A stretch of 64,000 nucleotides of DNA, from assembly GCA_951406725.2 (NCBI GenBank), contig OX597818.1, positions 3,286,001 through 3,350,000 of the forward strand, given 5' to 3'. Under the pieces are notes generated by a model. It did not search any database, was not told where the DNA came from, and saw only the letters and a list, made by a program, of their open reading frames with translations. Made by a program: the position numbers and the translations under genes. The stretch comes from Octopus vulgaris. Its lineage: Eukaryota. Below are positions 1 to 64,000 of this stretch, one piece after another (the stretch's first letter is position 1; each line of letters starts with the position of its first letter).

Positions 1-3000
1 TCTTTCTTCAGTTGCCTGGCCTCTTTGGTGTAATGTCAACGAGTGTCAGCCAGCAACTGACTGACTTGTCAAATTTTTTCTCTTTAAATACCTGCCGCTA
101 GGCTCCAGTAGGCAGCCCCAGCAAATTGTCATGTGACACTGTCTCAACTTTAACTGACCAATGAAGGCGTGTAGTCTTAGTCCACGCATTCTCTAAATGA
201 CCGTTATCTGTCAGTCAGCGAAGCTAATTCAGTGTCAGCTTGTCTCCCTAGTGATGTTATTTCCCGCCGGCATGTTATGACTTTCAAGCCAGTTTTGGTT
301 TTCCCGCTTCAGCCATATATAGAAGCTGGGTTTTTCGACCGCCTCCTGTACTCTCCTTATTAGTTTTCGCAGCTCGGAGCTAGAAAAAACAAATCTTCTT
401 TTGAATAGCGTTGTCATTTTCGTTTCAATGAAGCCTCTAGCCCCCACTGCCAGGTGGTAATACTCGACATTCCATCACTGTTCTCTGCACTCTTCGGTTA
501 CTTTTTCGTACCTCTTCTTTCGTTCCTCTACATTGCCGATGTTCTCTTCCCATGGCACTGTCAGTTCTAGCAAAACTCCTATTCTCCATTCTCTGTTCCT
601 TTTGTCATTTTATTAGTGAAAATATTACTTGTCTTTCCAAATCCATGGCCACCTCCCAGTGTCCCATCTTTCGTTTATCTCATATATTTTACTTGTAGGC
701 CTGGTTTTATATCCTTTTCCCTCCTTCTGGAAGTATACTTTCCTGTGCTTTTCTACTTTTGGGTACTCTCCCCTATTGTACTTCTCGATCTTCTCCTTGA
801 GTGCTGCGCTTATGACACCGAGAACTTGATTATGCTGCCATGTATATCTTTCTAGTGGTAGTCTGCAGTTTGACAGAACATGTCTAACCGTCGCTTTCTC
901 TCCGTATCTACACTCATCAGTTGTTTTTATGTTCCACCAGACTAAGTTCGCCAGTGAGGGTAGACTTGATCAGGAAGGATGTTCTTGCTTGTTCCCAAGC
1001 CCAAAGTTCCTTCCATGATATTCTGTGGCTAATCACATATTCCTCCCATCTCAGGCATTGTTGACTACATTGCACCAAATGTACATTTCGCCTTTCTTCT
1101 TCCTCCTTTCTTACTTCGTATACCACTGCCTCTTTCATCTCTTTTATACTGCTCTTGCAAAATGGCCTGAAATTGCATGACCCTAGGCCGGCTCTTGCCT
1201 CTTGCATCGCTCCGACTATATCTGTGTGCCTTAGTTTTCTGATCGCCCTGTTTACTGCCTCTTCCGCCTTCCATTTCTCCCTGTTCGTACCTTTGGAGGA
1301 TTTTCCCAGATGCTCTGATCTTTTGAATTCTTTAGCATCATTACTGTCCTTGCCTTTCCTTCCTTATATTCTTCGGCGATTGATGTTATTGGTAATTGCA
1401 GCATGGGTTTTCCATATAGTGCAGTTGTGTTCAGTGGTTTCGGCAGACCAAGCCATTTTCTGATAAACACACTGTATCTTTGTTCCATCCGTTCTACTCT
1501 ACTCGAGGCTATTTTGTACATTTGCAATGGCCACATTATCCTTGGGTACAGCCCAAATTGCAGTATCCAACATATGAATTTTCCTGGCAGCGTTGTTCTG
1601 TCAATTGCCTTTAATCCTTGTTCTACTAACTCGTGTGTTTCTTTTCCTTGCTTCTTATCATTTAATAAATCTCTATACCATCTGCCGAGACTCTTTACTG
1701 GTTGTTCTTTCACCGTTGGTATGTCTTCACCTCCTATCCTGAATTTCACTTCTTCGTGCGTTCCTTTCACGAAAGCCACGCTTCGAGATTTTTTAGCTTT
1801 GAATTTCATCATTGCCCATCTTATCAGTTCATCCAACCATTCTAACATTCACTCTGCTGCTTCTCTACTTTCCAATAATACAGTTACGTCGTCCATAAAC
1901 GCCCTTAATGGTGTCTTTGTAACAGCTTTCTCACAGTTTGTAGATCTAAGGAACATTTCCATGACTAGCACAAATAAGATGACTGATATCGTGCATCTGG
2001 CTGCAATACCTATTTCAAGCCATTGCCACTCCGTTGTGAACTTTCCTGCCGTAAATCTCATCCTCAGGTTGTCGTAGTAGAACATGAGCATTCGTTGAAC
2101 ATCTTTTGGAATCCAAAAGAAGTCCATCACTGTTTTTATGAGTGCGTGCGGAACAAATCCATAAGCATTGGCAAGATCTAGCCAAACAATATACAGGTTT
2201 TTCTTCAGTTGTTTTGCACAGGTGATGGCTTCTCAGATGGCAAATGCATGTTCTCTACACCCAGGGATATCGGGGATTCCTGCTTTTTGGATTGCTTCAT
2301 TAACATACCTGTTCTACTGTACGAATCTTATGATTCGCATAGCAATAATTCCAAACACGATTTTCCCGTTAGTATTTAATAATGAAATTGGTCTAAATTG
2401 TTCTAGTATTTTTGCATCTTTTTCTTTAGGTAGATAGATACCTTCAGCTATACACCATCGCTCTGCTACATCTTTCTCCTTCCACATTTCTCTTATCAGT
2501 GCAAACAGCTGCAAATGTAATTTCGAGCAATATTTATATACCTTGTAGCTCACTCCATCGTTCCCTAGTGAACTTTTTGTTCTTGCTTTTCTTATGAACT
2601 CATCCATTTCACTCAAATCAAATGGTACCCTTGGTTCAGGTGGTTTCTTCAGTCCGTGCATTTCTGGGAGTACTTTATTTCTGTCAGAGTCACTGTATGT
2701 CTCTTTCAGATGTTCGAGTTCTTCTTTTGTGCAATCTAATTTTACGCTTTTACTTTCAGTAAATAAATGTTTCGCATATTGATAGGAATTGTTCATAAAG
2801 CTACGATAGTTCTTTTCTCTCTCCTTTCTTCTGCTCTTCCTTCTTTGTTTTCTTAGTAGATCTTGATGCCCATTTTTTATCTCTTCATATAGCTGCTTTA
2901 GCCCTTCTCTTTCCTCCTTCTTTGCATCCCTTCATCTGGTTCTGAGTTTTTTCTTCTCTTCTCGAATCTTTGCAATCCGTCTTTCTCTCCTCGATGGTCC

Positions 3001-3840
3001 ACTCTTTGCCGTTGATTCTACCTTCCCTGTTGTTTCCAGTCCAAATCTTTTCTCTCCTTCCTGGTAGAATGTATTTGCCAGGTTTTCGAGCTTTTGTTTG
3101 TCGTCGCCTTTGAATTTGGTGGTCATTCTTGCTACCACGTTGTCAAATTTTTTATAACTCGCTGCGTCATTTGCTTTCAGCCACTTAAATCTTTGTCCTC
3201 TTCACACCTATCACTCTTTTTGACTGTTCCAATTCAACTGTGGAATGAACCTCGCTATGGTTATTTTCCAGGGCCACACGTCGTATGGTTTATCGACCCG
3301 CGTTGTTGAATTACTTTCTTCTAACACACCTTCCCTTGGTGGATTCTCAGCCCGATGTAACTAGCAAACACCTTTCTGCAACAGCTGAACTCCTCATCTA
3401 TCATTCCTATACCGCTTCCTTTCTCATTGTCCATTTCCGGTCCAAGTCCATTTCGTTTTTTTCTGTTCCTCTTTGAACCTTTATTCTCCCCCCCCCTGGT
3501 CCAGGATCATGGGGGCATGATTTCCCATGCTTTTTCGTTGCAATTTCACCCCGGATCGGGCTGCAAGCCCATTCCATCCTTTGTACTGTCGTACTGTCAA
3601 GCGTCTCTCTGCTTTGTCATCCCTCTTTCTGGATTGTCAGCAAGTCTTTCCCTGCAGTCAGTATCTGAGGAATTACAACCGTGTTTCATGGTCTGCTACT
3701 ACAAGAGCTCCTTTATAGGATCCAGTTAGCTCAAGACATCATCAGGAAGAACCACATCCGGTTTCACCCCCTACTCCTCTACAGTTTTGACCCCCCCCCC
3801 CTTCAGAGGTGTCTTCAGCTCTAGTGTTGGGTGCATGTCT
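1..3840 (-). mobile_element. HERO-like (R2-group, restriction-like endonuclease) non-LTR retrotransposon, near full length, frameshifted
   Basis: Minus-strand fragments in the expected order: N-terminal finger CCRKVFASYIGLRIHQGKVC (~3322-3390), FRPISLLN (2314-2796), GIAARCTIS...RAFMDDVT RT core (1849-2130), YGKPMLQLP (1252-1848), CCHC knuckle with RYTWQHNQVL (~820-915), ELTVPWEEN endonuclease motif (541-567), VGARGF C-terminus (235-447). Confidence 0.88.
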
Positions 3841-4274
3841 TCTTTCTTCTGTTCCCTGGCCTCTTCGGTGTAGCATCAACAAGTGTCAGCCGGCAACTGA
3901 CTGACTTGTCAAATTTTTTCCCTTTAAATACCTGCCGCTAGGCTCCAGTAGGCAGCCCCAGCAAGTTGTCACGTGACACTGTCTCATCTTTAACTGACCA
4001 ATGAAGGCGTGTAGTCTTAGCCCACACATTCTCTAAACGACCGTCACCTGTCAGTCAGCAAAGATAATTCAATGTCAGCTTGTCTCACCTAGTGATGATA
4101 TGACTTTCAAGCCATTTTTGGTCTTCCTGTTTTAGCCATATATAGAAACTGGCTTTTTCGACCGCCTCCTGTACTCTCCTTATTAGTTTTTGCAGCTTGG
4201 AGCTAGGTAAAACAAATCTTCTTTTGAATAGCGTTGTCATTTTCCTTTCAATGAAGCCTCTAGCCCCCACTGCC
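3841..4274 (-). repeat. Direct repeat of 1-451: 5'-truncated second HERO copy (ORF C-terminus plus 3' region) in head-to-tail tandem
   Basis: 3841 onward aligns with 1 onward at offset 3840. ORF 4085-4270 is a paralog of 235-447. Homology ends at tagcccccactgcc (451/4274). Confidence 0.92.
3895..3930 (-). promoter_or_regulatory. Candidate Pol II core promoter (TATA + initiator) in the HERO repeat; second copy at 55-90
   Basis: Minus strand reads TATTTAAA (3930-3923), then TCAGTCAGTT with the Inr A 28-32 nt downstream. A CCAAT lies ~60 nt upstream. Conserved in both repeat copies. Confidence 0.5.
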
Positions 4275-5270
4275 TAGGGTGTAATCCTGGAGTGAAAGAG
4301 CAAAACAAAGAGAGGCTTATGTTTTAGTCTAATATATCTCACTGTGGAAAAATTAAAAGGTATGGGAAAGATAAACAGAGAAACAGTTGGAGATGGAAAG
4401 GAAGAAAAGTAGGAAGATTACATGTATATAAGTGGTATAGTTATCCCATTATTTATCTTTTATCCACTGCAGTATAACCTCTAATATTAATTATCAATAC
4501 ATTATACAGTTTTAGAGTGAACAGTTAGTAAAGATCATTTAGAGAAATATGTAACTTTTATTATACATTAAGTTTGTAAATTCTATAGTTTATGTTTGTG
4601 CTGACATGCTATAAAATGAAAGTAAAAAAAAAATTAGGAATAAACCAGCTTTATTTAAATTTCAAGTTATCATTCTGTGTAAATATTCTTAACTCAAAAA
4701 TATTTAAGATCTTGGGTGATGAAAAAAGTTACAAGTTAAAAGAACAGTGATATCCTGTTTATCATTCTTTGTAAATATTCTTAATAACTAAAAAAAAACT
4801 AAGATCTTGGCTTCAGAACTGAAGATGAGGAAAGTTTGAGGAAATATCTTGCATGACAAATATGTCCAGCCGATATCAACAAGGATAATAGCTATTGATA
4901 TGCCAACAAAGATAACAATTCGCAAATTATACCACTCAGCTTTACCATCGAGTCATATAAGGAATTATGTTATAAATAAAAATATTATAAAATTATATAA
5001 ATCTCAACAAATATGAGAATTGTTCTCTGATAGGATAAACACATTATTATATACATAAGTTATTAAAAATATCAAAGCAGTAAGTTACCTTAGAAATGTA
5101 GATATAATTGTGATTATATAAAATATAATTTTGGGAGCTTTTTATCACATGCTTTTTTCCTGTGTAGATGCATTCATGGTTATAGAGTTATTTTTCATAG
5201 AATGACTTTTGTCATCGATAGAGTTGCTGTCTTGTCAGAATACATATTCATGCACACTCACACATATATA

Positions 5271-6182
5271 TGAGGTCTGATCAAAAAGTATTGGGGTTGG
5301 TGCTATAAAAGCAAAAACTACAACAAATATCAATTGGGTATTTAATCTCCTTCGAATTAGTCCCCTTCTGAGGCTACACACTTTATCCAGTATCATTTCC
5401 ATTGATGGAAGCATTCCTGGAACTCCTTTTTGGGGGGTAGTGAGGAGCTGACTCATTGCATTCTCTTGAATTTCCTTGATGTCTTGAAACCTTGTCCTTT
5501 TCAAATGGGATTTGCTTTTTGGAAAGAGAAAAAGTCACAAGTGGTGAGATCTGGGAAATATGGTGGTTGTCAAACCTGGGGAACATTGTGCTTGACCTAA
5601 AACTGCTGCACAAGCAGTTTTGAATGAACAGGTGTGCTGTCATGGTGGAACTGTCACTCATCGGACACATGTAATTCTGTCCTTTTCCAATGAATACCAT
5701 CCTTCAAATTCTGCAAAATGTCACTGTAGTACTCCTTGTTTACTTTCTGACCAGGTGCAGCATACTCATAATGAACAATGCCCTTGTAGTTGAAGAAAAC
5801 TTCACATTGCTTCAACTCATTTGTGCTTTCTTCAGGCTCAGAGAGGTTGAGATTTTCCAAGCATTGCTATGAACAATAGAAGTGAATGAGAACATTATAA
5901 CTTAGTGTGAATGCTCAACAGAGTCCAAGGTCAATCTGTGTGAAGTGACTTCATTCTGCATACTTTAGCTCCTATACTTTTTGATCAAGGAAATGCAAGA
6001 GAATGCAAAGTGGCATTCCCCCAAAAAAGAGTTACTGGAATGCTCCCATTAATGGAAATGATATTGGATAAAGTGTGTGGCTTCATAAGATAGACTACTT
6101 CATAGGATATTAAAAGCCAAACTGATATATGATTTAGTTTTCTTTTATGGCAGTCCTGATACATTTTGATCAAACCTTGTAT
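5271..6182 (-). mobile_element. Degenerate Tc1/mariner element plus an inverted 3'-end fragment
   Basis: TA + tgaggtctgatcaaaaagtat TIR at 5271 and atactttttgatca at 5974-5987. Transposase remnant VFFNYKGIVHYEY..GQKVNKEYY (5654-5860). 6010-6182 is an inverted copy of ~5271-5440 ending in a TIR. Confidence 0.82.
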
Positions 6183-6376
6183 AGTTAAATGATTTTTTTT
6201 TTGAGAAATATTATACCACAAACATCCCAGTAACACTGTTTCTCTCTTGGATGAATATGTTCATGAGTAGTAAAGGTATATCTATAAGAAAATGATTGAC
6301 AACATACAATTACAACAATAAGGCTCATCTCTTGTATGAACACATTAGTAGTTAAGTTAACTTACTACAAAGTGAT

Positions 6377-7867
6377 TTACCATATATCACCAAGATATGA
6401 TTTTTCTCGTAAATGAATGTATTTGTGTTTAGTTAAGGCACTTCCTTCTGAGAATGATTTACCACAGATATCACAATGAAATGGTTTCTCACTTGTATGA
6501 ACACGTTTGTGTTTAGTTAAGTCACTATTTTGAGAGAACGATTTATTACAGATATCACAATGATATGGTTTCTGCCCTGTATGAATATATTTATGAATAG
6601 TTAAATGACTTGTTTGAGAGAATGATTTACCACAGATATCACAGTGATAAGGTTTCTCTCCTGTATGAATATACTTGTGAGTAGTTAAATGACCTGTCTG
6701 AGTGAATGCTACACCACAGATATCACAGCAGTAGGGCTTCTCTCCTGTATGAATGCGATTGTGTTTAGTTAAATGACTTTTTACTGAGAATAATTTACCA
6801 CAGATATCACAGTGGTATGGTTTTTCTCCTGTATGAATATGTTTGTGAGTAGTTAAACTACTTCTTACAGAGAATGATTTTCCACAGACATCACAGTGAT
6901 ATGGCTTCTCTCCTGTATGAACACGTATGTGAGAAGCTAGGTAACTTGTTTCAGAGAATGATTTACCACAGATTTCACAGTGACACAGGTGCTTTCCTGT
7001 ATGGATACATCTGTTGTGTATAATTAATTGACTTGTTTGAGAGAAAGATTTGCCACAGATATCACAGTGATATGGTTTCTCTCCAGTATGAATACGATTG
7101 TGTTTAGTCAAGTGACTTTTTTCAGAGAAAGATTTTCCACAGATATCACAATGATGTGGCTTCTCTCCTGTATGAATATATCTGTGAGAAGTTAAGTGAA
7201 CTCTTTGAAAGAATGATTTACCACAAATATCACAATGAAATGCTTTCTCTCCTGTATGAATACGAATGTGCTTAGTTAGGTTACCTCCTTCAGAGAATGA
7301 TTTACCACAGACACCACAGTGATATGGTTTTTCTCCTGTATGACTACGTTTGTGAGTAGTTAATTCACTTGTTCGAGAGAATGATTTACCACAGATGTCA
7401 CAGTGATATGGCTTCTCTCCTGTATGAATATATTTGTGAGTTGTTAAGACATTACTTCGAGAGAATGATTTACCACAGATATCACAGCAATATGGTTTCT
7501 CGCCTGTATGAATACGTTTGTGTTTAGTTAAGGTACCTCCTTCTGAGAATGATTTACCACAAATATCACAATGATATGGCTTCTCTCCTGTATGAATGCG
7601 TTTGTGAGTAGTTACTTCACATGTTCGAGAGAATGATTTACCACAGATATCACAATGATATGGCTTTTCTCCTGTATGAATGCGTCTGTGAGTAGTCAAG
7701 ACATTATTTCGAGTGAAAGATTTACCACAGATATCACAGCAATATGGTTTTTCTCCAATGTGAATATGTTTATGAGTAAAGAGATTAGCTTTCTGAGAGA
7801 ATGACTTATCACAATGGAATGATGTTTTTCCTGTATCTTTCAGCATCACATCAGGAAGATCACTCAT
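6377..7867 (-). CDS. Tandem C2H2 (Kruppel-type) zinc-finger protein, 496 aa, 16 complete fingers plus one degenerate N-terminal finger, no effector domain visible
   Basis: Uninterrupted ORF of 28-aa CxxC...H...H repeats with TGEKP linkers. Upstream polypyrimidine splice acceptor (tgtttctttgtttcag) with the exon starting at 8181. Confidence 0.93.
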
Positions 7868-8749
7868 TTTAGACTCTGTTATGCATTTAACATGGTTCTC
7901 AATTCATTTTCCATAACTTTTCTTCTTTGAACACATTATATCGTTTGTCTTTTTGTTTTCATACTTTATTCCTAACGAATATTTTTAGTGTTTTTATCAG
8001 TAACTAAAGATACTGCTAACTCTATAAATTTGTCCAAGTTAATCCTGTACAGATTCCAGATAGTAATCCACCAAGAATTTATATAAACAGGGTTATATGG
8101 ATTCAGTGTAATACCTTCCTTTTTTGTTGAATATGATGTATCTAAGTAAAAATTTCTTTTACTTCAATGTCATCTGATATTCTGAAACAAAGAAACAGTA
8201 TGAGATATAGAGAACAGCTAAAAAGTAGAGATTCAACAGTGGACATTTACTACAATACCATATTGATAAATTGTAAATATAAATCATTGGCAAAACATTT
8301 GAACTTTACTCTGTAAGTAGTTATTAAAATTACATCATACATTCTTATATGAAGTCTACATATTTACCAGCTACAGCTACACCTTCATATTGTGTGAAAT
8401 TATATATGTTAAACCAAGAAAATTGGAGGATAACATTCTTTTATACCCAGAAACATCATTTGTTGTTGCTCAAATTTAAGTCAGTTCTGAGTGAGTAGGC
8501 CTATCATCAAAGTAATTTTGTTTTCAGGGTTGCTACAAATTACACAAGATCAAACAAATAGAAACAAATTGAAGAATGAGAAAAACAATGTTAACAAAAA
8601 TGTACTTGATATAAATCTTGTTCAGTGAATGACAGTTGATCCTTTTGATACCAACCAGCCTGAGTTTGCCCCTGATTCTATGATACAAGCAGACAAATTT
8701 AAAGTGAACAATTACACTGTCAAATAAATTTGACTGTTTCTTTCCAATG

Positions 8750-9720
8750 TTATTTCAATTGGCACACAAAAATACTTTTATTGATTTTTTTTTTTTAACT
8801 TTACTCTTCCTCAGCAACTTTTGCTTATCATTATTGAACTTCGAATGATTTTTACCTCTTTTCAAACATATGACAATAAAGTGCCAAGTAGAAAACAATT
8901 TGCATTGCAACACCTGCTGCTCTTCACTTTCATTCAAGCTGTCAAAGCCACCCGAGACATTTGTGTTGTTATGGAGAAGAACATTATTACTAAAAGACCT
9001 GTAAAGAAATGGTTTCTACATTTCAGGGAGGGGAAATTCAACTTCACAAATTCTTTGTAGTCCATCTGACTTATGCACTGCATTGAAGAACAATTGAATG
9101 AGCTCACCCATGAAGATCCATACCAAACCACTAGAGAAGTGGCCCTGCAGTTGTGATGCTGTCATAATACTATTGCCTATCACTTTCATTCAATGGGTAA
9201 AGTTCAAAAATTCAGTGCTTGGATGCCACATGCTCTGAACCAAAGGGACAAATGCCAGCACTCCTCTATCACTGCCAGTCTGCTCACTTGACACCAGGCT
9301 AGTCGAGGAGACAAAGATTTCTTCACTGCACTGTCACTGGTGAAGAAAATGGTGTCTCTACTTCAATTTGAAGTAGAGGAAAGAGTGATCTCCATCCCTT
9401 GCCACTAATTTGACTAAAAATGCTATTCAAGAGTTGTTAAGAAGTTCTATCACACCCACTATATTCTTCTGATTATCACCACTTTTGGTCATTCACCAAC
9501 AATGATGTGGAGCTGAAAATGTGGGTTGTTGAATTCTTAATTCTTTGAGTCAAGACTCAGTGATTTCTACCATTAAGGTAGAAGCTAGTGACAAGCTAGT
9601 GGAATGTTGCCAGAAAGTTGTGAACAAGAAAATATTATTAACTGATTTGTTAAAACTGTTGAAAGATAGGGATTAAAACAGGGGGTAAAAAACAATGAAT
9701 TTGTTTGACAACCAAATACT
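8750..9720 (+). mobile_element. Degenerate mariner (Hsmar/Mos-like) transposon
   Basis: Remnants KATRDIC, KKWF..FREG, W(M)PHAL, TVTGEE and HPLYS.D. TIR-like gaatttgtttgacaaccaaata at ~9697-9718. Confidence 0.75.
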
Positions 9721-10059
9721 TTTTAAATTTTCCATCATAATTTAAAGAGAATTAAAACATCAGATTTATGATGACAAATATATTTTATGAAGTACTTTAA
9801 TGTTTTCAAACTTAATTGAAAAAAAGGCATTAAATTTCAACAGAAACATAGTAACAAGAATGCTCAGATGCTGCAAAGTTGTGATTCTCCTGAGTCCTGT
9901 TTACAATTATTTTCAATGAACTTCAAGAAAAATATCTATATACATATCTGTATACATACACAGACAATATAAGTACAGATATATATTATTTTATGGATTT
10001 CTGTCCAAAGTGTGTGGTCATACTGGGGCACTGCCGGTATAATCACTTACTCAAAAAGA

Positions 10060-10170
10060 TACTTACAGTACCTAGGTTTTCTAAGCAGTTGCCCATCTAA
10101 GTACTAACTAGGATTGACATTGCTTAACATCAGTGACTAGACAAGAACCGGTGCATTCAATGTGATATAT
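10060..10170 (-). pseudogene. 5S rRNA pseudogene (degenerate, 5' end clipped)
   Basis: acttacagtacctagg...cccatctaagtactaactagg...tgcttaacatc..gactagacaagaaccggtgcattcaatgtgata matches the reverse complement of eukaryotic 5S rRNA. An oligo-T terminator (aaaaa on +, 10053-10057) follows the 3' end. Confidence 0.82.
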
Positions 10171-10179
10171 ATTATCAAA

Positions 10180-12425
10180 CACACCTACACAATCTATGTC
10201 CTTATCTTGTGTACATAATCTTCCATGCTAGAAAGACTTTACTCTTCAGTGAGAACACAGAGTGTGTCAAGACTACCAATACAGAGAGTGCATTTAATGT
10301 GAGCATGGGGTCATATGATGGAGCAGGCATATGCAATCTCATTGGACTATTCCTACTTGATACGTTGGGCAAGACTTTTCCTGATGTATATTTCACTGTT
10401 TACAAAGATGATGCCCTAGCTTTAACTGCAAATACCAATGGACCAGCACAGGATCAATTTAGGAAGGACATTATCAAATTGATGGAAACTTTCAGCCTTA
10501 GCTGATACCAGCCTGATGGTTGTCAATTTTCTAGATGTATCCTTAGATCTAAATAAGAATATTTATAAACCTTATAGGAAGCCCAACGATAGACTTAGTT
10601 ATATTAATATGGGTTCCTGCCATCCCCCTATAGTGTTTAAAAATTTAGTTAAAAACAGCAAAAGAATTTCTAGCCTCTCCTCCGATAAGGACATTTTTAA
10701 TAGTGTTGCCCCAGTATATAATAAGGCTCTAAAAGATAGTGGATTTAGCAAGGAAATAACCTATACACCTGCCACCAGCCCAATAATAAAGAAAAGGAAA
10801 TATAGAAATAGGAAAAGTATCTGGTTCACACACCCCTACTCACCTGAAGTGACCTTTAATATAGGTAAGTATTTCTTAGCACTGATGGATAGACATTTTC
10901 CAGTCAACCATAGTTACAAAAAGCTCTTCAATAGACATAACTTAAAAATCAGTTTTAGCTCAACTACTAATTTTAAAAATATAATTGCACACAACACACA
11001 AAAACAATAAAATGCAACCAGCTGTTCATGCAGGGATTAAAATTTGTGCCTGCTAAATGGAGCTTGCATGTCTGAGACCATCATTTATGAGGCCACCGTG
11101 GACTCTATATCCACTAAGAACGCGATTTCGACGAAGAAATACATGGGCCTCACAGAGAGTAATTTCAAGGTCAGGTTGAATAATCACAACTTGAGCTTCA
11201 GGCACTGGGATAAAAGGAAAACGACCAAATCATCCAGTCATATATGGTCCTCAAAAGATAAAGGTATCAGTTACAACATCCACTGGAAGATCTTAGCCAA
11301 GTGTAAGCCCTACACCAATGGCAGTGGAAAGTGTGGTCTTTGTGATATGGAAAGATGGCTCATCTGGAAAAGCAGAATTGAACTTTTTGGATCATGTCCA
11401 CATGTGGCTAAATATTTGTTACATTTTTGGTCCCCACAAGATCACAGATAGAACGTGTTTTTTTTATATTGTGTCCATGTATGAGCTTTTTATCTCTCTA
11501 TACTTTTTACTTATATCTCTTATATATTTTTTTACATATCTTTTTACACAGTTATTGAGATATATTTTTATTGCTCATATATTTTTACACATTTTTTCTG
11601 TATTTTACCTTTCACCCTGCATTTTTCTTGTGCATGTGCGTATATAGATGTGTATATGAAATTTTTTTGTGCACTGTGTGTGCATTAGCAGGTATGTATA
11701 TATTCTTTTGGTGTATGTGTGGGTGCGCATTTCAAGTGAGTGTGGATGAGAATATGCATATAGGCACATGTACGTGGGTGTGCGTGCGTGCATGTGTATG
11801 TATGGACATGCATGCATACGTGATTGTTATGAGCATCTTTACTCCTTTACTTTTTATAGCTTTATATATTTTTACACAATTTTTCTGTATTTTATCTTTC
11901 ACTCTGATTTTTTCTTGAGCATGTGCGTATATAGACGTGTATATGAACCGTTTTGTGCACATGTGTGTGAGCGAGTGTGCGCATATGTATATTTTTTGGC
12001 GAATGTGTGGGTGCGCAAGTGTGTTTCAAGCGAGCATGGATGAGAATATGCATATAGGCACATGTACATGGGTGTGCATGCATGCATGTGTATGTATAGA
12101 CATGCGCGCATATGTGATTGCTAGGAGCATTTTTACTCCCTCCCCTTTAGTTTTTTCCCTTATTTAACGGTCATTCTAACGTCTCTTTTGCCTTAATAAT
12201 GGTCAATCACATAGTAGTTTTCTTTTGTTTAGCGGTTATTTTCTTAGCATATTTTGATTGCCTTGATAACTTAAAAGATGCCAGTGCAGGTTTCTGCCCC
12301 AAACATCCGAAACTCGGAGTTTTATCATGGCAACTGAATAAGTGTCACATACTATATTACAGATAAATTCCTCTATTTACATAATATCGAGGTCTCTTTC
12401 ATTCTTTTGTTGTCTAACCATTACT
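10180..12425 (+). mobile_element. Penelope-like element (Neptune-type RT + C-terminal GIY-YIG), 5'-truncated and frameshifted, with low-complexity 3' region/pLTR
   Basis: FNVSMGSYDGA, YKDDAL, NFLDVSLDL, YRKPN, WFTHPYS, CLLNGAC, IIYEATV..KYMGLTE..FKVRLNNH and CGLC in ORFs 10209-11451. ~290-bp tandem duplication at ~11578-12140. Hammerhead relic at 12258-12333. Confidence 0.88.
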
Positions 12426-12483
12426 ATCAATATATATATATATTATATATATATTGATATACATATATATATTTATATACTAT

Positions 12484-12849
12484 GGTAAGTAGCTTGTTTA
12501 CCAACCGCATGGTTCTAGGTTCAGTCCCACTGAGTGGCACCTTGGGCAAGTGTCTTCTACTATAGCCTTCGGCCGACCAAAGCCTTGTGAGTGGATTTGG
12601 TAGACAGAAACTGAAAGAAGCCTGTCGTGTGTGTGCGTGTGTATATGTTTGTGTGTTTTGTTTGTCCCCCCCAACATCGCTTGACAACCGATAGTGGAGT
12701 GTTTACGCCCCATAACTTAGCAGTTAGGGAAAAGATACCGATAGAAATAGTACTAGGTTTACAAAGAATAAGTCCTGGGGTCGATTTGCTCGACTAAAGG
12801 CGGTGCTCCAGCATGGCTGCAGTGAAATGACTGAAACAAGTAAAGAGAA
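12484..12849 (+). mobile_element. tRNA-derived SINE family A
   Basis: B-box-like ggttcagtcc, core caccttgggcaagtgtcttct, tail gctccagcatggctgcagt..atgactgaaacaagtaaa. Same family recurs at 23793, 34212, 39543 and 45490. Confidence 0.85.
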
Positions 12850-13104
12850 TATAATATATATATATAAATAAATATAATATATATATTTCAGGAAAATAGT
12901 GTGTAGGTGAGGGAAATTGAAATTTTGAAATACTGTTTTGTTTTTTTTTGTTTTTTGGTGGGGGTTGCAAAAAGAGGTGGGGTGCATGTTCTACTGGTCT
13001 GCCATTCTTTTTGAGTTTTAATGTACAATGATCTTAAACAATTTATTGAATGGTTTAAAAAACAAAGACTTGTTTTATTTGTGAGTAAAAAATACATTTT
13101 GATT

Positions 13105-13325
13105 TAAAAATTCAGTAACATTATTGTCCATTATTTACATTTGACGGATATTTGTCCTCATCTTGTTTGTTGTTAACATGTTTCGTCTGATATACCCTCC
13201 AGCCTTCATCAGCTCTCTTGGGGGAAATTTCGAACCTGGATTCCCATTCCTAAGGTATTTTTTGATTTTATTATTACTATTCAGGTCACTGTGTGGAATG
13301 CAACTCAGTATCTTGGGGTTTCCGG
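13105..13325 (-). mobile_element. Penelope-terminal-repeat-like remnant with decayed hammerhead
   Basis: Minus strand CTGATGA-a-ggctgg...tcagac-GAAAC-atgtt at 13172-13220. Confidence 0.55.
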
Positions 13326-13528
13326 GTTTCAATGGCGTATGTGTTCCCCAGCTGGACGGGATGCCAGTCCATTACAGCATTACTCATTTTTGCCAGCTGA
13401 GTGGACTGAAGCAACATGAAATGAAGTGTTTTGCTCAAGAACACAACGCGTTGCCCAGTCCAGGAATCGAAACCACAATCTTACAATCATGATGCTGACA
13501 CCCTAACCACTATGCCACGCGCCTCCAC
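13325..13528 (-). mobile_element. tRNA-derived SINE with Nin/Deu-like central domain (second copy ~24600-24740)
   Basis: agctgagtggactgaagcaacatgaaatgaagtgttttgctcaagaacacaacgc...ggaatcgaaacc, A/B-box-like head on the minus strand. Confidence 0.75.
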
Positions 13529-13639
13529 ATATATACATATAGTTGTTTTTTTATTAAATCTATCTATCTATTCCTTTAATAAATCGAAAGCATTTTATCA
13601 TTAAGAGCTCCAGATATTTGCCAATCCAATCTATAATAT

Positions 13640-13840
13640 TGGTTTCAATTTTAGCAAAGGCCAACAGTTTCAAGGGGAGGGGGAAGTTGAATACATCAAC
13701 TCCAGTGCTCAACTGGCATTTATTTTATAGAAAGGATGAAAGACAAACTTGACCATGGCAGAATTTGAACTCAAAATATAGAGATGGATGAAATGCCACT
13801 TAGCATCTTGCCCAGCATGCTAATAGTCAGCTCGTTGCCA
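13640..13840 (-). mobile_element. SINE family C remnant (fuller copy on + at 25870-26085)
   Basis: Shared gagttcaaattctgcc..ggtcgactttgcctttcatcctt and ggcgagctg..ttagcatgc motifs. Confidence 0.65.
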
Positions 13841-14099
13841 TAATTTAATCTATAATATTGGTGAGGAAATGTTTGACACACTAAGTAGAAACAACAAAAA
13901 GAATGTAAAAGGAGGTAATAGCAACAGGAGTCACCTTATGGAAGAAATCTTTGAGGAGTAGGTGAATCGAGGCAGGTGACAGAAGAAAAAGACACTGTTA
14001 AAATTGCTCTATAATGATGTTAAGAAACACCTTTGCAAGCTAAGGAACACTGAGAGAAGGAAGGAAAGAAAGAAGGCTCAGGCAATGGAACTGATGAAA

Positions 14100-15365
14100 C
14101 CATCATCATCATCCTTTAATGTCTGTTTTTCATGCTGACGTGGGTTGGAAAGTTTGACCAGATCTGGGCAGCTGCACCAGGTTCCAGTCTAGTTTGGCTT
14201 GGTATCAACAGCTGGATACCCTTCCTAATGTCAATCACTTTACAGTAAGTGCTGAGTGCTTTTAATGTGCCAATGGCATGAGTGCTTTCATGTGGCACTA
14301 GTACAAGTGCTTTTAACGTTGCACCGACATGTGTGCCTTTTACATGACACTAGCACAGGACTCTTGCAAGCCAATCCTCTTCTCCAGGGGATGTGGCCTT
14401 AACACTTCTGCTGTGGAGGATAGGTCTTCTTGAGTACAGTACAGCAAGGCACCAGGTATTTTGGTCCTTTGTCATCTTATCTGAAATGATCTTCTGAGGT
14501 CATCCATCAGTACTTTGTCCCATGTCTTCCTGAGTCTCCCTCTTCCATCCACTTTGAGTGAATAGCACTTCTTTATGGAACTGTCAGCATCCATCTGCAT
14601 CACATGACCAAACCAGTGCAGTCTTCTCTTGCACACTACATCTAAATCCTCTTATGCCTAACTTCTCTCTCAATACACTAACACTCTGACAGAGCATACT
14701 GACCTCATTCCTTTCTAGCTTTCACATGTTCTCTGCATTCAGGACCCATGTCTCACTACCATGTAGAAATGAAGTTCATATGCATGCATCATACAATCTT
14801 CCTTTCACTCAGAGAAAGAATCCTTTGGTTGTCAACAGAGGTAAAAGCTTTCTGAATTTTCTGTGGCAGAGGCTTTGCTCCAACCACAGACATGGTCTGT
14901 TGCCCTCAGTAGATTGTCCATAGGAACTTGTCCTCCACGTCATATTCTTCTATCTCTTCCTCCTTCTCATCAAAGGCTTCATTAAGAACATCTCTAAATT
15001 TCTATTTGTTTGAAGGATCCTTGATCTTCCATAACTTCCTTTTTCACATTGGCTTGTCACTGAATCCTTCAGGTCCTAACTCTGAAGTCACTAACCACAG
15101 CCTATATTACATTATACATTCTTTCCCCGAAAAAGATTTTCATTTACTAGCATACATCTGTCCCTGTGTCTGGTGAGGATATTGTCAACCTAGCTGGTGT
15201 GACACCAGACTGATAAATGATCAGATGGTTGGCAGGTGCCCTGAAGTTGGTGTTGCAGACTAGTAAGCCATGAGCATCACAAAACTCCAGTAACCTTTTC
15301 CCCTCCTCATTTTTGGAGCCAAAGCCATAACCTCCATGCACAACCAGAAATCCACCAAGGTGTTT
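14100..15365 (-). mobile_element. RTE-clade LINE family B, internally deleted and decayed
   Basis: (CAT)n tail at 14101. Endonuclease remnant HGGYGFGSKNEEGKRLLEFCDAH (15147-15500). RT C-terminal remnants. Confidence 0.8.
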
Positions 15366-17370
15366 ATCGAAAATCCTTACAAATTTTAAAAGATCTATTT
15401 TTGGAGCAGAAATCTTATATAATTTCACAAAGTGTGCATGTATCTCATTGTTCAATATCATGTTACGTGTTTGATGAGTATGAATTAATAAGAAAGGCAA
15501 TCTTGAAACATTGAGTCCTTATTACTTCATAAAATTTGTACATAGGTTTGGACACGATGAAAACATTAACAAGTTCTAAAGGGTTGTCATTTCTCCATCA
15601 TCATGGTGGTTAAGTTTAGCTCCTCATTGTTTGTATGTCTTTGTTGTGTGCCAATTTTTTTCTGCATGGCTGGTTCCTGCAATTTGCCTCAATGACTGCT
15701 CTCACCTCCCACATGGTAAAGTGTTTGTCAAAATAATTCATAGAGAAATGTGGGTTCCAGAATACATACAGAATTTGTTACTTGAAATATTATGCAAAAC
15801 ATGATTGAACTTTCAATCCAATTCCCAGACAACATTTAATTAATCACAACAGAGGGTTCAATAACTGATCGATATTTTAACCAATTGCAACAAATTAGTG
15901 TGGAGAGTCAACAATTATATGGTCGCTACATATATAAACAAAACTTAATAATTTTTTAATGCAACAAACTTGGTCTCACTACAAAGGCAATGATGAAATA
16001 CACATATGCAAAACTTATGACAGTCTTCAATATATCTCTGTATTACCAATGCAAGGGATACCAAGACCAACAGCATCAAGAGCAAAATTTCATTTTAGAG
16101 ATTTCTGAATGAAAGAACTTTGAGAATTTATCAAAAAGTATCCCACGACAAGATTGCATTACTTTACAAAGTCCACAAATAATTCTTCAATCCATAAACA
16201 GCATGGAAAGCGAAGATAATCATGAACCATTTTACAAGAGCAGAAGGTATCTACCTTTCCAAAGAAGATAATTTTTGCGAATTTTCGAGTTTTGTTTTGT
16301 AGATATATGTGAAGTATATCAGTATGTATGTGCACGAGTCCTTTTTTTTTCCGTATTAAATTCCGATATACTCCCAATCTACACACTTTGAAATGTATTT
16401 GTTGAAAATTTCCTTGAAAAATGCCCATTTTTTGAAAGTTACGAGGAAAGAAAGCTGACTCTCAAGAAAAAAAAAAGGATTTCACAACAAATTCCGATAT
16501 AATCGAAATCTACACCATCTGAAGCACATTAATTGAAAATTTTATAAAAAAGATATCCATTTTTCTGAAAATGAGGAAACAAAGTCGGCAGAGCGGAGCA
16601 TACATGTTTAGGTATACCGGTGCCGGTGAAGGTACATGACTGTTGCAATATCTCAGCTTCTCCATTGTTCGCAGTATTACCTTACTCATACTTGCTCAAG
16701 TAATGACTGAACACTAAGAAAATATACAAAAGTGTGTATTTTTGTTACTGGAGAGTATAAATAAGTGAGGGACATCATCTAACATATTTAGTGTGTAATG
16801 TATAGCATTTCTTGTATATGATGTACAAAAATAAAAACACAACTCTCATAGTAAGGATTCGGGCGAGGTTTCCGGTTCGAAGATATGTTCCTCCCTGCTT
16901 TCCCTGTAATGCGTCATTGCCGCTTTCTTTCCCAACTAAAAGTTTAAAAAAATTCATTGACGTTAAATATAATAATAACTGTGTATTTCATAATTTTGCA
17001 TTACTGTAATTAGTGTAAAAGAGTTTACATAATTCTAGTATTTACACACATTATTATAGCTTAAGAGTAATATCTTTATCAACTTACCGTTATCAGCTGT
17101 ACAGAATGTATCAGTGTCCTGTACCTTTTTGTCAAACAAATAATATCGTTGTTGAAGTGGAGAATTAAAAAAGAATTTGTCAACTTTATTTTAGGACATC
17201 AACATTCATGATGCCGCTGACAATTTAGCCATAGTTTCGTATTTTGTCATACTGAACTTGGTTTCATTCCTTTTAGCTTTAGTTTCGGTGTGCGTATATA
17301 AAAATGGGTATGTCAATGATATAAAATTATGTGCATATTAAAACAAGGTACACGACACACACACACATAA

Positions 17371-17374
<4 letters not shown>

Positions 17375-17440
<66 letters not shown>

Positions 17441-17444
17441 ATAT

Positions 17445-17483
<39 letters not shown>

Positions 17484-17592
17484 AATATATATATATATTG
17501 AATATATATATATATATTGAATATATATATATATATTGAATATATATATATATATTGAATATATATATATATACATTGAATATATATATATA
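17375..17592. repeat. (TA)n microsatellite punctuated by TTGAA
   Basis: Direct reading. Confidence 0.95.
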
Positions 17593-17599
17593 TAATCAA

Positions 17600-18740
17600 A
17601 TACGAATTTGAAGCAGCTGGAGGTATATAAACCCGTCACAGTGCTATCCTTAAAGAATACCCGGATGTCGCTTGACCAGTATTCCATAGTCAGCATATCA
17701 AGCAGGAAGTCACCCACCAAATCAAGACTCGTGGTCCACTTGTTGCTGTACGATCCCCAAGATACCACCAGATCGTCTCAAGGCCATCAAGTGAGAATGC
17801 CAGCACATGCCCGACCTCAGAATCATCTGCCCATCCAGCAGCAACTGGTCCTCACCAATACACTGCATTCTTACGAAGTCATGAACCAATTGGCGAGTTT
17901 GCAGTGATTATCAATCACTAAATACCTGCACTGTACCTGATGCATATCCTGTCCTTCTTCTACAGGACTTTTCTAGCTTGCTCCATGGAGTTTGCATATT
18001 TTCAAAGATTGACCTTGTGCGAGCTTACAATCAAATCTCTGTAGAACCTGCAGATATTCCAAAGACTGCAGTCACGACACCCTTCAGAATGTTTGAATTA
18101 CTGTGTGTGCCTTTTGGTTTATGCAATGCAGCACAAACGTTCCAACATTTTATAGACACAGTTACCAGAGGTTTGCCTTTTGTCTATGCATACATAGACG
18201 ATGTACTCGTGGCCAGTAGCTCAGACAAAGAGCATGATCAACACCTGCCCCTGCTATTCCAAAGCCTGCGTGAATATGGTATTGCTATTAACCCCAGCAA
18301 GTGTTCATTCGGAGTTGCGTCCCTTCATTTTCTCGGTCACATCATCGATAAGGATGGCGTTCACCCACTTCCCGAGAAAGTCAAAGTCATCGTGAATTTT
18401 CCACCACCCACATCTCTCTGCAAACTGGGAGAATTTCTTAGCACCTTTTTACCCCACTGTGCAGAGACAGCCCAACAGCTCACAGATTTACTACAGCAAA
18501 CAAGCAAAAATAAAAACATTGCCCTCAGTGAAGAACAACTTGCCTCTTTTGCTAACTTTAAAAAAGCGTTATCCAACGCTACCATGTTGGTGTATCCCAA
18601 ACCAGAATTCCCACTGTGTACTAATTGATGCATCCGATTCTGGAGTTGGAGGTATGCTCCAACAACTCACTGACGGTATTTGGCAACCTGTATTCTTCTA
18701 CTCCAAGGGCTTAAAACCCGCCAAGACTAAGTACATCGAC
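17600..18740 (+). mobile_element. Ty3/Gypsy pol fragment (RT and start of RNase H)
   Basis: FSKIDLVRAYNQI, PKTAVTTPF, PFGLCNAAQTFQ, YIDD and DASD in ORFs 17978-18866. Confidence 0.9.
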
Positions 18741-18744
18741 CACA

Positions 18745-21255
18745 TTCAGATAGGGTTTTTTATGTGCCCTGGCATTGACCATGTTTGGATGATGCATTTT
18801 ACATTCCATTGGAATGGGAGCCAGTCAGGGGGCACTGACCACTGCTACAATTTTGATTTTACTTAACTCAACAGGTCTTCTCAAGCATATGCATCAGGGG
18901 TTCTCTTAAATGGGCTGGACATGCAACACTGGCTACAATCTCACTTTAGCTGCTGGGTCTTCTCAATCACAGCATATCTCCAAAGGTCTCTGTCTCTGGT
19001 CATTGGCTCTGTGAGGCTCAATGTTTGAAGGCCATACTTCACCCCCCCCCCATCCCATGTCTTCCTGGGTCTGCCTATTCCACAGGTTCCTTCCACAGTT
19101 ACGGAGTGGCACTTCCTCACACAGCTGTTCTTATCCATACGTAACACATGATCATACCAGCGCAGTCGTCTCTCTTGCACACCACATTTGATGCTTCTTA
19201 TGCCCAACTTTTCTCTCAGGACACTTACACTCTGTTGTGTATGCACACTGACATTACACATCCAGCGAATCATACTAGTTTCATTTCTTTCAAGCTTACG
19301 CATGTCCTGCTGTGTAGCATGGCAGTTCATACACATGCATCATAGAGTTTACCTTTCATCCTGAGCGAGAGGCCCTTAGTTGCCAGCAGAGGTAGGAGCT
19401 CCCAGAACTTTGCCCAGGCTATTCTTATTCTAGCCATTACACTCTCAGGGCAACCACTCCCACTACAGACTTGGTTGCCTAGGTAGTGGAAGCTATTAAC
19501 TACTTCTAGTTTTTCCCCTTGGCATGTGATGGAATATTTTTACTGTACATCTTCGGTGTTTATTGCCCCTGTGCATCTGCCACACACAAAAACTATCTTC
19601 CTATGAATCCATAGCTTACACCAAGTACATCATATGGAGTTTCTACCCACACCTTTTCTACAGATCGAGCAGGGTCATCTACCTGGAGGGGTTTGTGATT
19701 TGACAGCCTTCCTACTTAATAAGACTTTGGTTTTTGCCAGGTTAACCCTAAGACCCTTTAATTCTAGACCTTGTTTCCACACCCTAAACTTCATCTCTAG
19801 TTCTGGCAGTGACTCGGCTATTAGAGCAAGGTCATCACATAGAGGAGCTCCCAGGGATAGCCTGTCTTGAATTCTTCTGTTATTGCTTGGAGGACTATAA
19901 TGAATAAGAGGGGGTAGAGGACTGATCCTTGGTGAACCCCAACTTCTACCCAGAATTCTTCACTATACTTGTTGCCAACCTTCACCTTACTGACAGCATC
20001 CCTGTACAGGGCTTGTGCAGCTCTTACCAACCACTTATCTATCCCCACTTTCCACATTGACCACCAGATAGGGGATTGGGGGACCCTATCAAAGGCTTTC
20101 TCCAAGTCAACAAAAGCTAAGTACAGAGGTTTATCTTTGGCTAGATATTTCTCCTGCAGTTGCCTTACCAGAAATATAGCATCAGTGGTGCTTCTTCCTT
20201 GCATAAAACCAAACTGCATCTCATCTAGGCTAACTCTCTCCCTAATTAGTTGGACTATGACCCCCTCTGTAGTTATTTCTATCTAAAACATCACCTTTAC
20301 TCTTGCAGCAGTTGACTATGGTGCTGCTACACCAGTCATTGGGTATGACTCCTTCATGAACTACCTGATTTACAATGCAGGTGACAAGACCATAATCCAC
20401 ATCATTTGATATTTTAAGCATCTCAGTGGTGATTCTTGATAGGCCAGGCACTTTTCCTGTCTTCATATACTTAATTGCTTTATCTACCAGGGTACTATCG
20501 ATATGAGCAGCTGGTCTCTCAATTGGGTCAACCTTTAGGAGACTCTCCTCCTCCCATTCATTCTTCACATTCAGCAGTCTTTCATAATAGCATCTCCAAG
20601 CCTCTTTCTTTGCAGAATCATTAAACGCAAAGTCACCCAATTGATAGTTATCAGGTGGCTAGCTGGCTTCCTGAAGTTGTTATTGCAGATCAGTAGGTTA
20701 TTTGCATCACAGAACTCCAGGAGCCTAGTTCCTTCTTCATTTTTTGGTATCAATTCCATGGCTCCCATGTACACCATGGAAGATACCAGGTTGCTGTCCA
20801 ACATACCCAAAGATGAGAAAATCTCCAGCCACAAAGATGAGATTATTGTCACTTGTCTTTGAGGCAGCCTGCAGAAGAATATCATAAAAGTGATCCTTCT
20901 GTTCATTTGGTAGTCTCACATGTGGAGTGTAGGTAGAGATAATTGTAGTTATACCATTCTGCAAGATTAACCTGAGTTTAAGTACTCTATCGTACACCCT
21001 CACTACCTCTATGACCTTATCCACCCATTTCTTTGTTTCTTTGTAAGAAGTATGCCCACACCCCCTATTCCATGACTATTACCTTCCCAGAAGAGTTTAT
21101 ACCTATGTGCTTTGCCTGTGAGAACTCTGGCTGAAGCTCCTTTCCATCTTACCTCTTGTATGCAGCATACATCAACACGTCTCCATTCAAGCATCTCTAC
21201 AATCTCACTAGCCCTACTTTTCAATGTGCCTACATTTACAGTGCTAATTCTGAAA
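18745..21255 (-). mobile_element. RTE-clade LINE family B, decayed (EN+RT)
   Basis: TVNVGTL..IQEVRWKG, QFGFMQGRSTTDAIF, FVDLEKAFDRV, GVHQGS and RRLRWYDHV in the minus-strand ORFs. Confidence 0.9.
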
Positions 21256-21324
21256 ACTGGGAAAGAGATATAGGAGGCAACACAGGAATGGGAGATGTTA
21301 TTCAGCATCTGAAAAGAAGGTTCC

Positions 21325-22420
21325 CAGTTTATTTCAAGATTTCTTGCCAATAGAAAAAGAACCAGTTTCTAACCTAGATCCAAGCCTCCTTCATTGGAAT
21401 TTCAACATCAACAACAGGGTATTTTTGTTTGTATGTATGTATGTATGTATGTATGTATGAAGCTCTTGTGTTAAAGCAAAGGCTCAGATGGAGTGGTCAT
21501 CTGGTCAGAATGAAGGATTCAAGGATGCCAAAACAACTCTTTTATGGAGAGTTAGCTAAAGGAGAACAACCTCCACATAAACCAAAAAAGAGGTATAAGG
21601 ACTTGCCGAAGGCTTTCTTAAGAGATACTTGCATCTCTCCTGACACATGGGAATGCATAGCTATTGATTGTAGCAGGTGGAGAAGGATTGTGCATGAGGG
21701 GACAGCCACGTTTGAGAAATCTCGAGTTGCACATGAGAAAGTAAGAAGGGATGTCAGGAAGGGCATCGCTGTTACACTTCCAGAAGGGAAGGGTCCTCCT
21801 TTGATTCTGACATGCAATGTCTGTGCAAGACCCTGCAGCAGTAAAGCTGGACTCATGAGTCATCTTCGTAGTCATAAAGCGAGACAGATGAGTGACAACC
21901 TGGCCACTGGTGGTGGTGTTACACACCATACTAATCATATCTGTCAGGCATGTGGAAGAGAGTGTAATTCGGCAGAAGGACTAAAACGACATGCAAAGGT
22001 ACATGAAGCCCAGTTACAACTACAGCCGGCTATTACCAGTAAAGGTTTTAGTTGCCAATTTTGTACAAGACATTGTAGATCTTTAGCTGGGCTAAAAAGT
22101 CACATTCGATCACAGCACCAGTAACAGTTAAGCTTCGTGCAATGGCCATACTCGATAACGAGGGGGCAGCCATAATAATGTATGTATGTATGTATGTACG
22201 TATGTATGTATGCATGTGTGTGCAGATTTGTATGTTTTATGTATGTATTTACATGCATATAGTTGCATATCCAGACATGCTCATATATATATTTTAAATG
22301 ATATGCTTCTGGAAAGTTTTGTAGGTTTTTACAGTTCCCATGATGGATTGCCCTTGATTCAAACCCAACTATCTAGGTCTTTGATAAATATGGGATGATC
22401 ATTGCTGGAATGAAAACGTA
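21325..22420 (-). mobile_element. 3' end of R4/Dong-like LINE (same family as 31585-33000), split by an RTE insertion
   Basis: 21325-21430 and 22230-22420 match 31595-31700 and 31750-31940. Confidence 0.7.
21460..22179 (+). mobile_element. 5'-truncated RTE LINE 3' end with three C-terminal C2H2 fingers and (TAA)n tail
   Basis: [29 protein letters not shown]; three CxxC..GL..H...H motifs; flanked by (TATG)n on both sides. Confidence 0.85.
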
Positions 22421-22649
22421 ATAATGACTGTGCATAGTTTAGAATACTGCAGCCTGTCCCCAGTTGATTTAACCACACAACCATTATGCTATCTATTATA
22501 GTACAGTATTTTAATCTACAATATTTACAGCTACTACAGTGGTTAGTTACAATTTATCTTTGATATTAGTCATTAATTACAGTGTCTATCTATCATCATC
22601 ATGTCTATATCACTGGCATTAAAATTAATCTTTTTCAGTAAAACCAGTA

Positions 22650-24330
22650 CATCATCATTTAACGTCCGTTTTCTGCGCTAGCGCGGGTTGGATAGTTCGA
22701 TCGGGGTCTGGGAAGCCAGGAGGCTGCACCAGGCCCCAGTCTGATCTGGCAGTGTTTCTACAGCTGGATGCCCTTCCTAACGCCAACCACTCCGTGAGTG
22801 TAGTGGGTGCTTTTTACATGCCACCGGCACAAGTGCCAGGGGAGGCTGGCAGCGGCCACGATCGGTTTGTGCTTTTTACGTGCCACCGGCACAGAAGCTA
22901 GTCAGGGCGGTGCTGGCATTGACCACATTCGGATGGTGCTTTTAACGTGCCACCGGCACAGGTATCACAACTACGATTTCCATTTGACATTTATTTTGAT
23001 ATTTTGATGTTGTTGTACTTGACTCAATAGGTCTCCTCAAGCACAGCAGGTCACGTGCCACCAGCACAGAAGCCAGTCAAGGCGGCGCTGGCATCGGCCT
23101 TGTTCAGATAGTGCTTTTTACGTACCACCGGCATGGGTATCACAACTACAATTTCCATTTGATATTTATTTTGATGTTGATGTACTTGACACAATAGGTC
23201 TCCTCAAGCACAGCAGGTCGTTCTGCAATCCAAGGTACTTTGGATGGGCTGGGGCTATGCAAAACCGGTTCAGGAAACAGCCATGAACTCACATTATTTG
23301 TTGGGTTTTGCAGTCACAGCATATCTCCAGAGATCTCGGTCTTTCGTCATTGCTTCTGTGAGGCCAAACGTTCGAAGGTCATGCTTGACCACCTCATCCC
23401 ATGTCTTCCTGGGTCTACCTCTCCCCTGGATACCTTCATCTGTTTGGGAGTGGCACTTCTTCACACATCTATCCTCATCCATCTGCAGTACATGACCATA
23501 CCAGCACAAACGTCTCTCTTGCACACCACATCTGATGCTTCTTATGTCCAGCATTTCTCTCAGGGCACATACACTCTGTTGTGTGTGCACACTGACATTA
23601 CACATCCAGCGGATGATGCTAGCTTCATTTCTTTCAAGTCTATGCCTGTCCTCTGCAGTCACAGCCCATGTTTCACTACCGTGAAGCATGGTAGTTTGCA
23701 CACATGCATCGTACAATCTACTTTTCACTCTGAGCAAGAGACCCTTTGTCACCAGTAGGGGTAGAAGCTTTCTAAACTTTGCCCAGGCTATACTCTTTTA
23801 CTCTTTTACTTGTTTCAGTCATTTGACTGCAGCCATGCTGGAGCACCGCCTTTAGTCGAGGAAATCGACCCCGGGACTTATTCTTTGTAAGCCCAGTACT
23901 TATTCTATCGGTCTCTTTTTGCCGAACCACTAAGTGACGGGGACGTAAACACACCAGCATCGGTTGTCAAACAATGCTAAGGGGACAAACACAGACACAC
24001 AAACACACACACACACATATATATATATACATATATACGACAGGCTTCTTTAAGTTTCCACTCACAAGGCATTGGTCGGCCCGGGGCTATAGCAGAAGAC
24101 ACTTGCCCAAGATGCCACGCAGTGGGACTGAACCCGGAACCATGTGGTTGGTTAGCAAGCTACTTACCACACAGCCACTCCTGCGCCTATTCGTATTACT
24201 CTCTGAGCATCCACCTCCACTACTAACTTAGTCACCTAGGTAGCGGAAACTATCAACTATTTCTAGTTTCTTCCCCTGGAGTGTGATGGAATCTGTTTTC
24301 TGAGTATCTGTGGTATCTATTGCCCCATAA
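22650..24330 (-). mobile_element. RTE family B 3' fragment interrupted by a SINE
   Basis: ORF 23294-23752 (MLHGSETW, RRLCWYGHV, GRGRPRKTW); homology resumes at ~24190 after the SINE. Confidence 0.88.
23793..24188 (-). mobile_element. SINE family A, nearly complete
   Basis: Head ggcgcaggagtggctgtgtggtaag...gggttcagtccc through tail, reverse complement of the 12484 family. Confidence 0.88.
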
Positions 24331-25869
24331 AAGGATGATACATTGGTTAATTAAGAAGTAAGTATTAGAAGCAATATAGATTTTCAGTTACTACAATTGT
24401 TAAAGCGATTATGATTAAGGCTAAAACATCGAAGTTCGTAAACGGTAGATTAATTGTTGATGATGGTAGACTCTCATAGTCTGAGAAAGACGGTTCTGCA
24501 ATTTGTTGCTGAACAAGCTGGAGAAATAATTTGTTTATAGTGATCAAATATTTGTGCTCATTCCAACCATTGAGCAGATAGATGCATGGTGTATCACATG
24601 TCAGATGTTGAAGTGATTTCAGAGCAATGTGAGATGAAGTGTTTTGCTCAAGAATGCAACTTATGGCTTGGTTCAGGAATTGAAAACATGATCTTGTGAC
24701 AGTGAGTGCAATACCTTAACCACTAGGCCATGCACCCTCATAAATTAATTATTGCACATCTAATTTATATTCCTTGATTTTCTCATTAAATAATATGATT
24801 AATTTACCAAACTATATTTTGTGAGGGAGTGTTTGATATTGAACCAAAAAGATGAGAATGAGGTTTGCTTGCTTTGAGGGAAACAATTAGATTTGATCGT
24901 ATCTGATGTGATTCAAAACCGGAAACTATAGTGAACAGTTGTCTCTCACATACTTTATGTTGAGTCAGTCAGACATTTAAAATTACATTAATAATGGCCA
25001 ATGCTGATGCTGGTGTCATGTAACTGCCACCCATGTCAGGGCCACATAAAAAGCACCTTTCAAGCATTGGGCCTCATGGAGACAATGTGGTTAATGCTGA
25101 TGGGATGTAAGAAACACCTTTCAAGCATTGGGCCTTACGGAGGCAATAGCAAATGACTGACATCTTTGGCATTATGCTGTGCTTGAGAAGTCCTATGAAG
25201 CCAAGTGGAATTGTAGTCATGGCAGATACTGGTGTCATGCAACTAACACCTATGCTTGTGGTATGTAAAAGCACCCATTATGCTCTTGGATTGGTTGGCA
25301 TTATGAAGGGCATCCAGCCATAGAAACCATGCCAAATCAGGCTGGAGTCTGGTGTAGCCCCTCAGCTTATCAGCCCTGGTCAAACCATCCAACCCATGCC
25401 AGCATGGACAATAAGCATTAAGTGATGCTGCTGCTGCTGCTGATGATGATGAAGAAAACAAAAACATCAGATTATTAATTTTGGCAGGGGACAACTCAAA
25501 AATTTCATTTATTATAGCTTAAATGCGAACATATAGCAGAGCAGGGGTGAGTGTGATATTTGGTGGATATGAGCATAATTTCAAGCATGTTTCAACCTTA
25601 TTAGACTCACTTGGTGAAGTATATTAATTAGCATGACTTGCTAACTTACTAGACCTAAGATGGCAGAGATATGTGGTCAATTGAGGGTGAATAAACACTG
25701 ATAGAGGCTTTCCACTCAGCAACATGTGGTGTTTCATTATCTTTCAAGCTCCATATGTAACTAGCCAACTTAGTAGCTTTGCTTTTGTTCTTATGTTGAA
25801 AGCAATTTTTGAATTCTCCTTCACATAATCCAATATATATTCTTATCTGTTGTATTATTATTTAGGGTT

Positions 25870-26085
25870 AGGGCGGCAAGCTGGCAGAATTGTTAGCATG
25901 CCGGGTGAAATGCTTACCAGTATTTCATCTGCCACTACATTCTGAGTTCAAATTCTGCCAAGGTAGACTTTGCCTTTCATCCTTTTGGGGTCAATGAAAT
26001 GAGCTCCAGTTACGCACAGGGATCGATGAAATCAACTAGCCCCCTTCGCCAAAAGGTTTTCAAGGCCTTGTGCCTAGAATAGAAA
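25870..26085 (+). mobile_element. SINE family C
   Basis: ggcggcaagctggcagaattgttagc (A-box-like) and gagttcaaattc (B-box-like). Confidence 0.7.
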
Positions 26086-26394
26086 TAATTATTATTTAGG
26101 GTTGTAGTAACTTCTGCCTCATATATGATAGATTTAATCATACATTGTTGATCAAATGTACAAGATCCTGAACCACAACAGTTGTAACTGGATTTAGGCT
26201 CTTGGTATTGCAAGCATATGTATAAATATATTTTGAAGAATTGAAAGATAAGATTCTGCCTATTCCTGATTAATTTGTTGATATCTTCCAGCCTTGTAAT
26301 TTAAGGTAAAAGGAGGATCACTCTTTTACCATTTTACTTTTTACAATTTAGTTTTTGTGTTTTTGTTTTCTGTTTTTCATTTTCCATTTTTTAT

Positions 26395-29300
26395 AAAGCC
26401 CCCTCGCCCCATGTCACACCACAGTGTGATATGGTGGGCTTTGAGGAGGCTAGGGATAGATGAGTGGCTGGTGAAAGCTGTGCAGGCCATGTACGAGACA
26501 CTGTCAGTAAGGTGAGAGTTAACCATGAGTACAACGAAAAATTTGGGGTACAGGCTCAATCCTCAGTCCCCTCCTTTTCATCATTGCCCTCCAGGCCATA
26601 ATAGAGGAATTCAAGGTAGGCAGCCTCCTGGGAACTACTATATAATGATGATCTTGCCTTCATAGCAGGTACTGTATCAGAGCTAGAAGAGAAATTCCAG
26701 GTGTAGAAGCAAAAGCTAGAATCTAACAGCCTTAAGGTTAATTTAACAAAGATCTTAGTATGCAAGAAAACAGACAGGATCCTATCCTCTTCAGGTAGGT
26801 GGCCCTATTCGATTTGTAGGAAAGGTGAAGGCAGGAACTCCATATGGTATACCTAAGAAGTGCAGTGGAAGGCTATCTAAGGAGGTAATGTTCATTTGTG
26901 GAAGATGCACAGGATCCATAAAAAGTATAGAGACTTAGTAAATTGATTCTCTCAAATGCCCTAGTGGCTCATTAGAGATAGTAGATAATTTCTGCAACCT
27001 AGGGGACCAAATTAGCAGTGAAGGAGGATGCACGGAGAGTGTGATAGCTAGAATAAGAAAAGGATGGAGGAAATTCAGAAAGCTTTTATCTGTTAGCTAT
27101 GTAGTGACGTCATGTTCCAGTGTGCGCACATGCAACGTCATTCTTCAGTGTGCGTGTGCGGAACGTCACCTTTGTAGTGACGTCATGTTCCAGTGTGCGC
27201 ACACGCAACGTCATTCTTCAGTGTGCGTGTGTGGAACGTCTTTCTTCAGTGTGCGTGTGCGGGGTTGGAACCTTCTAGAACCTTCTGGAAGCCTTTCCAT
27301 AAGGAAGTTTCCCTCATGCACATGCGCTAGAGACTGAAGAATAAATCCCATAGCGTTCCTTAATAGCGTTCGGGGATTTGAGGCACGGCGATCGAAGAGA
27401 AAGGACGTATTTTCATACGTGTGATCAACCTATTCTCCTGTCCCAGACGCTTGGGATTTAACCTATCTATTGCTGCTGAATTGTTGTAAGAATGGATACC
27501 AGTATACCATCGTGTTTCATTGTTGAATAAGAGAATAAAGAATTATATATTTCTAAACTTGCTTTTCGTTCCTGACTGGTAGTTTCTAGAAACAAAAAGA
27601 AAGGAAACCAGTTCCCTTTACAGTGGTGACCCCGAGTTCTGGTCATAGACCATAGAACACTTAACAGAAATCTAGTTTCTACCAACAGTTATAAAAGGAA
27701 CCTCTCTTATCTTCCGCAATAATGACGACGCTAACATACACCAGCAACACAGGACATTTACACCACGGACGCCTTCATCTCAACAATGCCTTTCTCTGCC
27801 GTCGTCATCACCATTGTCGTCCTTCAACTTCACGTCGTCTCCATCTTCGTCGCCAGCAACACTATGTATTTTACTACGAACTAAGCAACCACGTGCCTCA
27901 AGTCCACCACTGTCGCTTTCACCCCGTCGACCTCAACGATATGTACACAGCAACTCGCTGAAGTTTGGCTTACATGCTGTTCGTGTATACACACCAAGAT
28001 TAACAGCACAGCACTACCTGCGAGATCTTCTGTACCAATGTAACCTGGCACAGCATTGAAGCCACAACCGCTACACGACATGTGTTCAACCGGCATCTGC
28101 ACTTGTGATCCCAACTTCCTGTTACAGAATGAACTGCTATTTTGTACTTAACTACTAACTGGTAAATTAACTCCATCTTGTCTGAAATACCCTGAGAGAC
28201 TTTTCCTATGCGCTGTATTCTGTTTTGCCCGCATACACTTGTTTGTACTTCTGTCGCACACACGAACACACATAATTCATACGCCACACATGCCTTTCTC
28301 GCTTGTTTTCCATGCTCAATGTGCCCTTGTAGACACAACTCATCTCTGTAAGACCCTAGGTCGGTCACACATACATAGAGAAAGTTGTTTGTCCCTTACA
28401 ACGCGCCAGCATGCCACACGACCGAGGCATATAATCGCTCAAGCACTGGCTGGCAACCTCAGCCTTACTGCATTAATCACTGGCATATTCAATACTGTGC
28501 ACTGTATTTCAGCCTGGCAAGCCCTATTGCACTCATGCACCTCTGTTCTGCACGTGTACTCCCTTGTTTTGCAACACGTCTGCGTCAGCTCAATTCTTCT
28601 CCCGACTCAAAGAACGTCGGATGTTCACATGCACTGCGCTCATGTTTAGGCATAATTTTACCCTGTTAGACCCCTGTTGGTCACGTAATTAAGAGAAAAT
28701 TATCTGTCTCGCGCATCACTCCAGCATGCTTACACTGTCGCCCTTGCTAACCTTACTCTTTCAGCTGAAGCAATGTCTGCCTTTGAGTTACTAGCGATCT
28801 GTCTGTCAATTCCATTTCCTCTCCTGCAGCAATTGAGTTAACTGCTATTTCGCATGATCAAACATCTTTAGCGGAGTTGGATTTAACTTCGCCTAAGTTT
28901 ATCAATTGTAAGTTTGCCTACCGTCCGCTCTATTCTTTGTGACGTATCCACCGGTTCTCCTAGACAGTTAGTACCTGAGAAACATCAACGTTCTGTTTTT
29001 GATGCTCTTCATTCATTGTCACATCCAGGTATCTCTGCCACAGTTCTTCTGGCCCAATATGCGACGATCGATTACCTCTTGGGCACGCTCTTGTTTGAGG
29101 TGCCAGAGTGCTAAAGTCCATAGACACGTTCGTGCTCCACTTGGACAGTTTTCTTCTCCTGAGGCCCGTTTTCGCTATGTTCACCTTGATTTGGTTGGAC
29201 CATGGCCTGTGAGTAACGGGTTCTCATACATTTTAACTTTTATCGATCATTTCTCACGTTGGCCGGAAGCTATTCCTATTCACACATGCACCTTTGACAA

Positions 29301-31062
29301 CACCACCATTTACACATGCACCTTTATCAACACCAACATCGGCAACACCATTTTCGTCGTCGCAGCCCGCCTCGAACAAACCTTATGTTACGAGGTCAGG
29401 CAGAACTGTTCACTGGTCGAGGAAACTTTAAAAGACGATTTATATTTAACATTCTCAATTGACTTCCCAGTGACAGTTACGATACTAATTGAACTTTGTT
29501 CGTTTGAGTATTATTTTTTCTTTTCCTTTGCTGCATGCTTGTTTATATTATGGATTTTTTTTGTTTTAATTTGTCATATTGTGTGCCATTTTGGTGATTT
29601 GGTATCCACCTTATATTCTGAAGCCACTACAAGGAGTTTTGTTTCGTGCTTCCGCACTCGAGGGGGAGCCTTTGTAGTGACGTCATGTTCCAGTGTGCGC
29701 ACACGCAACGTCATTCTTCAGTGTGCGTGTGCGGAACGTCACCTTTGTAGTGACGTCATGTTCCAGTGTGCGCACACGCAACGTCATTCTTCAGTGTGCG
29801 TGTGTGGAACGTCTTTCTTCAGTGTGCGTGTGCGGGGTTGGAACCTTCTAGAACCTTCTGGAAAGGCCATAAGGAAGTTTCCCTCATGCACATGCGCTAG
29901 AGACTGAAGAATAAATCCCATAGCGTTCCTTAATAGCGTTCAGGGACTTGAGGCACGGCAATCGAAGAGAAAGGACGTATTTTCATACGTGTGATCAACC
30001 TATTCTCCTGTCCCAGACGCTTGGGATTTAACCTATCTATTGCTGCTGAATTGTTGTAAGAATGGATACCAGTATACCATCGTGTTTCATTGTTGAATAA
30101 GAGAATAAAGAATTATATATTTCTAAACTTGCTTTTCGTTCCTGACTGGTAGTTTCTAGAAACAAAAAGAAAGGAAATTGTGTTGCACCCAAGTTGCACC
30201 CCAAAAGTGTAAAGAAGCAACCAGTTCCCTTTACAGCTACGCAAGGTTTCTCCAAGTGAAAGGAATATTGCATGATGCATGTATATGGACAGCAATTCTA
30301 CATGGTAGTGAGATGTGGGCCTTAAATGCACAGGATATGTGAAGGTTAGACAGGAATGAGGTTAGTATGCAAATGTTCATGTTTGACAGAATCCTAGTGT
30401 ATTGACAGAGAAGTTAGGCATAAAAAGAATTAGATACTGTGTGCAAGAAAGAAGACTGCACTGGTTTGATCAAATGATGTGGATGGATGCTGACAGCTCC
30501 ATAAAGATGTGCTGATCTCCTAAAGTCGATGGAACACGTGGAAGTGGGAGATCCAGGAAGACATATGAAGAAGTAATGAAGAATGACCTCAGAACACTGA
30601 ACCTTTCAGGCAAGATGACAAAGAATTGGGATGCCTGATGCCTTGCTATACTCAAGAAGCCTTGTGCACTTCTGCAGAAGTGTTAAGTTAAGTCTGGTCC
30701 CCCTGGTGGAGAGGATTGACCTGTAAGAGTCCTGTACTGGTGTCACATAGCGGTGCTGGTGTCACATGGCAGTGCTGGTGCTACATGGTGGTGCTGTATT
30801 AAATTTCCTGTGCAGTATCGTGTAAAAGTGCCCTTGTGGTGTCACATAAAAGCACCCATGCAGCGCCATGTAAAAGTGTGCATGCAGTGCCATGTAAAAG
30901 CACCCAGCACACTCTTTAAAGTGGATGGTGTTAGGAAGGACATCCAGCTGTAGAAACCATGCCAAATCAGACTGGAGTCTGATGCAGCTCCCCAGCTTGC
31001 TAGTTCTGGTCAAGCCATCCAGCCTATGCCAGCATGGACAATGGACATTAAATGATGATGAT
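26395..31062 (+). mobile_element. RTE family B fragment (26395-27099 and 30236-31062) split by an LTR element
   Basis: Reading frame ARIRKGWRKFRKLLS..LLAT is continuous across the insertion; (GAT)n tail at ~31052. Confidence 0.82.
27100..30235 (+). mobile_element. Non-autonomous Gypsy-derived LTR retrotransposon with two LTRs
   Basis: TG..CA LTRs at 27100-27622 and 29673-30235, near identical. 4-bp TSD GCTA (27096-27099/30236-30239). PBS tggtgacccc (tRNA-Trp-complementary) at 27624. PPT gagggggag at 29660. Only integrase remnants inside (HPG.., HLDLVGPWP..IDHFSRWPEAIP). Confidence 0.93.
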
Positions 31063-31584
31063 ATACACATACAAACACACACACTCACATATAGATATAT
31101 AGATATAATGAATATATCAGTTCATATATTCATGCAAAATCATCATAGGTGTGTGTGTAAGTGTACATTAACCATTAAGCAAAATAAACATGTACTTTGA
31201 GCGTCAAGGAATATGGTGGGGAATCATAGAAATGGTAAATGCTTAATAGTAAAAAGGAAATCACTTTAAATTTGCTAAAATAATATTCGAAGTGGTACAA
31301 ATGACTAGAAATTTCAAAGTGTTCATGGTGTCATAGTAAGGATCTAATCAAAGACTTAGCAATTAAAAAAAAGGAAGGGAAAACTTTACAAATATAGATA
31401 AAGTGGAAGTATATGAAAATAAACATTATTTTCCATTTAATGTTAGTTTTAATTTCATTTTGAAAAATTAAAAATGATTTTATGGTTTATTAATATTTAT
31501 ATTTTGAAATACATATATATGGGGACACCAAAATCTTTTAAGTGCTTAGGGCCTCCATAGGTCTTAATCCAGCCCTGGTATGTA

Positions 31585-33000
31585 TGTCATTATTCAGTTT
31601 TATTTCAAGATTTCTTGTCAATAGAGGAAGAGCTGGTTTCTAACCTAGATCCAAGGTTCCTTTGTTGGAATTTCAACAACAGCAACAGGGTATTTTAGTA
31701 TGTATGTATATGTGTATATTTATATGTTTTGTTTTATGTATGTATTCTTGTGCATATAGTTGCATGTCTAGACATGCTCATATATACTTGAATGATTAAC
31801 TTCTGGAAAGTTTTACAGATTTTTACAGTTCCAGTGATGGATTGGATCAGCCTTTGGAACAGCTTTCTCCTTTTGAGAAGCCTAATTTCTCAAGACTGGT
31901 ATTTAGGCAGTGTTTTACATATCTCAGTTCCCCAATAACTTTGAACTTGTAATCTGGAGAGAGTAGCTGTAGATTCCTCAATAGTTCAGCATGAGTATTT
32001 TCTTTTTCACTGATCTTTAGCTCTATATTAACATCTGCTGGACAACTGATTTCCACAACTGTATACAGTTTCTTTTCTCTATCCCAAATTACTATTTCAG
32101 GTCTATTATGTTTACATTTTATTGAGGTTTTCATTGGGACATTCCACCAGAACTCCTTTTTATTATGAGTGGCTACGGTTTCTACCATATTGTAGGCTCT
32201 TATTTCTTTGACCTCGGGGTTATCCTTCCAATGGATCTCATTATACAGTGTCCTAACTACAACATCATGTCTCATCAGTAAGATAATAGCGGGATGACAT
32301 TTTCAGACAACTGTTTATGCATCGGTTATCACATTTTGCTGCTTTTCCTGTGTCACTGTCCTTTTTGTGCATCAGGCTGATATTTCTACTAACATACTTG
32401 GTTGATATTTGGTTGAGTACTGGCATTGCAAACAAATTGTGGGCCACAGTTTTATTGGATGCAAAGAGCTCTGAGGTCCACATATTTTTTTATTTAGCTG
32501 TAATATTCTTTACAGGTGCCATTGTAAGATATCTTTTCATTCACCCCATGGTACCTGTAACATTCCTCGTCAGATAACGGGGAAACAGGTAGGTCATTGA
32601 TGGAGATGTTGTTAGTCTGTTTTACAGTTTTCCCTCTTTTCATAACCATATAGCAACATTTATCCTGACCAAACTCCAATCCCACATCCTTTGAGAATGT
32701 TGTCACCAGGTCAAGGCTCTTTTCATTTCATGCACATTCTTTGCATATATTTTCAAGTCATCTACAAAGAAATGGTGTATAATTTTGGTATTTCTTTTTT
32801 CTTGTGAACCAGTGAGATATCCTTCAGACTTCATTGACATGAATGACAAGGAGTTTCCAGGAAGGATAAACAACATCACAGAGAGGCTGTCCTCTTGGAA
32901 TATACCTCTGCAATACTGTATTCTATCTTTAATAATGCAATCACTCCTTGTATTTAACATCAAGATGGTGGCCCACGATGAAGTAAGGTCAGCTATAGCT
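31585..33000 (-). mobile_element. R4/Dong-like RLE LINE, 5'-truncated and decayed
   Basis: RGIFQEDSLS..FFVDDLKIYA, GLEFGQDKC, MRHDVV..HNRPEIVIWD..VVEISCPAD; ends in (ACAT)n microsatellite. Confidence 0.85.
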
Positions 33001-33186
33001 TTGTATATATGTATGTAACTATGTACATACATACACATGCTTTAAATATTTTTGGTTCCTAATTGTATCTTTCTTTTATGTGAATAGATTTGTGTGTGTG
33101 TATATGAATCTTCCTGATTTAATAGCATTATTTACATTACAAAGTTTGTGGAATGACTCTCTTGCCAAATGCATACTGCCCAAAAT

Positions 33187-33961
33187 TCAGCAAGATTCTC
33201 TATGTAAACAAGTGTCATCAAAACTATGTGTTCCTTTGTTTCTCCGTCTTTTACGACGGATTTCCCGTTGGATTTCAAAGGACTTTACCATACTGGGTGT
33301 TATATGGAAAATATTGTTGTTTTCAGAGTCACTAAATAATAAAACTCTATCTGGGCTTTCAGGAAATTTTTCAGCACTCAAACTTTCTTCAATATTATTG
33401 TCCATAGAAAGTAACTCCTTGTTTAATTTGCTGATTTCATTATAATCAAAGGTAAATACAAAATCCTGTGGGCTACTGAGGGAAAATTCTTGCATGTCAT
33501 TTGGTGAATTGTCAAAGGAATCAAATGTATCATCATCAAGAACTTTCCGTTTTTCAAATATTTTGCCATGGCGTTTCCTCATCAGCCGCATGGCACGGTC
33601 TTGGTATATGTCAATCTGTAGTAAGGCAGGTACTGATTGACTACGTTTCTTGAGCACTCTATTAACAGTATTCATTAAATTCATTGTTAGAAAATCTTCA
33701 TCACTTGATGATGTTGGGCTTGGTGGCAAGTCTGACAAGACACTACTATCATAGCTGTAATTTCTCTTAAGAATCCCAGAACTATTAAACAAAGTGTTAG
33801 AAGAGAAATCATTAAGACCCAACTGACTTGATTTTTCTTTTACCAGAATTTCATTTATGCATCTTGTCCTTCTTCGACTGTGACGAGACTGGAGCTGGCT
33901 TTTCCAGTCCAGCTCAGTTGTCTTGCTCAAATATGGTGGAGTATTTTCCATTTTCATTAAC
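33187..33961 (-). CDS. Probable host coding exon, ~256 aa from ATG at 33957, Ser/Asp-rich with basic clusters, no recognised domain
   Basis: 770-nt open frame in otherwise stop-dense AT-rich DNA, starting exactly after a strong acceptor (ccttttattttgtttcag). No TE motifs. Confidence 0.62.
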
Positions 33962-34211
33962 CTGAAACAAAATAAAAGGATTCCAAGAGTTAATAATTGA
34001 GTTTCTGGCAAACCCTATTTTATTTACTATACAACCTTCTGTTTACTTTTGTCTGTCTGTCTGTCTCTCTCTCTCTGTACTGTCAGCTTAAAAATAGAAT
34101 ATGCAGAGTTAAAACAAAACTCAACTGAAGTAAATGTATTCACAACAAGAGTTTATTCATCTCAAAAGAACAGCTATTATCATATATGTATGTGTTTTGT
34201 ATATATGCATC

Positions 34212-34600
34212 TTTTATCTTTTACTTGTTTCAATCATTTGACCATGACCATGCTGGGGCACTGCCTTGAAAGGTTTTAGTCAAATGAATCAACCCCAGAC
34301 TTTTTTGAAATGGAATTTTGCTGAACTACTAAGTTACAGTGATATAAACACACCAGCACTGGCTGTCAAGCAGTGGGGATGGGACAAACACAGACACAAA
34401 AACACACACACACACACACACAAGTATGTATACACAACGGGCTTCTTTCAATTTCCGTCTACCAAATCCACTCACAAAGCTTTGGTAAGTCCGAAGCTAT
34501 AGCAGAAGACACTTGCCCAAGGTGCCACGTGGTGGGACTGAACCCAGAATCATGTGGTTGTGAAGCTAGCTTAGTACCACACAGCTACGTCTGTACCTAC
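34212..34600 (-). mobile_element. SINE family A
   Basis: Reverse complement of the 12484 family. Confidence 0.82.
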
Positions 34601-35316
34601 GTATGTAAAAAAACAATTAGAAAATCTATTTTAGACCGTTTTCTGTTTGGCTGCACTTTAAAATAAGTGAAAATTTTCAAATTTGGTGTATTCATGTAAT
34701 TTTTCATGCTGAATCTCAGGGTCTAATTCACTTGTTTCAGAAAAATTTCTTTAAAAAGTAATAGAGGTTTAAAGTTTCATCATTCTTACCCAGCCAGAAA
34801 ACAGGATTTGGAATTTGTCATTTTCTGTGTGACTGCATGTGTTCTCTACGCTGCGACAGTAGCATGTATTTTAATATCAAACTGTAAACAAATAAAATAT
34901 TGGCAGAATTCTGCTTTATGCATGCCATATAATCCTCAACTCTCTTCCACTCTTCATCTGACTTCCCTCTTCTTCTCTCTTCATCTAACACCTACTTCCT
35001 CTCCTCACTTCTACCCACCTCTCCTCTCCTCACTTCACTCCTACCCACCTTCTCTCTTTATTGATATTCCCTTCACCCACACCCCATTCCAACACACACC
35101 ACCCCTACTCCCACACCACTCCACACACACTAGCACTGACCACTTCCCAGCACTCACACCACATACCATCATCTGCACACCCAAACACCACCCGAGTGTC
35201 AAACTAATACACCTGCTTCTTGTTCATACACCTGTCTTCGTCTTTTGTGTTTCTATAAATTTCAAGTATATATGTGTGTGCGTGTGTGTGTGTGTATGCA
35301 TATATGCATACACACT

Positions 35317-35626
35317 GGGTGCAATGGTCCAGTGGTTAGGGCAGCGGACTCGCGGTTGTAGGATCGCAGTTTCGATTCCCAGACCAGGCATTGTGAGTGT
35401 TTATTGAGCAAAAACACCTAAAGCTCCACAAGGCTCCAGCAGGGGGTGGTGGCGATCTCTGCTGTACTCTTTCGTCATAACTTTCTCTCACTCTTTCTTC
35501 TGTTGGCCAGCACACTTAGCCAGTAGGGTGGCATCATTTGAAGGCTAAAACAATGCGAAGCGCATTGTGACCAGCGATGTGTAGCAACATCTGATAGCCT
35601 GGTCGGTCACGGTGATCACGGTGACA
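35317..35626 (+). mobile_element. tRNA-derived SINE family D
   Basis: tggtccagtggttagggc (A box) and gtttcgattccc (B box); tail tcacggtgatcacggtga. Confidence 0.78.
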
Positions 35627-36031
35627 TATATATATGCATATATATGTATATAAAAAAGATTGAATTTCATGGATCTTTTAATTGGAACTCTTAACCGCTC
35701 TTAATTTTAATACAAAAAAATTTGTACCAGTTCTCTTTCTCTCACACTTTTCTATATATATCTCACATGTATTCTATTTACATGTATTTTTATGTATATT
35801 TATATATATCTATATCTTTAAACATAATTAAATCTCAGAATGAGATTGAAACAGTAATCACTCGATAATGTAAAGTATAGAAGCCATCTTATCATGGCTA
35901 ACCACATTGGGGAGGGGGTGTTACTGTGGCTTTATAGCCCCAAGAGATCTTCGTCTCAAGCTGGCTTTAGACACAATATCAGTGTCCTTGGAGTATTTGC
36001 AAAGGGAGGCCATCCCTTCCTCGCAAGCCCG

Positions 36032-36090
36032 AGTGATACGCTCGAACTAGTTTCGGGATTGTTGTCCCTCGTCAACGGGCGGTAACCACC
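36032..36090 (-). ncRNA. Minimal type I hammerhead ribozyme (C3U variant), copy 1
   Basis: cgcccg-UUGACGA-ggga(caacaa)uccc-GAAAC-UA-GUU-cgagcg. Confidence 0.68.
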
Positions 36091-36310
36091 AGGTAGCGAT
36101 GAAAGTGAGGGCTTCTTTGCAAATCATATATAAGTTTTTCTAATGGCGTCTGCCACTGATGTCGAAAAACGAACAGTAAGCATAATTAAATCTCAGAATG
36201 AGATTGAAACAGTAATCACTCGATAATGTAAAGTATAGAAGCCATCTTATCATGGCTAACCACATTGGGGAGGGGGTGTTACTGTAGCTTTATAGCTTTC
36301 ATCGCTACCT

Positions 36311-36369
36311 GGTGGTTACCGCCCGTTGACGAGGGACAACAATCTCGAAACTAGTTCGAGCGTATCACT
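36311..36369 (+). ncRNA. Minimal type I hammerhead ribozyme (C3U variant), copy 2
   Basis: TTGACGA 36326-36332, stem II ggga/tctc, GAAAC, palindromic ACTAGT stem III, predicted GUU cleavage after 36356. Confidence 0.68.
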
Positions 36370-36668
36370 CAGGCTTGCGAGGAAGGGATGGCCTCCCTTT
36401 GCAAATACTCCAAGGACACTGATATTGTGTCTAAAGCCAGCTTGAGACGAAGATCTCTTGGGGCTATAAAGCTACAGTAACACACCCTCCCCAATGTGGT
36501 TAGCCATGATAAGATGGCTTCTATACTTTACATTATCGAGCGATTACTGTTTCAATCTCATTCTGAGATTTAATTATGCTTACTGTTTGTTTTTCGACAT
36601 CAGTGGCAGACGCCATTAGAAAAACTTATATATGATTTGCAAAGAAGCCCTCACTTTCATCGCTATCT

Positions 36669-36727
36669 GGTGGTTACCGCCCGTTGACGAGGGACAACAA
36701 TCCCGAAACTAGTTTGAGTGTATCACT
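36669..36727 (+). ncRNA. Minimal type I hammerhead ribozyme (C3U variant), copy 3
   Basis: Exactly 358 nt downstream of copy 2; two C>T changes in the 3' strand of stem I. Confidence 0.62.
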
Positions 36728-37214
36728 CGGGCTTGCAAGGAAGGGATGGCCTCTCTTTGCAAATACTCCAAGGACACTGATATTGTGTCTAAAGCCAGCT
36801 TGAGACGAAGATCTCTTGGGGCTATAAAGCTACAGTAACACCCCCTCCCCAATGTGGTTAGCCATGATAAGATGGCTTCTATACTTTACTATATCTTTAA
36901 AGATATTCATATATGTCGATATGTATTAATATACATATATACACATTTAAGTTGAATTTATAACTGTATGAGTATGCAAACTAAGTTGATTGCCTAATTT
37001 GTGTTTACATTTTTTAATTCTTATATATATATATACATTTATATATATCTGTAAATATAATATGTAACAATTATTCGGTAGTCAAGATAAAACTCTGAGT
37101 TTCGGATGCCGAGGTGGAAATCCACACCACCATCTCTTTCTTTCTTTTGTTATCTTACCGTTTTTACCAATATACATTTATATATGTGTGTGTGTGTGTG
37201 TGTATATATACATA

Positions 37215-37298
<84 letters not shown>

Positions 37299-37589
37299 TA
37301 TAAACCGTGCTGTTTACTGCTGTGATTTTTGCTACCAAGGTATCGGTTAAACTTTTGATTAATCTACTACAAGATTATTCATCTTTCTATTTCACATAAT
37401 TATATATATATATATATACATGTATGTATGTGTGTATATATATATATATATATTCACACACACACACATACTACACACATATCTTTATATATATATATAT
37501 GTATGTTTGTGTGTGTATATAATTTTCTTTTAGTTTCAGTCCAAGGACTGCAGCCATATTGGGGACCACCATTTACTTTTCTACATATT

Positions 37590-38885
37590 CACTAAACCTC
37601 CTCTGATATGTTATATTTGGTGGATGAGGCAGTTTGATGTTGCTGCCTTCACCTGTGTTTCTTGCATAAACGTAGGTTCATCCAGAACTCTTAAAAGAAG
37701 ATCTAGATTTGTTTTGAAAAAGCCTATGTCCATGCCATGGAGGCCACTCAGGCTTTGTGGGAGGATATTGAAGCATTGTGGGCTTTTGAAGACCAAGCTG
37801 TTGCAGTATCTGGTACTGTATCCTGATGGCAATGTTGGGACCTTTGGTACCATGCAGTAGCGCCCCGTCCTACTGTTTGAGTAAGTGACAATGCCAAAGT
37901 TTGGAACAAGTTTCTCTAGGATTTTCCAGATGTATATTATTGCATATCTTTCCTGCCTTCTCTCCAGGGAGTAGAGCCTTAGCTCTTTCAGTCTCTCCCA
38001 ATAGCTGATATGTCACATTATATCGATCTTCTTTGTGTGGCTTCGTTGGATCGCCTTGAGTTCCATCGTTAATTTTACACTGTTGGTGACCACATCTGAG
38101 AGCAGTAATCCAGATGACTGAGAACGACTGAGGACCATCATGATTTCTTTTTCTCTTGTTTTGAAAGTTCAAAGGATCCACCTGACCAGACATTTGCACT
38201 TTATTGCCAACTTAGTAATGTCCACCTGGAAAGATGCATCGTTACTCATGTCGATGCCCAGGTCATGCACTCATTTTGATTCGGGGATTGGAATCCTTCC
38301 TGGACCAGTGTATCCTTTATGCTTTTCATTGAGCTTCCTGTGTTGGTAGTACAGGGCTTAGAATTTTTCAGCATTAAACTGCATGTTATTTTCCTCAGCC
38401 CACCTGTATATTGTGTCCAACTCACGCTGCAGATGCACAACGTCTCCAAGGTTCGGTATCCTCTGAGAGACTTTTGTATCGTCTGTATAGCTAGCTATTT
38501 GATTCGTTAGGGGCATGTCAGAGAAGGCCAATATAAATAGCAGTAGCCTCAGGACAGTGCTCTGTGGAACACCACTCATTATTTGTGTTTTCTTGGAAGT
38601 GACCACTGCTACCTGACTTCTATCTTTTAGAAAGTCATGTAACAATTCTCCAAGTTCTCCAAATATGCCAAGATTTTGGAACTTGTGACAAATCATACCA
38701 TGGTCAACTTTGTCAATGGCTTTTGCAAAATTGAGGTATATTACATCCGCATTTGAGTTGTTGAGCGGCTGCTTTAGCACTCAGTTGTAATGCTGCAAGG
38801 GCTCTGTCAGGCAGCTTCTACCTGTCAAAAACCATGCTGGATGTCAGTCAGCAAGTCACTCTCTTCAAGCAATGCAATTAATTTC
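37590..38885 (-). mobile_element. CR1-group LINE 3' half, decayed (same family as 61436-64000)
   Basis: YLNFAKAIDKVDHG, SGVPQS, YTDD, MQFNAEKF. Confidence 0.87.
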
Positions 38886-39542
38886 CTTTGGACTTTTCTT
38901 TTTCACAGGATTCCTATGTTTTTGATGATGGCGATTCTGAATATGCAAAAAAACCCCCACGTTTTCAAAATTTTTAACCTCCCATCACCAATTTTTAATT
39001 TTAAACTTTTTTTTCAAAATTTCTTTTTTCAATCTACGGGGGAAAATAAGGAGATTAAGAATATGGGGGAAAAAAATCGAATTTTAATTTCAAATTTAAT
39101 TATGAAAAACTTTAAAATTGATCCATACACCCCTCACCATCCCATCCCACTGTCTAAAAGTGAAAATGAACGGCTGTTTTGTCTGTTTGCAAAAGGATCA
39201 TGGCATGTGAAGCCCTCACCATAAAACTTGATATGCTAGAAATAATAGCTAAATGTCTGGAGAATTTTTATGTTTGTGTGTGCATGCGAGCAACAATTTC
39301 TAAGCTTATCTGAATGAACAGAGAAAATACACAGAAATACATTTTACATACCTGTCATATATGTCGGTTTTGTTTTTTCGCTTTAAAGGTAAACGATTCT
39401 CATAGAAGTAATTATCTAGCTGTCAATACATTCGATTAATCCCAACAAAATACTGCAAGTTTAGTTACTGGTTCAGCACCTATGTTTGCATTCTTCATTC
39501 CAAAAGAATACAAACTTTTACATAACAAAGCTTTAACATAAT

Positions 39543-39708
39543 AGGTGCAGGAGTGGCTGTGTGGTAAGAAGCTTGCTTCCCAACCATATGACTCCAGGTT
39601 CAGTCCTAATGTGTGGCACCTTGGGCAAGTGCCTTCCACTATAGTCTTGGGCCAACCAAAGCCTTGTGAGTGGATATGATAGATGGAAACTGATAGAAGC
39701 TTGTCGTA
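39543..39708 (+). mobile_element. SINE family A 5' part
   Basis: aggtgcaggagtggctgtgtggtaag head, truncated where the RTE tail begins. Confidence 0.8.
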
Positions 39709-39709
39709 T

Positions 39710-42700
39710 ATCATCATCATCATCATCCTCATCATCGTTTAACGTCCGCTTTCCATGCTAGCATAGGTTGGATGATTTGACTGAGGACTGGCGAACCAGA
39801 TGACTGCACCAGGCTCCAATCTGATCAGGCAGAGTTTCTACAGCTGGATGCCCTTCCTAACGCCAACCACTCTGTGAGTGTAGTGGGTGCTTTTACGTGC
39901 CACCGGCGGTACTGGCAATGGCCACTCAGGCGGTACTGGCCACTCAGGCGGTACTGGCAATGGCCACGCTCAAATGGTGTTTTTTTACGTGCCACCTGCA
40001 CAGGAGCCAGTCTAGTGTCACTGGCAATGACCTTGCTTGAATAATTTTTCACGCGCCACCAGCATGAGGGCCAGTAAGGTGACACTGGTAACGATCACGC
40101 TCAAATGGTGCTTTTTACGTGCCACCTTCACGGAAGCCTCAACAGGTCTTTGCAAGCAGAGTTTAGTGTCCAATGAAGGAAAGGTACGCATTAGTGGGCT
40201 GGTTACACCCCTGGCATAGGCCACAAGGTTATGGTCTCACTTGGCTTACCGGGTTTTGTCAAGCACACCATATTTCCAAAGGTCTCGGCCACTAGTCATT
40301 TCGTTGGTGAGGCCTAATTTTCGAAGGTCAGGCTTCACCACTTCATCCCAGTTTTCCTGGGTCTACCTCTCCCATAGGTTCCCTCAACTGCTAGGGTGTG
40401 GCACTTTTTACACACCTATCCTCATCCATTCTCACCACATGACCATACCAGCACAGTCGTCTCTCTTGCACACCACATCTAATGTTTCTTAGCTCCAACT
40501 TTTATCTCAAGGTACTTACACTCTGTCGAGTATGCACACTGACATTACACATCCATCGGATCATACTGCCTTCATTCCTTGTGAGCTTACACATGTCCTC
40601 AGCAGTCATGGCCCATGTTTCACTGCCATGTAGCATAGCTGTTCATACACATGCATCATACAGTCTACCTTTTAATCTGAGTGAGAGGCCCTTTGTCACC
40701 AGCAAAGGTTAGAGCTCTCTGAACTTTGCCCTGGCTATTCTCATTCTAGCAGCTACACTTTCAGCGCACCCTCCTCCGCTACTGACTTGGTCACCTAGGT
40801 AACAGAAACTATCAACTACTTCTAGTTTTCCTCCCTGGAATGTGGCGGTTGTTCTCTGCACATTTTCAGAATCTATTGCTCCTGAGCATCTGCCACATAC
40901 AAAAACTATCTTCCTAGTTAGCCTTCCTTTGACATTGCTGCACCTCTTATGTGTCCATAGCTTGCACTGGGTACATCTTATAGAGTTTCTATCTATGCCT
41001 TTTCTACAGATTGAGCAGGGCCATCTACTTAAAGGGATTTGTGGTTTGCCTGCCTTCCTACTTATAAGGACTTTGGTTTTAGCTTGGTTGACTCTAAGGC
41101 CCTTCGATTCTAGTCCTTGTTTCCACATCTGAAGCTTCTCCTCTAGTTCTGATAATGACTCAGCAATTAGAGCAAGGTCATCAGCATAGAGGAGCTCTCA
41201 GGGGCATTCTGTCTTGAATTGATAAATAGGAGGGGGCTGTGGACTGAACTTTGGTGGACCCCTACCTCTACACGGAATTCTTCACTGTACTCGTTGCCCA
41301 CCCTCACCTTACTGACAGCGTCCCTGTACATGGCTTGCACAGCTCTCACTAACCATTCATCTATCCCTAGTTTCCTCATTGGCCACCTGATAAGGGATTG
41401 GGGGACCCTGTCAAAGGCTTTCTCCATGTCAACGAAAGCCAGGTACAGAGGTTTATCTTTGGCTAGGTATTTCTCCGGCAGCTGTCTTACCAGAAATATA
41501 GCATCAGTGGTGCTGTTCCCTGGCACGAAACCAAACTGCATCTCATCTAAACTGACTTTCTCCTTAATTAGTTGGGCTATGGCCCTCTCCGTAATCTTAA
41601 TTACCTGATCCAACAACTTGATACCTCTGTAATTATTTGTATCTGAAGCATCACCTTTACCTTTGTAGCAGTTGACTATAGTGCTGCTACACCAGTCATT
41701 AGGCATTAGTCCTTCGTGTATCACCTGGTTAACTATACAGGTGACTAGGCTATAGCCAACACTACCAGATATTTTGAGCATCTCTGCAGTGATTCCTGAT
41801 GGGCTGGGGCTTTCCCTGTCTTCATACTCTAATTTTTTTATCTACCAAGGTACTGTCAACTCGGATAACTGGTCACTCTGTTGGGTCGGCATTTGGCAGA
41901 CTCTCTTTCTCTCATTCATTCATTTTATTTAAGACCCTTTCGTAGCGACGTCTCCAAACCTCTCTCTTTGCAGCTTCATTTAGTGCAACATCACGATTCT
42001 CTCTCACACACTGTCTTGCAACACAAAATACCTCAAGTCTTTGGTTCTCACGGTGCAGAACATTGGCAAATTTGTTCTTATCTGCTTCCCCTCTGGCTAA
42101 ATAAACCTGTCTCCTAGCTTCCCTACTGGCAGCCTGATACAATTCACTGCTACCACCATTTCTCCAGTCCTTCCAAGCCTGTTTCTTTTCTCTAATAGCC
42201 CTGTCACAACATTGTTCCACCACCACGTTATTTTGGGTTGAGAGGGGACTTTGCATCATCCACAGATCTGGTCAGTGGCCCTCAGCAGGTTGCCCCGTAG
42301 AAACCTCCAGTTGTCTTCTACATCATGTGAAGCTATATCCCCTTCTATTTCATCAAAGGCTTCGAGTAATATGAACGGTAGGCGACTAGGTGACTAGCAG
42401 GTTTCCTGAAGTTAGTATTGCAAACCATAAGATCATTTGCATTGCAGAACTCCAGCAGTCTGGTTAACCTCATTATTGCGGGAACCAAAACCGTAGCCTC
42501 CATTCGTCAACGAGGTAGTCTGCAAGAGGGTGTCATAGAATCAGTCTTTCTGTCCATCGGGTAGCCCCAGCTGAGGGGCATAGGCCGAGATAATAGTTGC
42601 TAACCCATGATGAAGCACTAATCTAATCTTAAGTATTCTACTACGCATACTCTGATTACCTCGATTACCTTATCCACCCATTTCTCCACAAGAAGTATAC

Positions 42701-42821
42701 CTATGCCCCCCTGACCCCGTCAATGTTTCCTGCCCAGAAAATTTTGTACCTGTGTACTTTGCCTGTGAGGAACCTAGCGGAACTTCCTCTCCACCTTACT
42801 TCCTGGCTGCAGCACTTATCG

Positions 42822-42822
<1 letters not shown>
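39710..42822 (-). mobile_element. RTE-clade LINE family B, long decayed copy with PHD-like finger in the RT C-terminal region
   Basis: (CAT)n tail; NYRGIKLL, QFGFVPG, FVDMEKAFDRV; C4HC3 motif at 40886-41017; QEVRWRG endonuclease remnant at ~42790. Confidence 0.9.
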
Positions 42823-42899
<77 letters not shown>

Positions 42900-42920
42900 A
42901 TATATATATATAGATATATA

Positions 42921-43279
42921 CTAGCAGTATCGTCCGGCATTGCTCGGGTTTGTTTCGACCCGCTGGAATTGTAATTTTGGAAAGTAAAAATTTTGTGAAC
43001 ATTTTTCTGGTCGAAATATACCGAAAAGTGGCGACACAGCAGTGAAAAAATCGTAAAAAAATAGGGATTTTCAGAGAAAAAAGCAGCTTTTTGATGTAAA
43101 TAATTTTTGGTGTTAACATGGTCCGATTTGAATTTTATGTTCTACGGAAGGAAGAGCAACCCTTCTTCTATCATACTCTCAATTTTGGTCAACTTGCGCC
43201 ACAGGGTCTCGGAGGAGATAGTGTTAGTTGAAGGTTACCAAACGTGGCACACACAGACAACTTCAGCTTTATATAGAGA
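42921..43279 (-). mobile_element. Non-autonomous Helitron (both ends)
   Basis: 5' TCtctatataaa at 43279; 3' hairpin cccgagcaatgccgga followed by CTAG at 42924-42921; A/T target. Confidence 0.78.
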
Positions 43280-44211
43280 TAACACACACACATTAATACA
43301 CATACATAGACACACACATGTATGTATGGATGTATATATGTACATCTGTCCACTTCTTGCAATATTTTTATCCTTCACTTCCTACACACACACACACACA
43401 CCTTATTAGCTTACAATTTCTTTCTGTCAACAATTGACAACAGAAGTACGCTCGCCAATTAATACTACCAAAATTTAACGACAGAAGGTAAATTAAAAAC
43501 CAATTTACCTTTTCTGTATTGTTATGGCAATCCGACCGTCGGTGTGTTTTTGCAAATGTGTTCAAATGAGAAGTGAGTTGTGTTTGGTGCCTTTTTTACT
43601 AATAACAAACACACACGTGTGTGTGTGTTTGAGTGTTTGTATGTAGTTGTTTGAAACATTTGTGTTTGTCACTGTCATATATGTATGTGTATGCGTGTGT
43701 GTGAGGAATGGCAAACCAGATAGATAGCGCGCGAAGTTCTTTTGAAGTTCGCGTGTCACACACACACACACACACACGCACCCTCACACCCACACACATG
43801 CACACACACACCACACTCACACACACGCACACACACACACACACACACGTTAGCTTACAATTTTATTTATATATTTGCGTGTCTATGTGTGTAAAGAGGA
43901 AGTGGGAATGCAGAGTGAAAGAGTGAAATGGTAAAATATTTAGTTTTCTCGAATTTTTTCTGAAATGAGGGTGAAATTGAAAGAAATTTTGTATGCCATG
44001 ACCGAATGGAAGTACTTTGAAAAATCATAGGTAAACTCTAATTGAAGAAATTGTGTGAGGAGTAAATCGTTATGTATTTATTTGTTTCTGTTTGCTGTGT
44101 TGTTTTTTTTTGAGTAGTGGTTTAAGGTACACTTGCAAAGAGAAAGTGGGAGAAATTAGGGTGATAGCATCAGTGAAGCAGTTCGCTCCGTTTGTGTGTG
44201 TGTGCGTGTGT

Positions 44212-45036
<825 letters not shown>

Positions 45037-45039
45037 AAT

Positions 45040-45455
45040 TGTCAAACGTTTAAACCAAATTTTCTCAAAACAACTTGTCCGACATCCCATAGGCTGCCCC
45101 TTTGAGATTTTTGATGAAAACCAACAACCTAGGTAACTAAGAAACCAAATAGTCTTTCCTTCATGCCAAGTTTGAAGAAAATATCTCTTTTGCATTTTAC
45201 TTTTTTGGTCTCTTAAATATTTTTTTCTCGTGTACGTGTAGTATCGAACGCAACAGCTGATGTACAAATGCACGTTCCCACGGCTTTATCAATCACATTC
45301 TCACCTGGAATCGATTTTTGTAATTTTTTCAAGACTTATACACGCTCTGATACCGTCACTATCTACATATCAAATTTGAGTGTAATCGGATGGAGGATAC
45401 CTGAGATCCTAGAAGACACACACCCAGACAGACAGAACAGATTTTATATAATAGA
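45040..45455 (-). mobile_element. Helitron-like 5' fragment (another on + at ~53630-53930)
   Basis: TCtattatataaaatctgttctgtctgtct terminus. Confidence 0.55.
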
Positions 45456-46559
45456 TGTATGTATGTATGTATGTATTTGTGTGTTTGTTTTTGTCCCCCC
45501 GCCGTCGCTTGACAACCAATGTTGGTGTGTTTAAATTTCCATAACTTAGTGGTTGAGCAAAAGAGAATGATAGAATAAGCTCTGGGGTCAATTTGTTTGA
45601 CTTAAGGCTGTGATCCAGTATGGCTGCAGTCAAATGACTAAAACAAATAAAAGAATAAAAGAATAATACTTCCAAAATGGGACTTAATCCAATTATATCC
45701 GCATGTATATATGTGCAAGTGTGTGAATGGGGAGGGGGGGTTCACAAGATAAACATTTACAGAAATGAACTTGCACAATGAATTTCTTTTTAATTGTGAT
45801 AATGAAACAAGGGATTTAGTCCTTACTGCCAAAATTAATTTCCCTTGCATTTTCTCTCTTTTTCCATTTATAATTAAAAGAAAGAATATGTTATAAAATG
45901 TTTTTAATGCGCACCCCCCCCCCCCACACACACACATACACCTCGGGTCTGGGTCTTTCTACTAAAATCTTTTTTTACACTAGGTGCACAGCTAAGGGAT
46001 AAGCTCAGGGTATGTCTATTAAATATTTTGTCAGATCTATTGGTATGGGAGAAGTGTCTATATATACATTTTACATTCTAATCTGCAATAAGCTGGTGTC
46101 TACTGAAAGAAGTTGGTAGCTGTTGAAAGAACCTTCTGTAAACTTAAAAGTATAATGGATGTTCCATTTCTAAAATAAATACATATAATAACAATATATT
46201 ATTTGGAAACAAAGCTGTAAATATGAAACAGATAGAAACAATGTAGAATATATACATGTGTAAGAAATCATTTCTTGGATTCTAGATTTTTCTACGAGAT
46301 CCTTTACATTGTTCTCAACATTAGCATGAGGAAATTTATGAGGTCACCAATCACACTTATTTTGGTTCCAGTGTTTGAGTTAACAATCTTAGGTCAAAAG
46401 CAGATTAACATACATAAAATAATTTACTTTCCTTTGTTCTCTGACATACATTCAGCTTTTCAATAAATATGAACCCTCACCAAATATTAGGGGACAGTCT
46501 TTTTGCTTCCACGCTTACACACAGCACACCATTCACTCTCTAGCAAGCAGCTCTTCCTA

Positions 46560-49500
46560 AGTGACGCACAGGGTGCATGAGCTTTATCATTGTTATTCTC
46601 CCTTTACTACTGTTAAACAGTCAACTACTACAGACCTTTTGTATATCTTTCATATAGGTGGAGTTCACAAGAAAATAAAAATTGTAAGCAATATCTTTCT
46701 TCTTCATGTTGATTATTATGGTGCATATTACACTGACTCATGGAGATTGAACAATCTAATAAGTATCATAACCTATTACATTTGGTGGCTTGCTGACATT
46801 TTTAAGCTGTTTCATTTCTGTGAAGAAACAACTGCAGCCTTCAACTACTGAACACAAAAATTGAACTATTCGGAATTCTTGATCAAACTTTTTACCATCT
46901 ATGTCCCAAACAAATCATGTTGTATCAGCACACTCTTCATTGGTAGATATAGCAGTTGCACAAGCAGCTATTTCTTTGAAAGTGCCACCATTCTGGTCTC
47001 ATGACTCTGCACTCTGGTTTGCTCACATCAAAGTTCAATTTGCTTCAAGCCAGATAGTTAACGAGTCATACATAAATAATCAGATCACTTCCATTAGATG
47101 TCATAATGGAGGTGAGGGACTTGATAATAACCTCGCCCAATTCTGTGTCTTAGGGAATTGATTAAATGGGATCCGTCTCACAGCAAAAATGGTTCCAATC
47201 AACCATTCCTTGGATATCAACTGATATCGAAGGAATTGGGTGATAAAGAAACCATCTTGTGATGGATGAAGCAGCTTCTTGGTGAGCATACACTTCTTTA
47301 AGCAACACTTTATTAAGTGTCTGCTCTCCAATACACAGGTTATCCTCACATCCACCAAAGAGTCAGCATATGTTGAAGAACTAGCTGGTGACACAGGCAG
47401 TATCTTCTACCAATCCTTTTGCTGTGTCCTCCACACACTATTGACACAAGCCATACAAATTCAGGCACTTTCAGCACAGATATAGGCCCTAATGTTTTGC
47501 AGCCCACCTCATCAAGGCAAAAACCAGTTCAGGAAATGAGGAAGCCGGGGTTTAAGGGTGGCGAATATTTGTGTTTCTCGTAATACAAGTCACCTTTTCA
47601 TTGAGAATGACCACTCTAGAGGTACTGCCTCCTGATCATTTGGAGGTTGCTAAACAGGAATTTCAGCACATGTTAGACCTCAGAATCATTCACCCATCTG
47701 ACAGCAACTGGTCACCTCCACTACATTTAGTACCAAAGAAAGTGATAAAGCGATAACTATTGATCAACCAACAACTACACAGTATCCGATACTTACCCCA
47801 TACCTCACTTTCACAATTTTTCTTGCTCACTTCATGAAGTGTGCATATTCTCTAAAATTGATGTTGTGTGTCCTTATAATCAGATCCCAGTTGAAGCTAC
47901 TGATATTCCGAAAACAGCCATTACCACACCTTTTGAATTGTTCAAGTTTTTGCGAATGCCTGTCGGCCTGCATAATGCCACGCAGACATTTCAGTGCTTT
48001 ATCGATACCGTGACATGTGGTCTGCCTTTTATCTATGCTTATATAGATTATTTGTGGTGAGTAATTCCAAAGAGAAACATGAAAAACATTAGATCTGCTT
48101 TTTCAACGATTGGCAGAATATGACATCCTGATTAACACTAGTAAGTGTGTGTTTCAGAGATTTATTTCTATCCTTCCTCAGTCACATTGTGGATAAAGAT
48201 GGAATTTGTCCTCTTCCCAATAAAGTGGAGGCCATAGTAAATTTTCCTACACCTGCATCTATTCAGACACTGTGTGAGTTTCTCTGATCAATAAATCTTC
48301 ATTGGCTAGTCATCTCTCACTGTGCACCAGCAGCTGAACTACTCACAGATCACTTTTCAATGCAGAACAAAGAAAAACCACACTATAGCCTTAAATGAAA
48401 AAGTGTTAGGCTTTTATCTTTAATTAAAGGATGTTGGCTAAGACTAAGAAGCTAGTATGTCCCAAACCTGGTTTTCCCTTTGTTTGCTGATAAATGCATT
48501 TCATGTTGGAGGTGTACGACTGTAATTGGTTGACATGTTTGGCAACTCTTATCCTTCTTTTCAAAGTGGCTACAACCCGTTGAATCTAAATGCTGTACTT
48601 TCGGGCCTGAATTATTGGCTGTGTATCTGTCTGTCAAAATTTTCATCATAGGCTAGAAGGATCTATTCTCACTATCTATACAGATTACACACTACCTGTA
48701 CACACTTTTAGCACGAAGCCTGATCACCACTCACCTAAAGAAGTTCACTACTTCGACTTTATATGACAGTATACTATGGACACGGACACTCATCACATCA
48801 AAGGTTCAGCCAACAGAGCAACTAGTGCACTTTCACACATACAACTTAATGCAGTACACCCACTGACTGCTAGTGATCTTCAGCAAATCACAGCTAACCA
48901 GGAGAATGACAAAGAGCTTATAAAGTTTTGGAATTTATCAACCTGAAATTCTAGCTAGTTCCCTTACCTTCTTCCACCCATCATATTTGGTGCAACACCT
49001 CCACCAGTCACCAACGCCCTTATGTACCAGAGAAACATTGACAGTAGATTTTCTCCACTTTACACTGTCTATCACATCCAGGTATCCATTCTATGCAGAA
49101 GTGGATATCAACCCGTTTTGTGTGGGCCAATATCAACAGGGACATTTGTACTTAAGCCAAGTGTTACGTTGTGTGCCAAAAGGTAAAATTCCCTGCCATA
49201 TTAAGTTCCCACTCGGTACTTTTGTGACACCCGGTGCATGTTTCCAGCATGTACACATCAACATTGTCGAACCTCTGCCTCTTTCTTAGAATTGTATGCA
49301 CCTATAATAGATCGCGAAGATTCATGATATCTGGAACTTGAAAGAAGAAGCTTATATGTGGATGCAATTCAATGGTTGTTTATTTAGTTCTCATTCATGA
49401 GGTTCACTCCCGGCAACCATCTGTATGGCAGCACGTGGTTTGTTAAAGCTCCGTTCACGTGAGGTACATTAACTCTGGAAATAACGGGTGAAGTTAGAGC

Positions 49501-50050
49501 TGGACAAGAATTTGCTGTGAGCTGCCAGTTTGTAGTGTTGCTCAGGGTGAGTGCGAACGCAAGAGAGAAAATCACTTTAAATAGATGTTGCCCACGAGAG
49601 CCTCGCTGTGGTCTTGCACATGGCAAATATGGTTGTAGGCAAGATCTTGCTCTTGTCTCGGACATGGTAATGGCTGCCAGTGAGATCTTGCACAAATTGG
49701 CGCTGGCTTCTTGTGTCATGCTACACATCTACTAACTTGCAAAAACTCTAGTTTTTCACTGGATATCGCATTTCAGTGCACCTGTGATGGTCATGAGCCT
49801 ACCATACTGTGACAAATAACATGGTCAAACGTTTTGACATGCAGCTAAAGTCTGCAGCCAAAGCATATCCTGACACCAATAACTGGTTGAAATACCTTCC
49901 ACTAATTCTTCTTGCTATTCACGCCAATGTTAAAGAAGAACTCAATACTTACTAGCAGAGTTAGTATATGGCATCACGCTGACCTTACCTCATCATATGG
50001 TCACTCCTGTTTCCTCACAGGATTTTCCAAACCCAGCAACTTATGTTCAT
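46560..50050 (+). mobile_element. Decayed Ty3/Gypsy element (gag-RT-RH-IN)
   Basis: PBS-like ttggtggc at ~46782, gag LKVPPFW..ALWF, SNWSPPLHLVPK, FSKIDV..YIDY, integrase HVHINIVEPLP. ~49817-49980 is duplicated at ~51250-51403. Confidence 0.85.
49303..49725 (-). mobile_element. Solo LTR nested in Gypsy integrase
   Basis: TGTAGC start at 49725 on the minus strand, internal TATTTAAA and AATAAA, imperfect 4-bp TSD cacc/catc. Host frame NCMH|LLTC rejoins across it. Confidence 0.68.
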
Positions 50051-51419
50051 CATTTATGTTGTTCAAAAATTTTTTATTGATTATGATCTTATGGGGTTAT
50101 CTACATTACTTATTGTTTTTAGATCTTAAACACTCAGAAGGAGTTTATGCTTACTAACTGCTTTGATAATATCAGTTGATAGAGGTTTCTTGTAGTAAAT
50201 ATTATGTGATCTTCTGCCACATTTATATGAAGTATTCAAAATGTTTTCAGGGATAGAGTGTGAAATCGGGTTCTCTGGTGCCTACATAAAAATATTAGTT
50301 AACACAAAATAAAAAATCTCACTGAATGTGGACAGGCTGTTTGTGTAGATATATTTATAAGATTACTCAGTTACACACACACACACACACACTGTACCTC
50401 CTATACAGAATAGTTGTTCATTGCAAACTCTGCAATAACATCCCTGATACTGATCAGATCGATAATCATTCCAATACTGAAAGTTTCAGAAGCCACCAAA
50501 TGCATGTCATTGCATCATTGCTCTTATCTATCACATAAACAATATCTTTCTGAGGATCTTGCTACAGACGACAAAGAAGATCATGGAGGAACAGTTTATA
50601 GAAATACAAATGGGATTTTGAAAGAAAATAGGAGCAAGAGACTGAGTATTCAACTTAAAGAAAAAGTGTGAGGATTCAATGTCTCTCTGTACACAGTCTT
50701 TATAGAGTACAAAACGACTTTCGACTCAATATAGCATACAACCCTTTATTTTATCCTGAAAGAGATTGAACGTGAATGGTAAAATTGTAATTCTGTTTAA
50801 TTAATCTCCACAGGAACTAACATGCAATTGTGTGAGTAGAGAAGGAACAGAGAATGGTTCTTATCAAGAAAGGTGTTTATCAAAAAGTAATATGACATGG
50901 TGCAGAAAGTTATTAAACACCTTGTAAATCAATATGCAAAGGTTGTCAGAAAATACATTCAAATAACCATGATAAATTCAAATGGTACAAACATTTGTTT
51001 CATTCAAGAATATCATAATGAAGAAAGTCAACTGTGTGCAGAAAGAATCAGAAGGCAATAATTTCTTGTTATGTTCTAATAAAACAATTTATTTTACAGA
51101 CATTTAGAATGCTGAACAATACTGTGAAATAGGAACTTTTACTGTGTACAAACAGTAAATTTTATACCTCAGTCTGACAAGAATATAGTGGAAGACATGA
51201 ATAGATTTGGTTTCACTTACTACATGAGTTCAATTGCCTTAAAGTTGAAGCATGGTCGAACGTTTTGACAAGCAGCTAAAGTCTGCAGCCAAAGCATATT
51301 CTGACACCAATAACTGGTTGGAATACCGTCCACTAATTCTTCTTGCTATTTGCGCCAACGTTAAAGAAGAACTTACTAGCAGAGTTAGTATAGGGCATCA
51401 CGCTATGTGTCTGACAAGA

Positions 51420-52600
51420 GCGCAAGGAGCATGAAATAGTATCTGACATACAAGGTGCTGGGCAAAGGACCTGAGCGGGCACAGACATGATGGAAACAAC
51501 TCAATATGAGCACGATATTATGGTGCAATGTGTATAGCTGGGTGCAGGCATGTTTATATGAACGTTGAAAAATTTTACAGACAAAAGACAATGTAAATGT
51601 TTGAAAAGGCAAGTACAAAAATGAGAAAATAGCAGGTACTCTGGGCCAGCTTATGTATATAGTGTTGCAAAGTCCTCTGGTCTATCAAAAACAACGTGTA
51701 TAGAGCAGTGAGTGTGCGAGAAGTCTATAACGCAATAACCAGCCTGATACCAGGGCTCGTGCCACAGAGTAAGAAATATCAATTACAGGCATGGTGTCAG
51801 GCTACCGAGTGAGAATAGAAGCGTATCCAAGACTAACAGGCCAGGGTCCAACAAGATCAAAGTGGATGTGACGGAAGCGGAGTAAGCAGGGCTTAAAAAA
51901 CAGCTCGTCAATGAGTCAGTGGGATGAAGAGACAAGGCGAATCTGTCAAGATGTCACAGGATCTGCAGAGGTTGGCACAGGCAAGTATGGAGTTTACACA
52001 TCACAAATTCAGGTGAAGAAATCTTGAGTGAGTCCAGAGGAGGTAAGAGGTTGCAAGTGTTGCTGATGAAAGGACTGTAATACAGCATGATTGCAGTGTC
52101 TGATGCATTAACCACAAGCGAAAGCTTTGCATCAGAGAAACAGAACACAAGGAGGGATGCTGTAGAGAGAGTGCTTTACAGCATCAAAAGCTTTGAGTTG
52201 AGTAGGAGTTAGCAAAATGGTGTCATTCGTCATGCACAGACTTTTTAGATGCTCAGTGAGTGGAGAAAGAAGTCCAGCGCAGTGAGGAGTGAATCAACGA
52301 TAGTAGGTAACTTGAGGCAGTGGCACAACTGATGAAAAGTTGGAGGACCAATGTCCTCAATAACACAAATGTTGATAGAAATCGGAAGCCATCTTCTTCA
52401 GTGGTGGTGAGTGGGAAAAATTTAAGCAACAGTAAGATGCAGCATGCACGTTCGGCATCTCTGCACAGGTACAAAACTCCACGAGGTCCCACAACAAAAG
52501 AAAACTTGAACAAGACGGGCAGCCATTTTGAAAAACTTTGAAGAAGTCGTATAAATGGTTTAGAAGAAAATGAACAAAACAATTATATGAAGGGCGCTGT
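51420..52600 (-). mobile_element. Highly decayed Gypsy pol, opposite orientation
   Basis: LSLVVNASDTAI RNase H motif (51954-52148); HxPGIR-like integrase remnant at ~51740-51765. Confidence 0.6.
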
Positions 52601-54028
52601 TGTAAGAAAAAATTGCTTCAAGTAAAGGCTGTAATTCTGTATTCCAAATTGCAGTATCTCTTGGGTAAAAGAAATTCATTGAAAAGTCAGCATTTATAAA
52701 CGTCTTGTTCTAGTTTGAGGCTATATGTAATGATGATATATCCAGGCAGGAACTTCTAACTAATGTCATGAAGCAATAAAATTCAAAACAGCAAAATGTA
52801 CACACACAAGGTTCAAGTGTTGCAAAATGTATATCATCTAGGGTCAAAATATACTTTCTGTAGCATAATTATGCTATAAATTTTTTTAGAGAATATTTCC
52901 AAAAGAAATATTCCAGTGTCGAATGGTCACCAATTTAGGGTGGTGCTGGATGGAAGAGTCAATGAGAAATGAAGAGCCATGGCCAGAGGCAGATATCGAT
53001 GAAGAGAAATGGTGCATGCATCCATGGTACCTGACCCTCAGCATTGATGATGAGACTGGACATAGGCATTGTACAATTTTTTTATTTTGAAATGATGAAG
53101 GTCTCCTGGTAAACCTCAGGACTTGTATCTTCTTTAATTGGTACTCTTTTCGACTATATTGTTTCTAACACTAACACACAGCTACAATAATAAGTTTGTT
53201 GGGTAGGTGTAGAGGGGATGCGTGACAGTCTTTGAAATCAAATACTTGACTGTTGGCTCATCTATAGCTGGAAGGATATCATGTAATATCAAGTGTCTGA
53301 ACATGTAATGTAACAAGGTTGTATATTGAAGAATTATTGCTCAACTATATTTCATAATAGTGGCTTATTTTATTGTGTGTTGTGCATGCATGCATGCGTG
53401 TGTGTATTTTAGTAGTTGTACACTATTGCGGTGTTTATATCCCTGTATTAAGTCAGTGCGTAACTCATCATGAGATAACAAGAGAGTCTCTATGCTAAAT
53501 CTCTTTCAATTCAAACCCTACAGTTGTAAAAAGGAAAGTACTACAGTATTACTGAAAACGAAACAGGTTTGTCATGACTTGAACACCTTTCATTCTAAGG
53601 TTGCTTATGCTATACTTATATTTATATCTATCTATATATATAAAACTGAGAATGTATGTGTGCATGTGTCTGTCTGTCTATGTCTGTATGTGGGCATCAC
53701 TAAAACTTGAGAACTACCTAACCAATTTCATTCAGATTTTACACTGGCTTTACTTAGGGTCTATGGAGTGTCATGGGTCAGAAAATTTTTCAACTTCTTG
53801 CCTAAAGCGAGCTCGGAGCAGTCTCTTATTTCTTACACTGCTTCAGTATCACGTGTCAAAAGTGAAACAATAACATCTCTATTGTAATGTGAGATAATAG
53901 TTTCACTATTATATGGTTTCAATTTCAGTTACTTTCACTGTGTATTTATATACATGTTTCTATATGTATGTATATATATATATATATATTTGTCCACACT
54001 ACCTGTCTTTATCTTTTGTGAATTCTCC

Positions 54029-54078
<50 letters not shown>

Positions 54079-54093
54079 TTATTATATAGAAGG

Positions 54094-54144
54094 AGCTTCT
54101 ACAGGACTAGAACTGTTTCATTCAAGAGAAATCATCAGGAAGCT
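54094..54144 (-). ncRNA. Type I hammerhead ribozyme, left arm
   Basis: Exact reverse complement of 61254-61304. Confidence 0.8.
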
Positions 54145-54421
54145 AGTTAACAAGAATTGTATTGGCATTTATACATTTAGGCAGGTTTAAAGGGGTGGTG
54201 GTGGGGGACTTTTTGGGGGTAGGCATAGCGCAAAAATATCATACTTGGGGGAGTGGTCAAGGAGTCAGTGGTAAATTAGATAAAAGAATAAATAAAAGAA
54301 TAAAAAAATATATAGAAGAATAGAGTTTTAGGTAAATAAGGAGATTCTCACTTATACATATACACATATGTATATATGTACACACATACACATATACATA
54401 CACACATACATATACACACAC

Positions 54422-54491
<70 letters not shown>

Positions 54492-54671
54492 ATACATATG
54501 CACACACACATACACACACACATGTATATATACACACACGCCCACATATACATATACACACAAAAATATATACATACACACACATACACATACACACATA
54601 CACACACATATCTACATACACACATGCACACATAAGTCCATATATACACATATATATATATATATATATAA

Positions 54672-54705
<34 letters not shown>

Positions 54706-54953
54706 ATATGTGTACCTATACATACCTACACATACACACATATACATACAAATACAAACCCATTCCCTAATTTTAATTTTATTATTATCTTCATTTATTA
54801 CTTTTGTTATCTTTGACCGCGGGTCACAAGCATCTTGGCTATCGTCCCCCTGGGAACGACAGCAAGTCCATTTATCTTTCTACTCGAACACAAGCACTCA
54901 CTCACGCACGCACACTCATTCGCACGCACACTCACTCATTCGTACACTCATAC

Positions 54954-57900
54954 TAATAATAATGTTCGTCCTTCGGTTCGAAGATGACCAACTGACATCA
55001 TCTGATGGAACTGCCGCCATGAGACTGGAGGTGGCTGGTGAGGCCAATACGGGCAAGGAAGCCCCTCCCACAGGTGGGGCAGAAGTGGGTAGGGGCAGTG
55101 CTACTGGTGCAGGCGGCTCTGACTTTACGCATCTGACGTTTCTGCTCCGCTGACCGAATCCGTCCCTCCTCGGCTGTCCCTGCTCCCACGGTGATTGCGC
55201 TGCGCCAGGATGAGCGGTTGGCAGCAAGTGTCTCCCAGGTCTCTGTTCCGATGGAGAAGTCTTTGAGAGAGACCTTGAGACTATCCTTGTAGCGCTTTTT
55301 CTGCCCTCCGACTTTGCGCCTGCCCTGGCCGAGTTCACCGTAGAAGAGCTGTTTTGGGATGCGAGTGTCGGACATGCGGGAGACGTGGCCCGCCCATCTC
55401 AGCTGGGCCTTGCGCATGATTGTGATGGTGCTAGGGAGATCTGCCTGCTTCAGAACTTCCGTGTCTGGGACTTTGTCCTGCCAGCGGATGTGAAGGAGAT
55501 TCCGAAGACACCTGAGATGGAAGTGGTTTATCTGGCGCTCGTGCCTTCGGTAAGCAGTCCACGTCTCGCAGCCGTATAGTAGGGTGGTAAGCACGACTGC
55601 CCGGTAGACTTTCAGCTTGGTGTTGAGGCTGATTCCTCTCCGCTCCCAGACTTTCTTTCGCAGTCTCCCAAACGCGCTGCTTGCCTTGGAGATTCTGTTG
55701 ATGGTTTCAGCATCTATGTTGGCATTGCAGGAGAGAGTGCTGCCCAGGTAGGTGAAGTTTTCCACCACTCGTAGGATCCGTCCGTTCACCCTTATCTGAG
55801 GCTCATGGTATTGTTTGCCGGGGGCTGGCTGAAACATCACTTCAGTTTTCTTTGCACTGATGGTGAGACCGAAGTTGTCACAGGCTGATGAGAACCTGTC
55901 CATCTCGAGCTGCATCTCCTGCTCATCGATTGCATTAAGGGCGCAGTCGTCAGCAAAGAGAAAGTCTCTGACGACTGTCTCCCTCACCTTTGTGACAGCC
56001 TGCAATCTCCTGGAGTTGAAAAGTTTCCCGTCTGTCCTGTACTTGATGTTGATACCGGACTTGCAGTCCCTAAAGGCGTCGGACATCATTGCCGAGAACA
56101 TGATGCTGAACAGTGTTGGGGCCAGGACACAGCCCTGCCTGACTCCGTTGGTCACCTGGAAGGCTTCAGATGAGTCGCCGTCTTCAAGGATTCTGGCTGT
56201 CATTCCGTCGTGGAACTGGCGGACAATTGCAATAAATTTGCTGGGGCAACCAAATTTTCCCATGACCTTCCATAGTCCCTCCCGACTGACTGTATCAAAG
56301 GCCTTGGTGAGGTCAACAAAGGTCATGCAGAGGTCAAGGTGCTGCTCCATGCATTTCTCCTGGAGCTGGCGGGTGGCGAATATCATGTCAGTGGTCCCTC
56401 GACCCGCACGGAAGCCACACTGGCTCTCAGGGAGAAGGCCTTGCTCCAAGTGTTCCAGAAGGCGGTCAAGCAGGACCCGGGCCAGGATCTTGCCTGCTAT
56501 GGACAAGAGGGAAATACCTCGGTGGTTGTCGCAGGACTGCCGATCTCCTTTCCGCTTATAAATGTGAACGATTGTTGCATCCCGGAAATCTTGAGGGAGT
56601 TGTTCCCTGTCCCACATCGACTGGAACAGGCTGGTGAGCTGACTGATCATGGTGGGGCCGCCCGACTTGAACACCTCTGCAGGGATGGCGTCAGAGCCTG
56701 GAGCTTTGCCGGTGGACATTTTTTTGATGGCTCTGCTCACTTCCTCGACTGCAGGGGGAACAGCCAACTCGTGGTTTGTCGGCACCTGGGGGAGTCGTGC
56801 GATGGCTTCCTCGTTGATCTGAGCTGGTCGGTTGAGCACGATGTTGAAGTGCTCCGCCCATCTCTCCAGGATCAGCCTCTTGTTAGTCAGGAGTGAGGTT
56901 CCATCTGAGCTGAGCAGGGGGGTTGATCCAAAGGAGAACTGCGGTCCATAGACAGCTTTCAGCGCCTCGTAGAATTTCTTGGTGTCGTGTTTGTCTGCGT
57001 ATCCCTGAATCTCATCCGCCTTGGCGCTTAACCATGCGTCTTGCATGAGGCGGAGTTTAGCCTGGACTGTGCTGCGAATGTTGTTGAAAGCGGCCTTCTT
57101 TGCCGTGCAGGTGGTGTCATTTTGGTGAGCCCGCAGCAGACGGCGTTTCTCTTCCAGGAGCTTTTGGATTTCCTGGTCGTTTTCGTCGAACCAGTCCTGG
57201 TGGTTCCTCGTAATTTGGCCCAGAGTTTCAAGGGCGATGGAATGAACCGTGTCCCTGAATGATTCCCACTGCTCATCGATGCTGGACTGGTCACTCCGAA
57301 TGTCCAACAGCTTACTGTCCATACGTGACTGAAGATCTTGTGCAGTCAGCTGGTTCTTTAATTTCGTGATGTTAAGCTTCCTCGTCACTTTCTGACCCTG
57401 TGGTCTTCTCTTAGGTCGGATGTAGAAATCCATCCTGGAGATGATGAGGCGATGGTCCGTCCAGCAGTCAGCTCCGCACATGGCTTTGACCAGTCTCACG
57501 TCCCGCCTGTCTTTCGCCCTGACGATGACGTAATCTATCAGATGCCAGTGTTTGGAGCGTGGATGCATCCATGATGTCTTGTTGCGTGTTGGCAGACGGA
57601 ACAAGGTGTTGGCGATGGTAAGATCATGAGAGGCACACGCACGCAGGAGGAGCTGTCCGTTGCTGTTGCACTTTCCGATTCCTTGCTTTCCCAGTACGCG
57701 ATGCCAGGCTTGGTGGTCAGTCCCGACACGGGCGTTAAAATCCCCAAGGAGGATGAGCTTCCCAGGCTGGGCTGACGTGATGAGGGAGTCGAGTTCCTCA
57801 TAGAACCTGTCCTTAACTTCTTCAGGGTTGGTCATGGTGGGGGCGTAAGCACTGATGATGGTCGCACTAGTCTTGTTTCCAAGTGGGAGCTGCATCTTCA

Positions 57901-58932
57901 TCAGCCGATCGTTGATACCCTCGGGGGGGCTTTCCAGTTTCCGCACGTGTACTGACTTAATGGCAAAACCAACACCAGCCTCACGACGCTCTTCGCTGCT
58001 GCGACCACTCCAAAAGAAAGTGTAGCCGCCGCCTGTCTCTGTCAGCTGGCCTTTGTCCGCAAGGCGGGTCTCGCTCAGTGCTGCAATATCGACACTGTAT
58101 CGGCTCAGTTCTCTGGCCACCAGGGCAGTTCGTCTCTCTGGTCTGTCCGCTTTGGTGTTGTCAAGCAGAGTTCTCACGTTCCAAGTTGCGAAAGTGAGCA
58201 CCTTTGTTTGTTTTCTTCTTTCTTTGTTTCGACCGCTTGGAAAGGATCCCCGCCAGCCGCGGTTTGCTGACCAGGGTGAGGTGAGGCAGGCTATGTTTAG
58301 GGCAACCTTTTCTAGCCCCGTCCTCATGCTGGGGAGGCGAGCAGAGCGATCCTGAAGAGGGCTGCTCGGTCACTCAGGAGGCTGCTGGACTCCACTGCTG
58401 CCTCAGTTCAGTGAGGGGCGACCACATGTCCTGAGCCGCCTGTGTGTGGGTTCACGACTGCAACTCCCAGTGTATCCTCACCTGCTACTTCGCCGTTTCC
58501 CCATCGCCACAGGACTTTGGGATGGTGTCATGGCGTCATGATGTCGTGACATGCGCGTGACTTGGATTATAGTGAGGGTGACTTGCGCAGGATCAGCCTC
58601 ACTCTCTCGTCCTGGTGCGCCGGATCCAGTGGCAAGACAAAGTCAAGACGACTGGGGGTAGACCAAGATGCAGGAGCTGCCGGAAGGTGGCACGCATGGC
58701 GCAATCCAACCGCCTTAGGGGCTCCACTCCGGATTTTGGATGGCCATTGACTCATGAGAGAGTTCCTCTGCCCTTTGACAGGTTTTGTTTTTAGTCCTGC
58801 TGGGTGTCCAAATCACCCACCTCACCAAGAAATCTTGGTAGGGTTGCCAGTTTAGTCGCCAACGACCCGACCATGTAACAGGTTGTACTGGGTTACATGT
58901 TACCAGTAGCTCCAAGCGGAGACCTGACATGA
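54954..58932 (-). mobile_element. Full-length intact RTE (BovB-like) LINE
   Basis: 10-bp TSD acactcatac (54944-54953/58933-58942), (ATT)n tail, ~600-nt 5' UTR, single intact ORF. Confidence 0.96.
54998..58327 (-). CDS. RTE polyprotein: APE endonuclease + reverse transcriptase + C-terminal C2H2 finger, 1109 aa
   Basis: [27 protein letters not shown]; [35 protein letters not shown]; [13 protein letters not shown]. Confidence 0.96.
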
Positions 58933-60194
58933 ACACTCATACACATACACGCACGCACGCGTTATATTCATACATACATACATCTACATACATTCACATA
59001 TATACACATACGTACGCGTACCTACAGATTCATGTCTACACGCTTACACATACATACCTCAATACACCCACAGAAGACTAGTCCATACATATACACCAAT
59101 AAATATATATACACACATCCATATACACCTACATACAAATACATACATATATATATATATGTATATATACGTATATACACATACATATACATACACCCAT
59201 ACATACATACATATATACACATACACACACCCACACATATACATATACATACATATACGCGCATACATACACATACATATACATACATATACATATATAT
59301 ATATACATATATACATATATATATATACATATACATACATATACATGTACATACATACATATACATATATACACACACACACATACATACACATATACAT
59401 ACACACACATACACATATACATGCGTACCCATACACACACACACACGCGCATCCATATATACACATAAGTACACACATGCGTAAAAGTATACATATATCT
59501 ACACATATGCTTACACATACACACACACGCGCCTCCTTATGTTCATATACTTACATGCATACTCAAAAAATAAATAATAAAATATATATATATATGTGCA
59601 GTTATTCATATACATACATGCATACTCAAAAAATAAATAATAAATATTAAGTATATATACGTGCAGTTACCTATTATACAGACGGATACATACATATAAA
59701 AACTGCACGTATATATACTTAATATTTATTATTTATTTTTTGAGTATGCATGTATGTATATGAATAACTGCACATATATATATATATTTTATTATTTATT
59801 TTTTGAGTATGCATGTAAGTATATGAACATAAGGAGGCGCGCGCGTGTGTGTGTATGTGTAAGCATATGTATAGATATATGTATACTTTTACGCATGTGT
59901 GTACTTATGTGTATATATGGATGCGCGCGTGTGGGTGTGTGTATAGGTACGCATGTATATGTGTATGTGTGTGTATGTATATGTGTATGTATGTGTGTGT
60001 GTATATATGTATATGTATGTATGTACATGTATATGTATGTATATGTATATATATATATGTATATATGTATATATATATATATGTATATGTATGTGTATGT
60101 ATGCGCGTATATGTATGTATATGTATATGTGTGGGTGTGTGTATGTGTATATATGTATGTATGTATGGGTGTATGTATATGTATGTATATATAC

Positions 60195-60236
<42 letters not shown>

Positions 60237-60692
60237 TTGTATGTAGGTGTATATGGATGTGTGTATATATATTTATTGGTGTATATGTATGGACTAGTCT
60301 TCTGTGGGTGTATTGAGGTATGTATGTGTAAGCGTGTAGACATGAATCTGTAGGTACGCGTACGTATGTGTATATATGTGAATGTATGTAGATGTATGTA
60401 TGTATGAATATAACGCGTGCGTGCCTGTATGTGTATGAGTGTACGAATGAGTGAGTGTGCGTGCGAATGAGTGTGCGTGCGAATGAGTGTGCGTGCGTGA
60501 GTGAGTGCTTGTGTTCGAGTAGAAAGATAAATGGACTTGCTGTCGTCCCCAGGGGGACGATAGCCAAGATGCTTGTGACCCGCGGTCAAAGATAACAAAA
60601 GTAATAAATGAAGATAATAATAAAATTAAAATTAGGGAATGGGTTTGTATTTGTATGTATATGTGTGTATGTGTAGGTATGTATAGGTACAC

Positions 60693-60746
<54 letters not shown>

Positions 60747-60950
60747 ATATATGGACTTATGTGTGCATGTGTGTATGTAGATATGTGTGTGTATGTGTGT
60801 ATATGTATGTGTGTGTATGTATATATTTTTGTGTGTATATGTATGTGTGGGCGTGTGTGTATATATACATGTGTGTGTGTATGTGTGTGTGCATATGTAT
60901 GTATATATATATATATATATGTATATGTATATATATATATGTGTATATGT

Positions 60951-60984
<34 letters not shown>

Positions 60985-61253
60985 GTGTGTGTATATGTAT
61001 GTGTGTATGTATATGTGTGTGTGTGTGTGTGTATATTTATACATATGTGTATATGTATAAGTGAGAATCTCCTTATTTACCTAAAACTCTATTCTTCTAT
61101 ATATTTTTTTATTCTTTTATCTAATTTACCACTGACTCCTTGTCCACTCCCCCAAGTATGATATTTTTGCGTTATGCCTACCCCCAAAAAGTCCCCCCAC
61201 CACCCCTTTAAACCTGCCTAAATGTATAAATGCCAATACAATTCTTGTTAACT

Positions 61254-61304
61254 AGCTTCCTGATGATTTCTCTTGAATGAAACAGTTCTAGTCCTGTAGA
61301 AGCT
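61254..61304 (+). ncRNA. Type I hammerhead ribozyme, right arm
   Basis: agcttc-CTGATGA-t-ttc(tctt)gaa-t-GAAA-cag(ttctagtc)ctg-TA-gaagct; predicted cleavage after GUA at 61298. Confidence 0.8.
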
Positions 61305-61387
61305 CCTTCTATATAATAAATTAATTTTACTCTGCTATGTATTGAGTACCTTATTTACTGTGGTTAACCCCGAATCAACCCGGGACC

Positions 61388-61435
<48 letters not shown>

Positions 61436-61438
<3 letters not shown>

Positions 61439-64000
61439 CAGGACAAAGATCCCGTTCCTAACAGGACAAAGATCCCGTTCCTGAGAGACTTTGTTGCATG
61501 CAATCAAGCCTTATGCATAGCACTTACAGAAACGCACCTGAAACCGGACATAGCAGATGCGGAGTTACACATACCACAGTATGCTGTACTACGGACCGAC
61601 AGGAAAGAAAGGAGTCATGGAGGTGTTGCTATGTACATCCGTGAGGACCTCACACCCCAGGTCCTCTTGTCATACTCAAACTCGGTGTGTGACACACTAA
61701 TTGTACATATTAGGCAACTTGATGTAGTTGTGTGTGCTACATACCGCCCTCCAGATGCCCCAAGCCATGTGGGCAAGTTTGAAGACTGCCTTATAAAAAT
61801 AGAAGAAGTTCTAACCACATTAGAACAACAAATAAGTGTACTTCTTATGGGAGACTTCAATCTGCCAAATGTCAGATGGCCCGAGGGCCTTTCTCTCCCA
61901 GGAATGACAAGATGTGAACGAGGACAGGCGAGGTCCCTCCTGAACCTCATCAACACCCTGTACATGGAGCAGGTAATACTCCAACCAACCAGGGCAGGTA
62001 ACACACTGGATCTCTGCTTCACAAATGACATGGATCTCATCCATAATGTGAAAGTGACACCGACACTACTCTCGAATCACAACATGATAGAGCTGACCAT
62101 GTACGGGCCAAAAGAGAGCACGGACATGCAGCCTACAAGAAACCCTCAAAATCTTTCCAGCTTGAACTACCATAAGGCAAACTGGAAACAAATTGAGAAA
62201 GAGATCCTCAAACAAAACTGGCCTAAATGTCTCTCCTCGCCAGACATCGACGTGAAACTTCAACAATTCATGTCTGTAATGCAAGCCATATGCTACAAAT
62301 GTGTCCCAGAGAGAAAGGCCACTGTACACAAGAACAAAATCCCCAGAGAGAGGAAAATTTTAATGAGACGGCGTACGAAATTTTCAAATCGCCTAAACAA
62401 ACAGATTGAAAGCAGTGAAAAGTCCCGCCTAAAAATAAAACTGTTGGAAATCGAAAAATGTCTGCAACTCTCCCATGAAAAAGAAAGAGCAGACAAAGAA
62501 GCCTGCAGACAAAGACCACTGCAGTTCCTCTTTCAGAGCTTCCTTGCAGCTGGCAAACTTCCAGGAAAACTGAAGGAAGGTAAAATATGCCCCATTCATA
62601 AAGGAGGTAGCAGAGCGGAAGCCAAGAACTATAGACCTATCTCTCTGACCTCACACATCAGCAAGGTCATGGAACGAATAGTCAGAAGGAAGCTGATCAC
62701 CTTCCTTGAAGAGAATGACTTACTGCCCGACACCCAACATGGTTTCCGACCAGGGAGAAGCTGTTTAACTCAGCTCCTACAACACTATGACTGGGTGCTG
62801 AAACGGCTGCTCAACCACTCAAATGTGGAAGTGATATATCTCGACTTTGCAAAGGCCTTTGATAAAGTCGATCATGGAATGATATATCACAAACTGCGTG
62901 ATCTCAACATAGTTGGAAAACTGGGAGAATGGCTTCATGACTTTCTGAAGGATAGAAGTCAGGTGGTAGTAGCCAATGGGGCCACCTCCATTAACACACA
63001 AATAGTGAGCGGTGTTCCGCAGGGCACTGTTCTGGGACCACTACTGTTCATAATGGCCCTCTCAGACATGCCCTCAGCCACGCAGAGAGCCACGATCACA
63101 AGTTATGCAGATGATACAAAAGTTTCACAGGCAATACAGAACCCTGAGGACACTAAACACCTGCAATGTGAGCTGGACGAAATATACAAGTGGGCTGAAA
63201 AGAATAGCATGCAGTTCAATGCTGGAAAGTTTCAAGCTTTATACTATCAGCATGCAAAACTGAATGCAATACCCAATGAATACACTGGACCCGGAGGGAT
63301 TGCAATCCCAGAGGCACAATCAGTGCGTGACCTGGGTATTCACATGAGTGATGACGCGACCTTTCATGTACATGTTGCTAAACTGACAATGAAATGTAGA
63401 CGGCTGGCTGGATGGATTCTTAGAACCTTTAGAACAAGAGAACAAGAAACCATGATGGTCCTCTGGAAGACACTTGTCCTAAGCCACTTTGACTATTGCT
63501 CTCAGCTATGGTCACCATCCAGTGTCAAGTTGATCACAGAACTTGAGGCGATCCAACGAAGCTACACAAAGAAGATAGCCTCTATGCAGAATGTAAGCTA
63601 CTGGGAAAGACTCAAGAGATTAAAATTATATTCCCTGGAGCGTAGGCGGGAAAGATATGCCATAATATACATCTGGAAGATCCTGGAGGGAAGTGTCCTG
63701 AACTTTGGCATCGAGAGTTACGCAAATGCCAGAACTGGGCGCCACTGCGTGGTGCCTAGGACTCCAAACCTGCCATCAAGATGTAGGACAAGATTCTGTG
63801 ATAGCCTGGGCTTCCGAGGCCCACAGCTCTTCAATATCCTCCCGAAGAACCTGAGAGACCTGCATGGGGTGGATACAGATGTCTTTAAAATGAAGCTGGA
63901 TCTCTTCCTGTCAGGTGTCCCAGATGAACCAACTTCACGGCAGGAGGGGCAGATGAGGGCAGCTGCATCGAACTCTCTCATGCACCAAATAGCAGTTGCT
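61436..64000 (+). mobile_element. Young CR1-group LINE ORF2 (EN+RT), frame apparently open from 61460 to the window end
   Basis: ALTETHL, YRPP, GDFN, NTLDL, SNH; NYRPISLTS, QHGFR, DFAKAFDKV, GVPQG, YADD. EN and RT share one frame and the ORF track shows no stop-terminated ORF in it. Confidence 0.9.

What the first reader, a model, noticed from the sequence alone, without database searches (positions are those of the whole stretch)
35810..36901. Retrozyme-like system: a TSD-flanked, permuted, inverted multimer of a 358-nt hammerhead RNA
Seen: a perfect 13-bp TSD (ctatatctttaaa) encloses 1066 bp made only of one 358-bp non-coding unit. It runs 1.3 copies forward, switches strand at ~36296, then runs 1.65 copies reverse, with the two parts starting and ending at different points of the unit. 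Each unit has a type I hammerhead (UUGACGA/GAAAC/GUU) with a palindromic ACUAGU stem III. The two same-strand ribozymes are exactly 358 nt apart (predicted cuts after 36356 and 36714). Known: metazoan non-LTR retrozymes are tandem few-hundred-nt units with minimal hammerheads that act as dimers and yield circular RNAs, and inversions are typical of Penelope or twin-primed insertions. Inference: this is a cDNA of a circular or multimeric RNA copied more than once around by a borrowed RT, i.e. a candidate cephalopod retrozyme family with a C3U core variant. Copies differ by only a few transitions, so it is recent. The locus could also make ~450 bp of dsRNA.
Basis: partly seen in the sequence, partly recalled or inferred. 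Interest (0 to 1): 0.85.

Follow-up and report, generated by a model that had tools for sequence, protein, structure and literature searches.

The report
Octopus retrozyme with Penelope-type insertion ends
An octopus genome carries a 1.1-kb insertion made of about three copies of a 358-base non-coding repeat, each with a hammerhead-ribozyme motif, and its ends match the pattern left by Penelope-type jumping genes, so it is likely a known kind of hitch-hiking repeat (a retrozyme) copied by such an element; self-cutting and RNA circles are untested.

Summary
An exact 13-bp duplication encloses 1066 bp made only of one 358-bp non-coding unit, in two arms that diverge from a 5'-5' junction at 36296. 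There are three type I hammerhead motifs; the two on the same strand are 358 nt apart. The neighbouring gene is Octopus-like. That 47-nt one-sided 'tail', the inverted 5'-truncated arm, the AT-rich target and the 13-bp duplication are the published anatomy of Penelope-like element (PLE) insertions. Public runs show an abundant family in at least two organisms, with other inverted copies and similar end points. The hammerhead is canonical rather than minimal, probably dimer-dependent, and has a weakened core (U3.G8, U17) that appears family-wide. Verdict: a new, apparently unreported cephalopod member of the animal non-LTR retrozymes, likely mobilised in trans by a PLE. Circle versus tandem-transcript template is undecided; cleavage, circles and the helper PLE are not shown. 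The scan noted similar anatomy before on other animal DNA.

The parts
35810..35822 (.). Left copy of the 13-bp target-site duplication
   Evidence: Exact match to 36889-36901, only two occurrences in the window; reconstructed target neighbourhood 82% A+T over 113 bases
35823..36296 (-). Left (inverted) arm, 474 bp: unit positions 168-358 then 1-283 in hammerhead sense; its 3' end is the left boundary
35823..35869 (-). 47-nt 'tail' (unit 237-283) present at the left end only; holds a 7-bp hairpin
   Evidence: matches 16 of 18 letters of an inverted loose end seen in two runs
36023..36093 (-). Type I hammerhead motif, left arm (least mutated copy); predicted cut between 36045 and 36044
   Evidence: Rfam HH9 E=2.8e-5, below gathering score
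36296..36296 (.). Head-to-head (5'-5') inversion junction, unit 168 against unit 1, one shared base
36296..36889 (+). Right arm, 594 bp: unit 1-358 then 1-236; its 3' end is the right boundary
36308..36378 (+). Type I hammerhead motif R1; predicted cut after 36356
   Evidence: Rfam HH9 E=6.2e-5
36357..36714 (+). Predicted 358-nt cut-to-cut monomer, non-coding (longest ATG frame 41 codons), 43.6% G+C
   Evidence: (fold z=-2.8)
36666..36736 (+). Type I hammerhead motif R2 (two private C-to-T changes in stem I); predicted cut after 36714
   Evidence: Rfam HH9 E=1.3e-3
36889..36901 (.). Right copy of the target-site duplication (its first base is also unit position 236)

Best explanation
This is one insertion of an abundant, non-coding, hammerhead-bearing 358-nt repeat family (a non-LTR retrozyme) that was likely copied into AT-rich DNA in trans by the reverse transcriptase-endonuclease of a Penelope-like element. 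Inferred steps: the PLE protein nicked both strands 13 nt apart and primed cDNA at two internal sites of the repeat RNA, unit 236 and unit 283. Each cDNA ran past one unit length (1.66 and 1.32 units) because the template was a multimer or a circle with no ORF. The two truncated 5' ends were then joined head-to-head at 36296. The hammerheads are predicted to cut slowly and as a dimer; cutting is probably not needed for insertion.
For: Shown in the sequence: exact TSD, divergent arms, both outer ends 3' ends 47 nt apart in the unit, no poly(A) or simple-repeat tail, no ORF. Published PLE anatomy: inverted 5'-truncated copy plus a 30-40-bp tail on one end, head-to-head arrangement with 8-10-bp TSDs and trans-mobilisation through pLTR sequences, and two internal RT start sites that define the tail, with AT-rich targets, both strands nicked and extended, and the start sites downstream of the hammerhead as here. 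Family evidence (four runs laid on one unit plus flank): 1185, 1107 and 1052 contigs laid in the three large runs; summed depth over the unit 5.8e3-7.9e5 against 42-102 in the most distal flank bin; depth falls about 5- to 11-fold from unit 254-270 to 288-304, across the tail end; 12 and 14 contigs leave the unit a few bases after position 236 into A+T-rich sequence; one contig has an independent opposite-strand joint (unit 342 with 201); 5 and 4 contigs in two runs carry an inverted piece of the tail end. One diverged contig (14 other letters) bridges 283/284 with 41 and 55 letters on its sides, so other copies run head-to-tail. Both arms share letters at unit 148, 156 and 355 that are not the majority in those runs, as expected from one template. 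Octopus vulgaris has 190 PLE families, 31 with recent insertions.
Against: No autonomous PLE sharing this unit was found: none of the 32 window ORFs scanned is a PLE protein, no genome is held, and the collections scanned hold no eukaryote genomes. The tail (47 nt) and TSD (13 bp) are somewhat longer than the 30-40 nt and 8-10 bp in the passages read. Only 24 of 321 loose ends and 32 of 3441 contig pieces were shown; none of the 24 is a forward-strand end at 283, so recurrence of that end rests on the depth step and the inverted loose end. Summed contig depth is no copy number and is distorted by divergence and by the edges of the reference. This locus's own junction and an empty allele were not among the joints listed. 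Three of four bases beyond the left end match the unit, which twin priming would also predict.
Confidence: 0.75

Rival explanations
1. The unit is simply the pLTR of a coding PLE, and this copy is an ORF-less by-product (tandem pLTRs) rather than a self-standing retrozyme family.
For: The end anatomy is that of PLEs. Of 57 Xenopus retrozyme families, 24 matched known TEs, 21 of the 22 TEs being PLEs, so the two classes grade into each other. Most loose ends were not shown.
Against: Reading 5'-ward, both arms pass into another unit, not into an ORF. The hammerhead has a 4-bp helix II and loop-loop contact elements typical of retrozymes, unlike the minimal hammerheads of metazoan PLEs. None of the 24 loose ends shown marks a common 5' continuation at unit 284.
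Confidence: 0.13
2. A LINE (for example the RTE-type element in this window) copied a multimeric or circular RNA by target-primed reverse transcription with twin priming, giving the inversion.
For: Twin priming also gives a head-to-head junction inside one TSD (recalled knowledge of L1, no call). An EN-RT ORF of 1123 codons lies at 54998-58369. Three of four bases of possible microhomology lie at the left end.
Against: No poly(A) or repeat tail at either end. No similarity between the unit and the 1-kb 3' region of that LINE (best E=1.8). Strict twin priming needs the second priming site next to the first cDNA's stop; here the offset is 75 nt one way or a 69-nt overlap the other. Other copies end near the same points.
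Confidence: 0.08
3. The inversion is an assembly or fold-back artefact, or a later DNA-level rearrangement of a tandem repeat.
For: The junction of this locus was not listed among the joints in four runs. PLE-type structures are hard to assemble.
Against: The arms are asymmetric, carry 11 differing sites and lie within one exact TSD. An independent opposite-strand joint of the family occurs in a public run.
Confidence: 0.04

Closest known systems
Metazoan non-LTR retrozymes (Cervera & de la Pena 2020, PMC7229834; e.g. Mytilus 350-390 bp, axolotl 330/350 bp)
   Same: Non-coding 150-450-bp tandem unit, G+C under 50%, canonical type I hammerhead per unit, TSD longer than 4 bp, structured monomer; helix III like axolotl HHR_Amex1 (one pair capped by a palindromic tetraloop, dimer-acting).
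   Different: Cephalopod host; U3.G8 core, U17 cut site and a C.A mismatch in stem I; head-to-head inverted arms with a tail, which the parts of those papers that I read do not describe for retrozymes; circles and cleavage not shown here.
Insertions of EN+ Penelope-like elements (Arkhipova et al. 2013 PMC3846280; Craig et al. 2021; Frangieh et al. 2024 PMC11167929)
   Same: Inverted 5'-truncated arm, head-to-head junction, one-sided tail, AT-rich target, TSD, hammerhead upstream of two 3' end points.
   Different: No RT-EN ORF; more than one unit on both arms; canonical rather than minimal hammerhead; tail 47 nt.
Retrozymes as non-autonomous PLE derivatives (Li, Clavereau & Pollet 2026, bioRxiv 10.64898/2026.07.22.740005)
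   Same: Same proposed dependence on PLEs; meets their criterion of two consecutive units with complete hammerhead motifs, apart from the U3 variant.
   Different: Their evidence is co-occurrence and pLTR phylogeny in 31 vertebrates and 4 invertebrates (3 insects, 1 coral; no mollusc); this locus adds insertion-end anatomy. 8 of their 9 tested dimers did not cleave.

Membership tests
Non-LTR retrozyme | Head-to-tail unit of about 150-450 bp, G+C under 50% | tested here: met
   358 bp, 43.6% G+C, 1.66 and 1.32 units; another copy bridges 283/284
Non-LTR retrozyme | Type I hammerhead motif in each unit, at least two in tandem | tested here: met
   Three motifs, two in tandem 358 nt apart; core is the U3.G8 variant and scores are below Rfam's gathering score
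Non-LTR retrozyme | No protein-coding frame | tested here: met
   Longest ATG frame 41 codons, longest stop-to-stop frame 55, over the circularised unit on both strands
Non-LTR retrozyme | Dispersed multi-copy family; TSD longer than 4 bp | tested here: met
   13-bp TSD; over 1000 contigs per large run, of mixed identity, with varied flanks
Non-LTR retrozyme | Self-cleavage of the transcript | not testable with these tools
   Needs transcription in vitro; U3.G8, U17 and the weak helix III predict low monomer activity (inference; U17 effect recalled)
Non-LTR retrozyme | Accumulates as monomeric circular RNA | tested here: inconclusive
   Only contigs were available; they cannot show strand, ends or circles
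PLE-mediated insertion | Inverted 5'-truncated copy joined head-to-head | tested here: met
   a second case
PLE-mediated insertion | 30-40-bp tail at one end only | tested here: met
   Outer 3' ends at unit 236 and 283, a 47-nt difference, slightly longer than published
PLE-mediated insertion | AT-rich target | tested here: met
   82% A+T over 113 flanking bases
PLE-mediated insertion | An autonomous PLE in the genome shares the cis-acting end sequence | not testable with these tools
   No genome held; no PLE ORF among 32 window ORFs scanned
Autonomous EN+ PLE | RT plus GIY-YIG ORF between pLTRs | tested here: not met
   The insertion is wholly unit sequence
LINE twin-primed insertion | 3' poly(A)/repeat tail or LINE-like 3' end | tested here: not met
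Plant LTR retrozyme | Type III hammerhead in LTRs, 4-bp TSD | tested here: not met
   Type I topology, 13-bp TSD

The most novel reading that the evidence does not exclude
The locus is a single-molecule record of a PLE protein priming twice, 47 nt apart, on one 358-nt circular RNA and rolling past the unit on both target strands. The family has kept a deliberately weak hammerhead (U3.G8, U17) that cuts only as a dimer or with the PLE protein, so circles persist as templates. That would be direct evidence that PLEs mobilise animal retrozyme circles, and would define a 50-nt cis signal that loads foreign circular RNA onto a PLE enzyme.
Probability: 0.2. Interest if true: 0.65.

Novelty: new member of a known kind. 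Interest (0 to 1): 0.4.

Why it matters
Which autonomous element mobilises animal retrozymes has been argued from co-occurrence and phylogeny. A retrozyme multimer with the PLE tail signature names two exact priming sites that can be tested with a purified PLE protein or by a simple genome count. It also extends the family to cephalopods; my literature searches listed no such report, but two supplements that could hold one were not seen. Each head-to-head copy is a ready-made 400-bp duplex if transcribed, in animals known for heavy A-to-I editing (recalled). The kind of element is known, so the gain is confirmatory.

Tried and rejected
No whole genome is held, so copy number, end clustering, empty site and helper PLE could not be searched directly. 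Exact-pattern scans found 0 matches in viral contigs, metagenome contigs and genome contigs; these collections are not expected to hold octopus DNA. Run search: no RNA holder listed. One run guessed to be RNA laid 46 contigs over the unit, but it may hold DNA, its profile resembles the DNA runs and contigs cannot show circles: no evidence either way on expression. The 'goes back 358' joint only shows that unit 236 and 237 are adjacent in other copies, because the reference was permuted there; it is not proof of a circle. Circle versus linear multimer: if both arms began in one unit of a heterogeneous array, the terminal units should share letters against the inner ones. Only unit 50 and 76 fit; 50 is private to one copy, and 76 is a CpG site that could have changed back, so the test is undecided. 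Uneven change between arms (2 versus 9) is not significant (p=0.13 two-sided). Rfam at gathering score finds no hammerhead in the window. The minimum-energy fold of the monomer does not form the active core, and both strands fold better than shuffles (z=-2.8 and -3.4), so folding does not pick out the sense strand. No tRNA gene in the window and no Pol III boxes in the unit. Nearby RT fragments are LINE- or LTR-type, not PLE (typed by my reading of the motifs). No earlier scan note matches this sequence or this genome. The Lunse et al. 2017 paper is not held and the supplement of PMC7229834 could not be read.

Full report
Observation. The 13-mer CTATATCTTTAAA occurs exactly twice in the window, at 35810 and 36889, and cannot be extended. 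By chance, 38 of 20000 random position pairs at this distance share any 13-mer in 33-nt flanks. The 1066 bp between the copies map completely onto one 358-bp unit, numbered here from 36296. In hammerhead sense the right arm is unit 1-358 plus 1-236 on the + strand (36296-36889, 1.66 units). The left arm is unit 168-358 plus 1-283 on the - strand (36296 to 35823, 1.32 units). The arms share base 36296. The copies differ at 11 sites, 10 of them transitions and 4 at CpG. The unit has no other copy in the window and no frame longer than 55 codons.

Hammerhead. Rfam finds none at gathering score but three HH9 matches below it (E 2.8e-5 to 1.3e-3). A relaxed scan of the whole window finds the same three and no others. 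The motif has a 6-position helix I with one C.A mismatch, a distal helix with the loop-1 elements of HH9, a 4-bp helix II with a 6-nt loop, and a palindromic helix III that can pair between two motifs (duplex -7.2 kcal/mol). This is a canonical type I hammerhead like axolotl HHR_Amex1, which needs a dimer (PMC7229834), not the minimal PLE type (PMC4209133). The core reads U3 with G8 and cuts after GUU. In four public runs no other letter was listed at U3 or at the C.A mismatch (40 variant rows shown, 7 not shown), while C17 and A8 were listed, mostly as minority letters (C17 led in one run). The variant core therefore appears family-wide. A U3.G8 core has been reported from halophiles (PMC7151607 passage), and U3-A8 is a known covariation. 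That U17 slows cleavage is recalled, not looked up. Activity is open: 8 of 9 Xenopus retrozyme dimers did not cleave, and a PLE hammerhead cut only with its protein.

Host. The ORF about 1.9 kb to the left is 91% identical to an Octopus bimaculoides protein and 63% to an Argonauta protein (5 hits among 330 candidates), so the cephalopod reading holds. Of 70 ORFs of 120 codons or more, 32 were scanned; they gave LINE- and LTR-type RT pieces and zinc-finger proteins, and no PLE protein.

What the ends say. Both outer ends are 3' ends, at unit 236 and 283, and the junction joins two 5' ends. PLE insertions are described with an inverted 5'-truncated copy and a 30-40-bp tail at one end (Craig et al. 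preprint passages). They are mostly head-to-head, with 8-10-bp TSDs, and pLTR sequences suffice for mobilisation in trans (PMC3846280 passages). Purified Poseidon protein nicks and extends both strands at AT-rich sites and starts reverse transcription at two internal sites that bound the tail, downstream of the hammerhead, without needing cleavage (PMC11167929, parts 1-2 of 4). This locus has the same order (hammerhead, first end, 47-nt tail, second end) and an 82% A+T target.

Family evidence. Twenty of 24 listed runs, from five coded organisms, hold 33-57% of the sampled words. Four were laid on one unit plus the right flank. The three large runs laid 1185, 1107 and 1052 contigs, with summed depth far above the distal flank, peaking at unit 168-235 and falling about 5- to 11-fold across the tail end. 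In two runs 12 and 14 contigs leave the unit just after position 236. One contig shows a different inversion (unit 342 with 201). Five and four contigs in two runs carry the reverse complement of the tail end joined to unit 173; this piece matches the window's left end at 16 of 18 letters, against 11 for the next best place in the unit. One diverged contig bridges 283/284 by the tool's 31-letter rule. Limits: depth is no copy number; only 24 of 321 loose ends and 32 of 3441 pieces were shown; none of the shown loose ends is a forward end at 283; this locus's own junction and an empty allele were not listed.

Mechanism. Shown: the anatomy, the abundance of the family, and other inverted copies. 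Inferred: PLE nicking 13 nt apart, priming at 236 and 283, copying past unit length, and end-joining at 36296. Both arms share letters that are not the majority in the runs (unit 148, 156, 355), which fits one template. The right arm crosses two cut sites and the left arm one, so the template was either a ligated circle or an uncleaved multimer; the variant pattern cannot tell these apart. I put the circle at about 0.4 given the PLE model. If transcribed through, the locus could form a 427-bp duplex (418 pairs); transcription is not shown.

Comparison and novelty. It meets the sequence-level features of animal non-LTR retrozymes (PMC7229834, parts 2-4 of 6); cleavage and circles are untested. 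It works like a PLE insertion but is not an autonomous PLE. The PLE-retrozyme link was proposed in 2020 and supported in 2026 by co-occurrence and phylogeny (preprint parts 1-3 of 5). Four searches listed no cephalopod retrozyme, and a 2026 O. vulgaris repeat annotation does not mention ribozymes in its text or supplement, though the unit may already sit in its library as a PLE family. The supplements of PMC7229834, PMC4209133 and the 2026 preprint were not seen and may list further species. Earlier notes of this scan describe similar anatomy in other animals; I did not check them and they are not support. Verdict: real, a new member of a known kind, with a useful mechanistic signature; interest 0.4.

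Noticed in passing
public runs laid, at window 36826 (unit 173): In two runs a 17-nt inverted piece of the tail is joined to unit 173, and summed depth rises about 1.5- to 2-fold at unit 168-184. This may be a short, very abundant derivative that lacks the hammerhead. The window's left arm also starts at unit 168, just before a TATAAA at unit 170-175.
   Followed up: partly
window 54998-58369 (-): Uninterrupted 1123-codon frame with endonuclease and RT domains and a C-terminal zinc-finger-like motif, an apparently intact LINE (RTE-type by my recalled reading).
   Followed up: partly
window 33187-33957 (-): ORF for a 256-aa protein without Pfam match, conserved in Octopus bimaculoides (91%) and Argonauta (63%); the insertion lies about 1.9 kb upstream of its start.
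   Followed up: partly
window 35313-35625 (+): Stretch with tRNA-like A and B boxes that looks like a SINE (read by eye); single copy in the window, ending about 190 bp before the insertion.
   Followed up: no
window 10060-10179 (-): Decayed 5S rRNA-like sequence, 48.6 bits, possibly a pseudogene or 5S-derived SINE.
   Followed up: no
window 6377-7903 (-) and 21378-22124 (+): C2H2 zinc-finger frames, the first a long tandem array.
   Followed up: no
window 40709-41841 (-), 19821-20282 (-), 38358-38780 (-), 17885-18628 (+), 28972-29907 (+): Broken RT and integrase-zinc-finger fragments of LINE and LTR retrotransposons; 40709-41197 also matches a PHD finger.
   Followed up: no
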